Shown one piece after another: positions 1-64,000 of a stretch of DNA of 64,000 nucleotides (positions are counted from its first letter, which is position 1; each line of letters opens with the position of its first letter). Source of the stretch: an uncultured Alphaproteobacteria bacterium (lineage in GTDB: Bacteria > Pseudomonadota > Alphaproteobacteria > UBA6615); the NCBI GenBank assembly GCA_943787445.1, contig CALSML010000001.1, forward strand, positions 57,408 to 121,407. Reading direction: 5' to 3'. The notes under the pieces were generated by a model. That model saw only the letters and a list, made by a program, of their open reading frames with translations, was not told the DNA's origin and ran no database searches. Position numbers and translations under genes: made by a program.

Positions 1-2541
1 AACGATCCTGTAATCTCCTGGCCTCTCGCGCTGCGGCTGGCACGACGCGAGTTACGCGGCGGCACCCGCGGGTTCCGCATCTTCATCGCTTGTCTGGCTC
101 TGGGCGTGGCAGCCATCGCCGCTGTCGGATCGACCCGCGCGATGCTGGAAGAAAGCATCAGCACGGATTCACGCGAAATTCTGGGCGGGGACCTGCTCAT
201 CGACATTGTTCATCGTCCGGCCACACCGGACGAACGGAGCGCCATGGACGAATCCGGCATCGTTGCCGCCAGCGCTGAAATGCGGGCCATGGCGCGCGCC
301 GAGAATGCACGGGCCACCCGCACGCTGGTTGAACTCAAAACCGTTGAAGACACCTATCCCCTTTATGGCGCGCTCGAAACCGCACCGGCCCTGCCGCGGG
401 CGGCCCTGCTGGATCAAAGCAACGGCCTCTGGGGCGCGGCCGCCGCACCGGAGCTTCTCACCCGGCTCGGGATATCCGTGGGCGATGTTCTGCAGATCGG
501 CGACGCCCGTTTTGAGGTGCGCGCCGCCATCCGTCAGGAGCCGGACCGGGTCGGCGGGTCCGGGCTGTTCTCGCTCGGCCCCCGGGTTCTGATCTCCGCC
601 GCCGCCCTGCCCGACACCGCACTGGTCCAGCCGGGAAGTCTGATCCACTACAACTATCGGGTTCGCCTGCCCGCCAATGTCCCAGCGGGCGATTTCATCG
701 AGACCCTGAACACCGATTTCCCTGACGCCGGCTGGCGCATCCGGACCCTGGATGAATCCTCGCCGCAACTGACCCGGCTGATCGGCCGGGTCACCCTGTT
801 TCTCTCCTTTGTCGGCCTGACCGCCCTGCTGGTCGGCGGGGTTGGTGTCGCCAATGCCGTACGCGCCTGGCTGGAAGGCAAAACGGGCTCCATCGCCACC
901 CTGAAATGTATCGGTGCGCCACGGGCGCTTGTCTTCCGGGTCTATCTTCTGCAGGTGCTCGCGCTGGCGATGCTCGGCATCACAGCCGGCCTGGTCGGCG
1001 GTGCGGCGCTGCCCATGGTGGCGGCCGACCTGCTGGCGCGGGTGGTGCCCATCCGGATTGCGACCGGTCTGTTCCCCGAACCGCTTGCCATCGCAGCCCT
1101 GTTCGGTCTGCTGACGGCGCTGACATTCTCCGTCTGGTCGATCGCGCGCGCCGGTGACGTTCCCGCGGGCAGCCTGTTTCGCACGCTGGTGGATCCAAGC
1201 CGGGGATGGCCCCGCCTTCCCTACATATTGTTCACCGCCGTGCTCGCGGCCGCTCTGGCGGCACTTGCGATCCTCACGGCCTCGGATGCGTGGTTTGCCA
1301 GCTGGTTCGTGGCCGGTTCCATTGGCGCCATGATCGCATTCCGGCTGGCCGCATTCGGCATCGCCAGATTCGCTGCCCGCCTGACCGGTATCCGCCATCC
1401 CGCCATGCGACTGGCGCTTGCTGGACTGCACCGGCCCGGCGCGCCGACCGCTTCGGTGGTCCTGTCTCTGGGTCTGGGCCTGTCGATGCTGGTCACGGTG
1501 GCGACCATCGAAGGCAATCTGTCCCAACAGATTGCCGAGGAACTGCCCGCCGATGCGCCGGCCTTCTTCTTCGTCGATATCCAGCCCGACCAGATCGCTC
1601 CCTTCGGCACAATCATCGGCGACATCCCCGGTGTGACGCGCAGCGAGCAAGTCCCCATGCTGCGGGGGCGAATCACCGCCATTGATGGCGTGCGCGCCGC
1701 CGACGCCACCGTCGCACCGGACGCCCGCTGGGTTCTGCGTGGCGATCGCGGCATCACTTGGGCCAGCGCAGCACCGGCCCACAACAAGATCATGACCGGC
1801 GAATGGTGGCCGGCCGACTACACCGGAGAAATGCTGGTCAGTCTTGATCACCGCATCGCTCTCGGGCTGGGGCTGACAATCGGCGAAACAATCACGGTCA
1901 ACATCCTCGGACGGGAGTTCACCGCAACCATTGCCAACACCAGACAGATCAACTGGCAACGGCTGTCGATCAACTTCGTGATGGTCTTTTCCCCCGGTGT
2001 GCTGGAATCAGCGCCCCGCATGCACATTGCCGTGGTGCATGCCGATGAAGCCACCGAAGACAGGCTCGAACGCGCAGTGACCGACCGGTTTGCCAATGTG
2101 ACATCGATCCGGGTGCGCGGGGCGCTCGAAACCGTAGGCGCCCTGATCAGCAATGTCGGCACCGCGGTGCGCCTGACCGCCCTGATCACGATTCTGGCCG
2201 GAACACTGGTCCTGTCCGGGGCCATCGCGGCCGGCCACCGGCGCCGCATCTATGACCGCGTGGTTCTGAAGGTCCTCGGTGCGACCCGCCGTGATATCGT
2301 CACGGCCTATATGCTGGAATACGGCCTGCTGGGGCTGGTCACCGCCATCATCGCGGCGATTGTCGGCAGCGTGACCGGGTGGGCCGTGGTGACCTGGATG
2401 CTGAGTATCACCTGGCGTCTGGAACCCGGCGCCATTCTGGTCACGACGGTGATTGCCACCTTGATCACCATCGGCGCCGGACTGGTTGGCACATGGCGTG
2501 CGATGGGGCAGAAAGCAGCACCATGGTTGCGCAACGAATAA
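1..2541 (+). CDS. ABC transporter permease, FtsX-like family (YbbP-like). It is 5'-partial: the frame is open from base 1, with N-terminal LALRLARRELRGG...FRIFIACLALGVAAIA upstream of the listed Met.
   Basis: Frame 1 is open from the window start. The N-terminal motif and multi-TM FtsX-type repeat architecture are typical of YbbP-type permeases, and the 811+ aa length fits. Confidence 0.75.
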   Translation, partial: NDPVISWPLALRLARRELRGGTRGFRIFIACLALGVAAIAAVGSTRAMLEESISTDSREILGGDLLIDIVHRPATPDERSAMDESGIVAASAEMRAMARAENARATRTLVELKTVEDTYPLYGALETAPALPRAALLDQSNGLWGAAAAPELLTRLGISVGDVLQIGDARFEVRAAIRQEPDRVGGSGLFSLGPRVLISAAALPDTALVQPGSLIHYNYRVRLPANVPAGDFIETLNTDFPDAGWRIRTLDESSPQLTRLIGRVTLFLSFVGLTALLVGGVGVANAVRAWLEGKTGSIATLKCIGAPRALVFRVYLLQVLALAMLGITAGLVGGAALPMVAADLLARVVPIRIATGLFPEPLAIAALFGLLTALTFSVWSIARAGDVPAGSLFRTLVDPSRGWPRLPYILFTAVLAAALAALAILTASDAWFASWFVAGSIGAMIAFRLAAFGIARFAARLTGIRHPAMRLALAGLHRPGAPTASVVLSLGLGLSMLVTVATIEGNLSQQIAEELPADAPAFFFVDIQPDQIAPFGTIIGDIPGVTRSEQVPMLRGRITAIDGVRAADATVAPDARWVLRGDRGITWASAAPAHNKIMTGEWWPADYTGEMLVSLDHRIALGLGLTIGETITVNILGREFTATIANTRQINWQRLSINFVMVFSPGVLESAPRMHIAVVHADEATEDRLERAVTDRFANVTSIRVRGALETVGALISNVGTAVRLTALITILAGTLVLSGAIAAGHRRRIYDRVVLKVLGATRRDIVTAYMLEYGLLGLVTAIIAAIVGSVTGWAVVTWMLSITWRLEPGAILVTTVIATLITIGAGLVGTWRAMGQKAAPWLRNE

Positions 2542-2559
2542 CGTTTCAGGGGAAGACGT

Positions 2560-3363
2560 GTGACAAACAACGACCGCGACGACCAGATACCGATTGAGCC
2601 ACGGCCGCCGCTCCACCCGCCCAGGGTTCACACCATGAGCATGGGGCATATTCCGCTGACATTTCTGGTCACCGGCTCGGCCTCGTTCATCTATGCCGTT
2701 GCCTTTGGCCTCGGCAATGCACCACCCACCGCCAGCATGATTATCCTGATCATCCTGCTGGTTCTCTCGGCACTGGCGCCAAAGTCCAGGACATCGGCAA
2801 AGATCACCGATGAAGGACCGGCATTTGCACGGACCCTGACAACCGGCACCCGCTTCACCCTCGTCCGGGTGGCGATCACCTGCCTGCTGGGCGGGCTGGC
2901 CATCCTGCCCACAGCCAGCGACCAGCCGACCGCCGTGTTGTGGTCGCTTGTGGTCTTCGGGATGGGGGCTGCTTTGCTGGAAACCAGCGACAACTGGCTG
3001 GCCCGGATCACCGGCTCGCGCAGCCTCTACAGTGATCGTTTGAGCAACATGACCGGTGCCTTTTTCGCGCTCATACTAGCCTTGCTGCCGATGCAGCTGG
3101 GCCTGATCGACAACAGGGTGATCGCCGCCGGGGTGCTCGGCTTTGCGGATGTGGCCCTGTCACAACGCGGCGCAAAAGGTGAAACACCCCTCTGGCAGAT
3201 CTGGAGCCGGCTGCTTGCACGCGGACTGATGCTCGCCATTCTGGTTCCGCTCAGCCCCGATTGGACACCCCCGGTTCTGGCCGGTCTGGCCAGTCTGATC
3301 CTGTTCTACCATGTGGTTCTGGCCCTTCGGACGCAGAAGAACCCGGCGAAACCGCAAAACTGA
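2560..3363 (+). CDS. Hypothetical integral membrane protein
   Basis: Long ORF with several hydrophobic segments and coding-like GC3. No recognised motif. The start codon is uncertain. Confidence 0.4.
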   Translation: MTNNDRDDQIPIEPRPPLHPPRVHTMSMGHIPLTFLVTGSASFIYAVAFGLGNAPPTASMIILIILLVLSALAPKSRTSAKITDEGPAFARTLTTGTRFTLVRVAITCLLGGLAILPTASDQPTAVLWSLVVFGMGAALLETSDNWLARITGSRSLYSDRLSNMTGAFFALILALLPMQLGLIDNRVIAAGVLGFADVALSQRGAKGETPLWQIWSRLLARGLMLAILVPLSPDWTPPVLAGLASLILFYHVVLALRTQKNPAKPQN

Positions 3364-3499
3364 TCGATTTCAGGCATTTACTTCACTGAAATCACGAAAA
3401 ATCCAACGGGTTCCCGGTTGATTTGAACCGGGAGCCATCCCATATTTGCATCACAGACTTGAAGTTTAAGCAGGGGAGCCCCGAAAGGGACACAACACC

Positions 3500-4246
3500 A
3501 TGGCGAACGAATTCAATCGCGAGTCGGTCATACAGGGCCGCACCGCATCCGACGCACAGATCGATGAGGGCCTCCGGTCCTATATGCTGCGTGTCTACAA
3601 CTACATGACCATTGGTCTCGTACTCACGGGCCTGACGGCCTATGTGGTCTCGAGCACACCGGCACTGTTGCAGCTGTTCTATGCACAGAACGCGCTGGGT
3701 CAGCTTCAGCCGACCATGCTGGCCTATGTGGCGATGTTCTCGCCATTCGCCTTCATACTGGCTCTGAGTTTTGGCATTCAGCGCATGAGCGCCTCAACGG
3801 CACAGCTCGTATTCTGGCTATTCGCGGCTGTCATGGGTCTGTCGATGTCCCACATCTTCCTGACCTTCACAGGAGCCAGCATCACACGGGTGTTTTTCAT
3901 CACGGCCTCCACATTCGCCGCAATGAGCCTGTATGGATACACCACAAAGCGTGATCTTTCGGGCCTGGGATCATTCCTTTTCATGGGACTGATCGGCATC
4001 ATTCTGGCGAGCATCGTGAATATTTTCATCGGTTCCACGGTGATGCAGTTCGCGATTTCCGTGATTGGTGTTCTGGTCTTCGTTGGTCTCACCGCCTACG
4101 ACACCCAGAAAATCAAGGAAATGTATGACGAGCTCGACGGGTCCGAAGTCGCCGGCAAAAAGGCGATCATGGGCGCATTGCGGCTCTATCTCGATTTCAT
4201 CAACCTGTTCATGATGCTGCTGCACCTGTTCGGCAATCGCGAATAG
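3500..4246 (+). CDS. yccA: Bax inhibitor-1/YccA family membrane protein (FtsH modulator family)
   Basis: The N-terminus (MANEFNRESV...DEGLRSYMLRVYNYMTIGLVLTGLTAYVV) and seven hydrophobic segments are typical of BI-1/YccA. A GGAG-type RBS lies upstream. Confidence 0.8.
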   Translation: MANEFNRESVIQGRTASDAQIDEGLRSYMLRVYNYMTIGLVLTGLTAYVVSSTPALLQLFYAQNALGQLQPTMLAYVAMFSPFAFILALSFGIQRMSASTAQLVFWLFAAVMGLSMSHIFLTFTGASITRVFFITASTFAAMSLYGYTTKRDLSGLGSFLFMGLIGIILASIVNIFIGSTVMQFAISVIGVLVFVGLTAYDTQKIKEMYDELDGSEVAGKKAIMGALRLYLDFINLFMMLLHLFGNRE

Positions 4247-4265
4247 ACGCACAAAATCACACACT

Positions 4266-4302
4266 ACCAAACGCCCGGGCCATGTCCCGGGCGTTTTCTT
4301 TT
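4266..4302 (+). terminator. Rho-independent terminator after the yccA-like gene
   Basis: Perfect GC-rich hairpin aaacgcccggg-ccatgt-cccgggcgttt followed by ttttcttttggg. Confidence 0.8.
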
Positions 4303-4352
4303 GGGCGCGCGCGCGTCAATATCCGTGTAAGAAACAAATATCGGAGGGAACC

Positions 4353-5117
4353 ATGTCCGGCCTGAAAGACAAGATCGTGATACTGACCGGTGCAAGCCGG
4401 GGTATTGGCGCCGCAGTAGCACGGGAAATGGCCCCCGATGGGCCACACCTCATTTTGTGCGCGCGCACAGCAGAAGCCTGTGAAGAAACCCAGGCCGCTG
4501 TCGAAGCCCTTGGGGCCACACCCGAATGCCACGGCTTCGAAGTCGCGGACACAGAAGTCACGAAAGCCTTCATCGATGACGTGGTGGCCCGCCATGGCCA
4601 TGTCGATGTGTTGATCAACAATGCCGGGCTGGGTTTCATGGGCTCCGTCCAGGACGTGCCACCGCCAGCCTATCATGAAGTCCTGCAGGTCAACGTGCTG
4701 GGGCCCTACAACCTGATCGCCGCAGTTCTGCCCCACATGACCGCGCGAGATTCCGGCACCATCATCAACGTGACAAGCGCACGCGCCTTCATCCCGGACC
4801 GGTACTACGCGGCCTATTGCTCTTCCAAGGCCGCCCTGCTTTCGATGACCCAGTGCCTGCACTACGATCTGGAAGATTCCGCGGTCCAGATATTCGCCCT
4901 GTCACCAGGTTTCACTCAGACCGACATGGTGGAAGCCATCTATTCCAACAGCGAATTCCGTGCCGCCGCCCTGACCCCCGATCAGGGGCAACCCCCTGAA
5001 CGTCCGGCCAAGGTTCTGGCCTGGCTGGCCCGGGAGGCCCCGGCTGATCTGGCTGGCCAGCACAACCAGATTCAGTTCAACGATCTGACCCGCCGCGCCG
5101 GGATCGAAAACGTCTAG
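4353..5117 (+). CDS. SDR family NAD(P)-dependent oxidoreductase
   Basis: N-terminal TGASRGIG cofactor motif, an NNAG motif, and a SxnY...K-type catalytic region. Confidence 0.85.
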   Translation: MSGLKDKIVILTGASRGIGAAVAREMAPDGPHLILCARTAEACEETQAAVEALGATPECHGFEVADTEVTKAFIDDVVARHGHVDVLINNAGLGFMGSVQDVPPPAYHEVLQVNVLGPYNLIAAVLPHMTARDSGTIINVTSARAFIPDRYYAAYCSSKAALLSMTQCLHYDLEDSAVQIFALSPGFTQTDMVEAIYSNSEFRAAALTPDQGQPPERPAKVLAWLAREAPADLAGQHNQIQFNDLTRRAGIENV

Positions 5118-5201
5118 CGACCCGAGACATGTCAGTTCTGTCATGAACCCGCGACGTTCTTTCGTCGACATGCTCGACCATCACCCGGGCAGTCTTCCGC
5201 C

Positions 5202-6332
5202 GTGCTGGCCGGAAAGGCGCTGCATCAGGCCTGTGTACTGATGCAGGCCGATGGCGGCGTGCTGTATCTGCTGCGTCACGAGCAGGGGAAAACTAGTCTC
5301 GTCCGGGCGGCTGCCCTGCCCGAATTAGCAGATCAGCCCGACAACATTCCGATCGACCGCCCAGCCATTTCGACAATCGTTGCCCAGACAGGTTCGACCT
5401 TGAAGTTCGATGATGCCACCGCCACCGAAGCGACGGCCATGATCGATCCGGATACGGATTTGCCCCCGGGCATGGAGTCAGGCGCGATTGCAGCCTTCGC
5501 CCTGACGAACCACGCCCGGGATGTGGTTGGCGTGGTGACCCTGAGCAACGATCTTTCCTCTGACCGCGCCTTTGCTCATGAATCCAAGGACCTGATCGCA
5601 CGCTTCAACCGGCTGGCCGGGGCCGCCGTGGAGCGCGCCGACCTGCTCGACCAGATCGGCCAGATTCGCTTTGACCCGACCGAGCGCAATGATCGCCTGC
5701 GCCGACAGGTCGAAAAACTGGCCTTCATCGAAGACATCGATGGCGTCCGCGGCGACGATGCCTTTCGCCTGGCAATTTCCATGCTCGCCCGCGCCGCGGA
5801 GATTTACGATGAAGGCACCGGCAATCATGTTTTCCGGGTGAACGAGTACAGCCACTTTCTGGGTCAGACCCTGGGGATGGATGCGAACTACTGCCACCAG
5901 CTGCGCTATTCGGCCCAGCTCCACGATGTGGGGAAAATCGGTGTCGCACCGGCCGTCCTGCGCAAGACCACCGCCCTCAATGCCGAAGAGCGCCGCGAAA
6001 TGGACAACCACACGGTCTATGGACACCGCATTCTCAGCCAGTCACCCCGTCTGGCGATGGCGGCCGAGATCGCTCTCAATCACCATGAAAAATGGGATGG
6101 CAGCGGCTATCCCGATGGCAAACGCGCCGACGAGATCCCGCTAGCAGCCCGCATCGTCCAGATCGCGGATATCTATGATGCGCTGCGGTCCCGGCGGCCC
6201 TACAAGCCATCCCTGGATCACGCCGAGGCCCGCAACATCATTCTGCATGGCGATGACCGGATCGACGTCGCCGGGCATTTCGACCCCCGGGTGGTCGAGG
6301 CCTTCGGCGACACCCATGAATCCTTCGACTAG
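5202..6332 (+). CDS. GAF domain / HD-GYP domain protein (putative c-di-GMP phosphodiesterase). GTG start.
   Basis: The C-terminal half has HDVGKIGV ... HHEKWDGSGYPDG, which is the HD-GYP signature. The N-terminal half is GAF-like. Confidence 0.75.
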   Translation: MLAGKALHQACVLMQADGGVLYLLRHEQGKTSLVRAAALPELADQPDNIPIDRPAISTIVAQTGSTLKFDDATATEATAMIDPDTDLPPGMESGAIAAFALTNHARDVVGVVTLSNDLSSDRAFAHESKDLIARFNRLAGAAVERADLLDQIGQIRFDPTERNDRLRRQVEKLAFIEDIDGVRGDDAFRLAISMLARAAEIYDEGTGNHVFRVNEYSHFLGQTLGMDANYCHQLRYSAQLHDVGKIGVAPAVLRKTTALNAEERREMDNHTVYGHRILSQSPRLAMAAEIALNHHEKWDGSGYPDGKRADEIPLAARIVQIADIYDALRSRRPYKPSLDHAEARNIILHGDDRIDVAGHFDPRVVEAFGDTHESFD

Positions 6333-6366
6333 ATCTGGTGCGACCTTCAGGACGCGTGACCGCCCC

Positions 6367-7419
6367 CTAATCTGTGGGTGACAGATTCGTGCCCACGCGT
6401 TTCTTCATCTCGCGCGGTTTGCGGTACACAGCCGAGGACCGCAGCACCGGCTCCCCATCGGCGTAGGAAATCGCCTCCACGAAATTTATCGTCCGGGTGC
6501 TCTTCACCAGACGCACATCGCATTCGACCCACTGGCCGGGATGGATCGGGGCCAGAAAATCCGCATCCAGATGGATCGTGGGCGTGAGCGCCACCACGCC
6601 GAGTTCGTAAAGCGCGGACTGGGCCATGGCCACATCCACGAAACTGGTCATCCAGCCGCCATGCACGACATTGCGGGGATTGAGGTGATGGGCCGCCACC
6701 CGGAAGCCGAACACCGCCTTCTTCTTCCCACACTTCACGAAGAGCGGGCCGTTGAGGCTGGTGAAGGGACTGGTGAAGGAGAATGGCTCGAACCCACGGG
6801 GCACCTTCACGGCGTTCTTCAGGCGGAACTCCATGTGGTCGAGACGGTCCGCACCCCAGAAGGTTTCTCCGTCCAGCACCATGAAGGGCGCGCCGAACAT
6901 ACCGTCACCGATCGCCCGGTCGAATGCCGCCGCCAGGGCTTTTTCTGCCTGCTTGTCGTTCTCGGCGGCCTTGATGTCTTTAATGGTCAACTGCACGCCC
7001 CGCGCCTTGCAGGCACTGGCGAGCTGGGTGGCCGTGCGAACTTCCTGTCCCGTGCCGAAATAGCGGTGATCGACGGCCTTTGCGAATTCCTTGGCCAGCT
7101 CCGGGTCCTTCCGGTTCAGGCGCCAGAAGACCAGCCGGTGCAGGGTTGCCCCATAAGGCGGCACTTTTGGCGGAAAGGGTGAGGCCACCGGCAGATTGTT
7201 CATCTCGCACAGGCGCGGCAGATCCTTTACATTGTGCGCGAACTTCGCGGCTTGATCGCGCGGGGAGATCACCTTGCGATGGGCCAGCACATCGGGCAAC
7301 GACACACAGTTCCACTCCACCTCCCGCCCCCAGCGTTTGGCGAGCGCTTCGATATTGTTCATCGCCACATAGGAATAGGCCGACACGAAATCGAAATAGA
7401 ACTTGATCGGGGTTGCCAT
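6367..7419 (-). CDS. Fusion protein: N-terminal DsbA-like 2-hydroxychromene-2-carboxylate isomerase domain plus C-terminal PaaI/hotdog thioesterase domain
   Basis: Begins MATPIKFYFDFVSAYSYV (HCCA isomerase/DsbA-like) with an RBS GGAG upstream. The C-terminus has HGGWMTSFVDVAM...PGQWVECDVRLVK (hotdog/PaaI-like). The start at 7419 was chosen over the upstream 7536 start. Confidence 0.65.
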   Translation of the reverse strand: MATPIKFYFDFVSAYSYVAMNNIEALAKRWGREVEWNCVSLPDVLAHRKVISPRDQAAKFAHNVKDLPRLCEMNNLPVASPFPPKVPPYGATLHRLVFWRLNRKDPELAKEFAKAVDHRYFGTGQEVRTATQLASACKARGVQLTIKDIKAAENDKQAEKALAAAFDRAIGDGMFGAPFMVLDGETFWGADRLDHMEFRLKNAVKVPRGFEPFSFTSPFTSLNGPLFVKCGKKKAVFGFRVAAHHLNPRNVVHGGWMTSFVDVAMAQSALYELGVVALTPTIHLDADFLAPIHPGQWVECDVRLVKSTRTINFVEAISYADGEPVLRSSAVYRKPREMKKRVGTNLSPTD

Positions 7420-7487
7420 GAAAATTCTCCAAAACCTGTATTCTGAAAGGCCTGTCTGTGCCGGGAGGCCGCCGAGCCGGAAGCTCT

Positions 7488-8642
7488 TCAGGCGTCCCGG
7501 TATTCGCTGATCTGAGGCTCGCGGCGCACCAGCCACCAGCCATATTGCTCGGGCCAGTCCGCAAATTCGGGGTCCGCACCCAGCTTGTGTGCGGCGTGCC
7601 GCCCCCAGTAGGGATCGAACAGGGCTTCGCGCCCGATCGCGACCAGATCGGCCTGCCCATCAGCGACAATCGTTTCGGCATGTTCGGCGTGGATCACCAG
7701 CCCGACCACCATGGTCGTGACATCCGCCTCTGTTCCGATACGCGAAGAATAGGCGGTGCGGAAGCCGAGTGGTGTTTTGCCCTGAGCGGCTGTGGCCGGC
7801 CCGGAGATCCCGCTCGACGAGCAATCGATCACATCAACACCGCGCGCCTTGAGTTCACCGACCAGAACGACGGAATCCTCAAGCTGCCAGCCCTCGGTCA
7901 CGCCGTCGGTGTCGACCGAGGAAATGCGCACGAAGAGCGGCTTGTCATCCGGCCAGACCGCGCGCACCTTCTCCGCCGTTTCCAGCGCAAAACGCATACG
8001 ACCGGCCCGGTCGCCGCCATAGGCATCATTGCGGTGGTTCGAAGTCGGCGAGAGGAAAGAATGAGAGAGATAGCCATGGGCGGAATGAATCTCGAGAACC
8101 TCAAACCCCGCATCGAGTGCGTGACCCGCGGCCGTGGCGAAGCGATCCTGAATGGCACCAATGTCCTCGATGGTGAGTTCACCGGGCATGATCCAGCCCT
8201 CGCGCACCGGTTCCGGACTGGGCGCAACAATCTCCCAGGGCATCTCGCCCCGTGCCGTGTCGCTGTCATCCATCGCCCCATTGCCGTGCCAGGGGCGCTG
8301 CATGCTCGCCTTGCGACCGGCATGGGCAATCTGGATCGCCGGCAGGGCGCCAAATCGGGCAATCGATGCCGTAACAGGCTTCAGCGCCCGGGCATGATCA
8401 GCCGACCAGATACCCAGATCGCCATGGGTAATCTTGCCACGCGGCTCCACCGCCGCAGCTTCGGTGAAGACGGCAGCCGCTCCGCCCATGGCGTATTGGC
8501 TGAGATGGATCATGTGCCAGTCACTGGCCAGACCGTCATCGGCGGAATAGGTGCACATGGGCGAAACCACGATGCGGTTCTTGAACGTGACACCACTGAC
8601 GGTCAGTGGAGAAAACAACGCGCTTGTCTGATGATCGGCCAC
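7488..8642 (-). CDS. NADH:flavin oxidoreductase, Old Yellow Enzyme family
   Basis: FSPLTVSGVTFKNRIVVSPMCTYSADDG...HMIHLSQYAMGGAA is typical of the OYE/YqjM N-terminus. A TIM-barrel-length ORF. Confidence 0.85.
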   Translation of the reverse strand: MADHQTSALFSPLTVSGVTFKNRIVVSPMCTYSADDGLASDWHMIHLSQYAMGGAAAVFTEAAAVEPRGKITHGDLGIWSADHARALKPVTASIARFGALPAIQIAHAGRKASMQRPWHGNGAMDDSDTARGEMPWEIVAPSPEPVREGWIMPGELTIEDIGAIQDRFATAAGHALDAGFEVLEIHSAHGYLSHSFLSPTSNHRNDAYGGDRAGRMRFALETAEKVRAVWPDDKPLFVRISSVDTDGVTEGWQLEDSVVLVGELKARGVDVIDCSSSGISGPATAAQGKTPLGFRTAYSSRIGTEADVTTMVVGLVIHAEHAETIVADGQADLVAIGREALFDPYWGRHAAHKLGADPEFADWPEQYGWWLVRREPQISEYRDA

Positions 8643-8709
8643 GGGTGATTCCTTCGTGAATGTAGAAGGGCAGAAGGAACCGGTTGGCCGGCCTGCCCTG
8701 TCCGATGCG

Positions 8710-9642
8710 TTACTGGGATGACGTCTTCAGCACCTTGAGCAGTTTGAGCAGGGTCGCATCCCGCTCTTCGGCGAGCTGACCGATCGAGCGGCCCCGCGCT
8801 TCGGCATCGATACCGTCGATGATCTTCTGTTTGACCGCATCGGTGAGTTCGGGATCACCCAGCGCCTCCCAGCGGCGCTCCTGGCTCGGGCCCAGAATGT
8901 CGAGATAGCGGGCAATGCCACCATCGCCGCCGCCCAGATGATAGGTCATATGCGGACCCATGAAGGCCCAGCGCAGCCCCGGCCCGCCGGTGATCGCCTT
9001 GTCGATATCCTCAACCGTGGCATAGCCCTCGGCGACCAGATGCACCGCCTCGCGATAGAGTGCGGCCTGCAGCCGATTGACCAGATGGCCGGGAATTTCC
9101 GCCCGCAATCGGATCGGAGTCTTGCCAACGGCTTCGTAGAATTCCATTGCCCTGTCGACAGCCCAGGTCTCGGTCAGCTTGCCGCCGCCCACTTCGACGA
9201 CGGGCATCAGATGCGGTGGGTTGAACGGATGACCCAGCACAATGCGTCCCGGATGGGCCGCCTTGTGCTGATACTCCGAAACCGGCAGAGCGGTGGAACT
9301 GGATGAAATCACGACTTCGGGCGCGGTATCACGGTCGATCTCCGCCATCAGATTGGCCTTGATCTCGGCATTCTCCGGGCCGCTTTCCTGCACGAACCCA
9401 ACGCCGTCCAGCGCCTCTCCGATCCGATCGAAACACTGTAGCCGGTCCAGTGCGGCACCGTCTGCGAGACCCAGTTCCTCCAGCAGCGGCCAGACCCGGA
9501 CAATCAGGGATGTCACATTTTCCGCATAGCCATCCATCGGATCCCAGCACCGGACATTCAGGCCCTGAGCCAGAAAATACGCCGCCCAGGATGACCCAAT
9601 GGTGCCCGCACCAATGATTCCGACGGTGGTTACAGTCTTCAT
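8710..9642 (-). CDS. 3-hydroxyacyl-CoA dehydrogenase family protein (L-carnitine dehydrogenase-like)
   Basis: GIIGAGTIGSSWA Rossmann motif at the N-terminus, the GHPFNPP motif, and the 3HCDH C-terminal domain. Confidence 0.75.
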   Translation of the reverse strand: MKTVTTVGIIGAGTIGSSWAAYFLAQGLNVRCWDPMDGYAENVTSLIVRVWPLLEELGLADGAALDRLQCFDRIGEALDGVGFVQESGPENAEIKANLMAEIDRDTAPEVVISSSSTALPVSEYQHKAAHPGRIVLGHPFNPPHLMPVVEVGGGKLTETWAVDRAMEFYEAVGKTPIRLRAEIPGHLVNRLQAALYREAVHLVAEGYATVEDIDKAITGGPGLRWAFMGPHMTYHLGGGDGGIARYLDILGPSQERRWEALGDPELTDAVKQKIIDGIDAEARGRSIGQLAEERDATLLKLLKVLKTSSQ

Positions 9643-9707
9643 GTCACGTGACCTCATAGGTTTGGGTCAGGCTGTACTGAAGCCTGGGACAACAAAACAT
9701 CTGCCAA

Positions 9708-10109
9708 TTATGACGCAACAGGCGTTCCGGCAATGCCGCTGCGAAGATCCTTGGCGGTGAAGAAATGACAATCCTCTTCGGGTGAGATTCTCACACTGTG
9801 AACAACATTCGCCGGGATATAGATGAGCTGTCCCGGACCAACTTCGGATTCCTGTCCATCGACCGTGGCGCTCAGATTGCCTTTGAGGATGTAGATCCAC
9901 TGTTCGTTGGGATGGGTGTGGGGCAGCGATGACTGTCCGGCGGGCAAGGTCATGATGCCCACCTGGGTCAGTTCGCCCTCGACCACCGGACCAAAGGTCT
10001 CGGCGTAACCGGGCCCGGCATCCAGACCCTGCAATTTGTCGACATCAAACACGTACGCGCCATTGCCGGCCTTGTAGGCACCTTCGGTCTTGGTTTGCGT
10101 GTCAGCCAT
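9708..10109 (-). CDS. Cupin domain protein
   Basis: Two-His cupin motifs (LPHTHPNEQWIYILKG ... PANVVHSV). RBS GGAGGAAAAAATG. Confidence 0.7.
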   Translation of the reverse strand: MADTQTKTEGAYKAGNGAYVFDVDKLQGLDAGPGYAETFGPVVEGELTQVGIMTLPAGQSSLPHTHPNEQWIYILKGNLSATVDGQESEVGPGQLIYIPANVVHSVRISPEEDCHFFTAKDLRSGIAGTPVAS

Positions 10110-10356
10110 TTTTTCCTCCCTGATTTGTTGCCGGAGAATACACCGGATCACACCACAAATTCGACTCGCAACCCGCCGATGACCCAACAAAATTACCGGG
10201 AAATTCGCCGCAATTTCCGAAAAAAACACTTACAAAACACACTTTCACTATTGACGATAACCCGATTTTTAGACGTCTGTATTTGGTTCTACATGACAAT
10301 GAAAAGTATTGTTCGCCCATCTTTGCACAACCACACCTCAGCCGGCGGGAGCCAAC

Positions 10357-11055
10357 ATGAACATCCTTGCGTTGACATCGCAAAAGGGTGGATCAGGGAA
10401 AACCACCCTCGCAGGTTACCTCGCCGTTGCCGCGGAAACCGCCGGGGCGGGCCCGGTGGCGATCATCGACACCGCCCCTCAGGGCAGCCTGACCGATTGG
10501 TGGAATGAGCGACACGCCAAGACACCCTCCTTTCTCAGCGCCTCGATCGCGACGCTTGCCGACGATCTGGAGCGCGCACGCAATCTCGGGTTCAGGCTCG
10601 TGATCATCGACACCCCGCCGGCCATCACCGATATGATCGATGGCCGCACGGTGATGGAACTGCCCCGCGCCGAACGTTCCTCCGATGAAGTCTCCCGGCT
10701 GTGGGCGTATCTGCAGGGCCGGGTCCACTGCGGTTGCTCCCCCGCAACTGCCGTTCTAGTCGTGTGTGGAGTAACCAGAAGAGCCATGCGTGAACCCAAT
10801 CCAGAACGTGATCCCATGCCCCGCCCGGCCCCCGCAGCCTCGCTGGCGACGATCACCATCCACCGCCCGATCACGGAGACGCCGCCCGCACCCGCGAAAG
10901 AGCCCGACGGTCTTCTGTCCGAACCAGCGCCGGTGGCGCTGGTGCCAACTAATGATGACAGCCCGGTGCCCGCTCGCCGGCAGCTGACACGGCCCCAGGC
11001 CTTTCCCGCCGCTCAGCGCGTACCCATCCCGATCGATGCCATGACCGTCGACTGA
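10357..11055 (+). CDS. ParA/MinD-like ATPase N-terminal domain with non-ParA Pro-rich C-terminal tail (possibly degenerate)
   Basis: Walker A LTSQKGGSGKTT, IDTAPQGSLTDW, and Walker B-like LVIIDTPP. After about residue 120, similarity to ParA is lost and a low-complexity Pro/Ala-rich tail follows. No parB is adjacent. Confidence 0.5.
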   Translation: MNILALTSQKGGSGKTTLAGYLAVAAETAGAGPVAIIDTAPQGSLTDWWNERHAKTPSFLSASIATLADDLERARNLGFRLVIIDTPPAITDMIDGRTVMELPRAERSSDEVSRLWAYLQGRVHCGCSPATAVLVVCGVTRRAMREPNPERDPMPRPAPAASLATITIHRPITETPPAPAKEPDGLLSEPAPVALVPTNDDSPVPARRQLTRPQAFPAAQRVPIPIDAMTVD

Positions 11056-11346
11056 ATCGACGCACTGGGGCGCGAGGTGGTGGTAACCGAAAGTCCGGTA
11101 CACGAAACCGATGCGGTACCCACGGGCAGCGGGCCCATCACCTGTGGTGTGATTGTGCTGCCTTTCGGCCCGCGTGACGGCGTCGATCACGTTCTGTGTC
11201 ACCTCTACCGGGTCGATGAAACCATGCTGGAAGGGGACGCCGAGGTGGAACTGCGTATGCCGCCGCGCGATCGAACCGGGATCAAGCGCCTGTTTGGCCG
11301 CTGATCCGGCTTGCGCCCGGCGCGCTTCGCACGGACGGGCAAGGAC

Positions 11347-12120
11347 CTATCTGGAAAAGACCCTCTGCAGAAGGTCCGTGGTCCGCTTCGCCGGGTTCTC
11401 ACGGATCGCCTTCTCTTCCTCGGCCAGATAGAGAAAGATTCCCTGCAATCCCAGTTCGAGCACATGGTTCGACAGGTCTGCCTTCACATCGGGCACGAAA
11501 GGTATGTTCTTATATCGACTGATCGCCGCGCCATAGGAACGCACAGCCCCGACTTCCGCCAGGCTCTGATCCACGATCGGACGCATCCGGGTTTTCAGAT
11601 CCGGAGTCATGGTGCGTTCGAAGAACCGCGTGGCGGCATCATCAGGTCCGTTGTGAATCTCACGGACGTCATTCAGGGTCATCTGATCCACCGCGTTCCA
11701 GAATACGGCTCGGGCTTCGGGGGCTGCGGCTTCGGCCGCCCGGTTCAGCTTGAGCTCCAGGTCACCCATCATGCCCGACAGCCCCACCCGCGAGAGTGTG
11801 CTCTGCACGGTCGCAAGACTTTTCGGCAGGGGCAGATGAATCCGCGGATCGCCATTATATCCGTCCACCGTGCCGACCTGTCCGACAACCCGCTGCGCCC
11901 CGACCTTCAGCGCCTCGCGCAATCCCGCCCCGATATCGGCATCGCTCAGCCCGCGCGCGGGTGAGGATTGTGACGATCCAGCGCCGGGAATCTGACGCAA
12001 CAGCTCACCGCCGCGCTTGAAGAAATCGGATTGCGCGAGCGCGGTATGCGATGTCGCAACCAGTGTCACAGCTGCCATTAAAACCATCAGCGCCTTGCGC
12101 CGGGTGCGTGTTTTCTGCAC
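11347..12120 (-). CDS. DUF4197 family periplasmic protein
   Basis: Signal peptide (MQKTRTRRKALMVLMAAVTLVATSHTALA). The C-terminal LQGIFLYLAEEEKAIRENP...TTDLLQRVF is characteristic of DUF4197. Confidence 0.65.
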   Translation of the reverse strand: MQKTRTRRKALMVLMAAVTLVATSHTALAQSDFFKRGGELLRQIPGAGSSQSSPARGLSDADIGAGLREALKVGAQRVVGQVGTVDGYNGDPRIHLPLPKSLATVQSTLSRVGLSGMMGDLELKLNRAAEAAAPEARAVFWNAVDQMTLNDVREIHNGPDDAATRFFERTMTPDLKTRMRPIVDQSLAEVGAVRSYGAAISRYKNIPFVPDVKADLSNHVLELGLQGIFLYLAEEEKAIRENPAKRTTDLLQRVFSR

Positions 12121-12234
12121 TGAACCGCTCCCGGATTTTTCGCGACCATCCTACATCACGTGCGCGCAGGCCGCATGCCCAATACATCCACAAATGCTAG
12201 ACTGCAGACATCATCCAAGCGGACACCGATTGCC

Positions 12235-12600
12235 ATGAACAGAATTGCACTCCTCATCCTTGCCTCGCTCACCGGACTAGGCGCGGCATATTCCATCTGG
12301 CTCCATCTGGGTGCCGACGACGCCACGACCACCGGGACACTGGTGCGCGCGGTCGTGGCCGTGGCCGTCATCGGGGCAACCCTGATCACCTGGGAAGCGG
12401 TCTTCAGGGCACCCCCGGCACGGGTCCAGCGCCTGAAACGCACGGCCCTGCTCATCCTCGTCATCGGCATTCTCGGCGTCGGCATCAATGCCTTTGTCGG
12501 CAGCCAGACAAAAAACCCCGACGGGCCCGTCTTCGTTTTGTCCCTGCTGCTCATCCTGCAGGCCTTTCTGACCATCGCCCATGCCAGTCGTGCCGAGTGA
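12235..12600 (+). CDS. Hypothetical small membrane protein
   Basis: Four hydrophobic helices. No recognised motif. Confidence 0.4.
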   Translation: MNRIALLILASLTGLGAAYSIWLHLGADDATTTGTLVRAVVAVAVIGATLITWEAVFRAPPARVQRLKRTALLILVIGILGVGINAFVGSQTKNPDGPVFVLSLLLILQAFLTIAHASRAE

Positions 12601-12643
12601 TCACGCCGCCTGATCCAGGCCGCGGATCACGCCGGACAATCCC

Positions 12644-13516
12644 ATGACCGGAAATCTCCGCGGCATCATCTGGATGGCCACCACGGGCATTCTGTTCGTG
12701 GCCGTCACCGGGATCGTGCGCCATCTGGGCACGGATATGAGCCCGGTCCAGGCCGCGTTCATCCGCTACCTGTTCGGTCTTCTGCTGCTTTTGCCGGTCT
12801 TTCTGCGCATGGGCAGCCTGCGACGGCCAGCCTCGGTGGTCGGGCTGCATGCCTCGCGCGGGGTTATCCACGGCGTTGGGGTCATGCTCTGGTTCTTTGC
12901 CATGGCCAATATCCCCATCGCGGAAGTGACCGCGCTGGGGTTCACCGCACCGATTTTCACGACAGTCGGCGCCGCATTGTTTCTGGGGGAACGCTTGCGG
13001 CTGTACCGGATCGGCGCGGTGCTCATGGGGTTCGGCGGCGCTCTGGTGGTGCTGCAACCGGGGTTTCAGGAGATCAATATCGGCTCCATCGCCCAGCTCA
13101 CCGCCGCCCCCCTCTTTGCCGCGTCATTCCTAATCGCCAAGCGCCTGACCAAGGTCGAGTCGAGCACAGCGATCGTGGCCTATCTCTCGGTCTTCGTAAC
13201 CCTGGTCCTGCTGGCGCCGGCCATCTATGTCTGGCGGACACCAACCGTGATCGAACTGATCTGGTTGTTTGCAACCGCGGCTCTGGCCACGCTCGGCCAT
13301 TACACCCTGACCCAGGCCTTCCGGGCGGCGGACATCACCGTGACCCAGCCCATCCAGTTTCTGCAACTAGTCTGGGCCACCATTCTGGGGCTGGCCGTGT
13401 TCGGCGAACAGCCAGAAATCTGGACCTGGGTAGGTGGCGGCATGATTGTCGCAAGCGCAACCTTCATCGCCCATCGGGAAGGAAAGTGCCGCAAGGACCG
13501 GGACGCGCCGATCTAG
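12644..13516 (+). CDS. DMT superfamily transporter (EamA-like)
   Basis: Ten TM segments with a duplicated EamA architecture. Confidence 0.75.
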   Translation: MTGNLRGIIWMATTGILFVAVTGIVRHLGTDMSPVQAAFIRYLFGLLLLLPVFLRMGSLRRPASVVGLHASRGVIHGVGVMLWFFAMANIPIAEVTALGFTAPIFTTVGAALFLGERLRLYRIGAVLMGFGGALVVLQPGFQEINIGSIAQLTAAPLFAASFLIAKRLTKVESSTAIVAYLSVFVTLVLLAPAIYVWRTPTVIELIWLFATAALATLGHYTLTQAFRAADITVTQPIQFLQLVWATILGLAVFGEQPEIWTWVGGGMIVASATFIAHREGKCRKDRDAPI

Positions 13517-13533
13517 CGGAAGACGACAGCCGC

Positions 13534-13938
13534 ATGTCAATTCACAGTATGGTTCTGCAACGGCGCGGACCCATGTATGGTGGTCGCGTGTCACACACCT
13601 CTGCGGAGACTCCGTTGAACTTCGTTTTTGATGTCGGCTTCTTTGCCGCAGCCTTTGTCCCCACCTTTCTCGTCAGTCGGATCGTGTTTCGACTGACCAA
13701 GTCATGGGAAGGCCACTGGCAACGCCTCGTCCTCGCCAATCTCGCATCCGGCATCATCTGCGTTCTGATCTTTCTGGTCTCCGGTGTATGGTTTGCCGCC
13801 GGATTCGATTTTCTCTGGCTTTACGGCATCACGAATTTCGCGCTCGCACAGCTCATCTGGCTGGCCGTTGATGTCTATTCCGACTGGATCAACAAGCGCC
13901 TGACGACCGAAACCAATTCCCCAAGCAACCAGAACTGA
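13534..13938 (+). CDS. Hypothetical membrane protein
   Basis: Hydrophobic ORF with no recognised motif. The start is uncertain. Confidence 0.35.
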   Translation: MSIHSMVLQRRGPMYGGRVSHTSAETPLNFVFDVGFFAAAFVPTFLVSRIVFRLTKSWEGHWQRLVLANLASGIICVLIFLVSGVWFAAGFDFLWLYGITNFALAQLIWLAVDVYSDWINKRLTTETNSPSNQN

Positions 13939-13952
13939 AACCCGGAAACATC

Positions 13953-14462
13953 ATGGGTAGCGAAGGCTCGGGCGTGGGCAACGCCGATATCGATATTGGA
14001 ACATTCTGGAACGCGGTGGGTCAGCGGGCTGTGGGCGCGACCATCGTGACCGCGCGCGGCAGCGCCGGTCCGGCTGGATTTCTGGGCCTTTCAGCCACCC
14101 ATGTCTGCGCCGATCCACCCACCATGCTGGTCTCCATCGATGCGAAGACCTCCGCGCTCGGCGCCATTCGGGATTCACGACATTTCGCGATCAACTATCT
14201 GCCCCGCGGCACGGAGGACGTGGTCGACCTGTTCTCCGGCAAACGTGACATCAAGGGGCCCGCCCGTTTCGAGACGGGCCTGTGGGGCTATCTCGCGACC
14301 GGGGCGCCGGTCTTCAACGGCGCTGTCGGCGTGATGGACTGCATTCTGGAAGAAACCCTCGAGCGGCACGGGACCATCCTTGCGCTCGGCCGCGTGGTCG
14401 CCATCTCCGGTGACCGGGATGCGGACCCGCTGGTGTATTTCCGGGGTGGGTTTCTGGACTGA
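13953..14462 (+). CDS. Flavin reductase family protein (FMN-binding split barrel), probable reductase partner of the adjacent LLM monooxygenase
   Basis: FWNAVGQRAVGATIVTA...LSATHVCADPPTMLVSI...NYLPRGTEDVVDLFSG is typical of the HpaC/flavin reductase-like domain. Confidence 0.8.
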   Translation: MGSEGSGVGNADIDIGTFWNAVGQRAVGATIVTARGSAGPAGFLGLSATHVCADPPTMLVSIDAKTSALGAIRDSRHFAINYLPRGTEDVVDLFSGKRDIKGPARFETGLWGYLATGAPVFNGAVGVMDCILEETLERHGTILALGRVVAISGDRDADPLVYFRGGFLD

Positions 14463-14471
14463 CCTGAAACG

Positions 14472-15821
14472 CTACTCGGCTGCCTGATCGCGCTTCGCCG
14501 CAAAGAACTGGTTCCCCGGGCGGGGCAGCCCAAGATTTTCCCGCAGGGTCTTGCCTTCATATTCGCGGCGCAGCAGCCCGCGACGCTGAAGTTCGGGTAC
14601 CACCCGATCGACGAACAGATCCAGCCCTTCGGGCAGAAACGGGAACATGATCGTGAAACCGTCACTGGCGCGGCTGTCGATCCATTCTTCCATTTCACCG
14701 GCAATGGTTTCGGCCGTCCCGACCAGTGCAAGCCCGGAATAGCCCCCCATGCGCTGGGCCAGCTCCCGCACGGTCAGATTCTCCTGTTCGGCCATGCGGA
14801 TCGCCCGTTCACGCCCACTCTTCGAGGCATTACTCTCGGGAATACCGGGCAAAGGGCCATCGAGATCGAATTTCGATGCATCCGTGCCCAGCTGAATCGA
14901 CAGGGATGCAATTGCACTATCCAGATGCACTTTGGAATCCAGCACAGCGCGTTTCTCCCGCGCTTCCGCGACGGTATCGCCGACCACAACAAGGCAGGCG
15001 GGCATAATTTTCAGATGCTCCGGATCCCGTCCAAGCGCTGTCATCCGCCCCTTCACATCCGCATAGAAGGCACGACCATCCTCGAGCGTGCGTTGGGCTG
15101 CAAAAATTGCATCGGCAGTTTCCGCCGCGAGTTGTCGCCCCGCCTCGGACCCGCCGGCCTGAACAATCAGGGGCCAGCCCTGCACGGGCCGTGCGATATG
15201 CAACGGGCCACGCACGGAAAAATACTCGCCCTTGTGGTCCAAGGTGTGGAGTTTCTCAGGATCAAAGAAAACCCCGGAGTCCACGTCGCGGATAAAGGCA
15301 TCATCCGCCCAGCTATCCCACAGGCCGGTCACCACATCGTAAAACTCCCGCGCACGCCGGTACCGGTCAGCATGATCGAGATGCTCGTCCAGACCGAAAT
15401 TCTTCGCTGCGTCCGGGTTCGAAGTTGTGACGATGTTCCAGCCGGCGCGCCCCTCCGAAATATGATCGAGAGAGGCAAACCGCCGCGCCACATGAAACGG
15501 ATCATCGAAAGAGGTTGATCCTGTGGCAATCAGGCCCAGTTTTTCCGTGGCCATGGACAGCGCCGACAACAGCGTGAAGGGTTCGAAGGATGTTGCCGTC
15601 GCACTGCGCTTGAGCGCATCCATCGGCATATTCAGCAAGGCAAGGTGATCGGCCATGAAAAAGGCATCAAACCGCGCAGCCTCAAGCCGCTGGGCAAACT
15701 TCACGATGGCCCGGAAGTTGAAATTCGCATCGGGCGTGCCCCCGGGGTAGCGCCAGGCCCCGGTGTGAATGCTGATCGGTCGCATGAATGCCGCAAGATG
15801 AAGCTGTAGTGAAGCCATCAT
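14472..15821 (-). CDS. LLM-class flavin-dependent monooxygenase, NtaA/SnaA/DszA/SoxA family
   Basis: N-terminal LHLAAFMRP...HTGAWRYPGG, and a length of about 449 aa that is typical of NtaA/DszA. Confidence 0.8.
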   Translation of the reverse strand: MMASLQLHLAAFMRPISIHTGAWRYPGGTPDANFNFRAIVKFAQRLEAARFDAFFMADHLALLNMPMDALKRSATATSFEPFTLLSALSMATEKLGLIATGSTSFDDPFHVARRFASLDHISEGRAGWNIVTTSNPDAAKNFGLDEHLDHADRYRRAREFYDVVTGLWDSWADDAFIRDVDSGVFFDPEKLHTLDHKGEYFSVRGPLHIARPVQGWPLIVQAGGSEAGRQLAAETADAIFAAQRTLEDGRAFYADVKGRMTALGRDPEHLKIMPACLVVVGDTVAEAREKRAVLDSKVHLDSAIASLSIQLGTDASKFDLDGPLPGIPESNASKSGRERAIRMAEQENLTVRELAQRMGGYSGLALVGTAETIAGEMEEWIDSRASDGFTIMFPFLPEGLDLFVDRVVPELQRRGLLRREYEGKTLRENLGLPRPGNQFFAAKRDQAAE

Positions 15822-15878
15822 GATTGCCTAACTGTTCTCATCACCTGCCATCCGATGTCACACAGTCCCCGCCGCCGA

Positions 15879-18194
15879 TCAACCCAGAGGTCCGAAATCC
15901 GGCGGCGACACCCGCCGATGGGAGACCGCTTCATAGGCCGAAGCAATTCGCAGCAAGCTGTCTTCCGTGCCCGGCTCGGAACGGAACACCAGTGAGAACG
16001 GCAGTCCCGGCGCTGCCAATGGAGTGGGTTCACGCGACGGCGCGGAGACATACTTCGTCCCGTCTTCACTCAATTTGTGGACGGGGTCATACGCCGTCGA
16101 GACATAGCCGGCCGGAACCAGAATCTCCGTCAGCCCTGCATTCGGGCCATAAAGGCTCTCGGGGCGAAGATTGTTGGATGTGTCGTGCTGCAAAGGTCCA
16201 CCGATGATTCCCGGAGGCCAGGGGCTGTGCAGGCGCACGAAGGCGTCAAGATTGTTCTCGATCAACACCATCATATCCACGCGGCGCAGCAACTCGCGCA
16301 GCATGATCCGCTCATTCACGCCCTGCCGCCCATCCAGCGCATTGCGCGGATCATCGGTCTCTTCCCAGTTCTTGAAGGCCGAACGCTGATCATCACCCCA
16401 GAACTTCGAACGCGCATTGAGCATGGCCCAGTTGTCGAGCGCCTCATGAAAACCGGCCGCTTTCCAGTCTTCGGCCCGCCGCATCAGATACTGGCTGATG
16501 TGGAAACGGAAGGTGGTGGCGAGTTCCTGATGCTGAATGGTCGCAATATCGAAATTGGCCGGCGGTTCGATGGTCCCCTCGGCTAGCGCAACACAGTAGT
16601 CGATGGAATCCATCGTGCCCTTGCCGAAGGTCTTGCCCGGCTGGAACTCCGTCGGGCGAATGGCTTCCTCGAATTCCTTGAACAGGGGTGTCCCGTCCGG
16701 CGCCAGCCGAAAGAGAACATCAGGCATGAAGACCGGCAGAAGCTTTGCGAGCGCCCGCCGGAAATCCGGCTTCAACTGTTCCAGATTCGGATCCGGCGTC
16801 CAGAGCAGATCGCCGGACTCGACCAGTGTGGCAGCCAGCTGCCCGCCCAGAACATCCTTGATCTCGGCGGTAGCGGCATCAACGATGGGTTTCTCGGTGA
16901 GGGAATCCTTCGGATAGACCATCGATTCCCGCACCACACCCAGACGAATGCCCTTGAGAGCGCCTGTCGAGGCATCCCTGGACAGATGCGAGGCATAGGA
17001 CGTGTCGAGAACGGAAGAGCGCGGCACCGTCGTATAGGGATCGCGCGGATCGTAATAGCCGTTCTCGGGATCCTTGAGCGCATCGAGAATCTTCGCGCAA
17101 TCAGGCAGCGAACGGCCATGAATGCCCGACCGGTCGCAATAGATATCCGCACCAATAGCGCCGCCATCAAACCCGAGCATCGATTTGTGAGGCAGGATCA
17201 ACGCCACCGAATTGTGGTTGGAGGGCCCCCGACAGGACGCCCGGGTCTCCTCACCCAGACTCGCCATCACCAGATTGGTGCTGACCGAAAGCGCCGAACC
17301 GGAACTCGATCCCAACGAGGCCGCGCGGGTGGTGTCATAGGGGTTGGACGGATTGCCGCCCCAGGTGGCCCGCTGATAGCCCAGTGTCGACGGCAGGACC
17401 TTGTCGGGATGGTTGCGTCCGCCGGGATCGCCAGCCCGGCCGTTATATTCGGTGTTCACGGCCTTGGCGAAAATGATCGCGCCCTTCTTGCGCAACTGAT
17501 CAACCAGAACATGATCCCGCGCAGGGAAATCATTGTCATAGGCCGCATCCGCACCGCCGGTGGACCGCATGTCCATGGTGTCGAAGGGGTCCTTGAAGGA
17601 GAAGGTGACCCCGTACATCGGCAAGGCTTCCAGATCGGGCGCGGTGCCATATTCTGCATCCAGTTCCGCCGCCCGTTCCAGCGCATCCGGGAACTGACGG
17701 AACATTTCGCAGACCGGCGGTGCGCCGGCGGGCAGCGGTCCTTCAGACGGGTGCTTATCGAATTCCCCCCAGCAGGTCACCGAACGTTCGCCACGAATGT
17801 TGAGGGTGGACAGGGCATTGACCTGCCCGGCCTTGGGGATACCCGCGATCATGCCGAACTGTTGTTCGACATCCGGTTTGGACGCTGTCGCCTCCATGCG
17901 ACCGTATTCCAGTGGCGGGCCCTTGTACTTGTCCAGATCAGGCAAAACGTCCGAAACGGGAATGGTCTCGGTCGGGAATTTCAGCGGCGCACCGGCGCGC
18001 ACAACCCCAGTGGATTCGGGAACCGGCTTGCCGTCCTCGGTCACCAGCATGCTGGACACGCCGTTATAGGCCCGGGCCCGGTCGATATATTGCTGCACCA
18101 CAGTCACCAGCGTGGTCTTTCCGGCGCGGATGGCCGTGTGCAGGTCGTCGATCGAAGCCTCGACGACGTCAAATTTGTCCGAATCCGTTCCCAT
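15879..18194 (-). CDS. Amidase signature (AS) family protein, unusually long (~770 aa)
   Basis: Core lysine (FSFKDPFD) and the LGSSSGSALSV Ser-cisSer motif. There is an N-terminal insertion of about 120 aa and a long C-terminal extension relative to typical 450-500 aa amidases. Confidence 0.75.
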   Translation of the reverse strand: MGTDSDKFDVVEASIDDLHTAIRAGKTTLVTVVQQYIDRARAYNGVSSMLVTEDGKPVPESTGVVRAGAPLKFPTETIPVSDVLPDLDKYKGPPLEYGRMEATASKPDVEQQFGMIAGIPKAGQVNALSTLNIRGERSVTCWGEFDKHPSEGPLPAGAPPVCEMFRQFPDALERAAELDAEYGTAPDLEALPMYGVTFSFKDPFDTMDMRSTGGADAAYDNDFPARDHVLVDQLRKKGAIIFAKAVNTEYNGRAGDPGGRNHPDKVLPSTLGYQRATWGGNPSNPYDTTRAASLGSSSGSALSVSTNLVMASLGEETRASCRGPSNHNSVALILPHKSMLGFDGGAIGADIYCDRSGIHGRSLPDCAKILDALKDPENGYYDPRDPYTTVPRSSVLDTSYASHLSRDASTGALKGIRLGVVRESMVYPKDSLTEKPIVDAATAEIKDVLGGQLAATLVESGDLLWTPDPNLEQLKPDFRRALAKLLPVFMPDVLFRLAPDGTPLFKEFEEAIRPTEFQPGKTFGKGTMDSIDYCVALAEGTIEPPANFDIATIQHQELATTFRFHISQYLMRRAEDWKAAGFHEALDNWAMLNARSKFWGDDQRSAFKNWEETDDPRNALDGRQGVNERIMLRELLRRVDMMVLIENNLDAFVRLHSPWPPGIIGGPLQHDTSNNLRPESLYGPNAGLTEILVPAGYVSTAYDPVHKLSEDGTKYVSAPSREPTPLAAPGLPFSLVFRSEPGTEDSLLRIASAYEAVSHRRVSPPDFGPLG

Positions 18195-18277
18195 GACATC
18201 CCCCAATTTTGATTTGAACCGATGATGTCTGGACCGGGGCAAAAAATCCAGTCATGCGGGATGCATTTGCCGCTTTA

Positions 18278-18745
18278 TCAGGCCTTGGCAAGCGCCTGAT
18301 CGAGATCACCGATGATGTCATCAGCATGCTCGATGCCGATCGACAGCCGCACATAACCCGGGGTCACGCCGGCCTGCAGCAGCTCATCGGCCTGCATCTG
18401 ACTGTGGGTGGTCGAAGCCGGATGGATTGCCAGCGAACGCGCATCACCGATATTAGCCACGTGATACAGCAGCACCAGAGCATCGATGTTCAGGATCGAG
18501 AACATCGAGGCCGACTGACCTGACGACAGACCCAGCGCGGCCACGCCACCCTCGATCGCGGCAAGGCGCTGCTCGAGCACATCAACCGTCGGGTTCATGA
18601 TCCGGGTGTAGATGTTCCCCAGCTCTGCCAGTGCAAACAGGTTTCCCGCATGCTCGGTATCGCGGAACTGATAGCTCGTCGTCTGATGGATCGGTACAGC
18701 AACGGACCCCGTGGTCGGGTCAGCGCGATGGCCGGCATGGGTACG
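18278..18745 (-). pseudogene. Remnant of an O-acetylhomoserine sulfhydrylase / Cys-Met PLP enzyme (metY-like) with large internal deletion
   Basis: One ~150 aa ORF joins an N-terminal segment ([26 protein letters not shown]...[24 protein letters not shown]) directly to a C-terminal segment ([15 protein letters not shown]...[27 protein letters not shown]) of a ~430 aa protein family. The PLP-lysine core is missing. Confidence 0.7.
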
Positions 18746-18746
18746 G

Positions 18747-19394
18747 TCAGTCAGGCGTGATCGGCAGCGCGCAACCAACGACGGAATCGCGGGTGATCAG
18801 CGCGGCGAGTTCGTCTTCACTCAGACCTTCGGTCCCGGCAGGACGCATGGGCATGATCACGTAACGCAGATCCGCATTGCTGTCGTGGACCGCAATATCG
18901 ACGGAGTCCGGAATCTCAACACCGAACTCGCGCAACACCTTGCGCGGCTCGCGCACCGCCCGTGAACGATAGGCCTTGCTGACATAGAAGGCCGGCGGTT
19001 CGCCAAGCAAGGAGCGCGGATAACAGGAGCACAATGTGCACACGACCATATTGTGTCGCTCGGGCGTGTTCTCGATGGTGACCAGCGCTGCTTCGGTGGC
19101 TTCGATCCCCAGTTCCGCAGCGGCCGCCTTGGTGTCGGTCAGCATGCGTTCCTTGTAGGCGGGATCGACCCAGGCCCGGGCGATCATCCGGGCGGCCTGA
19201 TGTGGACTGCCGCGCTCGTTGAATTCCATGCGCGCGCGAATTTCATCCGCGGTCATGACCCCCTGTTCGATGAGCAGGCTCTTCAGCGCGAGAAAGCGCG
19301 CCTCCCCCTCGGTGAGTTCAAGGTCATCATCCTCGCGGGTGGGCGCGTGGTCGTCATGATCGTGATCATGATTGTGGTCGTCATTGTGCATCAT
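18747..19394 (-). CDS. scnC: Nitrile hydratase alpha-like / thiocyanate hydrolase gamma-like subunit (Co-type CTLCSC motif) with His/Asp-rich N-terminus
   Basis: [15 protein letters not shown] is the NHase-family metal-binding motif, and the Thr marks it as the cobalt type. The N-terminus is [30 protein letters not shown]. The ATGA overlap with the upstream gene indicates translational coupling. Confidence 0.75.
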
Positions 19395-19696
19395 GCGTCC
19401 TCCCCGGCTGGAGCCAGCCAATGGTCATAGATTTCGATTTCCAGGACGTCCCCCGGGGCGCCGTCATAGTCGGGCCAGATATCATCCTGGCGGAACTGCA
19501 CCCGATAGAGCGGGATCGGCGGCAACCCCCAGCGGCCATAGGCCTTGTCCTCGGGATTCTCGAACATACCGCAGAAACGCTCGATGGTGCCGGTCTTATG
19601 ACGAATATAAGTGGGGGTGCGCACATGGCCCGGCTTGCCGATATCGAGGATACGCACCCGGTCACCCACGCGATAGTTCGCGGCTGGCTCAGACAT
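19391..19696 (-). CDS. scnA: NHase beta C-terminal-half homolog (thiocyanate hydrolase alpha-like subunit)
   Basis: YRVGDRVRILD...HVRTPTYIRHKTGTIERF...LYRVQF...VLEIEIYDHWL matches the C-terminal domain of NHase beta subunits. Its start overlaps the stop of the upstream gene (ATGTCTGA). Confidence 0.7.
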   Translation of the reverse strand: MSEPAANYRVGDRVRILDIGKPGHVRTPTYIRHKTGTIERFCGMFENPEDKAYGRWGLPPIPLYRVQFRQDDIWPDYDGAPGDVLEIEIYDHWLAPAGEDA

Positions 19697-20006
19697 GGTC
19701 CCGTGTCCCCGCCGCCAGAATTTCCTGTGCGCGCTTGTCGAAGGCATCAGCGTCCACCACGCCCTTTTCGATCAGCAACCGGATCATCCCGTCAAGGCGC
19801 CGACCGTAAAAGGTCGAGTTGGCGTAATAATCCGCCGGCATCTCCTCGACCGTCCGTCGGAACTCATCGGTGACGACCACACCCTTCACCTGCAACAAAT
19901 TGAAGGCAGCAATCATCTGCTTTTCCCAGAACAGCTGGTCGCGGTCTTCCTGGGGTACGGCCCCGGCCGGTTCACCGCCAATATCGGTTACGAGCTTGTC
20001 CACCAT
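19689..20006 (-). CDS. scnB: NHase beta N-terminal-half homolog (thiocyanate hydrolase beta-like subunit)
   Basis: DIGGEPAGAVPQEDRDQLFWEKQMIAAFNLL...TDEFRRTVEEMPADYYANSTFYGRRLDGMIRLLIEKGV matches the N-terminal domain of NHase beta. Confidence 0.7.
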   Translation of the reverse strand: MVDKLVTDIGGEPAGAVPQEDRDQLFWEKQMIAAFNLLQVKGVVVTDEFRRTVEEMPADYYANSTFYGRRLDGMIRLLIEKGVVDADAFDKRAQEILAAGTRDHV

Positions 20007-20039
20007 GGGTTCGTCCTGCTTGTGGTTTCGTTCGTGCGT

Positions 20040-20285
20040 TCAAAGACGTCGGTACAGTTTCACCGCGGAATAGAGCGCCGCCAGAGTCGCCACGAAAAAA
20101 CCGCCAAACAATGGGGTGGGCGGCACATCCCAGGCGAATTGTCGGGCGAGATCATAAACGACGTAAATCGAAAATGTCAGCGCCAGCCCAAGCATGAAGG
20201 TCTTGCCGCGCAGCGCAATCGCCAGAAAGATTCCCGCAACCACGACCTCGAGTGCGATGGAGACGAATTGAAGGTTTTCGATCAT
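20040..20285 (-). CDS. Small two-TM membrane protein, first gene of the NHase-like operon
   Basis: 81 aa with two hydrophobic helices, 34 nt upstream of scnB-like on the same strand. Confidence 0.4.
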   Translation of the reverse strand: MIENLQFVSIALEVVVAGIFLAIALRGKTFMLGLALTFSIYVVYDLARQFAWDVPPTPLFGGFFVATLAALYSAVKLYRRL

Positions 20286-20323
20286 AACTCAAAGCCTACC
20301 TCAATTCGTCTCCACGCGTGTGC

Positions 20324-21769
20324 CTAAAGGCCGGCCTGGGTGATGAACTTGGTGTTCAGATAAGCATCGATGGCTTCCGAGCCGCCTTCCGAGCCATAGC
20401 CGGAATCCTTGACCCCGCCGAACGGCGTTTCGATCAACCCGATCCCGTGATGGTTGATGGAAACCATCCCGCTCTCGAAGGCCGAGCCGATGGCTTCGGC
20501 GGTCTTGACGGATTTGGTATAGGCATAGGCTGCCAGCCCGTAATCGAGACGATTGGCTTCAGCCACAACCGCATCGAAATCCGAGAAGGACGAGATCGGC
20601 GCGACCGGGCCAAACGGCTCTTCGTTCATGATCCGCGCATCCAGCGGCACATCGGTCATCACCGTCGGCTCGAAGAAATAGCCCTTGTTGCCCTTACGCT
20701 TGCCGCCGGTCTGCAGCGTCGCACCCTTGCCCACGGCATCGGAGACAAAGCCCTCGATTGCATCGATCCGGCGGTCATGGGCCAGCGGGCCCATCTTGTT
20801 GTCCGGGTCCATACCATCGCCCACCGGCAGGGTGGCGGCGAATTCAGTGAAGCCTTCCACGAAGCGGTCATAGTGCTTTTCGTGCACCAAGAAGCGGGTC
20901 GGGGACACGCAGACCTGTCCGGCATTGCGGAACTTGTTGGCGGTTAGCACCTTGAGTGCGACCTCCACATCGGCATCCTCGAACACGATGGCCGGCGAAT
21001 GGCCGCCCAGCTCCATGGTCACACGCTTCATATGCGCACCGGCCAGTGCAGCCAGCTGCTTGCCGACCGCCGTGGAGCCCGTGAAGGTCACCTTGCGGAT
21101 GGTGCGATGGGGAATGAGGTATTCGGAGATTTCGGCGGGAACGCCATAGACCAGATTGACCACACCATCGGGCAGTCCGGCATCCACGAAACACCGGACC
21201 AGTGCCGCGCAACTCGCCGGGGTCTCTTCCGGGCCCTTGAGGATGATCGAGCAGCCGGCTGCAACAGCGCCCGAAAGCTTGCGCACGGCCTGATTGATCG
21301 GGAAGTTCCACGGCGTGAAGGCTGCGACCGGGCCGACCGGCTCTTTCACGACCATTTGGGTCACGCCGCCCATGCGTGCCGGGATCACCCAGCCATAGGC
21401 CCGGCGGGCCTCTTCAGCGAACCAGTCGATGATGTCGGCCCCGAACAGGGTCTCGATCTTGGCTTCGCCCAGCGGCTTGCCCTGTTCCATGGTCATCATG
21501 GCGCCAATTTCGTCGGCGCGTTCACGGACCAGATTGGCGGCCTTACGCATGACGTTGTAGCGCTCCATGGCCGAGACCTCTTTCCAGACGCGGAACCCGG
21601 CTTCCGCGGCTTCCAGCGCGGCATCCAGATCGGGGATGCGGGCATGGGCCACATTGCCGATCGGCTCTTCCGTCGCCGGGTTGAGCACGTCGATGGTTTC
21701 ACCGGCGGCCGCCGGCATCCACTTGCCGGCAATATGGAGTTCGGTGTTCGGGTATGCGTTGGTCATTGC
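20324..21769 (-). CDS. NAD(P)-dependent aldehyde dehydrogenase family protein
   Basis: ALDH family N-terminus ([29 protein letters not shown]) and a 481 aa length. RBS AGGGAAG upstream of MTNAYP. Confidence 0.85.
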
Positions 21770-21875
21770 GGTCTTCCCTGAGTAAGTCGTCTCTGTTTGG
21801 ATTGGGCGCACTATGCCACAGCCGGACGCAAGACAAGAGTCCGACCGCAAGCGAATTCACCCGCGTGACTGGGCC

Positions 21876-22559
21876 CTAGGCGGCTTCGGCCGCCGCGCTG
21901 GCCCGGGCGTTCAAATCCTCGAAATCGTCCGGCCAGTTATCGGCCAGCCAGCGCAGATAGGTTTTCATATTCGCCGGGTCGATCTGCAGCGAGTTCTTGA
22001 TCTTGTCGACTTCGGGCTGCGCCTCGATGGTCAGCTTGAGGGAGTCGTTGAAGCGGTTGATCATGTTGAACATGCTGCAGATCAGCGTGAGTTCGACAAT
22101 CTCCCCCTCGTTGAACTGTGCCTGCACCCGCTCATAAACATCATCACGCGTCGCCGCGGTGTTCCTGGTCATGTGCTCGGCCCATTCGATGGCCGCGCGC
22201 TCGCGGTCATCGAAGAGGTCCGATGTCATGTAGTCGTCGGAGGACATCGCGATCACCTGTTCATGGGTGATCCCGGCGGCCGCCCCCAACGCCGTGTTGT
22301 GGGCGAAGCAGTATTCGCAGCCATTGATATGGCTGGTCTTGATGATAACCATTTCCTTGATCTTGCCCGAGAGGCGCACACCGGGCCATTCGCGCTGGTT
22401 GCCCGCCTGAAAGGGCAGAAACAGCATCGCCAGATAGGGCGCATGGGCCATGGTGCGATAGGCGTTCGGCACCCGGCCGATCATGCTGGTAACCGCGCCG
22501 AAGAAATCCTGCAGTTCCTCGGGGGCATTTTCCGGATTGATGACGGGTATTCTTGCCAC
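21876..22559 (-). CDS. Carboxymuconolactone decarboxylase family protein (AhpD-like). GTG start.
   Basis: RIPVINPENAPEE N-terminus and the HINGCEYCFAHNT motif, which is the AhpD-like CxxC/His region. Confidence 0.7.
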   Translation of the reverse strand: MARIPVINPENAPEELQDFFGAVTSMIGRVPNAYRTMAHAPYLAMLFLPFQAGNQREWPGVRLSGKIKEMVIIKTSHINGCEYCFAHNTALGAAAGITHEQVIAMSSDDYMTSDLFDDRERAAIEWAEHMTRNTAATRDDVYERVQAQFNEGEIVELTLICSMFNMINRFNDSLKLTIEAQPEVDKIKNSLQIDPANMKTYLRWLADNWPDDFEDLNARASAAAEAA

Positions 22560-22608
22560 GATGTTCTCTCCCCTTTTTCTGATTGTCCGGCGATCGGGTC
22601 GTGCGCCC

Positions 22609-23709
22609 CTAGAGCGCGCGCGCGTAGGTTGCCAGCTTGTCTTCGTCGACCTCCACACCCAGCCCGGGCCCGTCCGGCGTCGAGACATGACCGCCGACCA
22701 CGGCGATCGGATTGCGAACCACATCGGTGGCCAGATAGGGGGTGGTCGGGCTGACCCCCCAGGCCAGTGTCCGCGCGGGAAGCGGCCAGATGCAGCACCG
22801 CCGCGCTGGACACGCTGGTCTCCGCCGTCTTGCCGGCCAGGTTCACATTCATGCCCAGTTCGGCGAAGAGCTTTGTCGCCTCATGAGCCCGGGTGACGCC
22901 GCCCAGCTTGATCATCTTGACGCTGCCCCCCTGGGCCGCCCCCATCGCGTGATGACGACGCACGTCATCGAAACTGTGCAGGCCTTCATCGGCAGCAATC
23001 GGACAGGATGATTCCCCGGCGATCATCGCCATGCCTTCCACGTCATGCCCGTGAAGCGGCTGTTCGAGAAAATCGAGAACCGCACTGGCCCCCCGCGCGA
23101 ACGACACCGCTTCATCCCTGTTCCAGCCCTGATTGGTGTCCGATGACAGCTGGACCGCCCCGGCCAGCGCGTCGCCGATCGCATTGGTGCGTTCGATATC
23201 CTGATCCACGGGTTTGCCGCCGACCTTGATCTTCATGGCCGCATAGCCTTCGTCAGCGCCTTCGCGCGCATCCCCGACATCGGTCGCCAGATCGCCGGTC
23301 GCCAGCATCTTGACCACCGGCATGCGCGCACGCTGCACGCCGCCCAGCAGCTCGGCGACAGACATTTTCCGGGCCTTGCCGGCAAGATCATAAAGCGCGA
23401 TCTCAAGCACCGTCTTGGCGCTGGCATTACCATAGAGGCGCCAGTCCATTTCCTTCTTGTTGTCCATGAAGTCCGCCGGATCACGCCCCGTCAGGAACGG
23501 CGTCAGATAGCGGATCGCCGCGACCATGCTTTCGACCGTCTCCCCGGTCATCGCCGGTGAGGACGAGGCCTCGCCCCAGCCGACCAGCCCCGTATCGGTC
23601 TCGATCCGGGCAAACACATTCTCGGAGACCGAGATTTCGACCCCCGACATCTTAAACGGCCGCAGAAGCGGCAGATCGGCAATGATGGGGTCAATCCTGA
23701 TGATTTTCA
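22609..23709 (-). CDS. Mandelate racemase/muconate lactonizing enzyme (enolase superfamily) protein. Frameshifted near the C-terminus at a C6/G6 homopolymer (pseudogene or sequencing error).
   Basis: MKIIRIDPII...KIKVGG...LHLAAS is MR/MLE. After ...RADTGLG the reading frame becomes junk. The -1 frame gives a typical MLE C-terminus (GVSPTTPYLATDVVRNPIAVVGGHVSTPDGPGLGVEVDEDKLATYARAL*) ending near 22609. Confidence 0.75.
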
Positions 23710-23780
23710 TGGTGCGGAATTCCTGCTCACCCAATTCGCGTGTACTTCTACAATAAGGGGAAACCCGGCGGATGCCAGCC

Positions 23781-24812
23781 TCAAGCCGTTGCGCGCCGGG
23801 GAATGCCGCCAATCGTGACCCAGTGGTAGCGTTCATCGAGCAACGGCGAAAGTGGCCGTCGCACGTCATCCTCGAGCGCGATCCACAAACGCAGCAGCAG
23901 TCGTTTGCGGGCCGGTTCGTCCCAATCCTCGAACGGAGAGCGGCCATGAAGGGTCGTGTGGTTGTTGATGAACTGCATGTCGCCCGGCTCAAAGGTCATC
24001 GACAACCGCATCTCGGGACGTTCCGCCACCGAATGGGCGAATTCGAGCGCCGCCCATTGCGTGGGGCTGGGTGCCAGCTCTTCGCCATGGCGGGTGGTCG
24101 ACCGCACGAAGAACCGGTTGGTGAACCGCGACGTGATTTTGCCCGACGCGACGGAGAACATCGGCACCTGATACCAGGGCTTCTGTCCATCCGGCTCATC
24201 GCCGCGCCAGTCCACATTGATGGGTTCGTAGAGATGCGGGAGCAAATCCGGACGCTCCGCGCGAATGACATTGTGCATGGCCAACGCGCTAACGATATGG
24301 CTCTCGCCGCCCATCCGGGCATCGTTGACACAGAACAGGCCGAGGATATCGGCGGGCAACTGGTCGCAGTGGAACTGCAGCGCACCCGCCGTCTTGTACC
24401 CGCGCACATTGGCGTCATCCATCACGCCACCCTCATCCTGCACATAGCCGATCAGGTCGCCGCGCAGGCTCTGGGAGATCGACCGGCCCAGATGAGCGCC
24501 GATGCCCCAATAGATGAGTTCGCATTCCTCTGTCGTGTAGCGATCCCGGGGCAAGCCGCGCAGCAGCGCGACGCCGTATCCGTGACAAACCATGTCGCGA
24601 AGATGGGCCAGTCGGGCGCGCAGATGGTCGAGCGGAAAATCCGCCGTTGCAAACGGAACCTGCACGCCCCGCGACATCGCAACGTTCAGCGCGCCATCGA
24701 TCTCCGCGATATCCGAGTCATCAAGGTGGATGATCCAGTCATCCACAAGCTGCAGATTCCGGCCCAGCCAGACATCCGGTCCGTCCAGGTGATCCGTCAC
24801 CATATCGATCAT
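23781..24812 (-). CDS. TauD/TfdA family Fe(II)/2-oxoglutarate-dependent dioxygenase
   Basis: Length, the QFHCDQ...H region and overall TauD-like pattern. It is the first gene of the same-strand operon with the MLE, CMD and ALDH genes. Confidence 0.65.
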   Translation of the reverse strand: MIDMVTDHLDGPDVWLGRNLQLVDDWIIHLDDSDIAEIDGALNVAMSRGVQVPFATADFPLDHLRARLAHLRDMVCHGYGVALLRGLPRDRYTTEECELIYWGIGAHLGRSISQSLRGDLIGYVQDEGGVMDDANVRGYKTAGALQFHCDQLPADILGLFCVNDARMGGESHIVSALAMHNVIRAERPDLLPHLYEPINVDWRGDEPDGQKPWYQVPMFSVASGKITSRFTNRFFVRSTTRHGEELAPSPTQWAALEFAHSVAERPEMRLSMTFEPGDMQFINNHTTLHGRSPFEDWDEPARKRLLLRLWIALEDDVRRPLSPLLDERYHWVTIGGIPRRATA

Positions 24813-24989
24813 TCAGGTCATCCCCCACCGAACGGGCAATTGCAGCCCACAGGGTCATGAATCACGAGAGACCCGTCAAGTCGACTCCCGACGCGCATTG
24901 TCCTGTGTGTGACACGACAGTACCGTGACGGCCCGTCTCGTGATGAGCGGGTTCTTTCGCCGCCGGGGGCACGACACAATGGGACGATC

Positions 24990-26231
24990 ATGACCACGAC
25001 GGCCGGTGTGCGCGGTCTCCTGCGTGACGTCCAGTTCCTGCGCGTCTGGCTAGTCGGGATTTTCAGCGGTGTGGCCCGCTGGCTCGAAATGCTAGTCGCG
25101 GGCGTCTATGCCTTCGACACCACCGGCTCCCCCTTCCTTGTTGCCCTGCTGGTGATCCTGCGCATGGGCCCGCTCGTGGTCCTCGGTTCGGTCGTCGGCA
25201 CCTTCGCGGACCGCCTGCCCCCCAAGCTTCTGCTCAGCCTCACCATGGCCGGCGCCATGCTCGTGTCGGGCAGCGTCTTCGTGCTGTTCCTGACCGGACA
25301 GGATTCCTACTGGATCGTCGCCTTCGCCTCCTTCGTCTCCGGTCTGGTCTGGACCACCGACATGCCCCTGCGCCGCCGGGTCTTGGGGGACATCGCCGGG
25401 ATGGAGCGCGTCTCGGTGGCCATGGGGCTCGACGCCGCCAGCAACAATGGCACCCGCATGCTCGGACCTTTGCTGGGGGGCCTGATCTTTCAGTGGCTGG
25501 GAGCGGGCGGGGCCTATCTGCTCAGCACCGCGCTCTATGCCGCCTGCGTGGGATTGCTGATCTTCCTGTCCGTCCAGACCGGGCAGGCGGTTGCCACCCG
25601 TGCCGCCTCCCGGGCCCTTGACGACCTGCGGGCCGGCTTTGCCTATGTGATCCACAACCGGGATGTGATGCGCATCATGCTGGTGACGATCGTCTTCAAC
25701 CTCTGGGGGTTTCCGTTCCTCGCCATGATCCCGGTGGTCGGGCGGGACGAATTGCAGATCTCAGCCAGCCTCATCGGCGGCCTGACCGCACTGGAAGGCG
25801 GTGGCGCCTTTCTCGGCGCACTGATCATCGCGGCGCGGGTGCGGATCGCCAGTTACCGGCGCCTCTATTATTTCGGCATGCTGGGCTATCTGATCGCGGC
25901 CTTCACCGCAGGCTGGATGGCGGACGTGGTGCCCATGGCGCTGGTCTTCATTGTTGTCGGCCTGTGCGCAGCTGGGTTCTCCACCATGCAGTCCACGCTG
26001 ATCTACACGGTCGCCCCGCCGGAGATGCGCGGGCGCCTGTTCGGTGTGCTGGTGATCTGCATCGGCAGCGGCCTGATTGGGTTCACCAATATCGGCCTGA
26101 TGGGGGAATGGTTCGGCGGCTCGACCGCCATGCGCATCGTCGCGGCCGAGGGCCTCATCCCCCTGTTGCTGATCGGGTATGGCTGGCGCGAACTCTGGTC
26201 CCGCGATACCTATGACCGGGGCACCCGATAA
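24990..26231 (+). CDS. MFS transporter
   Basis: 12-TM MFS architecture (LRVWLVGIFSGVARWLEMLVAGVYAF...). Confidence 0.75.
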   Translation: MTTTAGVRGLLRDVQFLRVWLVGIFSGVARWLEMLVAGVYAFDTTGSPFLVALLVILRMGPLVVLGSVVGTFADRLPPKLLLSLTMAGAMLVSGSVFVLFLTGQDSYWIVAFASFVSGLVWTTDMPLRRRVLGDIAGMERVSVAMGLDAASNNGTRMLGPLLGGLIFQWLGAGGAYLLSTALYAACVGLLIFLSVQTGQAVATRAASRALDDLRAGFAYVIHNRDVMRIMLVTIVFNLWGFPFLAMIPVVGRDELQISASLIGGLTALEGGGAFLGALIIAARVRIASYRRLYYFGMLGYLIAAFTAGWMADVVPMALVFIVVGLCAAGFSTMQSTLIYTVAPPEMRGRLFGVLVICIGSGLIGFTNIGLMGEWFGGSTAMRIVAAEGLIPLLLIGYGWRELWSRDTYDRGTR

Positions 26232-26280
26232 CAACCCCTCTGGAAGTTTCAAACACCGGGGAGTTTGTTATGTTGCCCCC

Positions 26281-26604
26281 ATGGACATGATCGCGATCTG
26301 GTTTGGGGCCCTGATCCCCACATTGCTTCTCAGCCGCCTGACCCTGCTGCCCGTCAAACCGGAGCATCGCGGGCGCCCGTCTCGGCTGCTGTTGGCCCAC
26401 GCCATCGCCTTCGCGCTCTGCGTTCTGCTGCTGGGCCTCACCGATGGCGAGGGGGGAATCGGCGGCCGCATCGCAAACATGTTCGGCGACGGACTGGTCT
26501 CCGGCGCGCGGGTCTATGCCCTGCCCCAGATCTTCTGGTTCATCCTGGAATGGGTCTGGCGCGCCCGCACTGCCCGGCAACAGGTCCGGGTCGAAGACGA
26601 ATAG
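26281..26604 (+). CDS. Hypothetical small membrane protein
   Basis: MDMIAIWFGALIPTLLL... hydrophobic segments. No recognised motif. Confidence 0.35.
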   Translation: MDMIAIWFGALIPTLLLSRLTLLPVKPEHRGRPSRLLLAHAIAFALCVLLLGLTDGEGGIGGRIANMFGDGLVSGARVYALPQIFWFILEWVWRARTARQQVRVEDE

Positions 26605-26617
26605 TTTTTCAGGAAAA

Positions 26618-26693
26618 TGGTGCCGCCTGCAGGATTCGAACCTGCGACCCCCGCATTACGAATGCGATGCTCTACCAACTGAGCTAAGGCGGC
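26618..26693 (-). tRNA. tRNA-Thr (anticodon CGT), 76 nt including encoded CCA
   Basis: Reverse complement GCCGCCTTAGCTCAGTTGGTAGAGCATCGCATTCGTAATGCGGGGGTCGCAGGTTCGAATCCTGCAGGCGGCACCA folds as a cloverleaf. The acceptor is GCCGCCT/AGGCGGC, the anticodon loop is TTCGTAA, and the T-arm is GCAGG-TTCGAAT-CCTGC. Confidence 0.9.
26636..26662. repeat. Left copy of 27-bp perfect direct repeat TCGAACCTGCGACCCCCGCATTACGAA (inside tRNA-Thr, anticodon stem to T-loop). Putative att core.
   Basis: Exact match to 31133..31159. Confidence 0.8.
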
Positions 26694-27111
26694 GCCGATT
26701 TGCGAGGCCTTACCTATGTAAGGCCGTCGATTGGGTCAAGCGATTTGCGTGTCGGCCGGACTGAAGTTGCCCAAAGCCTTATTCACCAACATTTCCCGGT
26801 CGGAATTGCCGTCAGAGACCATAGCGATTTAAGGGTCAAATTTTTGGTTTTTTCTGCTTGTTCCACATCCTTGGTTGATGTTGATCCCCGTATTATACGC
26901 TCACCCGAATCCGATGTGAATCGACTAGTCAGTGGAACAGGATTGGAACAAGGGTTTTAGGGTCAGGAGAAAATTGTCGCTGTGACACGGTTCCATCTCA
27001 GGACGTCACGACAACCCCCACCCCGGAGGGACAAAAATCGACCCCCTGCCGAATATATATATTGGAAGATGGCCCGGATAAATTTTAGGCCAGAGTAACC
27101 AGAGTTCCCGT

Positions 27112-27756
27112 TTAGTGCCTCAGGCTCTCACACGCGACACCGTCACGATCACCATCAAGTCGATGAGGATCACCGGGCTTGGCTGCCTCGAAGAAGCTCT
27201 GAGCTTCTTGCCACGTCTGAAAATCTCCACAGTCTTTGTCGCGAGGCATTTGGCCCGGTTTGGAATTTCCTCGCCTACCTCGCCGCCATTGCTCTGGAGC
27301 GACAAAACTTCCTGACCAAATGCCGAGTCCTGATTTCTGTGCTTCCATCTCTTCGATGACGTAGTCGGTCGAGTAGCGCCGGTAGGCTATCGCCCAACCG
27401 GTAGCAACCATCTCGCGGTTAAGTTCAACTCCGAGCGGTCCCCCTATCGAGCAGACAGCAATAATTCGACCGTAACGATCTTTGTCGATCTCTGAGCAAT
27501 CGACCCAATGGTTCTCAACCAAGGCAGCCAGAGCAGCTGTTGCCTCGAAACCACAACGCCAATCCTGACCATTGCGCGAACAAACTTGATCGCTCTCAGG
27601 CGCATCAATTCCGTGAAGGCGAACAGCGACCGAACCAAATTTGAGGGAGTCTCCGTCCACGACACGCGGTTTGCCGCTGATGGCCTCAGCGCCTTGAACG
27701 CCAATAGCGATCACGCTGATTGCAGTCGCGCAAAATAGTTTGAAAAGGTGAACCAT
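27112..27756 (-). CDS. Secreted thermonuclease (staphylococcal nuclease-like) with C-terminal Excalibur calcium-binding domain
   Basis: Signal peptide. RVVDGDSLKF...VRLHGIDAPE...DRYGRIIAVC...GWAIAYRRY is SNase-like. The C-terminal DKDCGDFQTWQEAQSFFEAAKPGDPHRLDGDRDGVACESL is an Excalibur motif. Confidence 0.8.
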   Translation of the reverse strand: MVHLFKLFCATAISVIAIGVQGAEAISGKPRVVDGDSLKFGSVAVRLHGIDAPESDQVCSRNGQDWRCGFEATAALAALVENHWVDCSEIDKDRYGRIIAVCSIGGPLGVELNREMVATGWAIAYRRYSTDYVIEEMEAQKSGLGIWSGSFVAPEQWRRGRRGNSKPGQMPRDKDCGDFQTWQEAQSFFEAAKPGDPHRLDGDRDGVACESLRH

Positions 27757-27797
27757 GGCTTTCAGGGACTCATCGTTCTGACCGACCCGACGTCCTA

Positions 27798-28103
27798 TCA
27801 GTCACTCTTCGTACAGTGGCTTTGCCACAACGTCGATAGCTGGGTCATCTCGGTCAGCGCAGCCCTGTAACGCTGGTCCATAATGTCGTAATGAGTTTGC
27901 AAATCCTCATTTGCAACATTGGGCTGACGCATATCGCGCATCAGAGAAATTAAGACGGTCATATGCGATGAGGTTTTCCGCATCTGCGACGCCAACGTCG
28001 GGCACATCTGCGGGTCGATAAGAGGTACCTCGTCACTTGCAGATGATCTCCCTCCCATGAGCAGCAGTCCCGAAACGCAGAGGGTGGAAATTAAGAGCCT
28101 CAT
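27798..28103 (-). CDS. Hypothetical secreted small protein
   Basis: N-terminal signal peptide MRLLISTLCVSGLLLMGG. No recognised motif. Located within the island, upstream on the same strand as the nuclease. Confidence 0.4.
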   Translation of the reverse strand: MRLLISTLCVSGLLLMGGRSSASDEVPLIDPQMCPTLASQMRKTSSHMTVLISLMRDMRQPNVANEDLQTHYDIMDQRYRAALTEMTQLSTLWQSHCTKSD

Positions 28104-28359
28104 AACAAATTCCTATTAGATGAATCCTTCTACTTTATAGACGACAACCAGAGACCTCTCAGCTGGGCCCAGGAGAGCCATACAAAGGCTTTGTGACTGT
28201 ATCTAAGGAAGGTAACTGACGAAAGACCAGACCTCTTACAGAGCTATAATTTTGCCTATTTATCCCAGCGTTTCCAGTGCTTTGCGGGTATTCTCTCCAG
28301 AATACGAAAAGGCCCCCGGAGATTTGTCTCACGAGGGCCTGATCATATTTCTTATAGGG

Positions 28360-28674
28360 TTAACCTGCAGCGGTATACGCACTTGCTGCTGCTTGAGCCG
28401 CCGAAACTACTTTCGGCATATCAATTTCCTCGAGGTAGTCAGCCTCTTCGAAAGCACCACTCGCCTTAATTGCAAGAACAAGACCCATCGCCGTTTCATG
28501 GTCTTTGACCTCTACGCGGACAACGACGTCGTATTTCCCTCGAACGAAGGCGATGTAGTCAGATGTGCCACCAACCGCATCCATCAGTTTTTTGATCGCA
28601 GCTTCTCGATCTGAGCCACCAATCAGACCCTTCAGCGCATGCGGGGCATATTTTCCTAGAAGTAATGCTTTCAT
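28360..28674 (-). CDS. GYD domain-containing protein
   Basis: About 104 aa, MKALLLGKY...GGTSDYIAFVRGKYDVVVRVEV...AMGLVLAIKASGA pattern consistent with the GYD family. A probable terminator hairpin lies downstream (about 28303..28345). Confidence 0.55.
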   Translation of the reverse strand: MKALLLGKYAPHALKGLIGGSDREAAIKKLMDAVGGTSDYIAFVRGKYDVVVRVEVKDHETAMGLVLAIKASGAFEEADYLEEIDMPKVVSAAQAAASAYTAAG

Positions 28675-29151
28675 AATGTCCTCTCTGAATTATCTACCTA
28701 CGGATAACTATCTACACCTAACTCGTGAACGAAAGAGAACCTAATTTTTAACAAAGGCACTCCGTTTGAGGCTGAACGTAACGCTACAGCATCCTCAGGT
28801 CGTATGGTCGAGAAGCTGATCGACTCGTACCCAATGTCGGTCGCCTCAGGCAGCCTCGCTGTGCCTCACAATGCACTGGCAACTCTGGAGCGTCTGCAAA
28901 ATCTTGAACCTGCAAGACGGTTTGAGGTTCGTAACCCTGATCCTGATGAGATAGACCGACAGATCGCTCACTACCTTGATGTCATTGGGACTGGCCAAAA
29001 CAAAAGGCCCCCGGACAGGATGCATTTCAGTGAGCCTTAGATTGTGACCAATTCCGAACGTCACACCAAAAGTCTGTTACAGACTTATAAATATTTTGAT
29101 TTGGTTATTTTATGGAACTCCATTGGGCAGGTTCCATATTGCAACTCAGCA

Positions 29152-29415
29152 TCAAGTGTTCTTGACCACCTTAATCCCCTTTCCTCCCCGACCACGAGAC
29201 TTATAAATCGTATAGCCCTTTGCGCCTAAGTTGAGTGATTCAACGCCTTCGGCCGAAGAGAGTATACTTGCAATTTTCTCTGCAACTTTATCCGACTTTT
29301 CTAACTTAGAATTGGCCTTCCGCCATTCATCAAATGCCTTTTGTCCTAATTCGTCGCCTATTGATTTCTTCAAAGCGTTTAATTTGCGAATTTCGCCTTT
29401 GGTCAAATCTGACAT
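29152..29415 (-). CDS. Hypothetical Lys-rich small protein
   Basis: 87 aa ORF with an AT-rich promoter-like region upstream. No recognised motif. Confidence 0.3.
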   Translation of the reverse strand: MSDLTKGEIRKLNALKKSIGDELGQKAFDEWRKANSKLEKSDKVAEKIASILSSAEGVESLNLGAKGYTIYKSRGRGGKGIKVVKNT

Positions 29416-29576
29416 ATCTACCTTCTAGTTGAATTTAAAAAATAAGATTATAGGACTTTTTTTGATGAGATTCAAAATAAAAATTTTGACCAACAAAGAT
29501 GTTAGTCCCATTTTGTTGGATTACTAATCATGTTTAGTTTTTTCATCAGGTATCAAACACGGGAGTCCAAAATAAT

Positions 29577-29954
29577 ATGGTTAATTCACTGACAGGAGCA
29601 CTCGCTGAGGGCGATCTAAGCCTCATAACTCTTAAGGCGCTGCTGGATAATAGCTTCGATTCAATCCTAATCACGGATTCAACCAAGGCTGGAAAAATTC
29701 TTTATACCAATAACGGTTTTAAGGTTTTGACCGGTTACTAAACAAAAGAAGTGATTGGGAAAAACTCCCGTATTTTGCAAGGCACGGCCACCGACAAAAA
29801 GGTACTGGAGCGTCTCCGCAAGGCCCTCACGGATGGAAAGCCGTTCGAAGGCCGAGCGATAAACTACAAGAAGAACGGAACTCCCTTCATCATGCATTGG
29901 CGCGTTGTCCCGGTTAAAGTCGGTCGCAATACAAAGGTATGGTTGGCGATCTAG
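29577..29954 (+). pseudogene. Short LOV-like PAS domain gene interrupted by in-frame TAA (29739..29741). The LOV cysteine is replaced by Ser (NSRILQG).
   Basis: ITDSTKAGKILYTNNGFKVLTGY-*-TKEVIGKNSRILQGTATDKKVLERLRKALTDGKPFEGRAINYKKNGTPFIMHWRVVPV parallels LOV ITD...[27 protein letters not shown]...NYRKDG. Both parts are in the same frame (29577 and 29751 both ≡ 0 mod 3). Confidence 0.6.
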
Positions 29955-30127
29955 CGAGAAGGTTCGGCAGTCAAGTAGTCTTGGCGTCGCCGGTTCAAAA
30001 ATGACCTTCAAAAGTTTGTCATTAAGCTAACCCAGCATTCGGGCAAGGTCTTCCGGTCTCAGCTGGACGTACCGCTGAAGCATCCTGAGGTCCTTGTGGC
30101 CGGTTATCGCTGCCACCTCCATCACGC

Positions 30128-31012
30128 CTAGCCCTTTCTCGAAGAACCGGTTGTTGCCTCATGTCTGAGGTCATGGAACCGAAGACCTGTTATGTCGGCT
30201 CTTCTGGTTGCCCGGCGCCATAGTCCCTTCAGGGCCTCAGGATGGACTGGGATCACCCCACCAGAGATAGACCTTGGTAAGGCCTCGATGGTTTGTCGTG
30301 CCACTGGAGACAGCGGGACATCTCGGCTTGTTCCATTCTTGGTCAGTGCGAGATGGACATAGTTCTGGTCGAGGTGGAGATCATCCCAATCCAGACCGAG
30401 TAACTCACCACGTCGCATGGCTGTCTCAATGGCTAGGGTGACCAGAGGGGCGAGGTAGGGATTGTCTGATGCCTGACATGCCATCATCAATCGTTGCCCC
30501 TCATCACCCTCCAGCCTTCGAGTTCTCCCCTTGGGCTGTGTCGGCTTTCGGAGGTTGGCTGCGGGATTGCCGGGAAGATTGAACCCCCACTCGGACATCG
30601 CAATACGGATAGCGTGGCTGATGATCGAAAGATCACGATTACAAGCAGATGCACCGACTTCGCTCAGTCTTTCGTCTCTATACCGAGCTAGGTGGCCGGA
30701 GTTTAGTTTGGAGAGCCAAATATTCCCAAGCCATAATTTTTGTAGTCTCGCGACAACATAAGATTCTTTATCATAACCCCTCTTCAGAGGCGAAATCTCT
30801 CGTCCATAACGGTCCAGTATATCCCTGACCATACAGTCATTGGTGATTAGGTGACCAAGGTCGATTTGTCGTTCTGTCTCAATCGCCCATTTTTGCGCAT
30901 CTAAATGTAAGTCGAACGTTTTTGTTTGGCTTGGTATTCCAAGACGCCTTATTCGAACTGTGTACCGGCCTTTTCGTTTCATTATTGCTGGCAATTCCAA
31001 CTCCGTTGTCAC
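30128..31012 (-). pseudogene. int: Tyrosine-type site-specific integrase, C-terminally frameshifted. The catalytic Tyr region lies out of frame.
   Basis: Core ...GELLGLDWDDL...VHLALTKNGTSRDVPL...GLRFHDLRHEAT, then a premature stop. The -1 frame continues (N)RFFEKGLGVMEVAAITGHKDLRMLQRYVQLRPEDLARMLG*, which is the typical integrase C-terminus with the RY catalytic tyrosine, ending about 30048. An alternative ATG start (MKRKGRYT) is at 30982. Confidence 0.75.
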
Positions 31013-31132
31013 AGGAGTGGTACAAGCAAATACCCCTATACATTTTCCATCTGTCGGCGAACGGGGGTCGCCGGGAAAAATGCTTAGAAATCAAAACTTA
31101 ATGGCTGAGAAAGTGCATTTGGTCTGCGTGAC

Positions 31133-31159
31133 TCGAACCTGCGACCCCCGCATTACGAA
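31133..31159. repeat. Right copy of the 27-bp direct repeat. It lies within a degenerate tRNA-Thr-like remnant (about 31120..31196). Putative attR.
   Basis: Exact 27/27 match. The flanks (tggtctgcgtgac ... gacagtgctcta ... gaagcactaggaagcc) align imperfectly with the tRNA 3' and 5' parts. Confidence 0.75.
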
Positions 31160-31259
31160 GACAGTGCTCTAAAAAAAGAAGCACTAGGAAGCCTATGCTG
31201 TTTTTCACATAACCTACTGAACAATCGAGAGAATCATATCCTGTCCGTCGTCATATAAA

Positions 31260-31706
31260 TTGAAACAATCTGCGGCCTGGCAGATGGTCGCCCGGCCGGA
31301 TCACTGTTTGTCCCCAGCATTCCGAAAAGGGCTGGAGGAACTGGAGGCCAGAGGTCTGCATTTCGAACTGCAGGGATTTGCCAATCAGTTCGAGGATTTT
31401 GCCACACTTGTCTCGGGGCATCCGGGGTTGAAATTCTGCCTCGTGCATGCCGGACTGCTCACTGGCGACGGCCCCGCCACATATGATGTCTGGTACCGGG
31501 CGCTCGAGCCGCTGGCCGCGCTGGACAATCTCTGGGTCAAATGTTCCGGCGCCAACAATGTGCACTGGGGCGCGCCCCGTCCGGTCGAGGCCGTCGCGCG
31601 ACAGTACAATGCCCTGATCGATCTGTTCGGGGTCGCGCGGTCAGCAGCGGACCAGCAGGCCTTTTTTCATGATGCTGCAGCGGCGTTTTATCGACTCGAT
31701 GAATAA
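31260..31706 (+). pseudogene. 5'-truncated amidohydrolase-2 family gene (C-terminal ~150 aa only) at the island boundary
   Basis: LKFCLVHAGLLTG...NLWVKCSGANNVH resemble C-terminal motifs of the PF04909 amidohydrolase family. The N-terminal ~140 aa are absent, and the GC shift occurs at the ORF start. Confidence 0.5.
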
Positions 31707-31715
31707 CCAAGACGT

Positions 31716-32462
31716 CTAATTTAGCAGTGTTTTCTTTAGCCAGGGGCCGACGAGATCAATGATGGCGTCCTCGCGCCCTTTGTAGAAATGGTCACAATTC
31801 TCGACGACCACCACATCGCAGGGACCGTTGCTGCCAGCTGCAAAGTCTTCGGCCGGGTAGGATTCGCGGCTCTCTTCGTCACCACGAATATAAAGCGTCG
31901 GGCAACTAATTTCGGGCGCGGTATCAACGGTACTGGGCATTGTCGTCAGCCGATCATAGTAGGATTCCGCTGATGCGACATACCACCGGCCGGGCAGAAG
32001 CATCAGCTCTGACCCGCGGCCCTCTGCAATCATCGCTTCAGCCTGGGCGCGGAGTTCGGGTGTGCGCCCGCCGCCGAGAAGTCCGGTTTTCATTGCAAGG
32101 GTTTGCGCTGTGGAACTTCCGGCATGCGCGGAGAGCAGAACCAGTGCCGGAGTTTCGGGATGTTTTGCCACGTGCTGGACACTCAGGAATCCGCCATTGC
32201 TGTGACCGATGACGACAGGCGCGTCATACCCCTTGTCGCGCAGCCAGCTGGCTGCGTATTCGTTGTCCGCGATGGCTTCAGCGGTCGTTTGAAACGCCGC
32301 GCCCTCAGCGGCCCGGCTGTCGCGGACACTCAGGATGTCGTGACCGCGCCGGTTGAACGCCAGACAGGCGAAACCCAGGGCTGTCAGCGAGGGCGGCCCC
32401 GACGATCGGGCCTTTATCCGGGAGATGCCAGGCCCCGTCGAGCGGCAGTGTATCGGTCTCAT
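31716..32462 (-). CDS. Alpha/beta hydrolase fold protein
   Basis: GHSNGG nucleophile elbow and alpha/beta hydrolase length. The N-terminus is uncertain. Confidence 0.6.
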   Translation of the reverse strand: MRPIHCRSTGPGISRIKARSSGPPSLTALGFACLAFNRRGHDILSVRDSRAAEGAAFQTTAEAIADNEYAASWLRDKGYDAPVVIGHSNGGFLSVQHVAKHPETPALVLLSAHAGSSTAQTLAMKTGLLGGGRTPELRAQAEAMIAEGRGSELMLLPGRWYVASAESYYDRLTTMPSTVDTAPEISCPTLYIRGDEESRESYPAEDFAAGSNGPCDVVVVENCDHFYKGREDAIIDLVGPWLKKTLLN

Positions 32463-32589
32463 TGGAAATGAGTTCGGTTCGCAAGAGAAGTGCTCCTGAA
32501 TGAAAGTGTGGACTGGTCCAGCTGCCAGACAATTCGTACTCTAGTGAATTCAGTGTTCGCGATATATGAACAGCAATGCGGGGGTGCCA

Positions 32590-33356
32590 TGCACGAACAG
32601 ACTATCTCGGTCGAGACAACCGACGGCATCATGAAGACATTTCTGGTCCATTCCGAGGAGGGTGGCCCCTTTGCGCCGGTCGTGCTGTTCATGGATGTCT
32701 GGGGCATTCGCGAGCAGTTGTTCGATATCGCCCGGCATATTGCTTCCGTGGGCTACGCGGTTGCCGTACCGAATCTCTACTACCGGAAGGGCGAGGTCTT
32801 TTTCGATTATCGTCAGCCCGATGGACGGACCACGTCCCTGAAAGACCTGCCCGAGGATGAGCAGCAGAAAATTCAGGAGTTCCGGTTGCATCTGAGTGAT
32901 GCCATGGCGGTGGCTGATACCGGCGCGTTGATGGCGCGTCTGGGCACGGAGGATGCGATCCGTCCCGGGCCGGTGGGGTCCATCGGCTACTGCATGGGCG
33001 GGCGGCATGTGCTGCGTGTTGCTGCGGCCTATCCGGAGTTGTTTCAGGCCAGCGCAAGTTTGCACCCCACCCGTCTGGTGGTTGAAGGTTCCGATTCACC
33101 GCATCGGGATGCGGGTGAAATTCGCGGCGAATACTACAGCGGGTTTGGCAGTGAGGATCACTACACGCCGCCCGAGGTCATCGCGGGGGTCCGGGCCGCC
33201 TTCAACGGTCAACCTGCAACCTATTCCGATACGCTCCACGAAGGCGTGCCCCATGGCTACGCAATCCCCGACCGGGATGTCTATGCCAAGCACGCAGCCT
33301 TTCGGGACTGGGAACTGATCTTCGCGATGTATGACCGGGTGCTGCGCGGACGTTAG
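32590..33356 (+). CDS. Dienelactone hydrolase family protein
   Basis: VVLFMDVWGIREQLFDIARHIASVGYAVAVPNLYYR and the GYCMGG nucleophile motif. Confidence 0.75.
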
Positions 33357-33360
33357 ACGT

Positions 33361-33903
33361 TTATCCTTGGTTCAGGGCTGCGACCTTGTCCTGCATGGGT
33401 TTGCCCATGAAGTCGATCTTGCCGATCTGGACGCCTTCGGCGCGGAGTAGATCATAGGCCGTCGTGACATGGAAAAAGACCTGGGGGTTGGCGAAGTGAA
33501 CCAGATGCTCCAGAGCGCCAAAGGTGAGTTCTTCCAGGCGCGTCTTGACCTGTACCTCCCGGTCCGGATCTCCCTCCATCGCGTCGGCGGAGATGCCGGC
33601 GAAAAACGCGATGGTATCAGCAATGCGTGTCTGCGCGCTGGCGATGTCCGCATCCGGTTCCATGTTGATTTCCGGCGGCGCGACGTTGGCAAGGCGGGCA
33701 ACCGCGAGCGTGGCATGAAGGCAGGCCTGGCGGATTTGCTCGGCCAGATTCAGCATGTCCGGCGCAAACCGGCGGCCCATGAGTTCACCTTCGTCGAGGC
33801 CGGATGCCCCGGCAAATTCCGCTGCGCGGCCAAGCACAACATCAAGGCTGGTCAGCATCTGCTGGTAGGCGGGGACGGAAATGGCATACATCGAAATGGA
33901 CAT
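33361..33903 (-). CDS. DUF1993 domain protein
   Basis: MSISMYAISVPAYQQMLTSLDVVLGRAAEFA is the typical DUF1993 N-terminus. Confidence 0.6.
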   Translation of the reverse strand: MSISMYAISVPAYQQMLTSLDVVLGRAAEFAGASGLDEGELMGRRFAPDMLNLAEQIRQACLHATLAVARLANVAPPEINMEPDADIASAQTRIADTIAFFAGISADAMEGDPDREVQVKTRLEELTFGALEHLVHFANPQVFFHVTTAYDLLRAEGVQIGKIDFMGKPMQDKVAALNQG

Positions 33904-33928
33904 GTTCTGTGTTCCCGAAATTCTGGGG

Positions 33929-34852
33929 TTAGTCGAAACTGAAACCAATGGTCCGACAGCGGAAATAGAGGCCACCATCCTGCACCACGAGGCTGAGCAT
34001 CATTTCGTCCCCCTCGTTGTGATGTTCGTGGCGTTCGGCCGGCGGTGTGATCATCAGCGCGTATTGCTGCCAGTCGAGACGATTTCCCTCGATCACGGAA
34101 TACACGCCCTGAGACTGGATAGGCAGAGTCAGAGCAACCGAATTGTGCCGGTGGGGGCGCTGGACATTTCCCGGGCCCAGCGCGTTCATGGCCAGTTTGA
34201 TGGTGGGATGGGCGGCATCAGCTTGGCCATCTTTCTCGCTGGTCAGATGCAGGGCCATTCCCGAGGCATTCGGGTCCGCCTTCTGGGCTTCGCGCACCGC
34301 TTTCATCTGCGCAAGAATATTTGCCAGAGGGTAGCGCACCGCCTGAGTCGGAGCGTCTTCCGGAGCCGGTGTGGCCAGACCATGAAAGGCGAGTTCGGGC
34401 TCGTTGGTGGTCTGGAACAGGACAGTATCATCCGCGCCGGCGGTCAGGATGGTCTCTCCGCCACCGGGCAGCGAGAATACATCACCGGCCTGCCACGGGA
34501 AGCTCTCTGCACCCTTGGTGGCCTGTCCGGCACCCTGGATCACATAGTAGAACTCGCCGCTGGCCGGGAATGAGCCGGTCAGGGATTCGCCCGCGCGAAT
34601 GCGTGCGTAACGCGCCAACATGAGGGGTGTCGTGGCTGGCGTGGTAAGGCCGATCTGTGCGCTGATATCCAGGGTGATCCAGTCGGTTGTGTTGGTGGGT
34701 GCCATGGCCTGATCGCGTTCATCGGCAAAGATGTGTTGCGGGATCGCCGGGCGTTCCACCTTGAAGATATTGGCAGGGCTGTAATAGCGCGCACGGCCGA
34801 CAGGTGTGTCGGCTTGTGCCAGTGTGTTGGCCTGTGGTGTTGATCCGTCCAT
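33929..34852 (-). CDS. Bicupin protein (gentisate 1,2-dioxygenase-like cupin)
   Basis: Two cupin modules, with HRHNSVALTLPIQSQG in the second module. Confidence 0.6.
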   Translation of the reverse strand: MDGSTPQANTLAQADTPVGRARYYSPANIFKVERPAIPQHIFADERDQAMAPTNTTDWITLDISAQIGLTTPATTPLMLARYARIRAGESLTGSFPASGEFYYVIQGAGQATKGAESFPWQAGDVFSLPGGGETILTAGADDTVLFQTTNEPELAFHGLATPAPEDAPTQAVRYPLANILAQMKAVREAQKADPNASGMALHLTSEKDGQADAAHPTIKLAMNALGPGNVQRPHRHNSVALTLPIQSQGVYSVIEGNRLDWQQYALMITPPAERHEHHNEGDEMMLSLVVQDGGLYFRCRTIGFSFD

Positions 34853-34959
34853 GGCTGATCCTCCCCGATGACAGGCGAAGTCTAGTCCAACCCGGGGCCT
34901 ACACCAATGGACTTGACCCGCTGGTGTCAGCCCCGTTCACTGGGATTGAGGAATTTTTC

Positions 34960-36135
34960 ATGACCGAAGCTGCCGTAATCTCATCTGATCTGAAGTCTCG
35001 TGCCGAAGCCATGGTGCCGCACCTGATGGCCCGTGCCACGGAAACCGAAGCTCTGCGTCGGATTCCCGATGAGACCATTGCCGAACTCAAGACGGCCGGT
35101 CTGCACCGCATCTGTCAGCCGGCCCGGCTCGGCGGGTTCGAAACGCCCCTTGATGAGGCCTGCGATATTGTTGCAACCCTCTCCGGGGGCTGTTCTTCGA
35201 CCGGCTGGGTCACCGGGGTCTACACCGATCATCAGATTCTGGTTGGCATGTTCGATTCGAAGGCCGCTGATGATGTCTGGGGTGACGATCCTGACAATCT
35301 GGTGTCCGCCGGGTTCACACCATCCGGCAAGGCCGAACCGGTCGAAGGGGGCTGGCAGGTGACCGGCCGCTGGGGTTGGTCGAGCGGCTGCGATCATGCG
35401 GGCTGGCTGATTGTGGTGACACTCCTGCCAAGCGGACCGGAGGGTGAGGCGGAACCGAATTATTGTCTGGTGCCCCGTTCGGACGTGACGATCACCGATA
35501 ACTGGCAGGTGATGGGTCTGGCCGGAACCGGCAGCAAGACCATTTCGGTCGAGAATGCCTTTGTGCCAGCTTATCGAACATTGCCGGGACGCCTTGCTGC
35601 GGCGGGCGGGGCGCAGCGCGGCCAGGCTGATGCACCGGCGTTGTACCGTCTGCCCCATCCACCCTGCGTGCCGTTCCTGTTGGTCACCCCGTCACTGGGA
35701 ATTGCCGAAAGCCTGCTGGCACTGCTGACCGAGGAAATGTCGACCCGCGCCTCACGGGGTGTTCCGATTGCGGAGTATCAGAGCCTGCAATTGCATATTG
35801 CGGAATCCGCCGCTGAAATCGACAGCGCCCGCCTGTTGCTGATGCGTGATACGGGAGAAGCCATGGCGGCGATGGAAGCCGGGTTCGAGATCACGCTCAC
35901 GGAGCGGTCACGCAACCGCCGCGATCATGCCTATGTGGTTCGCCTCTGCCGGCAGGCAGTCGATCGCCTGTTCACGGCTGTGGGCGGACAAGGTGTGTTT
36001 CTCGACAATGTGGCCCAGCGAAAGTTTCGAGATATACATGCCATGAGCGGGCATCTTGCCCTCAACTGGGATATTGCGGGAACAACCTATGGGCGCGTTG
36101 CCCTGGGTCTCGAGCCTGCGGCAAGGCTGATCTGA
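34960..36135 (+). CDS. Acyl-CoA dehydrogenase-fold flavin-dependent monooxygenase (group D, HsaA/HpaH-like oxygenase component)
   Basis: ACAD-like architecture: an N-terminal helical domain, a middle beta domain (QVTGRWGWSSG), and a C-terminal helical domain. RBS GAGGAA. Confidence 0.65.
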   Translation: MTEAAVISSDLKSRAEAMVPHLMARATETEALRRIPDETIAELKTAGLHRICQPARLGGFETPLDEACDIVATLSGGCSSTGWVTGVYTDHQILVGMFDSKAADDVWGDDPDNLVSAGFTPSGKAEPVEGGWQVTGRWGWSSGCDHAGWLIVVTLLPSGPEGEAEPNYCLVPRSDVTITDNWQVMGLAGTGSKTISVENAFVPAYRTLPGRLAAAGGAQRGQADAPALYRLPHPPCVPFLLVTPSLGIAESLLALLTEEMSTRASRGVPIAEYQSLQLHIAESAAEIDSARLLLMRDTGEAMAAMEAGFEITLTERSRNRRDHAYVVRLCRQAVDRLFTAVGGQGVFLDNVAQRKFRDIHAMSGHLALNWDIAGTTYGRVALGLEPAARLI

Positions 36136-36139
36136 ATTC

Positions 36140-36523
36140 ATGTTCTATGAGAATCACTCCACGCTGGAGATGGTTGGCCAGCTGATGGTCGCGACCCTGT
36201 TCGTCGGCATGCTGGCGATCAATGCAACCACCAAGGTCAAGCAGCACGCGGACCGTATGGCCGTGATGGGCATTCCGATGCCAATGGTCACTTTGTGGGC
36301 CGGGTTTGCGCTACAGGCGGTAGGGGGCGTCATGGTGATGCTCGACTGGCATACCCATATCGGCGCCATCATTCTGATCGTGTTCACCGTGCTGGCGAGC
36401 GCGATCTTTCATCGCTTCTGGACCATGGATGACCCGCTGCGGCGTCACATGCACCTGTCGATCCTGTTTTCGAATGTCGCCGTGGTGGGTGCGCTGCTGT
36501 TGCTGATGCAGTTTCCGCGTTAG
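36140..36523 (+). CDS. DoxX family membrane protein
   Basis: 127 aa, four TM segments with a DoxX-like pattern. Confidence 0.65.
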   Translation: MFYENHSTLEMVGQLMVATLFVGMLAINATTKVKQHADRMAVMGIPMPMVTLWAGFALQAVGGVMVMLDWHTHIGAIILIVFTVLASAIFHRFWTMDDPLRRHMHLSILFSNVAVVGALLLLMQFPR

Positions 36524-37446
36524 CGGTTTTTCGCCGCTTCCAGATATCGGGTGTCGATATAATGCTCGGGACCGTGCAGATCGTCCGGTGCCGGGCCGAA
36601 CTCGGCACGCAGGTCGAGCACCTTGGCAATGCCCGGCATATCGAAACAGCCATCGCGCTGAAACCCGGTCTCGGCATCCAGAAACACGTTGCAGGCTGCA
36701 TCGGCCACGTCGCGCGACATCTGGGGCATATTGGCGGTGATCAGGTCGAGGGATTCAGAACGATTCCCGGCGTCGCAGCACCAGTTCACAGCTTCCAGAT
36801 AGGCGGCGATGAAGCCGGCGAGGGTTTCGGCGTTCTCTTCGGCCCAGGCAATGCGGGCGCCGCCCACAAGGCCCTGATAACTGTCGAGCACATCTGAGGC
36901 CCGGGCCAGAATATGGTGGCCTTTGGATGCGCCCAGCACCTCGAAGGGAGTGACCTGAAGGGTGCCCTTCTGTTCCGGGTGCTCCATCATTTCCTGCCAG
37001 CGTTGCAACACGCCGCCGGTGGACATCCACTCGATTTCGTCTTCGCGGATTCCGTTGAGAGCGAGCATGCGGCGCAGCACGAAGGCGAAACCGGTGGTCA
37101 TGGCATCGACGGTCAAAATCTTTCCGCGCAGATCCTCGAAGCTCTGAATATCGGGTTGCACCACGAGGCGCAGGAACGCATCGTCGGACCCCATGAAGGC
37201 AAAGAAATCCGTGTCACCTTCGGCGCAGACTTCGCCCTGTTTTTCCCGATAAGCGACAATGTTGTCGATGGCGGTCATGGCGATGTCGAACTTTCCGGCG
37301 GCCAGTCCGGTCAGCTGTTCGACCGAATTGGGGGTCATCACAAGCTCGGTTTCGATCCCTCGCCGGGCGAACATGCCGTGGGCGGCACCGGCCCAGAGCG
37401 GCAGGTTGATGGCGCCCGGAAATACGTTGATAATCAGCTTCTGCAT
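36520..37446 (-). CDS. NMT1/THI5-like (SsuA/TauA-type) substrate-binding-fold protein without obvious signal peptide
   Basis: Periplasmic-binding-protein type II fold motifs. The N-terminus lacks a signal peptide. Confidence 0.55.
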   Translation of the reverse strand: MQKLIINVFPGAINLPLWAGAAHGMFARRGIETELVMTPNSVEQLTGLAAGKFDIAMTAIDNIVAYREKQGEVCAEGDTDFFAFMGSDDAFLRLVVQPDIQSFEDLRGKILTVDAMTTGFAFVLRRMLALNGIREDEIEWMSTGGVLQRWQEMMEHPEQKGTLQVTPFEVLGASKGHHILARASDVLDSYQGLVGGARIAWAEENAETLAGFIAAYLEAVNWCCDAGNRSESLDLITANMPQMSRDVADAACNVFLDAETGFQRDGCFDMPGIAKVLDLRAEFGPAPDDLHGPEHYIDTRYLEAAKNR

Positions 37447-37534
37447 GGAATGATTCCCCCTCGGTTCCGAAATATCGGTATGCCGTCATATTCGGATTTG
37501 CGCTTCGGTCTGAAAAGCGTTTTGTTGTTGAACT

Positions 37535-38131
37535 ATGGCTGAGGACGTGACGATTTTCTATGACGGCAGCAACACGATTGACGTGCGCCCGGGGCGTGCG
37601 CTGCGGCTGACCGGCGAGGCCTATCCACTGTTTCGACCGCCTGATCCGGCCAGCGTTGCCGATCCGGCCGACTGTCTGGAATTTCTCAAGAATCTGCATC
37701 TGAGTCTGTGCCCGGTCTTCGATATTCGGCTGCGTCGGTGGATGGGGCGCTACTTCGATTCAGTGGCGGAACTGGCGGATCAACAGGCCACAGAGCTGGC
37801 CCCAGTTGCCGGTCTTGATCCGGCGACCTCCCATCGTGCGTGGTGCTACGCGGCCTATCGGCCACTTTCGAATACAGTGTTTACCTGTGATGGTCAGCGG
37901 CACGCGGAACCGGTCCTGCTGTGGCTGGCTGACGGGCCGCTGGCGATCCGGTTTATACCGAGTGGTGCACCGGAAACCCTGCGGACGGTTGTTCTGGGAG
38001 ACGCGGAACTCGCAGCACCGGCAGCGACGTTCCTGGCCGCGCTCGGCGGCGACATCGACCGTTACTGGTCCGATGTCGCCGCTCCACGGCATCCGTTTGT
38101 GCGCAGCGCCCTGTCGGGGCTACGCGCTTAG
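37535..38131 (+). CDS. Hypothetical protein
   Basis: 198 aa ORF with coding-like GC3. No recognised motif. Confidence 0.35.
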   Translation: MAEDVTIFYDGSNTIDVRPGRALRLTGEAYPLFRPPDPASVADPADCLEFLKNLHLSLCPVFDIRLRRWMGRYFDSVAELADQQATELAPVAGLDPATSHRAWCYAAYRPLSNTVFTCDGQRHAEPVLLWLADGPLAIRFIPSGAPETLRTVVLGDAELAAPAATFLAALGGDIDRYWSDVAAPRHPFVRSALSGLRA

Positions 38132-38134
38132 GCG

Positions 38135-39346
38135 TTAGATGTTGAGTTCTAGGCAGTAGAGCCCGCCCGCATGCCGGTCGACGCAATAGACGATCCGGTT
38201 TTCATCCACATAGACGTCGTTGATCTGAGCTGTCGCGACGGGAGAATTGTCCGGCTTCGGCGGCACGAAATACGCCACTTCCTTGGGCTGCAGCGGATCC
38301 TTCAGATCGAAGACCCGCAATCCGCCATTGAAGAATGTGCCGAAGATCAGATCGTCCGACTGGAAAGACGGACCCGGGCGGTTCTCATGCAGGTTGTGGG
38401 CGCCGAAACGTCCCCCGCGATTGCGGAAGTCATCGAGCGGCGGCATCGGCAGGGTCGCAATCGGGACCATGTTGTCCTCCTTGCGGGCATCGACAACCCA
38501 GGCCAGCTTCGGCCAGTCGAGGGCATCATCTTTGACGCTTTCATCGGTGACAATCAGGATGTCCTTGCTGAACAGCGGCAGCACCGTATGGGCAAATCCC
38601 GGATAGGGGGGATGCGGATTCCATTCGCCGATCACCTTGGGGTCCGACTTGTCGGAGATGTCCATGATGAAGGTCCCGCCGTCGAGATAGCCCAGATACA
38701 TCCGGTCGGGACGCTGCGGGTAGACATTGGTGTTGTGAGCGCGGAAGCCGGAATCGATGTCAGGATGACGCGGGGGCGGCGGCACATTGTCGCCTTCGCG
38801 GGTGCCCGGATACCACCAGCGACCGACCTCTTCGGGGCTGGAGGGATTGCGCACATCGATGCAGCGATAGAACTGGTCATCCTTCGGATTGGTCGGCACG
38901 AAGTCGTCCGAACCGCCGGCGAAATGGACATACTCACCATCCGCGAACCAGAGTTGATGGACGCCGCGTGAATGCGGGCCGGAGCAATCGAAGAAGGATA
39001 TCGATTTCGGGTTTTCCGGGGTCGAGATGTCGAAGAGTTCGACGCCGACCTTTTCCATGTTCACGCCCGGGGTCTGATAGGCAACGGCCATGATGTCGCC
39101 AGTCACTTCGAGCGAGTTCGAACGCATCTCCATCACGGGCAGTTCGGTCTGCACCACGACCTTGGGGTTGCGCGGATCGCTGACATCGACGCCGGTGAAG
39201 TTCTTGGGCGCGGATTCGTGGGCCAGCCACATGATCCGGCGGCCATCCGGCGCGACCTGCATGGCCATACCTTCGCCCATACCGCCGAAGCCGACGAGCG
39301 TGTCCTGGGACAGCAGCGTCATGTTGTGAATTTCTGGTTGCGACAT
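38135..39346 (-). CDS. LVIVD-repeat beta-propeller protein
   Basis: Five repeats of h-D-h-S-D/T-P-x-N/S-P-K-x-h (GVDVSDPRNPKVV, LFDISTPENPKSI, CIDVRNPSSPEEV, IMDISDKSDPKVI, VFDLKDPLQPKEV). Confidence 0.6.
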   Translation of the reverse strand: MSQPEIHNMTLLSQDTLVGFGGMGEGMAMQVAPDGRRIMWLAHESAPKNFTGVDVSDPRNPKVVVQTELPVMEMRSNSLEVTGDIMAVAYQTPGVNMEKVGVELFDISTPENPKSISFFDCSGPHSRGVHQLWFADGEYVHFAGGSDDFVPTNPKDDQFYRCIDVRNPSSPEEVGRWWYPGTREGDNVPPPPRHPDIDSGFRAHNTNVYPQRPDRMYLGYLDGGTFIMDISDKSDPKVIGEWNPHPPYPGFAHTVLPLFSKDILIVTDESVKDDALDWPKLAWVVDARKEDNMVPIATLPMPPLDDFRNRGGRFGAHNLHENRPGPSFQSDDLIFGTFFNGGLRVFDLKDPLQPKEVAYFVPPKPDNSPVATAQINDVYVDENRIVYCVDRHAGGLYCLELNI

Positions 39347-39390
39347 CTTTACTTCTCCTCAGTGGGATTTATCCGACCGTCTAGGGCCGG

Positions 39391-41737
39391 TTATACCTTG
39401 TCTTGGGTTGCGTTTTGTATGGTCTGCCACACCCGTTCCGGTGTGGCCGGCATGTCCATGTGGCGGACGCCAAGCGGGCGCAGTGCGTCACAGATCGCGT
39501 TCATGACAGCAGGCAGAGCGCCCACCGTACCGGCTTCGCCGGCGCCTTTCAGGCCCATTGGATTGTTCTTCGAGGGCACATTGTGCTCGATCACGTCGAA
39601 AGACGGAAAATTGTCGGCCCGCGGCATGGCGTAATCCATGAACGAACCGGTCAGCAGTTGACCGCTATCCGGATCATAGACCACCTGTTCGAGAAGCACT
39701 TGGCCGGCCCCCTGAACCACGCCGCCATGGACCTGCCCCTTCACCATCATCGGATTCAGGGCAACGCCCACATCATCGACGACAGTATAGGTGATCATCT
39801 CGACCACGCCGGTCTCCGGGTCGATCTCGACCTCGCTGACATGGCAGCCATTGGGATAGGTGGGACCAGGCGGCAGGATGATGGCGCTTTCGGACAATCC
39901 CATCTCCAGCTCGCGGGGCATTTTCGCTGCCTGGTAGGAGGTCTTGGCCACTTCGATCAGGCTGATCTCCCGGTCGGTGCCGCTGACGGTGAAGACCCCG
40001 TCATCAAAGGTGATGTCGTCTTCGGCGGCTTCGAGCAGATGGGCAGCGATCTTGCGGGCGCGTTCGATGATCTTTTCCGACGCGCGCTGCAGGGCGGCTC
40101 CGCCGACGCTGATCGAGCGCGAACCGAAGGTCCCCTTGCCGTGATGGACCAGATCCGTGTCGCCGTATTGCACGCGGATGGAGTCAAAGGGCACGCCGAG
40201 CTTTTCCGAGGCGATCTGGGCAAAGGCCGTCTCGTGGCCCTGGCCGTGGGAATGGGTCCCCATCAGCACCGAGACACCACCATCGGTGTCGAACCGCACC
40301 GCAGCACTTTCCTCATTGGGAATGGGCAGGGGCCCGCCGGCGATTTCGATGACGCTGGCAATGCCCATGCCGCGCAACTTGCCGCGGGACTGGGCTTCGG
40401 CGCGACGTGCCTCGAACCCGGCCCGGTCCGCGGCTTCCACGGCGCGATTCAGGCAAGTCTCGAATTCCCCGCTGTCATAGGTGAAGACAAAGCCGGTGTC
40501 GTAGGGCAGCGCGTCGGGAGAAATCATGTTGCGGCGACGCAGTTCCACCGGGTCGATGCCCAGCTCGGCAGCGGCCACATCGATGGTGCGCTCGATGGCA
40601 TAGGACGCCTCCGGGCGTCCGGCCCCGCGATAGGTCGCGGTCGGGCTGGTGTGGGTGAAGACGCCACGGGCTTCGGCATGCACATGGGGGGTGGTGTAGA
40701 CGCCTGACAGCCCGCCGAGATTGTTGGTGGGCGAATGGGGTCCGGCATTGCTCATGAACCCGCCCAGCGCGGCGTCGGTGGAAATCCGGAAGGCGAGAAA
40801 TTTGCCCTCTGCATCCAGCGCCATGGCGGCTTTCGAGACATTGTCGCGGGCGTGATAGTCACTGGCCAGTGCTTCGCTGCGGGTCGCGGTGAACCGCACG
40901 GGACGCCCGGTGCGTTTTGCGGCCCAGAGTACCAGCCCGTGTTCGGCAAAGGTGCTGCCGCGCATCCCGAATCCGCCCCCCATGTCAGGCGAGATGATGC
41001 GCAGTTTGGCTTCGGGAATCCGGAAGACATTCTTGCACAGATCCGACCGCATCCGGTGTGGCGACTGCATGCCCGCGTAGAGGGTGTAGCGTTCCTCGAG
41101 CGGGTCGTAGAACCCGATGGCCGCGCGCACCTCCATGGTGTTGGTGGACACCCGGCTGATGGTGAAATCCAGTTCGGTGACATGGGCGGCCTTTTCAAAG
41201 GCCGCGTCGGTTGCCGCCTTGTCCCCGAGGGAAAACACGAAGCTTTCATTCCCGGGGACACTGTCCCAGACCTGCGGTGTGCCCGGGTCGCGCGCGCGGG
41301 CGGTCTCGGTCACTACATCCATGATCTCGTAATCGACATCGATGGCTTCGGTGGCATCGACCGCTTGGGCATAGGTCTCGGCGATGACGGCTGCGACCGC
41401 CTGCCCGACTAAGTGCACCTCGCCATCGGCGAGCAAAGGATAAGGCGGCTCGACCATGGGTGAACCGTCGCGTTTTTTGCGCTTCACTGCTACGGATAAA
41501 CCGCCAATGTCATCAGTATTGAGCTCTGCTGCCGTTAGAACTGCGAGAACCCCGGGCATAGTGGTGGCCGTCGCGGTGGCGATCCCGTTGATCCGAGCCG
41601 AAGCATGGGGCGACCTCAGCAAGGCCATGTAGGCCGCGCCGGAAACTTGGCGGTCGTCGGTGTAGTTTCCCTTGCCGGTTAGGAGCCGCTGGTCTTCAAC
41701 GCGAGGCACCGATTGACCGATGCCGTATTCACGCATT
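39391..41737 (-). CDS. Xanthine dehydrogenase family molybdopterin-binding large subunit (CoxL/aldehyde oxidoreductase-like)
   Basis: MREYGIGQSVPRVEDQRLLTGKGNYTDD N-terminus and a ~780 aa length. No small (2Fe-2S) or medium (FAD) subunit gene is adjacent. Confidence 0.8.
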
Positions 41738-41797
41738 AAGCCTGCCCGGGAAGTGCCAAAGGTACAGGTTTCTTTGAATAAATCCGATTCATTAGGA

Positions 41798-43327
41798 CTA
41801 GTGGTCCTTCTTTTCTTCGGCAGCCGCAAGCGCGGCTTCGCCATCTTCAACTGCTTTATCCCAAGCCTTCGGCTTAAAGGAATAATAAAGTGCAACCACG
41901 ATCATGAAGATGATGATGTCCGATATCCAGCGGCTAAATATGAAAGTGAATGGACTATCTCCTGACACCACTAAAACATTGCGCAAGCCGTCTTCGGCTA
42001 TTGGGCCAAGTATAATACCGAGCAAGATACCGGCTGGCGAAAAGTTATATTTCTGCGCTAGGTATCCGATAACCCCCATGGCTACCATGATCCAAACGTC
42101 CCATGGGTTACCACTTGCAGCGAACGTGCCGACCACGCAAAAAATCATAATAATGGGCGCCAAGAGCCCTCGCGGAAACAAAGTCACGTAAGCCATGACA
42201 CGCGCAAGCGTTGCTGCAATTCCGCCCATAAAGAAGTTTGCGAGTATAAATCCCCAGATTACGGTAAATATAATCTCGGGGGAGTCTCGAAATAACCGGT
42301 CACCTGGCTGAAGGCCGTGGATCATTAGCGCGCCGAGTATTACCGCGGCGGATATCCCGCCCGGAATGCCTAGAACAAACATTGGAATAAGCGATGTTCC
42401 GGTTACACCATTATTGGAACCCTCAGTGGCGGCGAGGCCTTTTATCTCTCCTTCTCCAAATTTATCTCCCTCTTTGCCGCGCTGAATTTCCCAAGAATAT
42501 GCTATCCACTGCGCTACGCTGCCACCTGCTGCGGGGATGACGCCCATGACAAGGCCCGTTACCCAACCGCGCATGAGAGACCATCTGCAGTGGATTATTT
42601 CACTCAGTTTAGGCCAAATATTCCAACTTAGCTTGGACACGCCTGAAATATTGGATTTTGGACTTCCTTCGCACAAAGTTAGGGCCTGCGCAAAAGCGAA
42701 CAATCCTATGACCGCCGGTAAGATATCTATTCCGGAATAAAGTCCATCAAGCCCAAAAGCAAACCGAGGGAAAGAGGATGCAGAATCAACCCCTATAGTA
42801 CTTATTAGTAGTCCTAATAAACCAGCAATTAACCCCTTAAGAACGGCCCCAAAAGAAACAGCTGCGATTGCCGTTAATCCTAGCAGCGCGACAACAAAGT
42901 ATTCAGATGGACCGAACAAAAGGGAAACTTTTGCCAATGGCGGCGCGAGGTATAGAAGAGCGAAGCCACTAATCAGACCACCCATGACGGACGCAAAAGT
43001 TGACATGCGGATGGCCTCTATTGCTCGCCCCCGCTTGGTCATTTCGTAGCCTTCGATAGCAGAGGCGGCTGAAGCTGATGTACCGGGCGCCCGCAGCAGA
43101 ATTGCCGTAAATGAGCCTCCGTAAATGCCAGCGGCATAGGTCGAGACCATCAGAATGAGAGCAGTTTCAGGCGGCCATTCGAATGAGATTGGAATCATTA
43201 AGGCAATCGCCATAGGTGGCCCCAGTCCGGGTATGGCGCCGATAATAAGGCCTACAACAATACCAACAAACATCGCCCCCAAGTTTTGAAGCGTGATTAC
43301 ATTAAGAAGAAATTCAAAACTTTCCAT
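41798..43327 (-). CDS. tctA: Tripartite tricarboxylate transporter permease TctA
   Basis: 509 aa multi-TM protein with a TctA-type N-terminus. Lower GC than the flanks. Confidence 0.8.
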   Translation of the reverse strand: MESFEFLLNVITLQNLGAMFVGIVVGLIIGAIPGLGPPMAIALMIPISFEWPPETALILMVSTYAAGIYGGSFTAILLRAPGTSASAASAIEGYEMTKRGRAIEAIRMSTFASVMGGLISGFALLYLAPPLAKVSLLFGPSEYFVVALLGLTAIAAVSFGAVLKGLIAGLLGLLISTIGVDSASSFPRFAFGLDGLYSGIDILPAVIGLFAFAQALTLCEGSPKSNISGVSKLSWNIWPKLSEIIHCRWSLMRGWVTGLVMGVIPAAGGSVAQWIAYSWEIQRGKEGDKFGEGEIKGLAATEGSNNGVTGTSLIPMFVLGIPGGISAAVILGALMIHGLQPGDRLFRDSPEIIFTVIWGFILANFFMGGIAATLARVMAYVTLFPRGLLAPIIMIFCVVGTFAASGNPWDVWIMVAMGVIGYLAQKYNFSPAGILLGIILGPIAEDGLRNVLVVSGDSPFTFIFSRWISDIIIFMIVVALYYSFKPKAWDKAVEDGEAALAAAEEKKDH

Positions 43328-43347
43328 GACTTATCCTCGCGGCGGCT

Positions 43348-43797
43348 CTAAAAGAGCAGTCCTTCTGGCAAGTAGGCATCCAATACCAGACTAAAAAATA
43401 TATATAGGATAGGAAATAAAAATAGCGCGGTTATTAGTATAATTTTATGATTTCTGAGTCCGGTCATGTAGGTGACAACAAAGTAGAATACAATTGATGA
43501 TGTATAAAAACCTATATATATGACGGAGAAAGAATAAATTACACCAACAATGATAACGTAAAGTGGTTTCCACGCGTCGTAGCGAAAATCAAATACTACC
43601 GATCCTTTTAATCGTTCAATATCTCGGCTTGTGAATGACCTTGCCAGCATACCGAGTGCTAACACTATAATCGAGATTGCTGCAAAATCAGGAAATGCAT
43701 CCGAACGCCCCGGGAATTCTAGCGTTAGTAAATACACAATTCCGGCTGCAACGATAATGCCGAGAGCAACTAATCTTTCCGCTAACAATCTCGTCAT
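43348..43797 (-). CDS. tctB: Tripartite tricarboxylate transporter TctB family protein
   Basis: Small four-TM protein between tctC and tctA. Confidence 0.65.
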   Translation of the reverse strand: MTRLLAERLVALGIIVAAGIVYLLTLEFPGRSDAFPDFAAISIIVLALGMLARSFTSRDIERLKGSVVFDFRYDAWKPLYVIIVGVIYSFSVIYIGFYTSSIVFYFVVTYMTGLRNHKIILITALFLFPILYIFFSLVLDAYLPEGLLF

Positions 43798-43811
43798 GGA
43801 ATTCCTCTTTA

Positions 43812-43852
43812 AGTAATCAGCGAATTCGAAAAAAAACACGCCCCGCCTAATA
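43812..43852 (-). terminator. Intra-operon rho-independent terminator/attenuator between tctC and tctB
   Basis: Hairpin cacgccccg-cctaatacttga-cggggcgtg followed on the minus strand by the T-run TTTTTTTTCGAATTC. Confidence 0.7.
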
Positions 43853-43889
43853 CTTGACGGGGCGTGATTAAAATTGCCGTTGGTCTAGT

Positions 43890-44888
43890 CTACTGAACGT
43901 CCTTTTGTTTCCAATATGCCGCTTGTTCCGCAACTTTTTGGCCGGCTCGTAGCATATTCCACATGTCTTCACCTTTTAAAAACATCAGGTGATTTTTATT
44001 TGCCACTTCTTTTGCCATATATTCGGGGTTAGTGATGGCGCGCTCGATTGCCCCCAAGTAAACGGCACGCTTTTCTTCTTCAAGACCATTCGCTGTTGCG
44101 ATAGTCCGCCCAGCGTATGTAACATTTGTTTTACCCGTAAGCTCGGTAAATGTTGGCACGCTCGGAAGCATTTTCCAAGGCTCCGGATGCATAACAGCAA
44201 TCGGGCGTAATTTACGCTCAAGAATACTATTAATATAGTAACCGACATTAGCTGCAACCATGTCAACGTGCTTGCCTAGAAGTAGCTGGATCTTTGCATT
44301 GTCTCCCTTACTCATTACAAACTTTGTCTGAAATTCTGGGAAAGCTTGCTGAGCAAATGCTACACCTATGTGGTCATCACTTCCTAGGCTTCCTGGTGCG
44401 ACGATGAGGGGGGTTTTCGCCGCATAATCGAGAATATCCTGCAGGTTTTTGAATCGCTCATCATCCCACCGAACCAGCCAGAGACCGGGGTCGTAGGAGT
44501 GCCAAGCTAGAAAGTTAAACGATTCAAGTGTTTCTTTTCGTTTCATTGCTGGATTAAGCATAGAAAAAATGTGAGGAATATTTACAACGGCCAGCTTGTG
44601 GTCATCCTTTTTCTTATTCCAATTATTGGTAACTTGTCCCCAAGAAACCCAGCCGCCGCCGCCAGCTACGTTGGTGACCTTAACTGGCACGCCCAGCTCT
44701 TCTGATAGGTATGGGGCAAAGAGCCTGAACGTGCGGTCTGCTCCGCCACCCGGCTTAAATGGGACCTGGAGTTGCACAGGCTTGCTGGGAAAATCGGCGG
44801 CCGAAACCGACTTCGGTGCGGTTGCTGCTATACCAAGCGCAGCAATAGCTGCGCCGGCTATAAGCGGAATTTTGGTGAATTTGAACAT
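43890..44888 (-). CDS. tctC: Tripartite tricarboxylate transporter substrate-binding protein TctC (Bug family)
   Basis: Signal peptide, then FPSKPVQLQVPFKPGGGADRTFRLFAP...GVPVKVTNVAGGGG, the Bug/TctC signature. Confidence 0.8.
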   Translation of the reverse strand: MFKFTKIPLIAGAAIAALGIAATAPKSVSAADFPSKPVQLQVPFKPGGGADRTFRLFAPYLSEELGVPVKVTNVAGGGGWVSWGQVTNNWNKKKDDHKLAVVNIPHIFSMLNPAMKRKETLESFNFLAWHSYDPGLWLVRWDDERFKNLQDILDYAAKTPLIVAPGSLGSDDHIGVAFAQQAFPEFQTKFVMSKGDNAKIQLLLGKHVDMVAANVGYYINSILERKLRPIAVMHPEPWKMLPSVPTFTELTGKTNVTYAGRTIATANGLEEEKRAVYLGAIERAITNPEYMAKEVANKNHLMFLKGEDMWNMLRAGQKVAEQAAYWKQKDVQ

Positions 44889-45008
44889 TCGGTGAACCAT
44901 CCCTTGTCGTGAGTTTTAGTTTTTTTTACGACTAAATGATATCGGGTTGGTACATTACAGGGAACAAAAATTAGAAAAATTTTTAAATAATATGTTCTTC
45001 GTTAAAAA

Positions 45009-45476
45009 TTATGGGGTCGCATCCGCGGCAGTCCGCATGGGCGAGCGCCCGGATTTTTGGGCTTCTTCGGCGGAGAAATTCAGTTCGATCTTGATACCGT
45101 TGATTGGTTCCATGAAAAACAGCTGATAGAGCGACTGATTATGGGCCTGTCGTTCGTTGTACTTGATGCCGTTGGAATCCAGTCGATTGGCAAACTCCTC
45201 TATCCCCGAGCAATTGAAGCACACGTGGTCGATACGACCGCTACCGCTATTAGCCTCGGCCTCGACGGCCGCAGAGTTGTCACCGGGACGCAGGTACTCG
45301 TTCTGATGATCCGAGTGGTTGGCCTTGCCGATGTGAACTACATCCTGATCGCCGATATAGAGCCAGTGAACCGGGAACCCAAATTCCGGGTGGTCGCCGG
45401 AACGGAAGCCGAGATTCTCGACCCACCAGTCACGGGTCCCTTCGGGGTCGTGGGTGAGGATCAGAATGTGTTCCAT
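45009..45476 (-). CDS. VOC family protein (glyoxalase/bleomycin-resistance fold)
   Basis: MEHILILTHDPEGTRDWWVENLGF pattern of VOC proteins. Confidence 0.55.
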   Translation of the reverse strand: MEHILILTHDPEGTRDWWVENLGFRSGDHPEFGFPVHWLYIGDQDVVHIGKANHSDHQNEYLRPGDNSAAVEAEANSGSGRIDHVCFNCSGIEEFANRLDSNGIKYNERQAHNQSLYQLFFMEPINGIKIELNFSAEEAQKSGRSPMRTAADATP

Positions 45477-45603
45477 GAAATTCAGGCCCATGGGTCGGCT
45501 CCGTGTGCATGTGGTTGTAGGTATCGCTTGGGAGAAGGATTGTGGCGCAAAGGTCCGGTCGTCTCAACCGGCGATTGGGCACAATTTTTTTCCGTTTTGC
45601 GCG

Positions 45604-46143
45604 CTAATCGAGCGGCTCGGCATTCAGTAGCATAGCAGCTATCAGACAGGGTTCGCTTGTCCGGTTCGACCAAGCGTGCAGCGTGCCACGCTGGACGCAG
45701 GCATCGCCGGACTTCAGGCAGACCTCTTCGTCATCAAGAATTAGCCAGACCTCGCCGGACACTACGATTAGATGGTCGACGGATTTAGTCTTGTGCATGC
45801 CCGGGTGCTTTTGTCCGTCGAGGCAATCCCCGGCGCCCATTTTTTCGAAATACTCTTTCATCTGATCAAAGTTGCGCTTGGAATCCGGCGGGATTTCGAC
45901 AAGACGAAAGACCGCACCACCAGCGGGCGGTTCCAGCGTCACCTTGTCCCGCACCGTGTCGGCGTTGCCCGCGTTGCTGTCGGGCACCGATCCTGATAGC
46001 CACACATCCGACAGGCGGACATTGGGTTGGCCCGCTGGTGTCAGAACATGACCTAGGTCGGCGGTCATGGTTTCGTCGATGATGACGACGGCTTTGCCGT
46101 CTGGGTCATGGCCGGTGATCACGCGTCGTATATCGCGGGGCAT
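45604..46143 (-). CDS. Cupin domain protein
   Basis: C-terminal cupin beta-barrel motifs (GEVWLILDDEEVCLKSGDACVQRGTLHAW). Confidence 0.55.
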   Translation of the reverse strand: MPRDIRRVITGHDPDGKAVVIIDETMTADLGHVLTPAGQPNVRLSDVWLSGSVPDSNAGNADTVRDKVTLEPPAGGAVFRLVEIPPDSKRNFDQMKEYFEKMGAGDCLDGQKHPGMHKTKSVDHLIVVSGEVWLILDDEEVCLKSGDACVQRGTLHAWSNRTSEPCLIAAMLLNAEPLD

Positions 46144-46153
46144 GAGAATCTCC

Positions 46154-47191
46154 TCAGTTTTGGTCCGGGGTCTGACGGTCGCGCCAGTTGGCCGGTTTGA
46201 CGAGGCGGTTCTTCAGCACACCAATATGCTCGACTTCGAGTTCGATTATGTCGTTATCGGATAGATAGCGATTGTGTTCCAGCCCGCAGCCACTGGGCAC
46301 GGTGCCCGAACCAAAGATTTCGCCGGAATAGATGGTCTGGTTGTGGCTGAGATGGGCCAGCACATCCTCAAACCGGTGGTCCATCATGGCGGTGTTGCCG
46401 CGGCTCCACTCTTCGCCATTGATCCGTGCGACCATGGTCTGATCGTAGGGGTCGGCAATCTCATCAGCGGTCACGATGCACGGTCCCAGAGCATTACCGG
46501 CGTCGAAATCTTTGCCAGGGCCACCCATGCCCGCACCGGTGCGAATCTCGATTGCCTGAATGTCGCGCGCGCTGAAATCGTTGAAAATGGTGAAGCCGAA
46601 GAAATGGGTCGCGGCGGTTTCGGCCTTGATGTTGGTGCCGCTCGATCCGGTGACGACCGCCCATTCGAGTTCGTAGTCCATGCGTCGGGATTCGTGGGGC
46701 CAACTAGCCTCGTCGTCCGGGCCGATGATGCTGAGATGATTACTGTTGAGATAGGCCGGTGCGCGCTTCCACTCATTGGGGACATCGAGCGCACCGGAGG
46801 CCCGAAAGGCGTGCATAGCCGCGGCTGGATCGTCTTCACGCGCGGCGAGGCGGGTGTAGCGCACCTCCCGAGCATTGCGAAGATGCTGTAAGAAACAGGT
46901 GCAATCTCGAAGTCGTCGCGGATTGGGCAGGGGTGCATGGAGCTTGAGGTTGGTGCGGCTGAGCAGGGCCGGACCCTCCCCCCGTGACTGTATCCGTGTG
47001 CCGAGTTCCCTCGCCTGATCCAAGGCAGCCGGTCCCCCATCAATCAGTGCAAGCATGCTGGTGAAGGCCTCGGTGTTCGCGTGGACGTCTGCGGCGGCCC
47101 TGTCTAGATCGACAACCTGCCGATCCTGCTCAATCAGCGCGCCGAGGCGTGGTGGATCCGCGGGTGAAGTTGAAAAGGTAACGAGGCGCAA
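46154..47191 (-). CDS. Fumarylacetoacetate hydrolase (FAH) family protein
   Basis: FAH-family pattern in the C-terminal 220 aa (DYELEWAVVTG...GPGKDFD...GPCIVTADEI). Confidence 0.65.
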   Translation of the reverse strand: MRLVTFSTSPADPPRLGALIEQDRQVVDLDRAAADVHANTEAFTSMLALIDGGPAALDQARELGTRIQSRGEGPALLSRTNLKLHAPLPNPRRLRDCTCFLQHLRNAREVRYTRLAAREDDPAAAMHAFRASGALDVPNEWKRAPAYLNSNHLSIIGPDDEASWPHESRRMDYELEWAVVTGSSGTNIKAETAATHFFGFTIFNDFSARDIQAIEIRTGAGMGGPGKDFDAGNALGPCIVTADEIADPYDQTMVARINGEEWSRGNTAMMDHRFEDVLAHLSHNQTIYSGEIFGSGTVPSGCGLEHNRYLSDNDIIELEVEHIGVLKNRLVKPANWRDRQTPDQN

Positions 47192-47355
47192 GGTGGAATT
47201 CCTGCATGAAGATCAGGGTTGATGTTCAAACATGGTTTAGCAAAGCGCTTGTTGAGGCAAGACCTGACCGCGGTCTGTTCATTCAATAGCCGGCCCGAAC
47301 GGCATGGCGTGATCCGGGGGGCTGGGTTAAGACACGGGATCGGCTTATTGCGCCG

Positions 47356-48294
47356 GTGTTCTTGATCGGGTCCCGTGTGAGTCAGAATCTTTCATCTTCA
47401 GCCGGAAAATTGGCCATTCTGGCGGCCGTGGCGGCTTGCCTTTCGACCGCGCTAGGCGGGTCGGCCTTTGTTGCCATGCGCTTTCTGGTGACCGAAACCG
47501 AGCCGGTGACCGTCGCGTTTCTGCGCAACGGCATCGCTGCGGTGGTGCTGACCTCATTTGCCCTGGTGGTCGTGCGGCGCTGGCCTTCGCCACGTGAGCT
47601 GCTCGTCATGGGGGTCATGGGCGCGATGTTTTTCGGCGGGCTGCAGTTCATTTTTTCAACGGCCCTGACCTTCACGACGTCATCTCGCGGCGCGCTGGCC
47701 TATATGACCACGCCGTTCATCACCTTGATATTCGCCGGGATATTCGGGATCGAAAAACCGACCCGGCAGAAGCTGATTGGCATCACCATCGCAACATCCG
47801 GCATTGTTGTGGCGCTTGCCCAAAGCGCGGGCGCGCCGCCGGATGCCTGGATCGGTGACGGGCTGGTGCTGGTGGGGGCGGTGATCACATCGGTCTATGG
47901 CGTCTGGTCGAGCCGCGCCCTGCAACGTCATTCACCACTGGTGGCCGTTGTCAGCGGCGTCGTTCCCGGATCATTTCTGCTGTTTCTGCTCGCGCTGGGA
48001 TTGGGTGCACCGACCTTTGCGCCTGAATTGTCGGGAACCGGATGGGCAGCCGTGGCCTTTCTCGGTATTGGTGCCGCAGTCATTTCCTACACCCTCTGGC
48101 TCTGGGCTCTGCGCCACACGACGCCAACCCTTGTCGCGGTGGCGCTGCCGATGAATCCGTTGATGGCACTTCTCTGGGGGGCCGTGCTGCTGGGCGAAAA
48201 GGTCACCGTCGAAATGATCGCGGGATTCGGGCTGGTGCTGCTGGGCATCGCGATTGCCAACTGGCGTCGCCAGACGAAGGAGGCGCTGGTATGA
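47356..48294 (+). CDS. DMT superfamily transporter (EamA-like)
   Basis: Ten TM segments with EamA duplication. The start is uncertain. Its stop overlaps the next start (ATGA). Confidence 0.7.
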   Translation: MFLIGSRVSQNLSSSAGKLAILAAVAACLSTALGGSAFVAMRFLVTETEPVTVAFLRNGIAAVVLTSFALVVVRRWPSPRELLVMGVMGAMFFGGLQFIFSTALTFTTSSRGALAYMTTPFITLIFAGIFGIEKPTRQKLIGITIATSGIVVALAQSAGAPPDAWIGDGLVLVGAVITSVYGVWSSRALQRHSPLVAVVSGVVPGSFLLFLLALGLGAPTFAPELSGTGWAAVAFLGIGAAVISYTLWLWALRHTTPTLVAVALPMNPLMALLWGAVLLGEKVTVEMIAGFGLVLLGIAIANWRRQTKEALV

Positions 48295-49601
48295 CGGGGT
48301 CTCCCGATCGGGAACCGGACTCGGGAAAGCGTCCGTTTGATCGGCGGGCCGTGGGTTCGTGGTGTGTGTTCGACTGGGCGAATTCACCGGTTCCGGCGGT
48401 GATTCTAACTTTTGTCATTTCCGCCTATTTTGCGGATGCGGTGATGAAGGATCCGGCACGGGCAGCGGAAATGTGGGCGGTGATGACCGGGATCGCTGCG
48501 CTCACCATCGCGGTGCTGAGTCCGGTACTCGGCGCGATTGCCGATCAGGGGCGCGCGCGGAAACCCTGGCTGGCGTTGTTCACAGCGATCATGGCCGCCG
48601 GGTCGCTTCTGCTCTGGTTCGTCCACCCCGATGCCTCGGATGCGATCCTGTTGCTGATTCTTGTGGGCACCATGGTGGTCGCCTTCGAAATGTCGATGGT
48701 GTTTTACAACGCCCTGTTGCCAAGCCTGGTGCCCGGGACCTGGTTGGGGCGGATTTCGGGCTGGGCCTGGGGGCTGGGCTATCTGGGTGGTGTTGGCGGT
48801 CTGCTGCTGGTGTTGTTCGTCTTCGTGCTGGCGGATCCGCCGCCCTTCGGTCTCGATGGCGCCTCTGATGTTCTGGAGAATGTGCGGATGTCCGGGCCGG
48901 TGGTTGCGGCCTGGCTGCTGCTGTTCTGTGTGCCGCTGTTCGTTTGGACGCCTGACCCGCAGGGCCACGGACTGCCGCTGGGGCCGGCCATCCGCACCGG
49001 CCTGGTCGAGCTGAAGCAGACGCTGCGAAATTTGCCCAACCACCCGCAGCTCTGGCGGTTTCTCCTGGCCCGGATGCTGTTCACCGACGGGCTGAACACC
49101 CTGTTTGCCTTTGGCGGCATCTTTGCTGCCGGGACATTCGGGATGCCACTGGCCGAAGTCATCATGTTCGGGCTGATTCTCAACATCACCGCCGGGCTTG
49201 GTGCATTCGCGTTTGGCTGGATCGATGACTGGATCGGCGCCAGGCGCACCATCCTGATCGGCATTGTGGGAATCGTCCTGGTGGGGACGCCCCTGCTGCT
49301 GGTCGAATCCAAGCTGGCTTTCATTGTTCTCGGCGGTACGCTCGGCATTTTCTTCGGCCCGGTGCAGGCGGCGAGCCGCTCCATGATGGCGCGAATCATT
49401 CCGCCGGGCACGGAAAGCGAAATGTTCGGGCTCTACGCGCTGTCAGGGAAGGTGACGGCGTTCATGGGGCCCTGGGCTGTCGCGGTGGTCACGGCAGCCA
49501 CGGGCAGTCAGCGCTGGGGCATGGCAACCGTTTTGCCGTTCCTTATCCTTGGCGGGCTGCTGCTGTACTTCACCGTTCGCGAGGCGCCGGCCCGGCGTTA
49601 G
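48290..49601 (+). CDS. MFS transporter (UMF1-like)
   Basis: 12-TM architecture. Its ATG overlaps the upstream TGA, indicating coupling. Confidence 0.7.
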
Positions 49602-49921
49602 CCGGCCAGACGGACCGCCGTGCCCGAGGCCACGACCATCAGCATCGAACCTTTCTCGCCCCCCACTTCGTAGTCGAGTGACAGCCCGATGATGGCATTG
49701 GCTCCCCGTTCGCTGACCTCGGCTTCGATGGATTCCATCGCACCGCTGCGTGCAGAGGCCAGCACCTTTTCATAACTGCCGGAGCGGCCCCCCACCACAT
49801 CGCGCACGGATGCGGACATGTCGCGCACGATGTTGGCGCCGACGATCGCTTCGCCGGCGCAGATGCCGAGATACTCTTCGACCTTGCGGCCTTCGACATG
49901 TCCGGTCGTGGTGACGATCAT
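49598..49921 (-). CDS. YbjQ/UPF0145 family protein
   Basis: [20 protein letters not shown]...[12 protein letters not shown] is the YbjQ signature. Confidence 0.8.
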
Positions 49922-49940
49922 GGTGACCTCCCTGTGGTGA

Positions 49941-51527
49941 CTAGTGACGGAAATGGCGCATGCCGGTGAAGACCATGGCGATTCCGGCGTCGTCCGCGGC
50001 GGCAATCACCTCATCGTCCCGGACCGAGCCACCGGGCTGAATGACCGCCGTGGCACCAGCTTCGATCGTGGTCAGCAGCCCGTCGGGGAACGGGAAAAAG
50101 GCATCCGATGCGGCCACTGAACCCTGGGTCAGGGCTCCGGTTTCACCGGCGGCTTCTGCGGCTTCCTTCGATTTGTGTGCGGCGATCCGCGCCGCGTCCA
50201 CCCGGCTCATCTGGCCGGCACCGATCCCGACCGTGGCACCGTTCTTGGCATAGACGATGGTGTTCGACTTCACATGCTTGCCGATAGTGAAAGCCAGCAG
50301 CATGTCGGCGATTTCCTGTTCGCTGGGCTGGCGTTTCGTGACGATCTTCAGATCGCTGGCGGTGATGTGACCGGCATCTCGGTCCTGCATCAGGAAGCCC
50401 CCGGCCAGCGGCTTGATCATGCGGCCGGTGGCCCGCGGGTCGGGCATGGATCCGGTCAGCAACAAGCGGAGGTTTTCCTTGCCAGCAAAGACGGCGCGGG
50501 CGGCGTCATCCGCATCCGGTGCAATCACCACCTCGGTGAAGATTTCCGTGATGGCTTCAGCTAGCGGGCCGGTCAGGGGCCGGTTGGCGGCAACAATGCC
50601 CCCGAAGGCGCTGACGGGATCGCATTTGCGCGCGGCGCGATAGGCCGCGACCAGATCGTCTGCGGTTGCAACACCACAGGGATTGGCATGTTTGATGATC
50701 GCAATCGCGGGCGCGTTGAATTCGGCGGCCAGCTCAAAGGCGGCATCGGCATCACCCAGATTGTTGTAACTGAGCTCCTTGCCCTGCACCTGTTCGGCAT
50801 GGGCCACGCCGGGGCGGGCTTCGCCGCCGATATAGAGCGCGGCGGTCTGGTGCGGGTTCTCGCCATAGCGCAGGACCGAATCCAGTTTGCCCGATGTGAC
50901 ATGGGTTTCCGGGAAGGCATCCCCCAGCTCGCCGGAAAGCCAGGCCGTGATGGCGCCGTCATAGGCGGCCGTGCGGGCATAGGCTTTGGCTGCGAGACGG
51001 CGGCGCAGATCGGCGGGCAGTTTGCCGCCATTGGCATCCAGCGCCGCGACTATCTCGCCATAGTCCGACGGGTCGGTCACCACCGCCACATGGGCGTGGT
51101 TCTTGGCCGCCGCGCGAATCATGGCCGGACCGCCGATATCGATATTCTCGACACAGTCATCATAGCCCGCGCCCGAGGCGACCGTGGCTTCGAAGGGATA
51201 GAGATTGATCACGATCAGGTCGATCGGGCCGATCTCGTGTTCGGCCATGGCGGCCTGATCTTCGGGGTGATCGCGGCGGGCGAGGATGCCGCCGTGGATC
51301 GTCGGGTGCAGGGTTTTGACCCGACCGTCCATGATCTCGGGGAAGCCTGTGTGGTCGGCGACCTCGATCACGGGGATTTCCGCATCGGCCAGCGCGCGCG
51401 CCGACCCGCCGGTGGAGAGAATTTCGATATTGTGGCGGGCAAGCGCCTGACCAAGATCGGTCAGTCCGGCTTTGTCGGACACGGAGATGATGACACGCGT
51501 GATCTGTGCGTCTGAGTTGTTTGGCAC
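49941..51527 (-). CDS. purH: Bifunctional AICAR transformylase / IMP cyclohydrolase
   Basis: [12 protein letters not shown]...LSTGGSA...[20 protein letters not shown] and a ~528 aa length are classic PurH. Confidence 0.9.
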
Positions 51528-51589
51528 CGGCGGGGTTGTCCTTCGTAAGAGCTGTGGTGGGGTTCTTTCCGGGCCAGGGTCGGAACGTT

Positions 51590-53497
51590 CTATTTGGCCG
51601 CCATCCTGTCGGAGGGCGGGCCGTCGGAGTGAAACTCGGGAATCAGATGGGCGAGCTGGGCACGGCAGGCTGTGTTGTCGCCGGCTTTCGCGGCCTTGCT
51701 CAAATCGTCGATGGCGCGTTCGAGCACGTCGCGATCGGCCACGCGCGGGGTGGCGAGCTGGATCGCGGCATTGCCGGTCGGCGACAGGCTTTCGGCATCG
51801 TGAAACAGCTCTTCATAGAGCTTCTCACCGGTGCGCAAGCCGACGAATTCGATGTCGACATCCTCATAGGGGCGCTTGCCGGCGAGGCGGATGATCTGTT
51901 CGGCCAGATCGGCGATCCGCACCGGTTCGCCCATATCCAGAACAAAGATTCCGCCTGCATCCGCCGAGCCGAGCGCTGAGGCCTGGAGCACCAGTTCCAC
52001 GGCCTCCCCGGTGGTCATGAAATAGCGGGTGATGTCCTTATGGGTCACGGTCAGTGGTCCGCCGGCGGCGAGCTGTCGCTCGAAGAGCGGAACGACCGAG
52101 CCGGTCGAACCCAACACATTGCCGAAGCGCACGGTGATGAAGCGGCAGTCGTCACCCGCATGCGCGCGGTCCAGAGCCTGGCAATAGCTTTCAGCGACGC
52201 GTTTGGTGGCCCCCATGGCGCTGGTCGGATTGACCGCCTTGTCGGTGGAGATCAGGACCATCTTCCGCGCGCCGGTGCTGCGACATAGATCGGCGACGAT
52301 GCGCGACCCGCCAATATTGGTCAGCACGCCTTCGGCCACGTGGGACTCAACGATGGGCACATGTTTGAGGGCAGCGGCGTGGAATACGAGTTCGGGCCGG
52401 GCTTCCGCGAAGACAGCCGCCATGGCCGACTGATCGCGAACATCGGCGAGATGGGCCATATGGACAAGCCCGTCCTTGTTCTCGCGCATCTCCAGATCGA
52501 TCGAATAGAGGTTGAATTCGGAATTGTCGAGGAGATCGAGCCGCGACGGAGCCAGGGCCGCGATCTGGCGCACCAGCTCGCTGCCGATCGTGCCGCCCGC
52601 CCCTGTGACCAGCACCCGACAGCCCTTGACGAGTTGTTCCATCGCCGGTCGGTCGAGCACCGCCTGAGGGCGTCCGAGCAGATCCTCGACGGCCACGGGT
52701 TTCACCTCGATGGTTTCGCCAATTCCGGATTCGAAATCGGTCAGGCGGGGCAGTCGTGCCATCGACATGCCATGGGTTTCCGTGAGGTCGAGCAGGTGTC
52801 GCATGAGGGCCGGCTCGAGACCGCGCTTGGTGACAACCAGCCGCTGCGGGCGTTCGGCGCGCAGGGCCAGGCGTCGCATCACATCGGCTAGATCATCGGG
52901 CGTGCCCAGCACCGAGACATTGCGGATCTGCCGCCCGACCCGATGCCCCTTTTCGTCCAGCACGCCGACCACCCGATAGGCCGCCCCGGGCTGGCGGGCC
53001 AGATCGCGGATGAAGGCTTCGGCTTCGTCGCCGGCTCCCACGAGCAGAACCGGAACAGCGGGCTTGCTGGTCGGGTCGACGGTTAGCTCGAAATGGCGGT
53101 CCTTGACCAGCCGGTACAGGAAGCGGGGTCCGCCCAGCAGAGCCATCAACACGAACCAGTTGATCAGCGGCAGGGAGCGCGGCAGGAATTCGGCCCGGGA
53201 TGCGATGAACAGGATCGGGACGAAAATCAGGACTGCGAGGCTGACCGCCTTGGTGATTGCGATCAGATCGTTCATGGACGCGTAGCGCCAGATGCCGCGA
53301 TACAGGCCCATGGGCCAGAACACGCAGGTCGAGATCACGGCAAACAGCACCATGCTCTGGACGATAAATTCCGTGGGAACGGTGTTGATGGAATCGCCCA
53401 TGCGCAGCCACAGGGACAGAGGCAACGAAATCGACGCCATGAAGATGTCGTGTCCGTAGGCGATATTCGCCCGGCCGAATCGTAATTTTGATCGCAT
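51590..53497 (-). CDS. Membrane-anchored NDP-sugar 4,6-dehydratase (PglF/WbpM/CapD-like polysaccharide biosynthesis protein)
   Basis: N-terminal TM segments followed by the [14 protein letters not shown] Rossmann motif and an SDR-extended dehydratase domain. Confidence 0.8.
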
Positions 53498-53564
53498 TTG
53501 CGGACGTCCTGTTGGGTCGCCCGCTTATACCACTAAGCGGTCGCAGACAAAGCCCCGGAACCGG

Positions 53565-54674
53565 TCACGGGTGACGGTTTGCGGGGATTGTTGTCCGTTT
53601 CATCCACACCAGGAGGGCGAGAACCAGAAGTGCGGCCACCGCGAGCGCGGCAAATCGCCAGATCGACCCTGCGGCCAACATCGTCGTTCCGGCGGCCAGG
53701 AGGATCAGCAGGAGATTGACCAGCCCCACGGCCATGCTGACCTGGCCATGGCTGCGGCCATTCTGAACGGCCTTCTGGTAGTAATGTTCCCGATGGGCCA
53801 GCCAGATCTTTTCGCCCCGCTGCAGCCGCCGCAACAGGGTGAGCGTGGCATCAGCCAGATAGTAGAGAGGCAGGATCACGGCGGCCTCCCATTGTCCGTG
53901 TGCTGCGAGCGCCAGCAACAGCCAGCCCAACAGATAACCCAGCGGAACGCTGCCGATGTCACCGAGAAATATTTTCGCCGGTGGCCAGTTCCAGACCAGA
54001 AAGCCCAGAGCGGCGGCCGTGATGGCCAGGCCGTGCAGATGCATTGCCGACAGGCTGTCGGTGGTCAAAAGCCCGATGGTCAGGATGCCGGCACCGATTC
54101 CCATGGATTCGATGCCGCTGATGCCATCGATGCCATCCATGAAGTTGAACAGGTTCACGAACCAGATCCAGCCGATCACCGTGACCGCGGCATCCAGCCA
54201 GGGGGGAAGCAGGCCCTGAAACACCAGGCCGGGCAGCACCATCACGCCAAGTATCGCCGCGGCGAATTGCATACCCAGCCGGGGCAAAGCGCTCAGGCTG
54301 CGCAAATCATCGATCCAGGAGACCCACGCAAGGGCCAGCGCGGCCAGCGGGATCAGCCAGTTTGCCACGGGGTCTGAGCCCGGGACGACAAGACCGATGA
54401 TCAGCCAGGCCGAGAGTAACACGGCGATGACGCCCAACCCGCCGCCCCGAGGGGTCGGCACCACATGGGAGCTGCGATCATTGGGCCGGTCGAGAATCTC
54501 GTGACGCAACAACTGGCCGCGAACGAACCAGACCAGACCGGTAGTGGTCAGCGCGACGGCAACAGCGATGATGACGAGGATCCAGATCACGGCAGGGTCA
54601 TTGAATAGCGGATGGTGCAGCGCTTGTAGCGGCAAAAACAAAGGCCCGGCAAGGTGCCGGGCCTGAGAAGGCAA
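53565..54674 (-). CDS. Polyprenyl-phosphate HexNAc-1-phosphate transferase (WecA/MraY-like, GT4 family initiating enzyme)
   Basis: Multi-TM protein with the FLGDIGSVPLG motif and a DD motif, typical of the MraY/WecA superfamily. Confidence 0.75.
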   Translation of the reverse strand: MPSQARHLAGPLFLPLQALHHPLFNDPAVIWILVIIAVAVALTTTGLVWFVRGQLLRHEILDRPNDRSSHVVPTPRGGGLGVIAVLLSAWLIIGLVVPGSDPVANWLIPLAALALAWVSWIDDLRSLSALPRLGMQFAAAILGVMVLPGLVFQGLLPPWLDAAVTVIGWIWFVNLFNFMDGIDGISGIESMGIGAGILTIGLLTTDSLSAMHLHGLAITAAALGFLVWNWPPAKIFLGDIGSVPLGYLLGWLLLALAAHGQWEAAVILPLYYLADATLTLLRRLQRGEKIWLAHREHYYQKAVQNGRSHGQVSMAVGLVNLLLILLAAGTTMLAAGSIWRFAALAVAALLVLALLVWMKRTTIPANRHP

Positions 54675-54688
54675 AACTAAGTGCCGGA

Positions 54689-55828
54689 CTATGCCGCCCG
54701 CAGATCTAGATGATCGAGCTGGCGGGCGATAACCTTCTGCTCGTCAAACAGACGGCGTGCGCGTTCCAGACCGGCCTTTCCCATGCGTTCGCGCAACCGG
54801 GATTCGGCAACCAGAGATCGCAAACCGTGCGCCAGTGCATCTGCATTGCGAACTGGGACCAGCAAACCGGTCTCGCCATCCACCACCTCTTCGCGGCTAC
54901 CGCGGATATCGGTCGCCACCACCGGTCGTCCGGTCAGCATGGCCTCGATGATCGAACGCGGCATGCCCTCCCGATGGGATGGCAGAGTGAAAATGTCAGC
55001 CGCCCGCATCAGATCGGGAACGTCCTGTCGGTAGCCCAGAAAACGAATGCGGGATTTGAGGTCCGGATCGCGATCGATCGACGCGATGATGTCGGCAATT
55101 CCCGACGCGTGATCGCTTTCCAGCCGCGCGCCCACAGCCCAGAGCTCGGCATCTATATCACGCATGGCGGTGACGAGTTCCCGGTAGCCCTTTTCCTCCA
55201 CCAGCCGTCCGGTCATCAAAACCACAACGCGGTCCGCCGGGGTTCCCAGAGACTCCCGGATGCGCATGCGGGCATTATCCGGATCCTCCGGTGTGAAAAT
55301 ATCCGGGTCGCTGCCATTGCCGATCGCCAGAACATCACCGGTTTTGCAGAGGCCCAGACGGCCCGCGGTTTCTGCATCTTCTTCGGATTGGGTGAACAGG
55401 GTGTGTGTGGCACGACCGGCGAGCCATTCCAGGCTGATATGGGCGGCCCGTCGCGGTGCGGGCATATGTTCATGGAAATAGAATCCGTGTGCGGTATAGG
55501 CGACCCGCGGCACCCGGGCCATTTTCGCCGCCATCCGACCAATCAGGGAGCCGACCGGTGTGTGCGTGTGCACCAGGTCAAATTGCTCATCCCGAAAAAG
55601 CTGCCGCAGGGCGCGTGTCGCCCGGATATTGCGGATCGGGTTGATCGTGCGGGCCAGCGGCACGGTCTCAACGCGGAATCCCTCGTCGCGGACCAGCGGT
55701 ACAAGGTCCCCGTCCGCGCACACACCGACAACCTCATGCCCCTCTTTCCGCATCGCATGCATGAGCGGGCGCAGAAAATGGTACAGGGTGAAATCGACCG
55801 TGCAGAGTTGGCAAATCTTCAGGGGCAT
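54689..55828 (-). CDS. Glycosyltransferase family 1 (GT4-type)
   Basis: GT-B fold with a C-terminal EGMPRSIIEAMLTGRPVVATD motif (E-x7-E region). Confidence 0.8.
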   Translation of the reverse strand: MPLKICQLCTVDFTLYHFLRPLMHAMRKEGHEVVGVCADGDLVPLVRDEGFRVETVPLARTINPIRNIRATRALRQLFRDEQFDLVHTHTPVGSLIGRMAAKMARVPRVAYTAHGFYFHEHMPAPRRAAHISLEWLAGRATHTLFTQSEEDAETAGRLGLCKTGDVLAIGNGSDPDIFTPEDPDNARMRIRESLGTPADRVVVLMTGRLVEEKGYRELVTAMRDIDAELWAVGARLESDHASGIADIIASIDRDPDLKSRIRFLGYRQDVPDLMRAADIFTLPSHREGMPRSIIEAMLTGRPVVATDIRGSREEVVDGETGLLVPVRNADALAHGLRSLVAESRLRERMGKAGLERARRLFDEQKVIARQLDHLDLRAA

Positions 55829-55956
55829 ATCAAAATATTAGTCTTTTCCTAAACAGACGGATTCAATATGGGCCGGTGCGAAAGGATGCACGTGTTGACG
55901 GCATGGGTCTATCTTGGTCCCGCTGATACCCATTGCCGGGATTTGAAAGGAAATCA

Positions 55957-56202
55957 ATGAGCCTCGTCTTGATCGGTGCCGGTGGACACGCGCTTGTTGT
56001 GCTCGATGCTGCACTGTCCGGTTCACTTCCTGTTGCTGGACTGGTCGATCAGGTAGTGCCGCCCGGCCAGATGATCGGTTCTGCACCAGATGTGTATATC
56101 TCCGGATCAAGCGACAGGATCGACATCCAGCAACTGCTTTCGGCCCAGGAGGCCTCGGGCGGCGTCACCACACCCGGGATGTCCGCAAACAGGTCTGCAT
56201 AG
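55957..56202 (+). pseudogene. Possible remnant of a PglD/NeuD-type sugar N-acetyltransferase (N-terminal ~30 aa motif only)
   Basis: MSLVLIGAGGHALVVLDAALSGSLPVAGLVDQ resembles the nucleotide-binding N-terminus of PglD/NeuD. The hexapeptide-repeat domain is absent. The ORF runs antisense into the aminotransferase gene. Confidence 0.3.
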
Positions 56203-56861
56203 CGTCCCGCCACATCACGCTTGCGGCTGACAAAATCGTCGAGCCTGTCGAGCTGCGCGACGATGAGGGCCGCGTTCAGATTGGGCATCCGGTAGTTGAA
56301 CCCGATCTCGCCATGGGCAAAATACAACGCATCGTCGCGCGCCTGACTGGCGAGATAGCGCACGCGTTTGGCGATGTCGGGGTCCGGTGTCAGCACCATG
56401 CCGCCCGCCCCGCCGGTGATGATCTTGTTACCGTTGAAACTGAGTATGGCTGTGTGACCAAGTCCGCCCACCGGCCGATCCCGGCAGCGCGCGCCAAGCG
56501 CTTCTGCTGCATCCTCCACCACGGTGATGCCGTAGGGCTTCAGGATCGTGTCGAGGGCATCCATGTCAACGGGGTGGCCATAAAGATGGAACGGGACAAT
56601 CGCCTTGATGGTCTTTCCGGTGCTGCGTTCGGTAGTCGTCCCGTCAGCCGTGTCACATTCGTTCTGCAGGAAGTTCTGCAGACCATCGAGATCGAGCAGC
56701 CCGGTCCGGGGATCGACATCGGCCAGTAAGGGGGAAGCCCCGCAGTAGCAGATGGAATTCACGGTGGCGACAAAGGTTGCCTCGGGAACGATCACCAGAT
56801 CACGATCACCGACGCCGATGGCCAGCAATGCCAGATGCAGCGCTGCGGTCCCGGGTTGCAC
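56049..56861 (-). pseudogene. DegT/DnrJ/EryC1/StrS family sugar aminotransferase, 5'-truncated (lacks ~60 N-terminal residues)
   Basis: Begins at ...GTAALHLALLAIGVGDRDLVIVPEATFVATVN. A stop lies 11 codons upstream in frame. No N-terminal segment is found in the other two frames, which are occupied by the ligase gene's C-terminus. Confidence 0.65.
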
Positions 56862-58125
56862 TGTAACCGGATTCCCTTTCCATGGGTCGTGTCACCACGG
56901 CGATTGTCAGTGCTGCGGCGACCCAGAGCGTGGCCTGCCACCAGCCTTGCCAGGCCCCGAAACTGAGTTCGAAAAGCAGAATGCCTGCGACGCAGGTTGC
57001 GGCCACACAGGCTTTTTCGAACCGGTGCCGGACGTGTTTGTGAATCGCGCGCAGGGCAGCCAGGGTCACAAAACCGACCAGAAGAATCCCAGGCAGTCCG
57101 AGTTCCAGCCAGATCTGGAGAAATCCGTTATGGGGGTGCAGCGGCAGAAACTCACCGGGCGTGGTGTCACCATCGATATTGACCAGCAGATCGAAGGTTT
57201 CGCGACCACCGGGTATGGCGCGCGCTGCGTCGAGGCCCCAGCCGGAAATCGGTTTGTCGATCACCCGGTCGGCGGCGAATTCCCAGATAGCCAGACGGTG
57301 GTTGATGCCCTGATCCACATGACCGATGGCGCGGAGATAATCGGCGATATCAGGCGCCCAGATGGTCCACATGGGCAGAACGGCAATCGAGATGACCGTC
57401 GCCAATCCGATCACCCAGATCGCAATTCCCGGGACGGCGAGAACCAGAGCGGCAGCCAGACTGGCCACCAGCAGGGCGAGCAAGGATGCGCTGCTGTTGA
57501 GAATGGCCAGTATCACGATACAGGTCAGCAAGGCGCCGAACGCGAACAGGGTGCCCGCCTGTCGCTGAGCCGCCAACACCAGTGTCCAGGCCAGAAGGGC
57601 AATGAGTCCCGAGGCGCGGTTGAAAAAGGCCAGCCCATAGGACCCGGCGCCTTCGTCACCGTTCAGCAACCGGCTGACCGGTGCATCGAGCACAAATTCG
57701 ATCAGGATGAATGCGATGGCGGTGGCGAAACCGGCGATCAGGGCTTTGCCGATCACACGTTGTTCCCCGGCGCTGCAGTTGCGCGCGAGAGAGATCAGAA
57801 ACAGGCCGCCGACAATGAACATCACGATATTGGTGAGCACATGCTGGGTGCGGCCCTGTGATGGACTCCATTGCATGGTTATGGCGGCCCAGATCACCAG
57901 CAGGACCAGGGCTGCCAGAATGCCGTAGGACGGCAAGCTCACCTTGCGTCGCTGGATTAGGCTCATTGCGGCGCCAATCAGGGCGGCGGCTGCCGCCAGA
58001 ATCCAGATGATCGACGGGCCGAGAACCGACAGGATCGGAAGTGTGAACGCCAGTCCCGGAAACACGATATGAGGCCCGAGGGCGGTTTTCTCAGTCCGGG
58101 CTGAAGGCTCTAGATCAACGGACAT
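56806..58125 (-). CDS. O-antigen ligase / Wzy_C domain membrane protein
   Basis: Eleven or more TM segments, with a periplasmic loop containing NHRLAIWEFA...SGWGLD (Wzy_C/WaaL-type motif). Confidence 0.7.
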   Translation of the reverse strand: MSVDLEPSARTEKTALGPHIVFPGLAFTLPILSVLGPSIIWILAAAAALIGAAMSLIQRRKVSLPSYGILAALVLLVIWAAITMQWSPSQGRTQHVLTNIVMFIVGGLFLISLARNCSAGEQRVIGKALIAGFATAIAFILIEFVLDAPVSRLLNGDEGAGSYGLAFFNRASGLIALLAWTLVLAAQRQAGTLFAFGALLTCIVILAILNSSASLLALLVASLAAALVLAVPGIAIWVIGLATVISIAVLPMWTIWAPDIADYLRAIGHVDQGINHRLAIWEFAADRVIDKPISGWGLDAARAIPGGRETFDLLVNIDGDTTPGEFLPLHPHNGFLQIWLELGLPGILLVGFVTLAALRAIHKHVRHRFEKACVAATCVAGILLFELSFGAWQGWWQATLWVAAALTIAVVTRPMERESGYSATRDRSAASGIAGHRRR

Positions 58126-58217
58126 ACTGAGTTCGGTGGTTTCGGAATGTATGACGTGGCGTGAACAGGAATCTAGCACGCGAAACCTTGCGTCGGACGA
58201 AGTGACGAAGGGGGGTG

Positions 58218-60182
58218 CTAGACGGCTTCATGCTCACGCCAGGCCTGAAACATCAGGATAGCCCACAGTCGATGCTCCCAGTTGCGACGGCCCGAGAGAT
58301 GTTCGGCCCAGGCTTTGCGAATGGGAATCGGGTTCAGCAACCCGTCGCGGCTCAGTGCGTCTTCGGCGAGCAATGTTTCGGCCCAGTCGCGCAGATCTGT
58401 GCGCAACCAGCGCCCGATGGGAACCCCGAAACCCATTTTCGGGCGCTCGATCAGCTCGCGGGGGACGTATCGTTCGAGGAGTTTGCGCACGGGCCATTTC
58501 GTGGCGCCGTCTCGCAACTTCATGGAGAGGGGCAAGCTCCAGGCGAAGGCCCCGATGGTGTGATCGAGGAAGGGCACCCGTCCCTCAAGTCCCACGGCCA
58601 TCGCGGCACGATCGAATTTGACCAGAATATCGTTTGGCAGATAACCGGTGGTGTCGAGCAGAAGCATTTCCTGGGTGAAGTCGTTCAGCTCCGGCCAGTC
58701 GGTCATCGCGCCGCCATAGCAGCGGGGTTCGGTTGCGCCGGGCACCAGAGCGCCCGGGTCGTTCCATTGAGAGAGCAATTCCAGATAGAGGGCGTGACGG
58801 TCCGGGGCTCGCAGCAGTTCTGCCAGTTTGTGGATCTTGTGCCCGACCTGCACCTGACGGTCCCGGGTACAACGCCATGCAACGGCGGTGTTGTAAATCC
58901 CGTCCCAGACCTGTGGTGGGGCGGCCCGCATCATGCCGGTGGCCAGTTTTCGGACCGGTTCGGGCAGGGCTTCCACCACGCCGCCGATCCGGTTGCCCCA
59001 GGCATAGCGATTGTAGCCGACAAACTGTTCATCCCCTGCATCGCCGGACAGGGATACGGTCACCAAATCACGTGCCAGTTGAGAGACCAGAAAGGTGGGT
59101 ATCTGGGATGAATCCGAGAATGGCTCGTCATAGATTTCGGGAATTCTGGGGATGACGTCCTGCACTTCGGCAGGCGTGACATAGAGTTCTGTATGGGCAG
59201 TTCCGAGATGGGCTGCGACCGCCGCCGCGTATTGGGCTTCGTTGTATTGCGCTTCATGAAACCCGATCGAGAAGGTGCGGATGGGCGCGCTGCTACGAGC
59301 CTGCATGAGTGCGACGATGGTGGATGAATCCAGCCCGCCGGACAGAAACGCGCCCAACGGGACATCGGATACCATGCATCGTTCCACCGCCGCCCCGAGC
59401 AGGCGATCGAGTTCGTCGACGGCGTCTTCGGGAGTGCCCGCAAACGGCGTGGCAAGCCCGTCGCGGGCGATCTGTTCTGCAGACCAGTAGGGCTGAAGGG
59501 GCGCGATCTGCCCGCTCTCGAGCGCTTTTGTGTCGATGGTCAGGGTGGTGCCGGCAACCAGCTTGTGGGTCTTGCGAAAAATCGCATGGGGCGCCGGGAC
59601 ATTCCCGAAGCGCAGATACATGGCGAGCGCATCGGGATCGATGTCTGCCACGAAGTCCGGGTGAGCCCGTAGCGCTGACAGTTCTGATCCGAAGGCGATA
59701 CCACCGGGGAGCAGGGCGTAATAGAGCGGTTTCTGGCCATAGCGGTCGCGGGCGAGCGACAGGGAGTGCGTTTCCCGGTCCCAGAGCGCAAAGGCGAACA
59801 TGCCATTGGTGCGCTTGAGTGCATTAGCAAGACCATGCCGTTCGATCAGGGCGAGCAGCACCTCGGTGTCCGACGTGCCGCGGAAGCCGATGCCGGCGTC
59901 TTCCAGTTCGCGGCGCAGCTCGGGAAAATTATAGATCTCGCCATTGTAGGACATGACATAGCGCCCGCTCGGAGAGGGCATGGGCTGGTGACCCGTCTCC
60001 CTGAGATCGATGATCGCGAGGCGTCTGTGGGCGAGGCCGATCCCGTGTTCCGGATCGACCCAGACCCCATCGCCATCCGGCCCGCGATGGGCGACCGCCA
60101 GTCCCATGGCGTTGGCGACCCGCTGCAACGCGGTTTCACCTTCGATGCCCGCACGCGACCAGAACCCGGCAATGCCACACAT
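58218..60182 (-). CDS. asnB: Asparagine synthase (glutamine-hydrolysing) family amidotransferase
   Basis: MCGIAGFW N-terminal nucleophile and an SGGLDSS PP-loop. Its position in the glycan locus suggests a sugar amidotransferase role. Confidence 0.85.
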
Positions 60183-61354
60183 TATGGCTTGCCCGCGGTT
60201 TCCGGTATCATGACGTGCTGATAGAGGTCGTCATAAGCTCGGGCACAGATATCCAGTCCATAGGTGTTTTCGATTTCAACGCGTGCGGCTGTGCCCATGG
60301 CATCGCGCCGGGCGGGGTCCTGGGCCAGTTCGAGAATGGACTGCGCCAGTGCATCCGGGTTGTGGGCAGGGACCAGCAGTCCGGTGACCCCGTGGTCGAT
60401 AATCTCTCCGGTCCCGCCAACCTTCGTGGCGATGGTCGGGACGCCGGCCGACATGGCTTCGATCACCGCATTGGGCAAACCTTCTTCGTGAGAACAGAGA
60501 AGCGAAACATCCGCCATGCTCAAAAGAGCCGGGATATCCGAGCGTGAGCCGAGGAAGCGGATATGCGGGGCAAGTCCCGCCTCTGCGCTTTGCGCCTGAA
60601 GGGCACCTCCGATGCCGTCATCCCGGCCGACACACAAGAGCTGCCAATTGTCGGGCAGGGCGTCGCGGATGCTGGCAAGTGCTGTGATCAGATCGGCATG
60701 TCCTTTGTAGGGAATTAGATTGGCGACAATCATCAACACCAGCGAATCCGGCGGGATTGTCAGGGATTGCCGCAGCCTGGCACCGCGGGCGGCATCGGGA
60801 CGAATCGCGTTGGTGTCGACCCCGTTGAGAATCACCCGGGTGCGATGTTCGGGGATGCCTTCTTCGAGGAGTTCGCCGCGAATGGCCTCGCTGTTGGCGG
60901 TCACCACAGCCATGTGTTTGTGCAGCCAGCGTTCGACCCGGGCAAGAAAGGGATAGCGGTCCTGATAATGGGCGAGACTGCGCCGGCTCATGATCATGCG
61001 GGACTGTCCGGCCAGCACCGCGCACAGGCCGCCGATGAGATAGGCCTCGGGCAGGATAAAATGGGCCATGGCGGGGCGTTTGCGCAGGAACCAGAACCAC
61101 AGCCACGGCACGGTGATCAGCGCACGCAGCAAACGAATGAGTGGCCCGCTGCGGGTGATGCGGCTGGCCAGTGGTGGCGACCAGACCCGGAACCCGGCGG
61201 TTTCGAGGTCTTCGGCCAGAGGACCCGGGCGGGAGAGCGTGACGAGATCAATCTGCCACCTATCCCGATCCAGCCGTGGCACGATCTGCGCGATCTGACG
61301 TTCGGCGCCGCCCACCTGCAGTGAGCCGATCACGATGACAATGCGATGGGTCAT
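60182..61354 (-). CDS. Glycosyltransferase family 1
   Basis: GT-B fold with [20 protein letters not shown] near the C-terminus. Confidence 0.8.
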
Positions 61355-61359
61355 GTTGT

Positions 61360-61848
61360 CTATTGGTCCGATTGGTCGAAATCGATGACCTTTTCCATCA
61401 GCTCGCGCGCCGCACCCTCGCCCCCCTTGCGGGTCAGGACGTGGTCCACACGCGCCAGAACATCGGGATGCGCATCGGCGACGGCAACGGGATAGCCGAC
61501 AAGGTTCAGGGCCGGCAGATCATTGAGGTCATTGCCGATAAACATGAGCCGTTCGGATATATAGCCGTGGGCCTCACACAATTCGCGAATGGCGACCGCC
61601 TTGTCGGAAACGCTGTCGATGACCGGGACCTGCAGCTTGGCACCACGGGCGCGCACCACCGGGTTAGTTTCGGTCGAGACGATGTAGACCGGAAACCCGA
61701 CTGCGCGGAAATGATCGAAGGCCAGTCCGTCGGCGCGATTGCACACGACAGCTTCGGTTCCGTCGCTGAACATCAGAACGCGATTGTCGGTCAGGACGCC
61801 GTCGAAATCGAATATCAGAGCGTCGAGGTCGTTCGATTTTACCTTCAT
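61360..61848 (-). CDS. KdsC-family HAD phosphatase (3-deoxy-ulosonate phosphate phosphatase-like)
   Basis: LIFDFDGVLTDNRV...GNDLNDLP are HAD-IIIA/KdsC motifs, and the length is ~162 aa. Confidence 0.8.
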   Translation of the reverse strand: MKVKSNDLDALIFDFDGVLTDNRVLMFSDGTEAVVCNRADGLAFDHFRAVGFPVYIVSTETNPVVRARGAKLQVPVIDSVSDKAVAIRELCEAHGYISERLMFIGNDLNDLPALNLVGYPVAVADAHPDVLARVDHVLTRKGGEGAARELMEKVIDFDQSDQ

Positions 61849-61866
61849 GGATCTGGTCGCCTTCCG

Positions 61867-63084
61867 TCAGCGGGTCTTGGCCATCGTGTCACGATAGACT
61901 TCTACATACTGGTCCACGATGTGGTCCCACGAAAAGGCTGTCGCCCGTTCGCGCGACCGGTCCACAGATCCGCGTCTGTGATCGGCAGCATGCATCATGT
62001 GTTGCATGGCTTTGGCCAGCGCGGCGGTATTGCCCACCGGCACCATGTCACCCCATTGCCCGCTCTCGATGATGTCGCGGCAGCCGGGCCCGTCGGTGGT
62101 GATGATCGGCAGGCCAGCGGCCATGGCTTCGACCAGTGCGATGCCGAAGGTCTCGATATGGGACGGAAAGACAAATGCATCGGCGGCCCGATAAAGCGAA
62201 ACCAGATCGTCGCCGGGCAGCTTCAGCCCCTCTACCAGGGAGGTTTGCCCCAGGGGTCCGAGCAGATGCAGGTGTTCGGAGATGCCGAGGTGCGCGGCTT
62301 CCGTTACCAGCTCGTCCGTGGCTGCGCCCGCGATCGCGACGGCGAAACCGGTTTCGCTTCGATCCGCCAGATCGCGGATCGCCTGCAACAGGTCCCGATA
62401 GCCCTTCTTGGGGTGATTTCGCCCCACGGCGAGATACAGAAAGGCGTCTTCGGGAATGCCGTGCTGTTTTCGAATTGCTGCCCGGTCCACCTGCATTGCG
62501 AAGCGGTCGAGATCGACCCCGTTGGGAATGCGGCGAATGCGTTCCGGCGCCACGCCGAGTTTGGCGTACTCCCTGGCAACCGATTCCGTGATTGCGACCA
62601 GGATATCGGCCCGGGGGAGCCATTCGCGCACCAGCTTGTCGATCCGCGGATCGAGGCGCATGCCATAACCGATTTCGGGAGCCATCTGGATGTCATCGCC
62701 CGCACAACGCACCAGATGTGGCCGTTTTGCGTGGGCGTGGCGGACCAGCCCCACACCTGTGGGGAACCCGACCGTGCCGTGCCAGGCATCGATCCCGTGA
62801 TGCCGGTCGAACCATGCGAGCCAGCCAGAGACAAATCGCGTGCCCAGATCCGGCCAGTGATGGATCAGCGTCATCATCTTGGGCGGAAAGGATGCAAGTT
62901 TGTAGGGTAGCTCCCCGCGCTGGTCGCGCAGGGCATGAACGTTGCGCGCCGGCGCCAGAATGATCGGATTGTGCCCGCGCGCGGTCAGCCGGGTCGCAAT
63001 GTTGTGGAGCCCGATCTCGACCCCGCCCAGCGCGGGCAGGAAGGTCGATGTCGGCATACCGATGGTCAGTGGCGCGTCGGTCAT
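61867..63084 (-). CDS. Glycosyltransferase family 1
   Basis: GT-B fold with ETFGIALVEAMAAGLPIITTD. Confidence 0.8.
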   Translation of the reverse strand: MTDAPLTIGMPTSTFLPALGGVEIGLHNIATRLTARGHNPIILAPARNVHALRDQRGELPYKLASFPPKMMTLIHHWPDLGTRFVSGWLAWFDRHHGIDAWHGTVGFPTGVGLVRHAHAKRPHLVRCAGDDIQMAPEIGYGMRLDPRIDKLVREWLPRADILVAITESVAREYAKLGVAPERIRRIPNGVDLDRFAMQVDRAAIRKQHGIPEDAFLYLAVGRNHPKKGYRDLLQAIRDLADRSETGFAVAIAGAATDELVTEAAHLGISEHLHLLGPLGQTSLVEGLKLPGDDLVSLYRAADAFVFPSHIETFGIALVEAMAAGLPIITTDGPGCRDIIESGQWGDMVPVGNTAALAKAMQHMMHAADHRRGSVDRSRERATAFSWDHIVDQYVEVYRDTMAKTR

Positions 63085-64000
63085 GCTGCGGTTTCTCTGG
63101 GGAGGGCTTCATCGACGATGGCGCGCAGATGGCGCACAAATCCGTCGGCAGCGTCCGGCCCTGAAAGTGCTTCGCGGTAAACTTTCTGCGCGCGCTGCGC
63201 GATCCCGACCAGTTCGTCGGCGCGGTCCGGGACTTCGTCGATGCGATCGAGGAAATCACTCAGGTCCCATTTGTGGGTCACGATGGTGTCGTTGGTGCGG
63301 AACAGGTGGGGCCAGGTCTCCAGATGGGACATGTCGGGCTTGAGCAGGGCTGCCCCGCACAGGATGGCTTCGAAGTCCTTCAGGGTGATTTCACCAAACC
63401 CGAAGGGCGAGACCACAAGGTGCGCGTTGCGCATTTCATTCATAAAGGCCCGGCGGCCCAGTTTGTCGGTTGCCATCCGGCCCGTCAGAAGTTCGGCGAT
63501 GCGACGGCGCTGATGAGCCACTGTGTCCCGCGCATAGCCGGTTCCCATACGGCAGGTGAAATCGATGTTGCGATGTTTCTCCGGGGGTGTGAACACACGC
63601 GGAAAGCGCAGCAGTGGATTGAACGGAAGCCGTGCACGCAAGGCCATCCGGGTGGGGCCGTGCAGTGAATAATCCGCAAGGCCGGAATTCCAGGACACCC
63701 GCAATTTGTCGAGCAGGGATGCATCTTCGACAATGCGCGCCTCGGCTGGATCGTCGTCCCGGACGTTTTCGCTGCGGTTGTAGAAGTCGGCCCAGATCCG
63801 GTTGCCGTAATGGGCGCGGGTGTATTCCGTACGGTCCGCCAGCAGCTGGGATTTGCAGTATAGCTGCACCAGCGGCAGGACCTGCGCTTGCAGCCAGCCG
63901 GTGCTGTCGGATATGTCGAACCAGACCAGGGGTGCCTGTTCGGCCAGAGCCGCGAGATCGGCGAGAACTCTTTCGTCTCCTTCGGCCACCCATCGGGGGC
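63081..64000 (-). CDS. Putative exostosin-like (GT47-like) polysaccharide biosynthesis protein. It is 5'-partial at the window end.
   Basis: LVVSPFGFGEITLKDFEAILCGAALL resembles the exostosin C-terminal motif. The ORF is open to the window edge. Confidence 0.35.
   Translation of the reverse strand, partial: PRWVAEGDERVLADLAALAEQAPLVWFDISDSTGWLQAQVLPLVQLYCKSQLLADRTEYTRAHYGNRIWADFYNRSENVRDDDPAEARIVEDASLLDKLRVSWNSGLADYSLHGPTRMALRARLPFNPLLRFPRVFTPPEKHRNIDFTCRMGTGYARDTVAHQRRRIAELLTGRMATDKLGRRAFMNEMRNAHLVVSPFGFGEITLKDFEAILCGAALLKPDMSHLETWPHLFRTNDTIVTHKWDLSDFLDRIDEVPDRADELVGIAQRAQKVYREALSGPDAADGFVRHLRAIVDEALPRETAA

Follow-up and report, generated by a model that had tools for sequence, protein, structure and literature searches.

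A putative long amidase-signature hydrolase and its NtaA/DmoA-family monooxygenase neighbour in a marine alphaproteobacterial lineage

Judged from its sequence and its AlphaFold model, the 771-aa protein described here belongs to the amidase-signature (AS) family, in the branch that resembles Pam and Tse8, and together with other proteins of ~770 aa it forms a compact, uncharacterised AS subfamily. Our preferred reading, to which we assign a probability of roughly 0.6, is that it is a catalytically competent cytoplasmic AS hydrolase, defined by a beta-rich insertion and an enlarged helical region, and paired with a monooxygenase in one clade. AS amidases are workhorses both in biocatalysis and in freeing nitrogen from amides. 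Their ~770-aa branch represents a widespread, strongly conserved, undescribed variant of this well-known hydrolase family; identifying the compound it acts on could bring to light an amide that is common in natural organic matter, and a new specificity determinant for the AS family.

The gene lies in a 64,000-nucleotide stretch of an uncultured alphaproteobacterium (the window, Table 1), where a preliminary description had placed three genes within positions 13953-18242. All three ORFs are present, at 13953-14462 on the plus strand and at 14472-15821 and 15879-18242 on the minus strand, and their identities are as claimed, with Pfam matches to Flavin_Reduct, Bac_luciferase and Amidase and a monooxygenase score above the TIGR03860 cut-off. 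That description was silent on the putative nitrile hydratase, the decayed MetY gene and the aldehyde dehydrogenase that lie upstream on the same strand. The aldehyde dehydrogenase (TIGR01780 481 bits, under cut-off) heads this same-strand gene run and is found upstream also in two related contigs, L001 and L002. The MetY remnant has lost its first ~11 codons and its entire middle, while the gene is whole in L001 (449 aa) and in L161, a contig on which the amidase is 100% identical. The gene cluster is an ordinary, lineage-specific catabolic arrangement.

Table 1. Position of the genes and amidase segments discussed in the text, in coordinates of the window.
Feature	Position	Strand	Remarks
EamA transporter gene	12644-13516		
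150-aa ORF	13486-13938		
Flavin reductase, 169 aa	13953-14462	+	PF01613 Flavin_Reduct E=1e-26
NtaA/DmoA-family FMNH2-dependent luciferase-like monooxygenase, 449 aa	14472-15821	-	TIGR03860; Bac_luciferase E=3e-51
Amidase-signature (AS) hydrolase, 771 aa	15879-18194	-	PF01425 Amidase E=9e-24
Amidase, enlarged middle region, residues 450-728	16011-16847	-	mostly helical
Amidase, catalytic triad stretch	17235-17594	-	K201 17592-17594, cis-S296 17307-17309, S320 17235-17237; codons checked
Amidase, insertion 1, residues 46-165	17700-18059	-	no counterpart in Pam or Tse8
MetY-like (O-acetylhomoserine sulfhydrylase) remnant, 166 aa	18278-18778	-	PF01053 at both ends only
Putative nitrile hydratase alpha subunit, cobalt type	18747-19421	-	PF02979 E=2e-75; likely start 19394
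Putative nitrile hydratase beta subunit, two ORFs	19391-20006	-	PF21006 E=1e-13, PF02211 E=8e-21
Membrane ORF, 81 aa	20040-20285		
Aldehyde dehydrogenase, succinate-semialdehyde-dehydrogenase-like	20324-21850	-	PF00171 E=2e-160

The amidase likely starts at the ATG at 18194, with GGGGGA 5 nt upstream; the TTG at 18242, up to which the mechanically called ORF reaches, was rejected as a start, as the homologues begin at the ATG. To our knowledge, characterised AS amidases have roughly 400-650 residues, and the length noted as unusual in the preliminary description is indeed so. The AS signature consists of a Ser-cisSer-Lys triad and a Gly/Ser-rich motif, GGSS(S/G)GS (PMC11732141). The Lys/cisSer-Ser residues previously recognised are K201 (in FSFKD), S296 (in LGSSSGS, which in Pam reads CGSSSGS) and S320 (in RASCRGP), all invariant in an alignment of 45 homologues down to 34% identity. 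The PF01425 model recognises the protein with 84.8 bits (cut-off 27) over residues 168-428 only, and two curated amidase models score it under their cut-offs (PRK08137, 106.9 vs 534 bits; PRK06828, 97.3 vs 494 bits). According to the AlphaFold model (pLDDT 82, pTM 0.89) and to the alignments with Pam and Tse8, the AS fold spans the entire chain, C-terminus included, and all 50 Foldseek matches listed for this model were AS enzymes, with Tse8 and Pam on top.

Pam, the peptide amidase of Stenotrophomonas maltophilia that acts on C-terminal peptide amides (1m21/1m22, 5ac3), is the closest solved relative by sequence (family profile vs 5ac3, E=1e-42), sharing the GSSSGS motif and the triad spacing and aligning at the N-terminal helix, the core and the C-terminus. 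Nevertheless, Pam has about 500 residues, with neither the N-terminal insertion nor some 130 aa of the middle part, and the window amidase falls far under PRK08137, the closest NCBIfam amidase model (107 vs 534 bits). Pam carries a signal peptide, and so do distant members of the long subfamily, whereas the hydrophilic N-terminus of the window protein (MGTDSDKFDVVE), as read from the sequence alone, has none; within the subfamily, hydrophobic leaders or signal peptides occurred in the distant members only (P0121-P0242). Tse8 of Pseudomonas aeruginosa (6te4/6yhv) is the best structural match (Foldseek E=3e-21), and its second half is likewise enlarged (595 aa in total), but it lacks the N-terminal insertion and is a secreted toxin acting by binding the transamidosome.

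Two extra segments had been proposed to account for the length of the protein, an insertion of ~120 aa near the N-terminus and a C-terminal extension of ~250 aa. The former is real, at residues ~46-165, and comprises about 110 aa. It is beta-rich, with seven strands in the AlphaFold model, it contains a NIRGERS motif and a conserved cysteine pair (Cys141/Cys162), and no credible sequence match to it was found in the PDB. Distant homologues are 61-68% identical in this segment; in the core, all of them except the closest are at 42-49%. Since the insertion thus outdoes the core in conservation, we infer that this segment, placed after the N-terminal helices, helps to bind the substrate or a partner. 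The C-terminal extension, on the other hand, did not hold: in the alignments, residues 726-770 pair with the C-terminal ends of Pam (459-497) and Tse8 (548-592), and the model ends in the usual strands and helix. With the last ~45 residues being a normal Pam/Tse8 C-terminus, the extra length consists of an enlarged internal, mostly helical region, which could pass for an extension because the Pfam model stops at residue 428. The additional residues sit inside positions ~440-728 and lengthen the middle region by about 130 aa relative to Pam and by about 70 aa relative to Tse8. Of all parts of the protein this region is the least well conserved (23-33% identity in most of the distant homologues), and it has no sequence match in the PDB. 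No characterised AS subgroup of such length was found to which the extra segments could be assigned.

The best 120 database matches of the amidase were all 739-790 aa long and at least 75% identical, and the full-length proteins fall into only about 8 clusters at the 50% identity level. Eighty long-amidase loci were collected across several phyla. Alpha- and Betaproteobacteria, Dehalococcoidia, Nitrospinota and others all have members, at 58-95% identity, and between phyla identities were still 58-76%, in SAR116 and Nitrospinota of the open ocean, Polynucleobacter and Limnohabitans of fresh water, and lineages of soil; the branch has no representative in Pfam, NCBIfam or the PDB. The gene surroundings are diverse. 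In SAR116 the amidase gene is the last of an ABC transporter operon whose binding protein distantly resembles a trehalose/maltose-binding protein; the Dehalococcoidia have an SBP_bac_5 binding protein after it, and the Betaproteobacteria have TctC receptors nearby. The Dehalococcoidia also have, two genes from the amidase, a luciferase-like gene of another type (350 aa), and large expansions of luciferase-like genes are known in the SAR202 group of this class (PMC5395668, PMC6946804). Neighbourhoods so varied do not let a common partner emerge. Conservation of the subfamily in oligotrophic marine, freshwater and soil lineages suggests a natural substrate and, given that the gene stands alone or after uptake systems, this would most likely be a small, polar amide of natural origin that the cell imports. 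A broader reading, which we put forward only tentatively, is that the ~110-aa insertion constitutes a substrate- or partner-recognition module of a new widespread AS class acting on a common natural amide of aquatic and soil dissolved organic matter, e.g., for nitrogen scavenging; this class would have descended from a Pam-like ancestor, split into periplasmic and cytoplasmic branches and been carried from phylum to phylum by gene transfer.

The monooxygenase is a clear member of the TIGR03860 family (553.5 bits vs a cut-off of 279.7, over residues 9-429 of 449), like NtaA, YtnJ/MoxC, DszA, EmoA, DmoA and LadA, and like the nitrilotriacetate monooxygenase NtaA/NtaB it has a reductase gene adjoining. 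Its best solved relatives are YtnJ/MoxC (1yw1/6ask, 358 bits), NtaA (3sdo, 342 bits) and DszA (5tlc, 319 bits); since YtnJ and DszA are at least as near to it as NtaA is, it does not allow its substrate to be deduced from the family. Orthologues elsewhere lie in unrelated gene contexts. The flavin reductase (best NCBIfam match RutF, 77 bits, under cut-off) is convergent with it, as previously described, with 9 bp between its opposite-strand gene and the monooxygenase stop codon, and differs in this from NtaA/NtaB, as it appears to be co-transcribed with the EamA transporter gene and the 150-aa ORF.

The amidase gene stands directly upstream of the monooxygenase gene in seven contigs (the window, L001, L002, L081, L082, L083 and L161), in the window on the same strand with a gap of 57 bp that holds no terminator-like site, and the two are probably co-transcribed in the pair-bearing clade. 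A search across genomes for the co-occurrence of the amidase with NtaA-like genes, as advised in the preliminary description, was mostly negative. An NtaA-type gene adjoined 3 of the 73 amidase loci, namely the window plus the two loci most closely related to it (95% and 90% identity). Of 66 metagenome loci where a monooxygenase relative had been called, three had the amidase, their monooxygenases being at least 87% identical; the other 63, with monooxygenases at most 79% identical, all lacked it. The genes on either side of the pair differ among the seven contigs, and the reductase follows the monooxygenase in only four of them (the window, L001, L083 and L161; not L002, L081 or L082); ORFs in the related loci were called crudely, as the longest frames of 90 aa or more, grouped with BLAST. 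The carriers form one shallow marine alphaproteobacterial clade (amidase identity at least 84%). Confined to few close relatives, the pair is therefore a trait of that clade and not of the family, and in a clade so shallow the adjacency could be merely inherited gene order.

Under the preferred reading of a catalytically competent cytoplasmic hydrolase, Ser320 would attack the amide carbonyl while cis-Ser296 and Lys201 relay a proton, as expected from the family mechanism, and ammonia or an amine would be released along with a carboxylate. In the pair-bearing clade, amidase and monooxygenase may act on one compound, combining amide hydrolysis with FMNH2-dependent oxidative cleavage of the product or of a precursor, the FMNH2 possibly being supplied by the adjoining reductase. 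The reductase gene is on the opposite strand, seems part of the EamA operon and is absent from three of the seven contigs with the pair, which speaks against this last role.

The putative nitrile hydratase genes offer a different, classical partner option for the amidase. The alpha subunit has a cobalt-type metal site (VCTLCSC) and a His-rich N-terminus, and scores 245 bits on TIGR01323 (cut-off 249.85) and 201 on the thiocyanate hydrolase gamma model (cut-off 291). The beta subunit is divided into an N-terminal half (19689-20006, 105 aa) and a C-terminal half (19391-19747), corresponding to positions 4-103 and 125-226 of TIGR03888 and each matching one Pfam half-domain, a three-ORF layout that recalls the split-beta toyocamycin nitrile hydratase ToyJKL and thiocyanate hydrolase. 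The amidase might then be the second enzyme of a route from nitrile to amide to acid and ammonia, with the monooxygenase incidental or acting later. Amidases that partner nitrile hydratases have about 500-520 aa and lack the insertions, which counts against this route, and the window amidase exceeds by about 250 aa those of the classical operons of Rhodococcus and Pseudomonas chlororaphis, which the window recalls in having genes for a putative Co-type alpha subunit and beta halves ahead of an AS amidase on a single strand. The beta halves and the alpha gene are found 0.5-1.8 kb upstream of the amidase, on its strand and with short gaps, and L001 has the same arrangement, in agreement with the clusters of nitrile hydratase and AS amidase that are classical in Rhodococcus and Pseudomonas (PMC11732141). 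In L001, however, a GST gene and a MetY gene stand between the two, and the link is not kept among close amidase relatives: the alpha gene is not near the amidase in L002, L081 and L083, and among the other ~70 amidase loci it was found in one only (L016, nine genes away). We regard the nitrile route as unlikely.

Still less probable is organosulfur salvage, in which the monooxygenase and reductase (with an intact MetY) would serve C-S cleavage and the amidase would strip an N-acyl or amide group. DszA, DmoA and Bacillus subtilis YtnJ cleave C-S and not C-N bonds, and YtnJ/MoxC ranks above NtaA and DszA among the solved relatives of the monooxygenase; a gene for a MetY-type sulfhydrylase immediately precedes that of the amidase in L001, L081 and L161 and stands two ORFs before it in L002, and a GST gene is present in both L001 and L002. 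Yet the pair persists where MetY is decayed (the window) or absent (L083), the monooxygenase matches DmoA far less well (236 bits), and a literature search turned up no paper supporting the sulfur role attributed to YtnJ. A TauD-like gene matches betaine or phosphonate dioxygenases best, and weakly, which does not favour sulfur use either.

More doubtful again is the degradative route proposed in the preliminary description, a dedicated, co-evolved pathway of the long amidase and an NtaA-like oxygenase for an amide or amine xenobiotic such as NTA-like aminocarboxylates or lactams. The family of the monooxygenase and the same-strand adjacency kept in seven contigs are consistent with it, but ~70 other amidase loci and the 63 other monooxygenase loci lack the pair, no transposase or plasmid signature adjoins it, and a conservation of 58-76% across open-ocean, freshwater and soil phyla is a poor fit to a recently recruited xenobiotic enzyme, leaving this route without support. 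It is extremely improbable that the amidase lacks catalysis and serves as an AS-fold binding protein in the manner of the T6SS effector Tse8, given that no T6SS or immunity genes were found near it and that the Lys/cis-Ser/Ser triad and GSSSGS are invariant across the family, even if Tse8 is its top Foldseek match, with a TM of 0.66 normalised to Tse8.

The long amidase of the window belongs to an uncharacterised amidase signature (AS) subfamily that is both widespread and strongly conserved and is distinguished by a highly conserved ~110-aa insertion; it is this subfamily, not the gene cluster around it, that is worth following up. The preliminary description had placed three genes in one route, a flavin reductase, an NtaA-like monooxygenase and a long amidase, and ORF calls with Pfam and NCBIfam matches recovered all three at the same positions (see table). 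All three are genuine genes and not chance ORFs, with hundreds of close relatives apiece in the databases. The amidase start requires correction: the ATG at 18194, with GGGGGA 5 nt before it, is where its homologues start, which points to a protein of 771 residues instead of the 787 of the full ORF.

Features of the window in and around the amidase cluster and in its low-GC stretches
Feature	Position	Strand	Size	Match or motif
EamA transporter	12644-13516	+		
Small ORF	13486-13938	+	150 aa	no Pfam match
Flavin reductase	13953-14462	+	169 aa	PF01613, E=1e-26
Luciferase-like monooxygenase	14472-15821	-	449 aa	TIGR03860 (NtaA/DmoA family), 553.5 bits, cut-off 279.7
Long ORF with Amidase domain	15879-18242	-		PF01425, E=9e-24
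MetY-type sulfhydrylase remnant	18278-18778	-	166 aa	
Cobalt-type nitrile hydratase, alpha subunit	18747-19421	-		VCTLCSC
Nitrile hydratase beta subunit, C-terminal half	19391-19747	-	~101-118 aa	
Nitrile hydratase beta subunit, N-terminal half	19689-20006	-	105 aa	
Membrane ORF	between beta N-terminal half and aldehyde dehydrogenase	-	81 aa	
Aldehyde dehydrogenase	20324-21850	-		
AhpD/CMD-like, enolase-superfamily and TauD-like genes	beyond aldehyde dehydrogenase	-		
tRNA-Thr(CGT)	26618-26693	-		
Secreted-type nuclease	27112-27756			SNase + Excalibur
Phage-type integrase	30128-31012			
Partial tRNA-Thr copy	31124-31171		48 nt	85% identical to tRNA-Thr
Molybdopterin xanthine-dehydrogenase-family gene	39391-41895			
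Low-GC stretch with TctCBA operon	41798-44900			

The Lys/cis-Ser/Ser signature read from the sequence holds: K201 (FSFKD), cis-S296 (LGSSSGS) and S320 (RASCRGP) are invariant in an alignment of 45 homologues reaching down to 34% identity, and the corresponding catalytic motifs of the peptide amidase Pam align with them. Among proteins of solved structure its nearest relatives are Pam and Tse8, whether the query is the single sequence (E about 1e-14) or a family profile (E=1e-42 and 2e-34, respectively). Three stretches can be aligned with these two enzymes: residues 8-45 with their N-terminal helix, residues ~161-440 with their core, and residues 726-770 with their C-termini (Pam 459-497, Tse8 548-592). 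It follows from this alignment that the N-terminal insertion (residues ~46-165), absent from both Pam and Tse8, is real, and that the supposed C-terminal extension is not one, the extra length being internal, within a middle region (residues ~440-728) that is about 130 aa shorter in Pam and about 70 aa shorter in Tse8. The impression of an extension arose because the PF01425 match spans residues 168-428 only. An AlphaFold model from a shallow alignment of 38 close homologues was unusable (pLDDT 57.6, core <50), while a second, with seven homologues of 34-62% identity added to the alignment, reached a pLDDT of 82 and a pTM of 0.89; in it the insertion is a strand-rich module, the middle region is mostly helical and the chain ends in the usual strands plus helix. 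The Foldseek matches listed for this model against the PDB were AS enzymes only, with Tse8 (TM 0.66, normalised to Tse8) and Pam (0.69) at the top. When the insertion and the middle region were each searched alone, no credible PDB sequence relative was found; a 29-residue match to a designed PPR protein was discarded as spurious, no stretch having passed the threshold.

The subfamily is narrow in sequence and broad in distribution. In a search of 5.8 billion proteins, the 120 best matches all have lengths of 739-790 aa and are 75-100% identical; those that bear a name are just "amidase" or "amidase family protein". Only about eight full-length clusters are present in a library grouped at the 50% identity level, of which P0121 is 62% identical to the window protein, P0125 and P0127 46%, P0128 and P0131 44%, and P0172 and P0242 37-38%. 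No curated NCBIfam model claims the protein (best score 107 bits, cut-off 534), and no characterised AS enzyme of such architecture was found in the literature. In a scan of one genome per species, 80 loci at 58-95% identity came from SAR116, Rhodospirillales, Hyphomicrobiales, Polynucleobacter, Limnohabitans, Dehalococcoidia, Nitrospinota, Methylomirabilota and Terriglobia. The window amidase is nearly as close to Dehalococcoidia and Nitrospinota proteins (71-73% identity) as to a SAR116 protein (75%), and a Xanthobacteraceae amidase is 79% identical to a Dehalococcoidia protein and 68% to the SAR116 one, in a comparison that relies on not fully reliable taxon labels of metagenome-assembled genomes. 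These identities point to strong constraint on the amidase and probably to transfer of its gene between phyla.

The insertion is the best conserved part in the distant members (61-68% identity), ahead of the catalytic core (42-49%, except 66% in the closest, P0121) and the middle region (27-33%, P0121 aside). Q124, N132, R134, G135, R137 and P159 are invariant in it, and C141 and C162 nearly so across the homologue alignment; with this degree of conservation, the insertion is a functional element and not filler. The distant members carry hydrophobic N-terminal leaders, lacking in the window's clade, and are therefore probably secreted, as Pam is. Distant relatives with signal peptides also occur in tandem on two metagenome contigs, four in a row (764, 649, 828 and 766 aa; L164, 1-8301) and two in a row (L165, 384-6326), which suggests diversification by duplication.

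Among the 80 genomic loci no consistent partner gene of the amidase was found. Uptake systems (ABC, TctC), an S15 peptidase, an oxidoreductase of the GFO/IDH/MocA type, 2Fe-2S/molybdopterin enzymes, an FMO-like gene, a lytic transglycosylase and Tex make up a heterogeneous set of neighbors. In SAR116 the amidase is the last gene of an ABC operon, following a binding protein with distant likeness to the trehalose/maltose-binding protein, two ORFs of ~300 aa taken to be putative permeases, and a MalK-type ATPase, with an S15 peptidase close by. An SBP_bac_5 binding protein follows the amidase in Dehalococcoidia; its surroundings in Betaproteobacteria include TctC receptors as well as 2Fe-2S/molybdopterin enzymes and oxidoreductases of the GFO/IDH/MocA type, and the remaining loci have housekeeping neighbors. 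Uptake being the recurring theme, the substrate is suggested to be a putative imported small polar amide.

The expected co-occurrence of the long amidase with NtaA-like genes across genomes was not borne out. With ORFs called, crudely, in all amidase loci and then clustered, an NtaA-type gene followed the amidase in 3 of 73, namely the window and two contigs with amidases 95% (L001) and 90% (L002) identical. The reverse search from the monooxygenase returned 80 metagenome loci, and a relative was called in 66 of them: the long amidase lay directly upstream in all three with a monooxygenase at least 87% identical (L081-L083) and in none of the 63 at 79% or below. A further contig, L161, whose amidase is 100% identical, also has the pair. 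From both sides, therefore, the pair is fixed in one shallow marine alphaproteobacterial clade, on seven contigs, and there is clear evidence against a family-wide link. Within this clade the evidence for a two-gene unit is modest: the genes lie on the same strand, 57 bp apart and free of a terminator-like site, while what precedes them varies (MetY, intact or as a remnant, or else an AraC regulator with a cupin) and a flavin reductase follows in four contigs, with different genes in its place in the remaining three. A promoter and terminator scan of the cluster gave sites no more frequent than in shuffled sequence, and Rfam detected no riboswitch or other RNA there. The original observation largely holds, except for its C-terminal extension and its start codon, and the interpretation put on it has only partial support.

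Other flavin monooxygenases occur beside the amidase elsewhere. In Dehalococcoidia (L022-L077) a different luciferase-like gene of 350 aa lies two genes downstream, and at three loci (L012, L029, L079) an FMO-like 549-aa gene lies upstream on the opposite strand; these count as few independent events. As the SAR202 group of Dehalococcoidia has undergone massive expansions of paralogues of this kind (PMC5395668, PMC6946804), chance adjacency is likely. That separate lineages have different classes of flavin monooxygenase near the amidase could be fortuitous, in genomes rich in oxygenases, or reflect a functional theme that recurs. The neighborhoods of the monooxygenase's own orthologues are as mixed as those of the amidase, and the window cluster is an ordinary, lineage-specific catabolic gene arrangement.

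Because the nearest solved relatives of the monooxygenase are B. subtilis YtnJ/MoxC, then NtaA and DszA, a C-S-cleaving role linked to the O-acetylhomoserine sulfhydrylase MetY was considered possible; the pair, however, survives in contigs without MetY, and no paper on YtnJ/CmoJ function was found in the open-access literature. L001 and L161 have an intact MetY, and the window copy has two deletions, one of which also removed a GST (beta-etherase-like) gene present in L001 and L002. Its state reflects gene decay at the strain level or else an artefact of assembly.

The flavin reductase appears to stand outside the monooxygenase transcript, as the last gene of a plus-strand unit headed by EamA (12644-14462). 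All three genes of this unit are also found together in L001 and L161, and L083 has EamA along with the reductase.

The minus-strand run extends upstream of the amidase into genes missed at first. Genes for a nitrile hydratase lying upstream of that for an AS amidase form a classical arrangement. In this case the hydratase was found only in the window and L001, and its absence from L002, L081 and L083 makes it an accessory neighbor. The alpha subunit is rich in His and Asp at its N-terminus and scores 245 bits, just below the NCBIfam nitrile hydratase cut-off of 249.85; thiocyanate hydrolase was rejected (201 bits against 291). The three-ORF layout resembles that of toyocamycin nitrile hydratase and thiocyanate hydrolase.

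Elsewhere in the window, the tRNA-Thr and its partial copy flank a low-GC stretch of ~4.5 kb (45-56% GC) containing the nuclease and integrase; 26618-31171 is probably a small element that integrated at the tRNA-Thr gene. An operon for a TctCBA tripartite tricarboxylate transporter, adjoining the xanthine-dehydrogenase-family gene, lies in a second low-GC stretch (about 47-52% GC vs. ~61% in its surroundings).

Follow-up and report, generated by a model that had tools for sequence, protein, structure and literature searches.

Canonical two-subunit cobalt-type nitrile hydratases (NHases), such as those of P. putida (3QXE), P. thermophila (1IRE), and R. rhodochrous J1, contain one fused beta subunit of ~220–230 aa and have a dedicated activator. 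The beta Tyr68 residue (Tyr72 in the Fe-type) has been called strictly conserved, and Tyr68 and Trp72 have been treated as substrate-pocket residues (PMC7193024). The three-subunit enzyme of Streptomyces canus CGMCC 13662 (ScNHase), consisting of AnhD, AnhE, and AnhA, was found to need no activator for its activity; the AnhD (betaN) subunit acts as a chaperone (PMC7329996). This enzyme hydrates neutral neonicotinoid nitriles. The toyocamycin NHase of Streptomyces rimosus, ToyJKL, likewise has three subunits and no activator, and PMC7329996 cites it as an enzyme whose alpha subunit is catalytically competent by itself. A literature search for further three-subunit NHases yielded the study on S. 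canus and mentions of ToyJKL, but no others. We take the gene order of ToyJKL to be alpha first, and that of thiocyanate hydrolase (SCNase) to be betaN-like, betaC-like, and alpha-like. The SCNase is known to have an activator gene (PMC7193024). The activator-free betaN-betaC-alpha type of NHase has already been characterised, in S. canus; the clade described here is new and has a pocket of its own.

In our study, a three-gene NHase locus was found in the window, that is, the whole stretch of 64,000 nucleotides analysed from an uncultured Alphaproteobacteria bacterium (contig CALSML010000001.1). The first-pass annotation had described a three-subunit, split-beta enzyme of the NHase family with translationally coupled genes, and this was borne out by the open reading frames, the Pfam matches, and both gene overlaps (Table 1). 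In the raw sequence, the betaN/betaC junction reads CAT GTC TGA / ATG TCT GAG. The genes scanned from ~6.3 to 36 kb, in which the small ORFs were covered in part, contained neither an accessory protein of NHases nor a cobalt transporter, and no carbonic anhydrase or sox gene either; this agrees with the earlier remark that no activator or cobalt transporter is adjacent. None of the window genes scanned, betaN included, matched the TIGR03889 model (P14K/NhlE/NhhG-type activator), and deazapurine genes were likewise absent from the scanned window genes. A promoter and terminator scan of 14–25.2 kb gave counts at background level.

Table 1. Positions of the features of the three-subunit NHase locus and its neighbours in the window.
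Feature	Position	Strand	Description
81-aa two-TM protein gene	20040..20285	-	upstream of betaN; no Pfam or NCBIfam match
betaN, 105 aa	19689..20006	-	stand-alone N-terminal half of NHase beta; PF21006 (NHase_beta_N) 9.6e-14
betaN codons F66-Y67-G68-R69-R70	19797..19811	-	pocket motif by alignment to canonical beta
ATGTCTGA overlap, betaN stop/betaC start	19689..19696	-	raw sequence; translational coupling
betaC, 101 aa	19391..19696	-	stand-alone C-terminal (SH3-like) NHase beta half; PF02211 (NHase_beta_C) 7.3e-21
ATGA overlap, betaC stop/alpha start	19391..19394	-	raw sequence
alpha, 215 aa	18747..19394	-	catalytic metal-binding subunit; PF02979 (NHase_alpha) 1.6e-75
alpha codons CTLCSCYPR	19014..19040	-	three Cys ligands and Ser, then Arg127
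metY (O-acetylhomoserine sulfhydrylase) remnant	18278..18778	-	between alpha and amidase; two separate model-end matches
long amidase-signature amidase, 787 aa	15879..18242	-	PF01425 9e-24

The three-gene split-beta feature is far beyond chance and is conserved in ~50 independent, related loci, in which the order betaN-betaC-alpha was kept. The overlap between the betaN stop and the betaC start was kept in 33 of the 34 dereplicated loci, with a size of 8, 11, or 14 nt, and the gap between betaC and alpha in the relatives ranged from -19 to +43 nt, being most often -4 or -1. The betaN was a stand-alone protein in all of its 112 relatives (at least 54% identity), nearly all of which were 105–106 aa long, apart from a few gene calls that were longer or truncated. 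Among the best 150 betaC cluster representatives, 124 were not longer than 150 aa. The split of beta is thus fixed, without a frameshift. The clade was found in marine and soil metagenomes and is widespread in alphaproteobacteria; Faunimonas sp. B44 (GCA_052655945.1, L032) is one carrier strain.

The betaN contained invariant R50, R51, Y67, R69, and R70 residues among the relatives and ended in a conserved GTRDHV. The betaC contained the GHVR-P-Y-R-K-G motif, of which G23-H24-V25-R26 was invariant within the clade. By alignment, R50 of betaN is the canonical betaArg52, and R26 of betaC probably corresponds to the canonical betaArg157; both conserved beta arginines, which in canonical NHases hydrogen-bond the oxidised cysteines, were thereby retained and clade-invariant. 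Against TIGR03888 (cut-off 152.2 bits) the two halves scored 45.1 and 67.0, covering profile positions 4–103 and 135–226, respectively. The best solved relative of betaC was the beta subunit of the P. putida Co-NHase with 58.7 bits, versus 49.8 bits for the SCNase alpha. The betaN aligned to residues 47–130 and betaC to residues 35–124 of the SCNase chains, which are 157 and 126 aa long, respectively.

The alpha subunit contained a His/Asp-rich N-terminus and, within residues 117–127, the Co-type claw motif C119-T-L-C122-S-C124-Y-P-R127. The His-rich N-terminus was considered as a distinguishing built-in chaperone and rejected, as canonical Co-NHase alphas share it. The score of alpha against TIGR01323 (NHase alpha) was 245.2 bits, just under the cut-off of 249.85 with the V-C-T-L-C-S-C claw present, and against TIGR03887 (SCNase gamma) it was 200.9 bits, where the cut-off is 291.45. 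Solved Co-NHase alphas were ~50% identical to the window alpha, and 65 alpha residues were invariant among 28 clade members. In the alignment, Arg127 shares its position with SCNase gamma-Arg136 and with alpha-Trp116 of P. thermophila, and the engineered W116R variant 3vyh_A, reading CSCYPRPVLG, aligned with the window alpha at this Arg. An Arg was present at the alpha-127 position in all split-beta loci, and a Trp in all fused-beta loci. A neighbour-joining (NJ) tree of alpha was made from 202 columns without a Fe-type outgroup, ToyJ, or the S. canus sequences, and bootstrap support was counted by bipartitions. The window clade was monophyletic in 100% of the bootstraps, and the Arg-type alphas were separated from the Trp-type alphas in 95%. 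The window clade was the direct sister of scnC in 45.5%, and its placement inside the L002/Streptomyces/Agrobacterium group was found in 1%. The possibility raised earlier that alpha belongs among the ordinary Co-NHase alphas thus failed, the clade lying outside the Trp-type alphas.

Three residues of the canonical pocket were found to be replaced in the window clade: beta Tyr68 by Phe (F66), beta Trp72 by Arg (R70), and alpha Trp116 by Arg (R127). The betaN pocket contained a further Arg at position 71 (R69). The pocket geometry was based on alignment to solved NHases. The motif reads FYGRR in the window, Y68-Y69-E-H/R-W72 in canonical Co-NHases, and Y-Y-G-R-W in the beta subunit of the T. 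thioparus SCNase. The F66, R69, R70, and alpha R127 residues were invariant or nearly so although the identity within the clade drops to ~63% in alpha and ~52% in betaN, and therefore selection on a specific pocket is implied. An Arg at the Trp72 position was likewise found in one fused-beta NHase (L020). The change of beta Tyr68 to Phe could mean an altered or reduced nitrile chemistry. A literature search on gamma-Arg136 and on the roles of Trp72 and Tyr68 gave no match.

All three window proteins had their best matches in canonical Co-NHases, with which they share the claw, the two beta arginines, and the His-rich alpha N-terminus. In the canonical enzymes the claw is followed by a Trp and the pocket contains Y68 and W72, whereas the window enzyme contains Arg127, Phe66, and Arg70, a split beta, and no activator that could be found. 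The ScNHase type was compared through an operon of the same layout on a plasmid of Streptomyces sp. NBC_01176 (L082), not through the S. canus sequences. The locus resembles the ScNHase type in the order betaN-betaC-alpha, in the place where beta is split, and in the absence of an activator gene; the CSCYPR claw with its Arg and the 'RR' after the conserved beta Arg are shared with the Streptomyces operon. The two are clearly homologous: the identity to the Streptomyces operon was 53% in betaC, 48% in alpha, and 36% in betaN, and the block ..LYRV..WPDYDG..GDVLE.EIY.HWL.P was common to both betaC proteins. However, the Streptomyces operon has a canonical YYERW pocket, and an aquaporin and a HoxN cobalt transporter lie downstream of it, whereas the window clade has FYGRR and neither of these genes. 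With ToyJKL, by its description, the locus shares three NHase subunits without an activator gene. ScnABC of Thiobacillus thioparus (PDB 2DD4) is like the window enzyme a three-subunit member of the NHase family with a Co-type claw followed by an Arg (Arg136) and with an alpha-type subunit outside the Trp-type NHase alphas. The identity was 40% in alpha, 26% in betaN, and 40% in betaC. The window alpha is devoid of the C-terminal tail of ScnABC; the SCNase beta reads YYGRW and the SCNase alpha FYTR/TYTRGATG, whereas the window reads FYGRR and GHVR/TYIRHKTG, respectively. In addition, the SCNase has an activator gene whereas none was found at the window locus, and amidase neighbours recur in the relatives of the window.

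The neighbourhoods were heterogeneous across the relatives. Among 139 neighbours of 23 loci, TctC was the most frequent family, followed by amidase; no activator of the P14K/NhlE/NhhG type was among the recurrent families. TctC was near 7 of the 23 loci, which may be partly chance because TctC is very numerous in some alphaproteobacteria. In relatives, TctB and TctA, or an SDF dicarboxylate symporter, adjoin the operon. An AtzE-family amidase and an HpxZ/AtzH-like protein were present in three loci (L052, L075, and L087), and a CN_hydrolase was present ~30 bp after alpha in two (L022 and L086). The long amidase of the window belongs to a class of ~770–787 aa whose nearest solved relatives are a peptide amidase and Tse8. 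It was found downstream of alpha in L001, L033, and L035, and directly after alpha, with 70% identity, in the distant L058 and L059. The 787-aa amidase is probably the next step, from amide to acid and NH3.

The metY remnant, which matched only the N- and C-terminal ends of the model, is outside the enzyme. Compared with L001, L033, and L035, the window lacks 880 bp (the GST-like gene and the 5' end of metY) and 788 bp (the metY interior). A probably frameshifted MR/MLE gene was also observed in the window. The 81-aa protein had only 18 relatives, all hypothetical, and its gene adjoins betaN upstream only in the marine subclade. This protein was considered as an enzyme part or a cobalt carrier; membership in the cassette was rejected because, in L083, the gene lies directly before GST-MetY-amidase and NHase genes are absent. 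It is the first gene of a backbone operon, not of the NHase cassette. Since the backbone operon of the window lineage (amidase, 81-aa protein, and monooxygenase) exists there without NHase genes, adjacency in this lineage is weak evidence for coupling.

Four explanations of the locus were compared. A reading of the two beta ORFs as a single beta gene broken by a recent frameshift or by misassembly, which would make the enzyme a pseudogene or an artefact, is almost certainly wrong. Decayed genes do occur nearby (the metY remnant and the MR/MLE gene), but the split, the order, and the overlap are common to ~50 loci of independent assemblies and one cultured strain, and this conservation already refutes such a reading. 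The fused-beta linker of ~30 residues (profile positions ~103–135) is gone rather than out of frame, and no homopolymer was present at the junction in the raw sequence. The recent frameshift at 19689–19696 that had been named earlier as a refuting case is thus discounted; the split is old. That the locus encodes an SCNase, or an enzyme acting on some comparable small pseudohalide anion, is quite improbable. Such an enzyme would hydrate SCN- to thiocarbamate, which gives COS and NH3 and so supplies N and S. The layout in the order scnB-scnA-scnC, the alignment of Arg127 with gamma-Arg136 (residue 136 of 2dd4_C), and the grouping of alpha with scnC outside the Trp-type alphas (95%) are consistent with it. 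A small anion would fit the Arg-rich pocket, and the operon of close relatives holds an O-acetylhomoserine sulfhydrylase, a GST-like gene, and an NtaA/DmoA-family monooxygenase, which could be sulfur-assimilation genes. However, the window alpha is ~90 bits below the TIGR03887 cut-off, whereas a genuine scnC (Azospirillum) scored 356.8; among the four Arg-type alphas scored it resembles SCNase least, and it is only 40% identical to the T. thioparus gamma. The beta halves are devoid of the N-terminal extensions of ~30–40 residues and of the YYGRW and FYTR..TYTRGATG motifs, and they retain the NHase-type GH(V/T)R-P-Y-R-K-G motif. The SCNase interpretation in the first-pass annotation is therefore only partly supported: the equivalent of gamma-Arg136 and the position of alpha outside the Trp-type speak for it, the score against the SCNase gamma model and the features of beta against it. 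The pocket-residue check proposed there did place R127 at the gamma-Arg136 position, but this is not diagnostic, because the Arg is also found in the split NHases of Streptomyces and Agrobacterium. Nor is the betaN-betaC-alpha order a hallmark of SCNase, as had been supposed: the S. canus NHase operon is anhD-anhE-anhA (PMC7329996), and beside the model-passing scnC of Azospirillum ramasamyi the beta is a fused protein of 283 aa. SCNase had also been described earlier as coming mostly from sulfur-oxidising chemolithotrophs and not from heterotrophic alphaproteobacteria, but it is already on record in alphaproteobacteria: strain THI201 is cited in PMC7193024 and scnC is annotated in Azospirillum. 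An SCNase tree published in 2023, in which Alphaproteobacteria are enriched (PMC10098168), was set aside, as its HMM cut-off was loose and SCNase and NHase alphas were unseparated. Amide hydrolases recur downstream in the relatives, which speaks against SCNase because an enzyme converting SCN- to COS and NH3 would not need an amidase. No carbonic anhydrase or sox family was among the recurrent neighbours shown, nor near the window genes. Although metY has decayed in the window and the GST-like gene has been lost by deletion, the hydratase genes there remain intact. The window enzyme is closer in sequence to NHase than to SCNase.

An ordinary broad-spectrum aliphatic/aromatic NHase with an incidental split of beta, in which the Arg changes and the neighbours say nothing about the substrate, is unlikely, though less so than an SCNase. 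The alpha is ~50% identical to industrial Co-NHases, the related S. canus enzyme takes neutral nitriles, the genomic contexts are heterogeneous, and the fused-beta L020 also has the Arg at Trp72. Against this, the four pocket residues remain (nearly) invariant across the divergence of the clade, and the operon is repeatedly accompanied by carboxylate transporters and by amidases of the AtzE type, whose substrates are carboxylated amides. A functional Co-type heterotrimer of alpha, betaN, and betaC, self-maturing and hydrating a polar, probably carboxylated nitrile to its amide, is the reading that we consider fairly probable from the sequences compared. The substrate would be a small polar nitrile, probably bearing a carboxylate, because three aromatic pocket residues are replaced.

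Gene structure, conservation, family placement, pocket substitutions, and neighbourhood statistics come directly from the sequences, whereas the metal, activity, substrate class, and maturation route of this heterotrimer are what we infer, with the mechanism taken from the family. A non-corrin Co(III) would be held by C119, C122, S123, and C124 of alpha, whose cysteines would be oxidised post-translationally and hydrogen-bonded by R50 of betaN and R26 of betaC. The C-N triple bond of the bound nitrile would be hydrated to an amide, which the adjacent amidase, in the window the 787-aa one, would then hydrolyse. Maturation is probably autonomous or aided by betaN, after the model of the S. canus three-subunit enzyme. 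More tentatively, and less likely than not, the NHase family may have in this clade a new, anion-directed specificity class, in which three arginines and a Phe stand in for the aromatic pocket and the 'strictly conserved' catalytic Tyr. Such a hydratase would mature without an activator and act on a natural nitrile unrecognised as a nutrient. Candidate substrates may be cyano-carboxylates (cyanoacetate, beta-cyanoalanine, and 2-oxoacid cyanohydrins), N-cyano compounds converted to ureido acids, or a pseudohalide (cyanate or thiocyanate, for example). In marine and soil alphaproteobacteria, the product may then pass to amidases of the AtzE/HpxZ type or to long amidases.

NHases are major industrial catalysts whose use is limited by substrate range and by dependence on an activator. 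The pocket of the clade is remodelled at beta 68, beta 72, and alpha 116, positions that engineers mutate; being activator-free and naturally split, with this remodelled pocket, the clade is thus a potential source of enzymes for polar or anionic nitriles. Caution is needed in annotating split-beta NHase operons as SCNase from the architecture or the Arg136 position alone. The clade would also test the need for the 'strictly conserved' beta Tyr, and its amidase and carboxylate-transporter neighbours point to an unrecognised natural nitrile pool as a nitrogen source.

In the window, four ORFs were found in a tight array on the minus strand, comprising an 81-aa protein, the two stand-alone halves of the nitrile hydratase (NHase) beta subunit (betaN and betaC) and the metal-binding alpha subunit. 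The raw sequence contained a betaN/betaC overlap of CAT GTC TGA / ATG TCT GAG (ATGTCTGA) and a betaC/alpha overlap of ATGA; the length of betaC was counted from the ATG within the betaN stop region. The claw motif of alpha was of the Thr type, which is the cobalt type. The split-beta array of three ORFs with both overlaps, described in the first-pass annotation, was borne out by the ORFs, the raw sequence and the Pfam matches. Among the genes scanned (~6.3 to 36 kb), none encoded an accessory protein, a cobalt transporter or a carbonic anhydrase, and no sox gene was found, in agreement with that annotation, which had seen no adjacent activator or cobalt transporter.

Features located in the window
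Feature	Coordinates	Strand	Remarks
NtaA/DmoA-family FMN-dependent monooxygenase	13953-15821		553 bits (cut-off 279.7); adjoins divergent flavin reductase
metY (O-acetylhomoserine sulfhydrylase) remnant	18278-18778	-	compared with related loci L001, L033 and L035
alpha, 215 aa, N-terminus MMHNDDHN	19394..18747	-	Pfam NHase_alpha, 1.6e-75
betaC, 101 aa	19696..19391	-	Pfam NHase_beta_C, 7.3e-21
betaN, 105 aa	20006..19689	-	Pfam NHase_beta_N, 9.6e-14
81-aa protein	20285..20040	-	ORF; no Pfam match
Enolase-superfamily (MR/MLE) ORF	22481-23992	-	run-on, likely frameshift or sequencing error
tRNA-Thr (CGT)	26618-26693		followed by low-GC stretch (45-56% vs ~61%)
Thermonuclease-like ORF	27112-27756		in low-GC stretch
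Probable integrase ORF	30128-31012		in low-GC stretch; assigned by eye from sequence
Truncated Amidohydro_2 gene	31260-31706		after low-GC stretch
Second low-GC stretch	42000-46000		47-52%; few confident ORFs

The first-pass annotation had raised a recent frameshift of one beta gene as the alternative to a true split. On the NCBIfam beta model, betaN covered positions 4-103 and betaC positions 135-226, so the linker of the fused beta is missing, not shifted. The database relatives of betaN (at least 54% identity) were stand-alone genes in 112 of 112 cases, nearly all of 105-106 aa, and 124 of the best 150 betaC-matching cluster representatives (clusters at 50% identity) were 150 aa or shorter. 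The order betaN-betaC-alpha was kept in some 50 genomic and metagenomic loci, including the cultured Faunimonas sp. B44, and the split was retained down to ~63% alpha and ~52% betaN identity across unrelated genomic contexts. The betaC start and betaN stop overlapped by 8, 11 or 14 nt, with the start codon embedded in the stretch that encodes the conserved TRDH(V) motif at the betaN C-terminus, in 33 of the 34 dereplicated loci. A recent frameshift is ruled out by the missing linker, the stand-alone relatives and the conserved order and overlap; the gene structure is genuine and old, and selection acts on it. The betaN end G-T-R-D-H-V (window 19689-19706, minus strand; alignment A1) was nearly invariant in the clade formed by the window enzyme and its split-beta relatives; its codons hold the betaC start, and its conservation may serve protein function or translational coupling.

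In an ungapped alignment starting at the conserved beta Arg, the betaN pocket was F66-Y67-G68-R69-R70, whereas these positions are Y68-Y69-E-H/R-W72 in canonical NHase, Y-Y-E-R-W in the Streptomyces and Agrobacterium split enzymes and Y-Y-G-R-W in the thiocyanate hydrolase (SCNase) of T. thioparus. Among 39 betaN sequences, Y67, R69 and R70 were invariant and F66 was at least 90% conserved. Fe-type beta Tyr72, aligned with F66, is one of three strictly conserved candidate bases, and Y68/W72 are substrate-binding-pocket residues whose mutation inverts regioselectivity (review, PMC7193024). The window clade thus contained three pocket-position substitutions (beta Y68F, beta W72R and alpha W116R) and an additional Arg at beta 71; its claw was retained, as were the two structural arginines, R50 in betaN and R26 (in GHVR) in betaC. 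The betaC half contained the NHase-type GH(V/T)R-P-Y-R-K-G motif instead of the SCNase FYTR..TYTRGATG. An Acidobacteriota fused-beta NHase (L020, 6615-7274) has YYEQRL, and thus an Arg at the Trp72 position is not confined to the split clade. The literature search found no paper on the alphaproteobacterial split-beta clade or the FYGRR pocket; source names of clade proteins were only "nitrile hydratase subunit alpha", "nitrile hydratase" and "hypothetical protein".

The alignment set Arg127 of the window alpha against SCNase gamma residue 136 and, in P. thermophila alpha, against residue 116; the W116R mutant of the latter enzyme (PDB 3VYH) reads CSCYPRPVLG. Among the sampled loci, CSCYPR was present in every split-beta locus with a readable claw region and CSCYPW in every fused-beta locus. 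Judged from these sequences, the Arg after the claw is not SCNase-specific, because the Streptomyces and Agrobacterium split operons carry it too. On the Streptomyces sp. NBC_01176 plasmid the gene order is betaN-betaC-nthA-aquaporin-HoxN, matching the published S. canus arrangement, and on Agrobacterium pusense plasmid pR76 it is betaC-alpha-betaN-aquaporin-CbtB-CbtA. On pR76 (L081, 3552-6945) the split is permuted, a DUF302 gene follows the aquaporin, and PGAP names both beta halves "SH3-like domain-containing protein", the second being the N-terminal half. In the Azospirillum ramasamyi plasmid (L080, 5039-7763), scnC scored above the curated SCNase-gamma cut-off, with a fused 283-aa beta-like protein before it, HupE/UreJ after it and IS elements flanking the region. 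The SCNase family is thus not always a three-subunit split, and with the Streptomyces NHase-layout operon also split, the split beta does not hold as the SCNase hallmark it had been taken for.

For all three window proteins, bit scores were slightly higher against solved Co-type NHases than against T. thioparus SCNase (alpha, 185-198 vs 176; betaN, 31 vs 23.5; betaC, 58.7 vs 49.8). The window alpha scored 245.2 on the curated NHase-alpha model (cut-off 249.85) and 200.9 on the SCNase-gamma model, below its cut-off of 291.45; for calibration, the Azospirillum scnC product, which closely resembles chain C of 2DD4 (351 bits), scored 211.3 and 356.8, respectively. In a neighbour-joining tree (33 alphas, 202 columns, 200 bootstraps), alphas whose claw is followed by Arg were separated from those with Trp in 95% of bootstraps. 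The Arg group contained the window clade (monophyletic in 100%), L002 (a related locus), the Agrobacterium and Streptomyces plasmid enzymes and scnC; within it, the window clade joined scnC in 45.5% and scnC joined the other split enzymes in 42%.

A related 786-kb contig (L083) contained the 81-aa gene, GST-like gene, metY, amidase, NtaA/DmoA-family monooxygenase and flavin reductase in the same order, and no NHase genes were found in this backbone operon. At L083 10001-12400, the GST-like gene lies 10 bp after the 81-aa gene, followed by metY and the amidase. The 1.27-kb cassette, located between the 81-aa and GST-like genes, is therefore a presence/absence (insertion/deletion) polymorphism inside the operon; the 81-aa protein is a backbone member, and amidase adjacency alone is weak evidence in the window's own lineage. 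Relative to L001, L033 and L035, two segments were missing from the window, one of 880 bp (the GST-like, beta-etherase-like gene and the metY 5' end) and one of 788 bp (metY interior), so alpha is now ~0.5 kb from the amidase. In L035 and L083, too, the monooxygenase and flavin reductase adjoin the long amidase. Elsewhere in the window, the C-terminal domain model of the MR/MLE ORF matched only to position 173 of 219, and its Arg-rich run-on overlaps the next (CMD/AhpD-like) gene by ~240 bp. The region 26618-31706 looks like a small integrated island.

The neighbour scan covered 139 proteins within 4.5 kb from 23 dereplicated loci, and independent clustering was also run. TctC, which serves tripartite tricarboxylate transporters as their periplasmic receptor, was the commonest family (7); amidases (4) and an ABC permease family (4) came next. 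TctC flanked the operon in L024, L030, L032, L052 and L086, with TctB or TctA too in some loci. The same-strand downstream hydrolases were of several unrelated forms. In L001, L033 and L035, a ~790-aa long amidase followed alpha with the GST-like gene and metY in between; in the distant L058 and L059 (~10 bp gap in L059) it followed directly, at 70% identity. An AtzE-family amidase (above cut-off) with an HpxZ/AtzH-like protein was found in L052, L075 and L087, and L087 further contained a 72-aa ORF together with an SDF dicarboxylate symporter; a CN_hydrolase lay ~30 bp 3' of alpha in L022, L023 and L086. No carbonic anhydrase, sox, cobalt transporter or accessory protein was found among the 25 most frequent neighbour families listed (at least two members each). 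An amide-making enzyme, especially one making carboxylated amides, fits these neighbours.

Turnover of SCN- or OCN- by the window enzyme is improbable. The backbone metY, GST-like gene and DmoA-like monooxygenase and an upstream TauD-family gene could reflect sulfur scavenging, which keeps the thiocyanate idea at low probability, yet in the window the hydratase genes are intact although the GST-like gene is gone and metY is largely lost. An enzyme converting SCN- to COS and NH3 requires no amidase, yet amidases recur near the related loci, and the membership tests lent the SCNase identity proposed in the first-pass annotation no support. Activator-free NHases of three subunits are already on record, SCNase being the third three-subunit case. 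AnhD-AnhE-AnhA of S. canus is one (PMC7329996; PMC13243292), in which cobalt insertion is activator-free and AnhD (betaN) serves both as a metal chaperone and as a subunit-swapping chaperone (PMC7329996); ToyJKL is given as another in PMC7329996. The window enzyme is most likely a self-maturing Co-type NHase of a distinct clade, whose anion-friendly pocket would hydrate a nitrile to an amide that is passed to an amidase.

Follow-up and report, generated by a model that had tools for sequence, protein, structure and literature searches.

Positions 26750–31270 of the 64-kb window (the whole stretch of DNA that we analysed) are probably the immobilised remnant of a tRNA-targeting, phage-satellite-like mobile element of about 5–9 kb, a degraded member of a family of elements, common in marine Alphaproteobacteria, that encode both a tyrosine integrase and a small terminase subunit. 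In the history that we favour, the element would have recombined with this host's tRNA-Thr at a shared core. The copy of the core beside the integrase gene (int) would then have lost its host-side flank, most likely because it formed the junction inside a tandem pair of elements placed head to head, and the DNA next to it would later have been moved away by a 110-kb inversion, one end of which fell in an amidohydrolase gene that was broken beforehand. The island is an ordinary dead tRNA-associated element, and its odd geometry fits the family architecture plus a later 110-kb inversion that ends at the island.

Island limits and the inverted right flank

The block is AT-rich, with a GC content of 0.487 against 0.616 on its left side and 0.600 on its right. 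A 98%-identical strain, represented by two parts (L001 and L122) of one 197-kb contig, lacks exactly this segment: L001 matches the host flank at tRNA-Thr (window 18722–26749) at 98.4% identity, L122 matches window 31271–41224 at 97–98%, and 26750–31270 is present in neither, which marks it as strain-specific foreign DNA. Together with the pseudogenes described below, this absence and the low GC bear out the sequence-only reading of a foreign, decaying, AT-rich element, tied to tRNA-Thr(CGT) by a tRNA-derived repeat. The strain comparison places the start of the foreign block 57 bp upstream of tRNA-Thr, with the left junction at 26749/26750, and its end 111 bp past the right-hand copy of a 27-bp direct repeat. 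Of the limits first proposed, 26618–31270, the end holds and the start moves to 26750, leaving the tRNA outside the block; the repeats, which had been taken as the island's bounds, lie apart from both boundaries.

In the island-free strain, tRNA-Thr is intact and the two island flanks lie 110 kb apart and inverted, with breakpoints at about 23.3 kb and about 132.9 kb of the 197-kb contig, on opposite strands. An empty site in which tRNA-Thr runs directly into an intact amidohydrolase gene had been anticipated; in this strain a Maf-like pseudogene and HemY follow tRNA-Thr, and the amidohydrolase gene lies about 110 kb away in the opposite orientation, beside tRNA-Gly, already split into two ORFs. 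Among more distant relatives, HemY adjoins tRNA-Thr (L105) and tRNA-Gly adjoins hydrolase/DLH genes (L012–L023).

Within the window, the inversion breakpoint is at 31270/31271. To its right lies an amidohydrolase remnant (31271–31706, plus strand), a fragment that matches the Pfam family Amidohydro_2 at profile positions 126–211 of 289, is 97.3% identical to L122 from position 10384 and has an internal deletion of about 86 bp at 31641. The next gene, an alpha/beta hydrolase pseudogene (31716–32532, minus strand) that has lost about 57 bp at 32397, belongs to the inverted host segment, outside the island. Judged from these alignments, the truncation of the amidohydrolase is an inversion breakpoint and not erosion of the island's flank. 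The inversion also accounts for a switch in GC skew at the island, from −0.049 on its left to +0.041 on its right, where the sign is constant along the island-free strain's contig; unless read as an inversion, such a switch could be mistaken for a replication origin. The inversion's other end lies beyond the 64-kb window.

It is extremely unlikely that the arrangement is an assembly artefact, that is, a chimeric contig in which island-like repeats led to a false join between the tRNA-Thr and DLH regions. Contigs assembled from metagenomes for related strains do break in or beside the island (L003 stops at 26673, and L009 begins at 31079), and no independent contig was found to confirm the left junction. 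Nevertheless, the right junction is reproduced at 99.9% identity in an independent sample (L009), and on the left the order of end segment, spacer, tRNA upstream region and tRNA is the family architecture (L095, L104 and L105), an order that a random chimera would not give.

The 27-bp repeat and the genes of the island

tRNA-Thr(CGT) (26618–26693, minus strand) is the only tRNA gene that ARAGORN calls in the 64 kb, with an Rfam tRNA score of 73.8 bits; ARAGORN, Rfam and the flank match to L001 identify it as the working gene and as the tRNA copy distal to int. Host genes for a 141-aa membrane protein and an MFS transporter lie on its 3' side. Its upstream region (26694–26749, minus strand) holds a promoter-like pair, TTGACC...TAGGTA, and a hairpin; this region differs from the island-free strain at a single base, and its conservation extends to L099 and L105.

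The 27-mer TCGAACCTGCGACCCCCGCATTACGAA occurs exactly twice in the window, once inside tRNA-Thr (26636–26662) and once at 31133–31159, confirming the exact direct repeat that the first inspection had picked out; in shuffled sequence no match is expected by chance, even with three mismatches tolerated. In tRNA numbering the repeat spans position 32, the first base of the anticodon loop, to position 58 in the T loop, with the first copy running from 58 to 32 along the window, and imperfect similarity flanking both copies brings the total to 48 nt at 85%. The second copy sits in a non-functional tRNA-like stub (31115–31175) from which the acceptor and D arms are absent and in which the anticodon and T stems are mismatched. 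We considered this stub as a genuine second tRNA gene, a possibility raised at the outset, and rejected it, with no ARAGORN call and no Rfam match at E<=1 across 31115–31175. The window's working tRNA is thus the copy far from int, and its int-side copy the non-functional stub.

From the left junction, the island opens with a specific spacer (26750–26851) that matches nothing among the fetched loci, followed by the conserved terminal segment of the element family (26852–27173, about 320 bp), which is 89–97% identical to L095, L090/L091 and L104, with weaker matches in L092 and L094, and which in relatives always directly precedes the int-distal tRNA copy. An intact nuclease ORF with SNase and Excalibur domains (Pfam) and a signal-like N-terminus (27112–27756, minus strand) and a 101-aa ORF with no family match (27798–28103, minus strand) both have homologous DNA in L104. 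An intact ORF for a GYD-domain protein (28360–28674, minus strand; Pfam) has DNA 82–88% identical in L094 and L126. Next comes the remnant of a small terminase subunit (TerS) gene (28804–29040, plus strand), reduced to its C-terminal part with the N-terminal Terminase_2 part gone; its DNA is 73–82% identical to the 3' part of the intact relatives' genes (PF03592, phrog_51; L090, L095, L118 and L126). An 87-aa ORF with no family match (29152–29415, minus strand) has 86% identical DNA in L113.

Of the cargo initially listed, the nuclease and the GYD protein hold up, and the LOV-like gene is a PAS-family pseudogene (29577–29978, plus strand; Pfam and homologues) with two in-frame stops relative to intact 133-aa homologues (L089, L094 and L126), and its only Pfam match, PAS_9, falls just under the cut-off. 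A LOV photoreceptor was rejected at this locus, where the flavin-adduct cysteine of the GXNCRFLQ motif is missing and the window reads GKNSRILQG; the intact homologues natively lack this cysteine too, reading GQTPRILQG or GKTPRILQG.

The tyrosine integrase gene reported beside the far repeat is there as a pseudogene (30027–31012, minus strand; PF00589, E=1.2e-17; Pfam and homologue alignment). Relative to its best intact homologue (97% identical, among thousands), it has a 1-bp deletion near 30151 that throws the last 45 aa, catalytic Tyr included, out of frame; HDLRH is present, and GHKDLRMLQRY with the catalytic Tyr is seen once the frame is restored. Beyond it lies the int-proximal arm of the attachment (att) site (31013–31132, minus strand), 96.6% identical to L115 and containing a diverged tRNA 3' part, GTCACGCAGACCA, and an inverted copy of core bases (31062–31074; inverted repeat I21). 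Past the second core copy, an AT-rich segment, x (31160–31270), occupies the place expected for the tRNA 5' half and host upstream DNA; its sole tRNA match is TAGAGCA, and neither the arms of reverse-type relatives (see below) nor the other fetched loci show significant similarity to it. Given the frameshifted integrase, the truncated terminase, the loss of any replication gene and one rearranged att flank, the element is immobile; the ORFs still open are the nuclease, the GYD gene and the two small ORFs.

These features make it very improbable that a single element lies on the 5' side of tRNA-Thr with the repeats as its exact ends and the amidohydrolase eroded locally, as originally read. The exact 27-bp repeat with int beside one copy and the low GC between the copies would suit that account. 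It is contradicted by a right flank that is an inverted 110-kb segment instead of tRNA-Thr's native neighbour, by an amidohydrolase that is split already in the island-free strain and by the 111 bp of foreign DNA past the right repeat. Nor does the stub's 5' side represent a decayed half of the host tRNA, as only TAGAGCA matches, whereas the host DNA neighbouring the stub is 97% conserved.

Family layout and the route of integration

Relatives of the island occupy tRNA-Pro, Val, Ala or Thr genes in marine Alphaproteobacteria. In the forward layout of the family, the order is an int-proximal tRNA(-like) copy, int, cargo, the 320-bp end segment, a second copy and the host downstream genes; as the attachment site beside int consists of a target tRNA copy with some upstream sequence, a tRNA(-like) copy flanks integrated relatives on either side. 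Forward-type relatives carry a whole tRNA copy and 28–57 upstream bases, and both ends may be complete genes, as in L095 (tRNA-Pro, 102-bp repeat) and L104 (tRNA-Ala, 110-bp repeat), each with two complete tRNA copies in the window's order. The window follows this forward order, so the geometry that had seemed atypical is normal for the family. Int, the PAS gene, GYD, the TerS remnant, the nuclease and the end segment are shared with L104, L095, L090, L094 and L126, and in seven samples a relative of the Pro type, which carries an intact tRNA-Pro, was assembled as a 5305-bp circle or concatemer. At tRNA-Thr itself, L105 has an int remnant followed by an intact tRNA-Thr and the host downstream genes, with HemY upstream, and L099 presents the opposite end, the native tRNA-Thr 5' half with a defective element-type 3' end, then int.

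The copy beside int in the window survives as the 27-bp core only, with an element-type 3' side and a non-tRNA 5' side. In reverse-type relatives, tRNA identity begins exactly at position 32, in the anticodon loop, as it does in the window core. In L094, a head-to-head pair of elements shares one common junction, ordered as element arm, tRNA from position 32 on, forward-type arm and int remnant, and the window stub has the same structure. By analogy with L094, and from a GAGCAC motif, segment x may derive from such a tandem neighbour. The T stem in both core copies is this host's GCAGG, where the closest relatives have GCGTG, pairing with CACGC; a core with the host's GCAGG implies recombination or gene conversion with the host tRNA.

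Counted against the favoured history is the left junction itself, which lies 57 bp upstream of the tRNA and not within the core. The 87 bp between core and left junction differ by one base from the island-free strain, so a tRNA 5' half and promoter derived from the element would need an arm nearly identical to the host's, or later homogenisation.

The same junction is the starting point for a non-canonical insertion, which we regard as unlikely. Here tRNA-Thr and the 57 bp upstream would be native, the stub would be the element's own unrecombined att site, and the whole circle, opened about 110 bp from the core, would have been joined 57 bp upstream of the tRNA, an event that may coincide with the break repair or template switch behind the inversion. 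Consistent with this, similarity to the island-free strain spans the tRNA and a further 56 bp upstream, broken by one mismatch, and then ends, the stub differs from the tRNA on both flanks as an attP would, and joining 26750 to 31270 gives the layout of the 5.3-kb Pro-type circle: end segment, spacer, tRNA-like site, int. In addition, the right junction has nine bases (GCGGCCTGG) identical to host sequence immediately past the left junction. The native amidohydrolase reads GCCGCCTGG at the right-hand site, and a microhomology join fits; alternatively, the nine bases are amidohydrolase sequence with one SNP. However, landing 57 bp from the cognate tRNA without use of the att core would be a remarkable coincidence, and the −57 junction itself lacks significant att-like homology. 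The host-type GCAGG in the core and the order of int then intact tRNA, found independently in L105, also argue against such an insertion.

Wider reading and comparison with known systems

Taken jointly, these observations allow a broader reading that we offer only tentatively, as it is more doubtful than probable: one close integrase clade would drive minimal satellite-like elements of about 5.3 kb in marine Alphaproteobacteria, whose attP is a complete tRNA gene plus upstream sequence, would retarget by exchange of its N-terminal part, and would form tandem arrays that seed inversions. If so, the host's working tRNA could be the int-distal copy, with its 5' half and promoter supplied by the element, a mirror image of the textbook arrangement; the clade would retarget among at least five tRNAs (Pro-CGG, Val-CAC, Val-GAC, Ala-CGC and Thr-CGT), and between both att orientations, by swapping only the N-terminal ~125 residues of the integrase; and the arrays would seed large chromosomal inversions. 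The catalytic part is 97–99% identical across the clade, and near-identical catalytic domains joined to differing N-terminal domains and tRNA targets make a natural series relevant to the evolution and re-engineering of integrase specificity. The wider family may merit more attention than the copy in the window.

Tandem arrays of integrative elements at one att site have been described (PMC7192596). Their internal junction of arm, shared core and next arm is seen in L094 and proposed for the window stub, but the window's putative neighbour is absent, presumably carried off by the inversion. Large chromosomal inversions have been linked to integrases in the pTN3 system of Thermococcales (Cossu et al. 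2017, PMC5495485). As in that case, the window has a large inversion with a breakpoint at an integrated element by a tRNA-derived site. Unlike it, no tRNA-like sequence is present at the second breakpoint, which falls in a protein-coding pseudogene, microhomology is at most 6–9 bp, and the integrase is no more than a possible cause.

The gene content and the circular assemblies of the relatives suggest a satellite life style. Assembly as circles or concatemers is compatible with packaging, although not specific to it. Monomers of known VEIMEs measure from <5 kb up to 16.8 kb; some of them encode small terminases, and they have been found in Alphaproteobacteria that include Pelagibacter (Eppley et al. 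2022, PMC9618062). We liken the family, known here from sequence alone, to VEIMEs and to PICMIs (PMC10803314) by description. Unlike them, the window copy lacks the terminase N-terminus and any replication gene, and no relatives were found in the viral contig collection. Like them, the relatives measure about 5.3 kb and have genes for a small terminase and a tyrosine integrase, with no structural-gene matches and no capsid genes detected; they occur in marine Alphaproteobacteria and assemble as circles or concatemers. The family may therefore add alphaproteobacterial members to the small marine phage satellites.

Among integrative elements, genomic islands and prophages that enter tRNA genes by means of tyrosine integrases have a fragment of the tRNA in their attP (Mageeney et al. 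2020, PMC7192596). The window resembles such islands in its integrase at one end, its tRNA-derived direct repeat, its foreign composition, its absence from a near-identical strain and its tRNA identity from the anticodon loop onwards. Work by Williams in 2002 reportedly set apart an anticodon-loop sublocation class. In textbook islands, the tRNA's 3' part comes from attP and the intact gene stands at the int, or upstream, end; the window and L105 instead have their intact gene downstream, as the copy distant from int.

The tRNA-Thr island and its contents

ARAGORN called tRNA-Thr(CGT), on the minus strand at 26618-26693, as the sole tRNA of the 64-kb window (Rfam score, 73.8 bits), and GC content falls to 0.487 over the island at 26750-31270, compared with around 0.61 in the flanks on the left and right. 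The 27-mer singled out by an earlier sequence-only reading occurs exactly twice in the window, inside this tRNA (26636-26662) and at 31133-31159, against a chance expectation of 0 even with 3 mismatches allowed. ARAGORN, the repeat search and the GC profile therefore confirm the tRNA, the repeat and the low-GC block that this reading described. In tRNA numbering, the 27-bp core extends from position 32, the first anticodon-loop base, to position 58 in the T loop. Outside the core, the far copy is still tRNA-like, with an imperfect match on both sides: on the 5′ side, TAGAGCA matches the tRNA and is followed by CTGTC in place of the anticodon-stem strand TCGCA, and the 3′ side reads GTCACGCAGACCA, compared with ATCCTGCAGGCGGCACCA in the tRNA. 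This stub drew no tRNA call from ARAGORN and no Rfam match at E ≤ 1. A derivation from tRNA-Gly(GCC), which occupies this position in relatives, was rejected because specific similarity is absent. Between the core and the integrase gene, 31062-31074 is an inverted copy of core bases 31138-31150 (CGGGGGTCGCCGG versus CCTGCGACCCCCG), lying 63 nt from the core and conserved in the related locus L115; it may be an integrase binding site.

Pfam searches placed an SNase and Excalibur nuclease at 27112-27756, a GYD protein at 28360-28674, a PAS fragment at 29577-29978 and a Phage_integrase open reading frame (ORF) at 30128-31012. The integrase reading resumes in another frame through GHKDLRMLQRY, up to a stop at 30027, and it is separated from the intact, 97% identical homologue in L115 by one indel only, a 1-bp deletion near 30151. 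Two in-frame stops interrupt the PAS gene when it is compared with the intact 133-amino-acid homologues of three related loci (L089, L094 and L126). These homologues represent a conserved LOV-like domain that travels with the elements; because the family natively lacks the adduct-forming cysteine (TPRILQG, versus NCRFLQG of LOV domains), it is LOV-like in fold only. A 237-bp ORF at 28804-29040 is a TerS remnant: it matches the 3′ portion of small-terminase genes, which relatives retain intact. In addition, a 48-nt stretch (28754-28801) resembles the 3′ end of the integrase gene, 30045-30092, at 73% identity, and similar extra remnants of that end occur in L104 and L126, which hints at past recombination between elements.

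An element family with two layouts

Homologues of the integrase number in the thousands; they come from marine metagenomes and from alphaproteobacterial or Rhodospirillaceae metagenome-assembled genomes, and their contexts follow two layouts. In the forward layout, a tRNA lies directly upstream of the integrase gene on the same strand: tRNA-Pro(CGG) in L090, L093, L095, L096 and L103, tRNA-Val(CAC or GAC) in L098, L100-L102, L106, L124 and L125, tRNA-Ala(CGC) in L104, and a tRNA-Thr(CGT)-like sequence in L099. Sufficiently long contigs show the island ending in another complete tRNA copy, placed after a conserved segment of around 320 bp, the tRNA repeat being 102 bp at 100% identity in L095 and 110 bp at 96% identity in L104. 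In the reverse layout (L092, L094, L004 and L089), a 3′ tRNA-Pro fragment lies beside the integrase gene on the opposite strand, an intact tRNA stands at the far end, and tRNA identity starts exactly at position 32. Attachment sequences derived from tRNA-Pro are thus found upstream of the integrase gene in either orientation within one integrase clade (these four loci versus L090, L093 and L095). In locus L094, a reverse-type element and a forward-type remnant meet head-to-head at one common junction, in the order element arm, tRNA from position 32 onwards, forward-type arm.

The window and its relatives, most fully L104, have in common the integrase, PAS, GYD and nuclease genes, the terminase remnant and the end segment (26852-27173). 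Followed along the integrase gene, the window reads tRNA-like stub, integrase, cargo, end segment, spacer (26750-26851), tRNA-Thr and then the host genes downstream. The order is that of the forward layout, so an island on the 5′ side of the functional tRNA is expected in this family, and the geometry that had been called atypical needs no special explanation. The first interpretation is partly right, in that the island is decaying and tied to tRNA-Thr. Unlike in L095 and L104, the integrase-adjoining tRNA copy of the window is no gene. In L099, the Thr-type element brings a defective 3′ end (GCGTG-TTCGAGT-CACGC, then AAACAG), and the integrase-side hybrid is already non-functional; independently, L105 has an integrase remnant, then an intact tRNA-Thr and the host genes downstream of it. 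Contigs with close integrases (L121 and L124-L126) yielded Val- and Pro-type sites and no further Thr-type ones, and a viral contig collection held no relatives by either attachment-pattern or integrase search.

Comparing the window integrase (30027-31012) with those of L098, L090, L089 and L099 revealed a mosaic. Residues 126-328 of the Thr-associated window protein are 97-99% identical to Val-type (L098) and Pro-type (L090 and L089) integrases, whereas identity falls to 37-69% over residues 61-125. This pattern suggests that an exchangeable N-terminal portion sets the target specificity.

Seven contigs from different samples (L090, L091 and L116-L120) are circular permutations of one 5,305-bp Pro-type molecule, at least 99.9% identical, with k-mer-sized terminal repeats of 123-141 bp. 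The molecule bears the integrase gene, a small terminase (PF03592), four unknown ORFs, the 320-bp end segment and an intact tRNA-Pro(CGG); its ORFs include proteins of 168, 163, 101 and 513 amino acids (the last phrog_4756). Judged by gene content and circular permutation, it looks like a minimal satellite-like element, free or concatemeric.

An island-free strain and a 110-kb inversion

Searching with the membrane protein adjoining the tRNA retrieved a 197-kb metagenome contig (L001) and two shorter contigs, and searching with the amidohydrolase fragment retrieved the same 197-kb contig, reversed (L122). Window 18722-26749, a stretch that takes in the tRNA and the adjoining 56 bp on its upstream side, is 98.4% identical to L001; beyond the match, L001 has a Maf-like pseudogene, HemY, hemD and hemC, all absent from the window. 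Window 31271-41224 is 97-98% identical to L122, which encodes YbaK, tRNA-Gly(GCC) and a split amidohydrolase, then a hydrolase, DLH, DUF1993 and cupin, ordered as in the window. Because this near-identical strain matches both flanks only, it is without the 4,521-bp block 26750-31270. The flanks lie at around 23.3 kb and 132.9 kb of one contig, on opposite strands. The comparison indicates that the window and the island-free strain differ by an inversion of around 110 kb, one junction of which holds the island. The Amidohydro_2 fragment to the right of the island begins at profile position 126, and the amidohydrolase is already two ORFs in the island-free strain; its end in the window is an inversion breakpoint in a gene broken beforehand, rather than the disrupted flanking gene that the sequence-only reading had taken as a sign of erosion.

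Several results point to the lineage of the window as the one in which the inversion arose. GC skew is −0.049 to the left of the island and +0.041 to the right, and has one sign across the island-free contig; hemD and HemY still adjoin tRNA-Thr in L105; and tRNA-Gly still adjoins the hydrolase and DLH genes in a dozen relatives. A further such result is that L009, a 99.9% identical metagenome contig of independent origin, runs across the right junction. For the left junction, there was no independent spanning sequence, and a search through the nuclease protein gave no exact record.

The cumulative GC skew of the window has its minimum at the island, running negative leftward and positive rightward. 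A replication origin was rejected as its cause, as the island-free strain is one-signed over both regions and the inversion explains the switch. Relative to L122 and other relatives, the window has deletions of around 86 bp in the amidohydrolase remnant (31641) and around 57 bp in the alpha/beta hydrolase (32397), and in its lineage several genes beyond the right edge of the island are therefore pseudogenes. At 18722-18740, the island-free strain is longer by 2.1 kb (L001 380-2512; two unknown ORFs and a GST). The extra stretch is flanked by a 14-bp direct repeat, GAT(G/C)GCCGGCATGG, with one copy left in the window; the two strains differ here by deletion or insertion between the repeats. GC content is low (0.44-0.49) in a second patch as well, over the TctA and TctC tricarboxylate transporter genes at 42000-45000, where alignment identity to L018-L023 is lower than across the surrounding region.

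Integration history and relation to known elements

Both core copies in the window carry the host T-stem sequence GCAGG, whereas the closest relatives, L115 and L099, have GCGTG paired with CACGC. The window stub is built like the L094 junction, and its 5′ side (31160-31270), termed x, starts with GAGCAC at the core, as in L004 and L089. The T-stem and the L094-like junction favour a real exchange with the host tRNA. We prefer a history in which the element would have integrated canonically at the core, inside a tandem array, and a later inversion would have removed a neighbouring element together with native upstream DNA.

Two facts resist the simplest history: the near-identical 5′ side of the tRNA and the unplaced x. 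Over the 5′ half of the distal tRNA and the 57 bases before it, the window departs from the island-free strain at a single base, and the strain comparison therefore sets the junction at −57 and not in the core. In the main rival reading, the tRNA was left untouched and an entire circle would have been joined 57 bp upstream of it as part of the rearrangement; this reading would predict a clean join to ...CGGCCTGGAATG... at the second inversion junction. Nine bases at the right junction, GCGGCCTGG, are compatible with such a microhomology join, but are equally readable as amidohydrolase sequence with one single-nucleotide polymorphism. Attachment-like homology at the −57 junction, as for a crossover upstream of the tRNA, was not significant. 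The segment x is not host DNA and is not recognisable as an element arm, and no copy of x or of the spacer was found elsewhere in the window or in any fetched locus. As a reverse-type arm, x aligned no better than shuffled sequences, with only the GAGCAC motif in common with L004 and L089. As a diverged tRNA 5′ half with promoter, its anchored alignment score was reached by 9 of 3,000 shuffles; when TAGAGCA was left out of the comparison with the tRNA 5′ half, around 93 of 3,000 did so, and the similarity is too weak to claim.

The window finding itself is modest, and the wider element family is of more interest than this dead copy. Among tRNA-targeting integrative elements with a tyrosine integrase (PMC7192596), the window island is of the standard kind. 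Its relatives appear similar to the small marine phage satellites VEIMEs and PICMIs (PMC9618062, PMC10803314) in gene content and size. The family differs from textbook integrative elements in that its attachment region comprises a complete tRNA copy plus upstream bases, both attachment orientations occur in one integrase clade, and the integrase is a mosaic.

Follow-up and report, generated by a model that had tools for sequence, protein, structure and literature searches.

Remnants of a convergent sugar aminotransferase and acetyltransferase gene pair in an alphaproteobacterial glycan locus, very probably left by two successive deletions

UDP-di-N-acetylbacillosamine (UDP-diNAcBac) is reached in Campylobacter jejuni by the successive action of PglF, PglE and PglD, and in Neisseria by that of PglD, PglC and the acetyltransferase domain of PglB, while LegB, LegC and LegH carry out the first steps of legionaminic acid synthesis. 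In the O-antigen clusters of Pseudomonas, a conserved wbpL-wbpM pair is accompanied by otherwise variable content (PMC6804347), and in a wreQ mutant of Rhizobium etli, 4-keto-6-deoxy-GlcNAc can reach the finished LPS without the downstream tailoring enzyme (PMC4514872). Dehydratases of the PglF/WbpM class are recognized, among other features, by the signature TDKxnMx3K, in which Met replaces the catalytic Tyr (PMC8987622, Table 1).

Here we describe a glycan locus in a 64-kb stretch of DNA (64,000 nucleotides, hereafter the window) from an uncultured alphaproteobacterium. We consider it very probable that one interval of this locus contains the dead remnants of two convergent genes, and that an amino-sugar branch was lost there by two successive deletions while the rest of the locus went on working. 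The features of the region are as follows:

51590 to 53497, minus strand: membrane-anchored UDP-GlcNAc 4,6-dehydratase of the PglF/WbpM class, intact, 635 aa (PF02719; 93.5% identity to L001)
53565 to 54674, minus strand: polyprenyl-phosphate HexNAc-1-phosphate transferase of the WecA/MraY type (initiating enzyme), intact (PF00953; 87.7% identity to L001)
54689 to 55828, minus strand: GT4-family glycosyltransferase, intact, 379 aa (Pfam; 87.3% full-length identity to the L001 ortholog)
55829 to 55956, no strand: divergent intergenic region between the GT4 gene (minus) and the acetyltransferase remnant (plus), retained (colinear with L001 11783-11910)
55957 to 56079, plus strand: remnant of a NeuD/PglD-family N-acetyltransferase (Pfam PglD_N; alignment to the L001 N-terminus)
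56067 to 56080, no strand: junction of deletion 2 (breakpoint scan and multiple alignment)
56070 to 56861, minus strand: remnant of a DegT/LegC-like sugar 4-aminotransferase (partial Pfam and NCBIfam profiles; tblastn)
56806 to 58125, minus strand: gene with a Wzy_C domain, an O-antigen ligase, polymerase or PglL-like protein (Pfam Wzy_C; tblastn)
56861 to 56862, no strand: junction of deletion 1 (three-way register comparison and multiple alignment)

Five contigs that carry the intact aminotransferase ortholog P0002 (L001-L005) have a common gene order, namely Wzy_C (427 aa), aminotransferase (385), acetyltransferase on the opposite strand (207), GT4 (379), WecA-like transferase (369), PglF-like dehydratase (635) and purH, and thus possess the same three classes of enzymes as the Campylobacter and Neisseria routes. 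The aminotransferase and acetyltransferase genes of these relatives are convergent and abut each other, with 88% amino acid identity to the window, and the window is colinear with all five contigs (80-86% nucleotide identity) except for two gaps. Alignment to these relatives, which the original prediction had proposed as a check, places a full 385-aa aminotransferase and a 207-aa acetyltransferase exactly at this position. Compared to the Pgl routes, two of the three steps are deleted in the window, and the initiating enzyme is of the WecA/MraY type instead of the PglC type. The arrangement of a WecA-type initiator beside a WbpM/PglF-class dehydratase, at the fixed end of a variable glycan locus, resembles the wbpL-wbpM pair of Pseudomonas, and this fixed end adjoins purH in every relative that we examined; the lineage, however, is a different one (at the phylum level), and the functions are here assigned from family membership.

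The flanking genes are well preserved: the dehydratase, the initiating transferase and the glycosyltransferases are full length in the window, and so is the Wzy_C protein except for a foreign C-terminal tail. The dehydratase matches PF02719 (Polysacc_synt_2) with 351 bits and exhibits a TDK...MGATK signature and a hydrophobic N-terminal region of ~130 residues, so that all features expected of the PglF/WbpM class (the SDR domain, TDKxnMx3K and the N-terminal membrane region) are present. Its pN/pS among strains that share deletion 1 is 0.13-0.14 and it looks constrained, in agreement with the earlier view that the dehydratase was kept while the amino-sugar genes were lost. The initiating transferase, described before as WecA/PglC-like, turned out to be of the WecA/MraY type and not of the PglC type: PF00953 (Glycos_transf_4; 108.9 bits, cutoff 27) is the sole Pfam family matched, the PglC-type family (Bac_transf) being absent from its Pfam matches, and a score of 63.7 against TIGR02380 (wecA), under the cutoff of 326, limits the assignment to the family level. 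The Wzy_C gene is undisturbed as far as residue ~421 of 427 (tblastn residues 1-425, 83.8% identity), beyond which the ~6 native C-terminal residues are replaced by a tail of ~19 aa (56806-56861) read out of frame from aminotransferase DNA. It had been noticed that the 3' end of this gene occupies the place of the aminotransferase start, and indeed the Wzy_C ORF runs to 56806 and shares 56 nt with the remnant, read in a different frame.

The aminotransferase remnant corresponds to codons ~51-314 of 385, without the native start codon and ribosome-binding site. It is covered by a called ORF of 270 aa with a GTG start (56049-56861, minus strand), the last 6 codons of which (WPGGTT*) are the antisense of the acetyltransferase remnant. 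This ORF matches the Pfam family DegT_DnrJ_EryC1 (PF01041) with 236.5 bits (cutoff 19.8, E 6.8e-70), but only at profile positions 48-279 of 360, and hence lacks the complete DegT fold, which comprises an N-terminal segment, a large PLP domain and a C-terminal domain in about 360-390 aa. Against the LegC family of NCBIfam (TIGR04181) the ORF scores 309 bits (positions 52-302 of 359) and the intact P0002 379.7 bits, both below the curated cutoff of 420 bits, though LegC is the best-scoring NCBIfam family for P0002. A tblastn search with P0002 (385 aa) aligned residues 49-314 only (window 56867..56070, 87.6% identity), the homologous frame being open for 266 codons, and the motifs GTAALHLAL (Gly-Thr phosphate-binding) and SFNGNKIITGG (with the PLP-binding lysine) are kept and align with 7b0m. 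The earlier reading of a 5'-truncated gene that begins at GTAALHLAL, with a stop 11 codons upstream, was correct, since the 50 N-terminal residues of the ortholog are absent and an in-frame TGA (56892-56894) is found exactly 11 codons before the GTG at 56861. It had overlooked the truncation at the other end: the 71 C-terminal residues (315-385), which make up a part of the C-terminal domain, are missing as well. Judged by its profile coverage, the interval 56070-56861 is a gene fragment and not a member of the DegT family in the functional sense.

The acetyltransferase remnant comprises the first 37-41 codons of a 207-aa gene, a part of the PglD_N domain, and retains both the ATG at 55957 and a Shine-Dalgarno sequence, AAGGA at 55947-55951. 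A chance match of the PglD/NeuD-like motif, which would have spoken against the original prediction, can now be dismissed: Pfam PglD_N is matched with 24.2 bits (cutoff 23.4, E 5e-5), and about 34 of the first 41 codons, counted from the ATG, specify the same residue as in the syntenic 207-aa acetyltransferase of L001 (read by eye). Against the NeuD/PglB/VioB family (TIGR03570, cutoff 160.8) the remnant reaches 19 bits at profile positions 2-32 of 202, vs 189.6 bits for the intact L001 ortholog; the hexapeptide-repeat β-helix domain with the catalytic His is deleted. The antisense fragment of about 80 aa reported before (plus-strand ORF 55957-56202, ~81 codons) is therefore a fragment as proposed, but acetyltransferase sequence makes up only the first 37-41 codons of it, the remainder running through antisense aminotransferase sequence to the stop at 56202. 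Its position on the opposite strand was likewise seen correctly and is the native convergent layout of the intact relatives, not the product of an inversion.

Both gaps could be mapped. Deletion 1 is of 179 bp relative to L001 (positions 9972/3-10150/1), a length that is not a multiple of 3, and took the last 6 codons and the stop of Wzy_C, a 9-bp spacer and codons 1-50 of the aminotransferase; the microhomology at its junction amounts to about 1-3 nt only. Deletion 2 measures 727 bp against L001 and 740 bp against the conspecific L102; it has its crossover within an imperfect microhomology of ~14 nt (C[C/G]ATC[A/T]TC[C/T]G..) and took codons ~312/315-385 of the aminotransferase together with codons ~38/42-207 of the acetyltransferase, spanning both convergent 3' ends. 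To look for the missing parts, the whole window was searched at the protein level (word size 2, E up to 10) and with the deleted DNA of L001 and L102. At the protein level, the 50 N-terminal and 71 C-terminal residues of the aminotransferase and residues 42-207 of the acetyltransferase found best matches of E 0.046-0.38, and no hexapeptide match to the latter occurs anywhere in the 64 kb; the DNA searches gave chance-level matches only. The original prediction that no frame encodes the N-terminus of the aminotransferase thus held, and, with the missing DNA not in the window, full length cannot be regained from any alternative start. Inversion or translocation within the window was considered and discarded, as the missing pieces are nowhere in the 64 kb; of the proposed loss of the amino-sugar steps by rearrangement, the loss stands and the rearrangement gives way to the two mapped deletions. 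Rfam and tRNA scans revealed nothing in or near the deleted interval. A compensating paralog may exist elsewhere in the genome, our view being that of the 64-kb window.

The order of events can be read from conspecific strains. The same 179-bp gap is found in the window, in L101 (98.7% nucleotide identity) and in L102 (97.9%), while the later lesions differ: L102 keeps the 207-aa acetyltransferase ORF and has W239* in the aminotransferase remnant, L099-L101 have a stop after residue 125 of the aminotransferase fragment and a distinct deletion of ~311 bp, and the window-type haplotype has the 740-bp deletion as a secondary lesion relative to L102. Since these strains share deletion 1, differ in what followed, and in one case keep the acetyltransferase, the aminotransferase died first. 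Two of the features by which a pseudogene is recognized are thus present, namely truncation relative to intact orthologs in synteny and further, differing lesions among relatives that share the first one. First, the 179-bp deletion joined the 3' end of Wzy_C to aminotransferase codon 51 in a different reading frame, so that the aminotransferase lost its start codon and ribosome-binding site along with 50 N-terminal residues. The acetyltransferase would then have been left without a substrate, and a second deletion of 727-740 bp, presumably tolerated for this reason, took away the two 3' ends where the genes converge. Two other observations from related contigs were set aside. L006 (93% overall identity) had been considered as a second lineage sharing the deletions, but it is near-identical to the window over 54172-59000 and diverges only beyond 59000, and is therefore mosaic or recombinant and carries no independent evidence of age. 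Apparent decay of the dehydratase in L099 is due to ten 1-nt insertions confined to that assembly and was treated as assembly noise, because the gene is intact in L100 and L101, which carry the same haplotype.

In a sister lineage of about 70% amino acid identity, intact alleles (the gene pair of L104) are accompanied by at least three independently broken haplotypes: L094 has E273*; L107 has W328* and a deletion of ~470-507 bp inside the acetyltransferase gene; L105 and L106 have Q253* in addition; and L015 and L016 have TAG at codon 18, a -1 frameshift at codon 215 and a 202-bp deletion over the 3'-3' junction. L015 and L016 were also the only close matches in a search of genome contigs with P0002, the window's species and the L003 MAG not being among the matches. 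With the same gene pair broken differently in related strains, the decay is real but ordinary.

That the truncations result from a misjoined or collapsed assembly of a genome with intact genes is hardly conceivable, even if the source is apparently a metagenome-derived assembly and related 'contig_N' assemblies (L095, L099, L100) show obvious single-base indel noise. Both junctions recur, identical to the base, in independent assemblies of different runs and projects: they are crossed at 99.5-99.9% identity or better, without indels, by five contigs of other samples (L006-L010), L095-L098 encode the exact ORF of the window with equal gene spacing, several 270-aa variants from Logan, ENA, JGI and NCBI sources have identical junction-derived ends, and the 179-bp deletion is also carried by two diverged conspecific haplotypes. 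The misassembly that would have refuted the original prediction is excluded by this recurrence in several sources. Very improbable, too, is a 270-aa fragment that works as a minimal PLP domain or in a new function and is kept by selection. One could cite for it the frame open over 266 homologous codons, the conserved GTAAL and SFNGNK motifs, a purine-rich stretch that precedes the GTG start by about 10 nt, a dN/dS of 0.074 relative to L001 (0.03-0.14 in the intact genes compared) and a within-lineage pN/pS of 0.34-0.37 (12N:11S and 7N:7S, from 14-23 substitutions), below the value of 1 expected of a fully neutral pseudogene and no higher than in the intact Wzy_C (0.36) and GT4 (0.22-0.35) genes. 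However, a low dN/dS is what recent loss would produce, this ratio having no power to tell a recent pseudogene from a constrained gene, and the pN/pS, with its small counts in a recombinationally mosaic locus, need not contradict decay. The fragment, besides, has neither the native start and ribosome-binding site nor 50 N-terminal and 71 C-terminal residues, is interrupted by premature stops after residues 125 and 238 in conspecifics, commonly has SFSGNK for SFNGNK, a change of the Asn adjoining the catalytic-lysine motif, and has lost its partner acetyltransferase.

Decay of a dead gene pair being the preferred reading, it may be asked which sugar the pair made and why it was lost. The lost branch was, as the best inference from sequence, of the di-N-acetylbacillosamine type, because LegC is the top match, a PglF/WbpM-class dehydratase is adjacent, and a 70%-identical pair occurs in a legionaminic-acid-like cluster. 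In that cluster (L091), a convergent aminotransferase/acetyltransferase pair follows a short LegB-like SDR and is accompanied by NeuB, Epimerase_2, CTP_transf_3 and NTP-transferases. Significant PDB matches include PglE (1o61, 4ztc), PglD (3bss) and the Neisseria 'pilin glycosylation protein' 4m98, which we take to be PglB. The best solved-structure relatives also include two Caulobacter perosamine enzymes, 3bn1 (GDP-perosamine synthase, E 6.5e-62) and 4ea7 (perosamine N-acetyltransferase, E 1e-29), and the aminotransferase is nearer to LegC and perosamine synthase sequences than to Campylobacter PglE (E 2e-47). Together with the LegC match and the sugar nucleotide genes around the L091 pair, this could suggest that the pair served a GDP-linked branch (N-acetylperosamine, or GDP-diNAcBac toward legionaminic acid) and not the PglF-like dehydratase, in which case its loss would be uninformative on the dehydratase product. 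We regard this as unlikely: no GDP-mannose-dehydratase-type or LegB-like SDR, NeuB or CMP-transferase was called within 10 kb on each side in L001-L005 or among the window ORFs scanned, neither LegG nor LegF is found near the pair in this lineage, and the PglF/WbpM-class enzyme, three genes away, is the only 4,6-dehydratase near it. As the LegC and PglE routes both end at a diNAcBac nucleotide, the chemistry lost would be much the same. The loss itself might have been selected and not merely tolerated, if phages or grazers, for instance, favoured a change of the surface glycan, which would explain repeated independent losses; this is a possibility to which we give somewhat less than even weight. 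At least four independent primary inactivations of one gene are seen in two sister lineages with the neighbours intact in Illumina-based contigs, intact and broken lineages coexist in one sample (ERZ27295583; L002 and L101), and the glycan locus is in other respects a variable island subject to recombination, but relaxed selection predicts an identical pattern, and the organisms are uncultured. The fuller scenario, an adaptive hotspot of parallel loss (at least four events in two sister lineages) in which the 4-acetamido sugar is switched off but the dehydratase and initiating transferase are kept, with glycotypes made to coexist by phage or grazer pressure and with the dehydratase product (4-keto or reduced) or plain GlcNAc as first sugar, is put forward tentatively, as less likely than not when taken as a whole.

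In the ancestor, the dehydratase would have supplied a 4-keto-6-deoxy-HexNAc nucleotide, from which the aminotransferase and the acetyltransferase most likely produced a donor of 2,4-diacetamido-2,4,6-trideoxyhexose for the surface glycan. The remaining genes, among them those of the dehydratase and the WecA-like transferase, presumably still work, and the glycan of the deletion strains probably lacks the 4-acetamido sugar and may begin with GlcNAc, a 4-keto sugar or a reduced sugar of the QuiNAc/FucNAc type. By analogy with R. etli, where the tailoring step is a 4-reductase and not an aminotransferase/acetyltransferase pair, 4-keto-6-deoxy-GlcNAc is plausible in the glycan of these strains; no reductase gene was identified in the 64-kb window.

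Deletional decay of bacterial pseudogenes is a general phenomenon, and the same course was followed here, from a first lesion to differing nonsense mutations, frameshifts and deletions within dispensable genes, and all that stands out is how many independent events have struck a single gene pair. We thus see ordinary decay of pseudogenes in a neat pattern of parallel loss, and no new kind of system. It provides a clean, fully mapped natural example of the trimming of a surface-glycan pathway, in which one small deletion kills the aminotransferase, the useless acetyltransferase then decays differently by strain, and the loss has taken place anew in a sister lineage. In annotations, the 270-aa 'perosamine synthetase' and the ORF of ~80 aa should be labelled pseudogene fragments, and the Wzy_C gene marked as bearing a foreign C-terminal tail. 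For the organism, the existence of at least two glycan types inside one uncultured species is predicted, and the retention of the dehydratase and WecA-like pair points to its apparently still being useful without the amino-sugar branch.

Protein searches with the 270-aa aminotransferase fragment turned up P0001, a near-identical protein of equal length that differs at one residue, as well as full-length relatives of 385 aa; of these, P0002 (88% identity) is nearest. Five contigs encoding P0002 (L001-L005, including NCBI MAG GCA_018666195.1, 'Alphaproteobacteria bacterium') served as reference DNA; they have in common the gene order AsnB (654 aa), Wzy_C (427), aminotransferase (385), acetyltransferase (207), GT4 (379), WecA-like (369), PglF-like (635) and purH, in which the acetyltransferase is convergent to the aminotransferase and the two stops abut. 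The window is colinear with this arrangement at 80-86% nucleotide identity, two gaps excepted, and tblastn with the L001 proteins recovers all flanking genes at full length, the aminotransferase as residues 49-314 only and the acetyltransferase as its N-terminus only. The original prediction of a decayed, putatively diNAcBac-type branch is confirmed as an observation, with the full 385-aa and 207-aa genes standing at the same position in L001-L005, and its interpretation is supported with three corrections, concerning the deletions, the 3' truncation and the native orientation of the acetyltransferase.

Gene remnants and neighbours in the window
56049-56861, minus strand: aminotransferase ORF, 270 aa, GTG start; Pfam DegT/DnrJ/EryC1/StrS, 236.5 bits
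Listed from TTG 55933, plus strand: ORF containing MSLVLIGAGGHALVVLDAAL...; PglD_N domain, 24.2 bits (cutoff 23.4)
ORF end 56806, minus strand: Wzy_C-domain gene upstream of the aminotransferase, ending inside its ORF
Downstream of the aminotransferase: GT4 glycosyltransferase, WecA/MraY-type initiating transferase, 635-aa PglF-like dehydratase

Compared with L001, the window lacks 179 bp at deletion 1 (L001 9972/3 to 10150/1; window junction 56861/56862), a stretch comprising the last six Wzy_C codons and stop, the 9-bp spacer and aminotransferase codons 1-50. Since this length is not divisible by three, the Wzy_C frame, deprived of its last ~6 native codons, continues out of phase for ~19 codons of aminotransferase DNA (...SGYSATRDRSAASGIAGHRRR*; 56806-56861, minus strand). 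The aminotransferase is thus 5'-truncated as predicted, with a stop 11 codons upstream (in-frame TGA at 56892-56894) and the 3' end of the ligase gene in place of its N-terminus. However, the truncation is not confined to the 5' end, and the Pfam profile is matched at positions 48-279 of 360 only. Deletion 2 (727 bp relative to L001, 740 bp relative to L102, a conspecific haplotype) crossed over within 56067-56080, at an imperfect 14-nt microhomology, and removed aminotransferase codons ~312/315-385 together with acetyltransferase codons ~38/42-207. The aminotransferase remnant closes with ...SGAEPII and then six codons read from antisense sequence (WPGGTT*), and the acetyltransferase remnant retains a Shine-Dalgarno sequence and an ATG at 55957 before its frame enters antisense aminotransferase sequence and stops at 56202. 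No copy of the missing sequence of either gene was found elsewhere in the window. The PglD/NeuD-like motif is genuine, since it exceeds the PglD_N cutoff and aligns with the N-terminus of the L001 acetyltransferase; the same ORF also matches the first 31 positions of the NeuD/PglB/VioB family. The fragment is indeed antisense, but this is the native arrangement and not an inversion, because the intact relatives have the same convergent order. The amino-sugar steps have been lost, though by two deletions with flanking order colinear with L001, rather than by the proposed rearrangement.

An assembly artefact, which had been suggested for checking, is ruled out: L006-L010, five contigs assembled from other runs, cross the two junctions with no indel, and the exact ORF of the window (P0126) is encoded with the same gene spacing by L095-L098. 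P0126 was read on eight contigs (sources NCBI, Logan and ENA), and several more 270-aa variants in its 90% cluster share both the start and the junction-derived tail (Logan, ENA and JGI).

Several other features of the region were recorded. In intact relatives the convergent genes abut (L001 11158/11159), overlap by 4-14 nt or lie ~13 nt apart (spacing taken from L001, the P0003 contig, L091 11145-11158 and L102 7008-7022), too close for a terminator to fit in between. The ORF listing and gene calls on related contigs extend Wzy_C upstream to GTG 58179 (457 aa); ortholog alignment favours ATG 58125. Long plus-strand ORFs (298-380 aa) at 54710-55852, 56752-57861 and 58215-59111, opposite the GT4, Wzy_C and AsnB genes, are probably composition artefacts, as they overlap well-supported genes in 60% G+C sequence. 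A few kb beyond a tRNA-Thr(CGT) at 26618-26693 lies an ORF of the phage-integrase family (30128-31012, minus strand), with few long ORFs between, and 26618-31012 may be a small integrated element.

The order of events can be read within the species. Two other conspecific haplotypes, L102 (97.9% nucleotide identity to the window across the remnant region) and that of L099-L101 (98.7% for L101), share exactly deletion 1 and lack deletion 2. In L102 the acetyltransferase ORF still has its 207 aa and the aminotransferase remnant carries W239*, while in L099-L101 that remnant stops after residue 125 and a separate ~311-bp deletion crosses the 3'-3' junction. As deletion 1 is common to haplotypes bearing different later lesions, the aminotransferase was inactivated first, and decay of the acetyltransferase and of what was left of the aminotransferase thereafter took separate courses. 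Conserved positions of the remnant are also changed in common variants (SFNGNK to SFSGNK, NLNAAL to NLDAAL).

L015 and L016, the two genomes that a GTDB scan placed nearest, likewise have a broken pair; their gene order next to purH is the same, at ~71% amino acid identity.

State of the pair in sister-lineage contigs
L104: aminotransferase intact (387 aa); acetyltransferase intact (206 aa)
L094: aminotransferase with a single TAA at codon 273; acetyltransferase matched over residues 1-205 of 207
L107: aminotransferase W328*; ~470-507-bp deletion inside the acetyltransferase gene
L105, L106: aminotransferase W328* and Q253*; acetyltransferase with the deletion of L107
L015, L016 (9900-11700): aminotransferase with TAG at codon 18 and a -1 frameshift at codon 215; 202-bp deletion spanning the 3'-3' junction

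In L015 and L016 the acetyltransferase also has VDDDS in place of the catalytic-His motif IDHGC. From these sequences we count at least three independent origins of the broken pair in the sister lineage and one in that of the window, with four different deletions touching the convergent junction or the acetyltransferase gene. Flanking genes are intact in every Illumina-type contig. The split genes of L095, L099 and L100 resemble assembly noise at single bases; the PglF-like gene of L099 (9794-11700), split by ten single-base insertions, most likely reflects such noise and not dehydratase decay, because it is intact in L100 and L101 of the same haplotype.

The remnant has dN/dS of 0.074 against L001 (0.03-0.14 for the intact genes compared), hence for most of its history it was a working gene and its loss is recent relative to dS of ~0.7-1.0. 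Among strains sharing deletion 1, the remnant has pN/pS of 0.34-0.37 (14-23 substitutions; recombination may blur the figure) and so does not stand apart from Wzy_C (0.36) or GT4 (0.22-0.35). For the dehydratase, kept as predicted, pN/pS is 0.13-0.14, consistent with continued function after loss of the aminotransferase. The left part of the locus is mosaic. As far as ~59000 L006 and the window are essentially identical, with sharp divergence beyond (59000-60426), and L102, ~98% identical around the remnants, falls further left (58221-61848) to between ~70% (GT4_390) and 84% (AsnB), with a heavily diverged HAD-hydrolase gene; these edges look like recombination breakpoints inside the locus.

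As to the product, the dehydratase has TDK...Mx3K, the signature by which UDP-GlcNAc 4,6-dehydratases are assigned to the PglF/WbpM class (PMC8987622). The intact aminotransferase scores best, below cutoff, against LegC (the 270-aa ORF reaches 309 bits at positions 52-302 of 359; cutoff 420), and its partner passes the NeuD/PglB/VioB cutoff. The simplest reading is that dehydratase, 4-aminotransferase and N-acetyltransferase would have made a 2,4-diacetamido-2,4,6-trideoxyhexose (diNAcBac-type) nucleotide. That the pair served a GDP-linked perosamine or legionaminic route instead seems unlikely. PDB relatives of the pair include Caulobacter perosamine synthase and PerB, along with PglE, PglD, an unnamed sugar aminotransferase (7b0m) and a Neisseria pilin-glycosylation acetyltransferase entry. 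On contig L091 (1-11774) a 70%-identical convergent pair directly follows a LegB-like SDR in a complete-looking legionaminic-acid-type cluster (with two NTP-transferases, Epimerase_2, NeuB and CTP_transf_3), so the same gene pair is used in a nonulosonic-acid setting in another lineage. Gene calls within 10 kb of the pair in the window's lineage include no NeuB, CMP-transferase or separate short-chain 4,6-dehydratase.

With this locus alone, deletion strains would be unable to make a 4-amino or 4-acetamido sugar. At its purH-proximal end the locus, variable elsewhere, is conserved; the WecA-like and PglF-like genes lie there and resemble the wbpL-wbpM pair that borders Pseudomonas O-antigen clusters (PMC6804347). 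A Rhizobium etli wreQ mutant can incorporate a 4-keto-6-deoxy-GlcNAc residue when tailoring fails (PMC4514872), and by analogy the glycan of deletion strains may now have GlcNAc, the 4-keto sugar or a reduced form of it as first residue; the window showed no reductase gene. The case is one of ordinary pseudogene decay, affecting known enzyme families in a glycan locus that is variable, and it rises above routine only in that the order of events is well resolved and the same gene pair was lost repeatedly and independently in related lineages.
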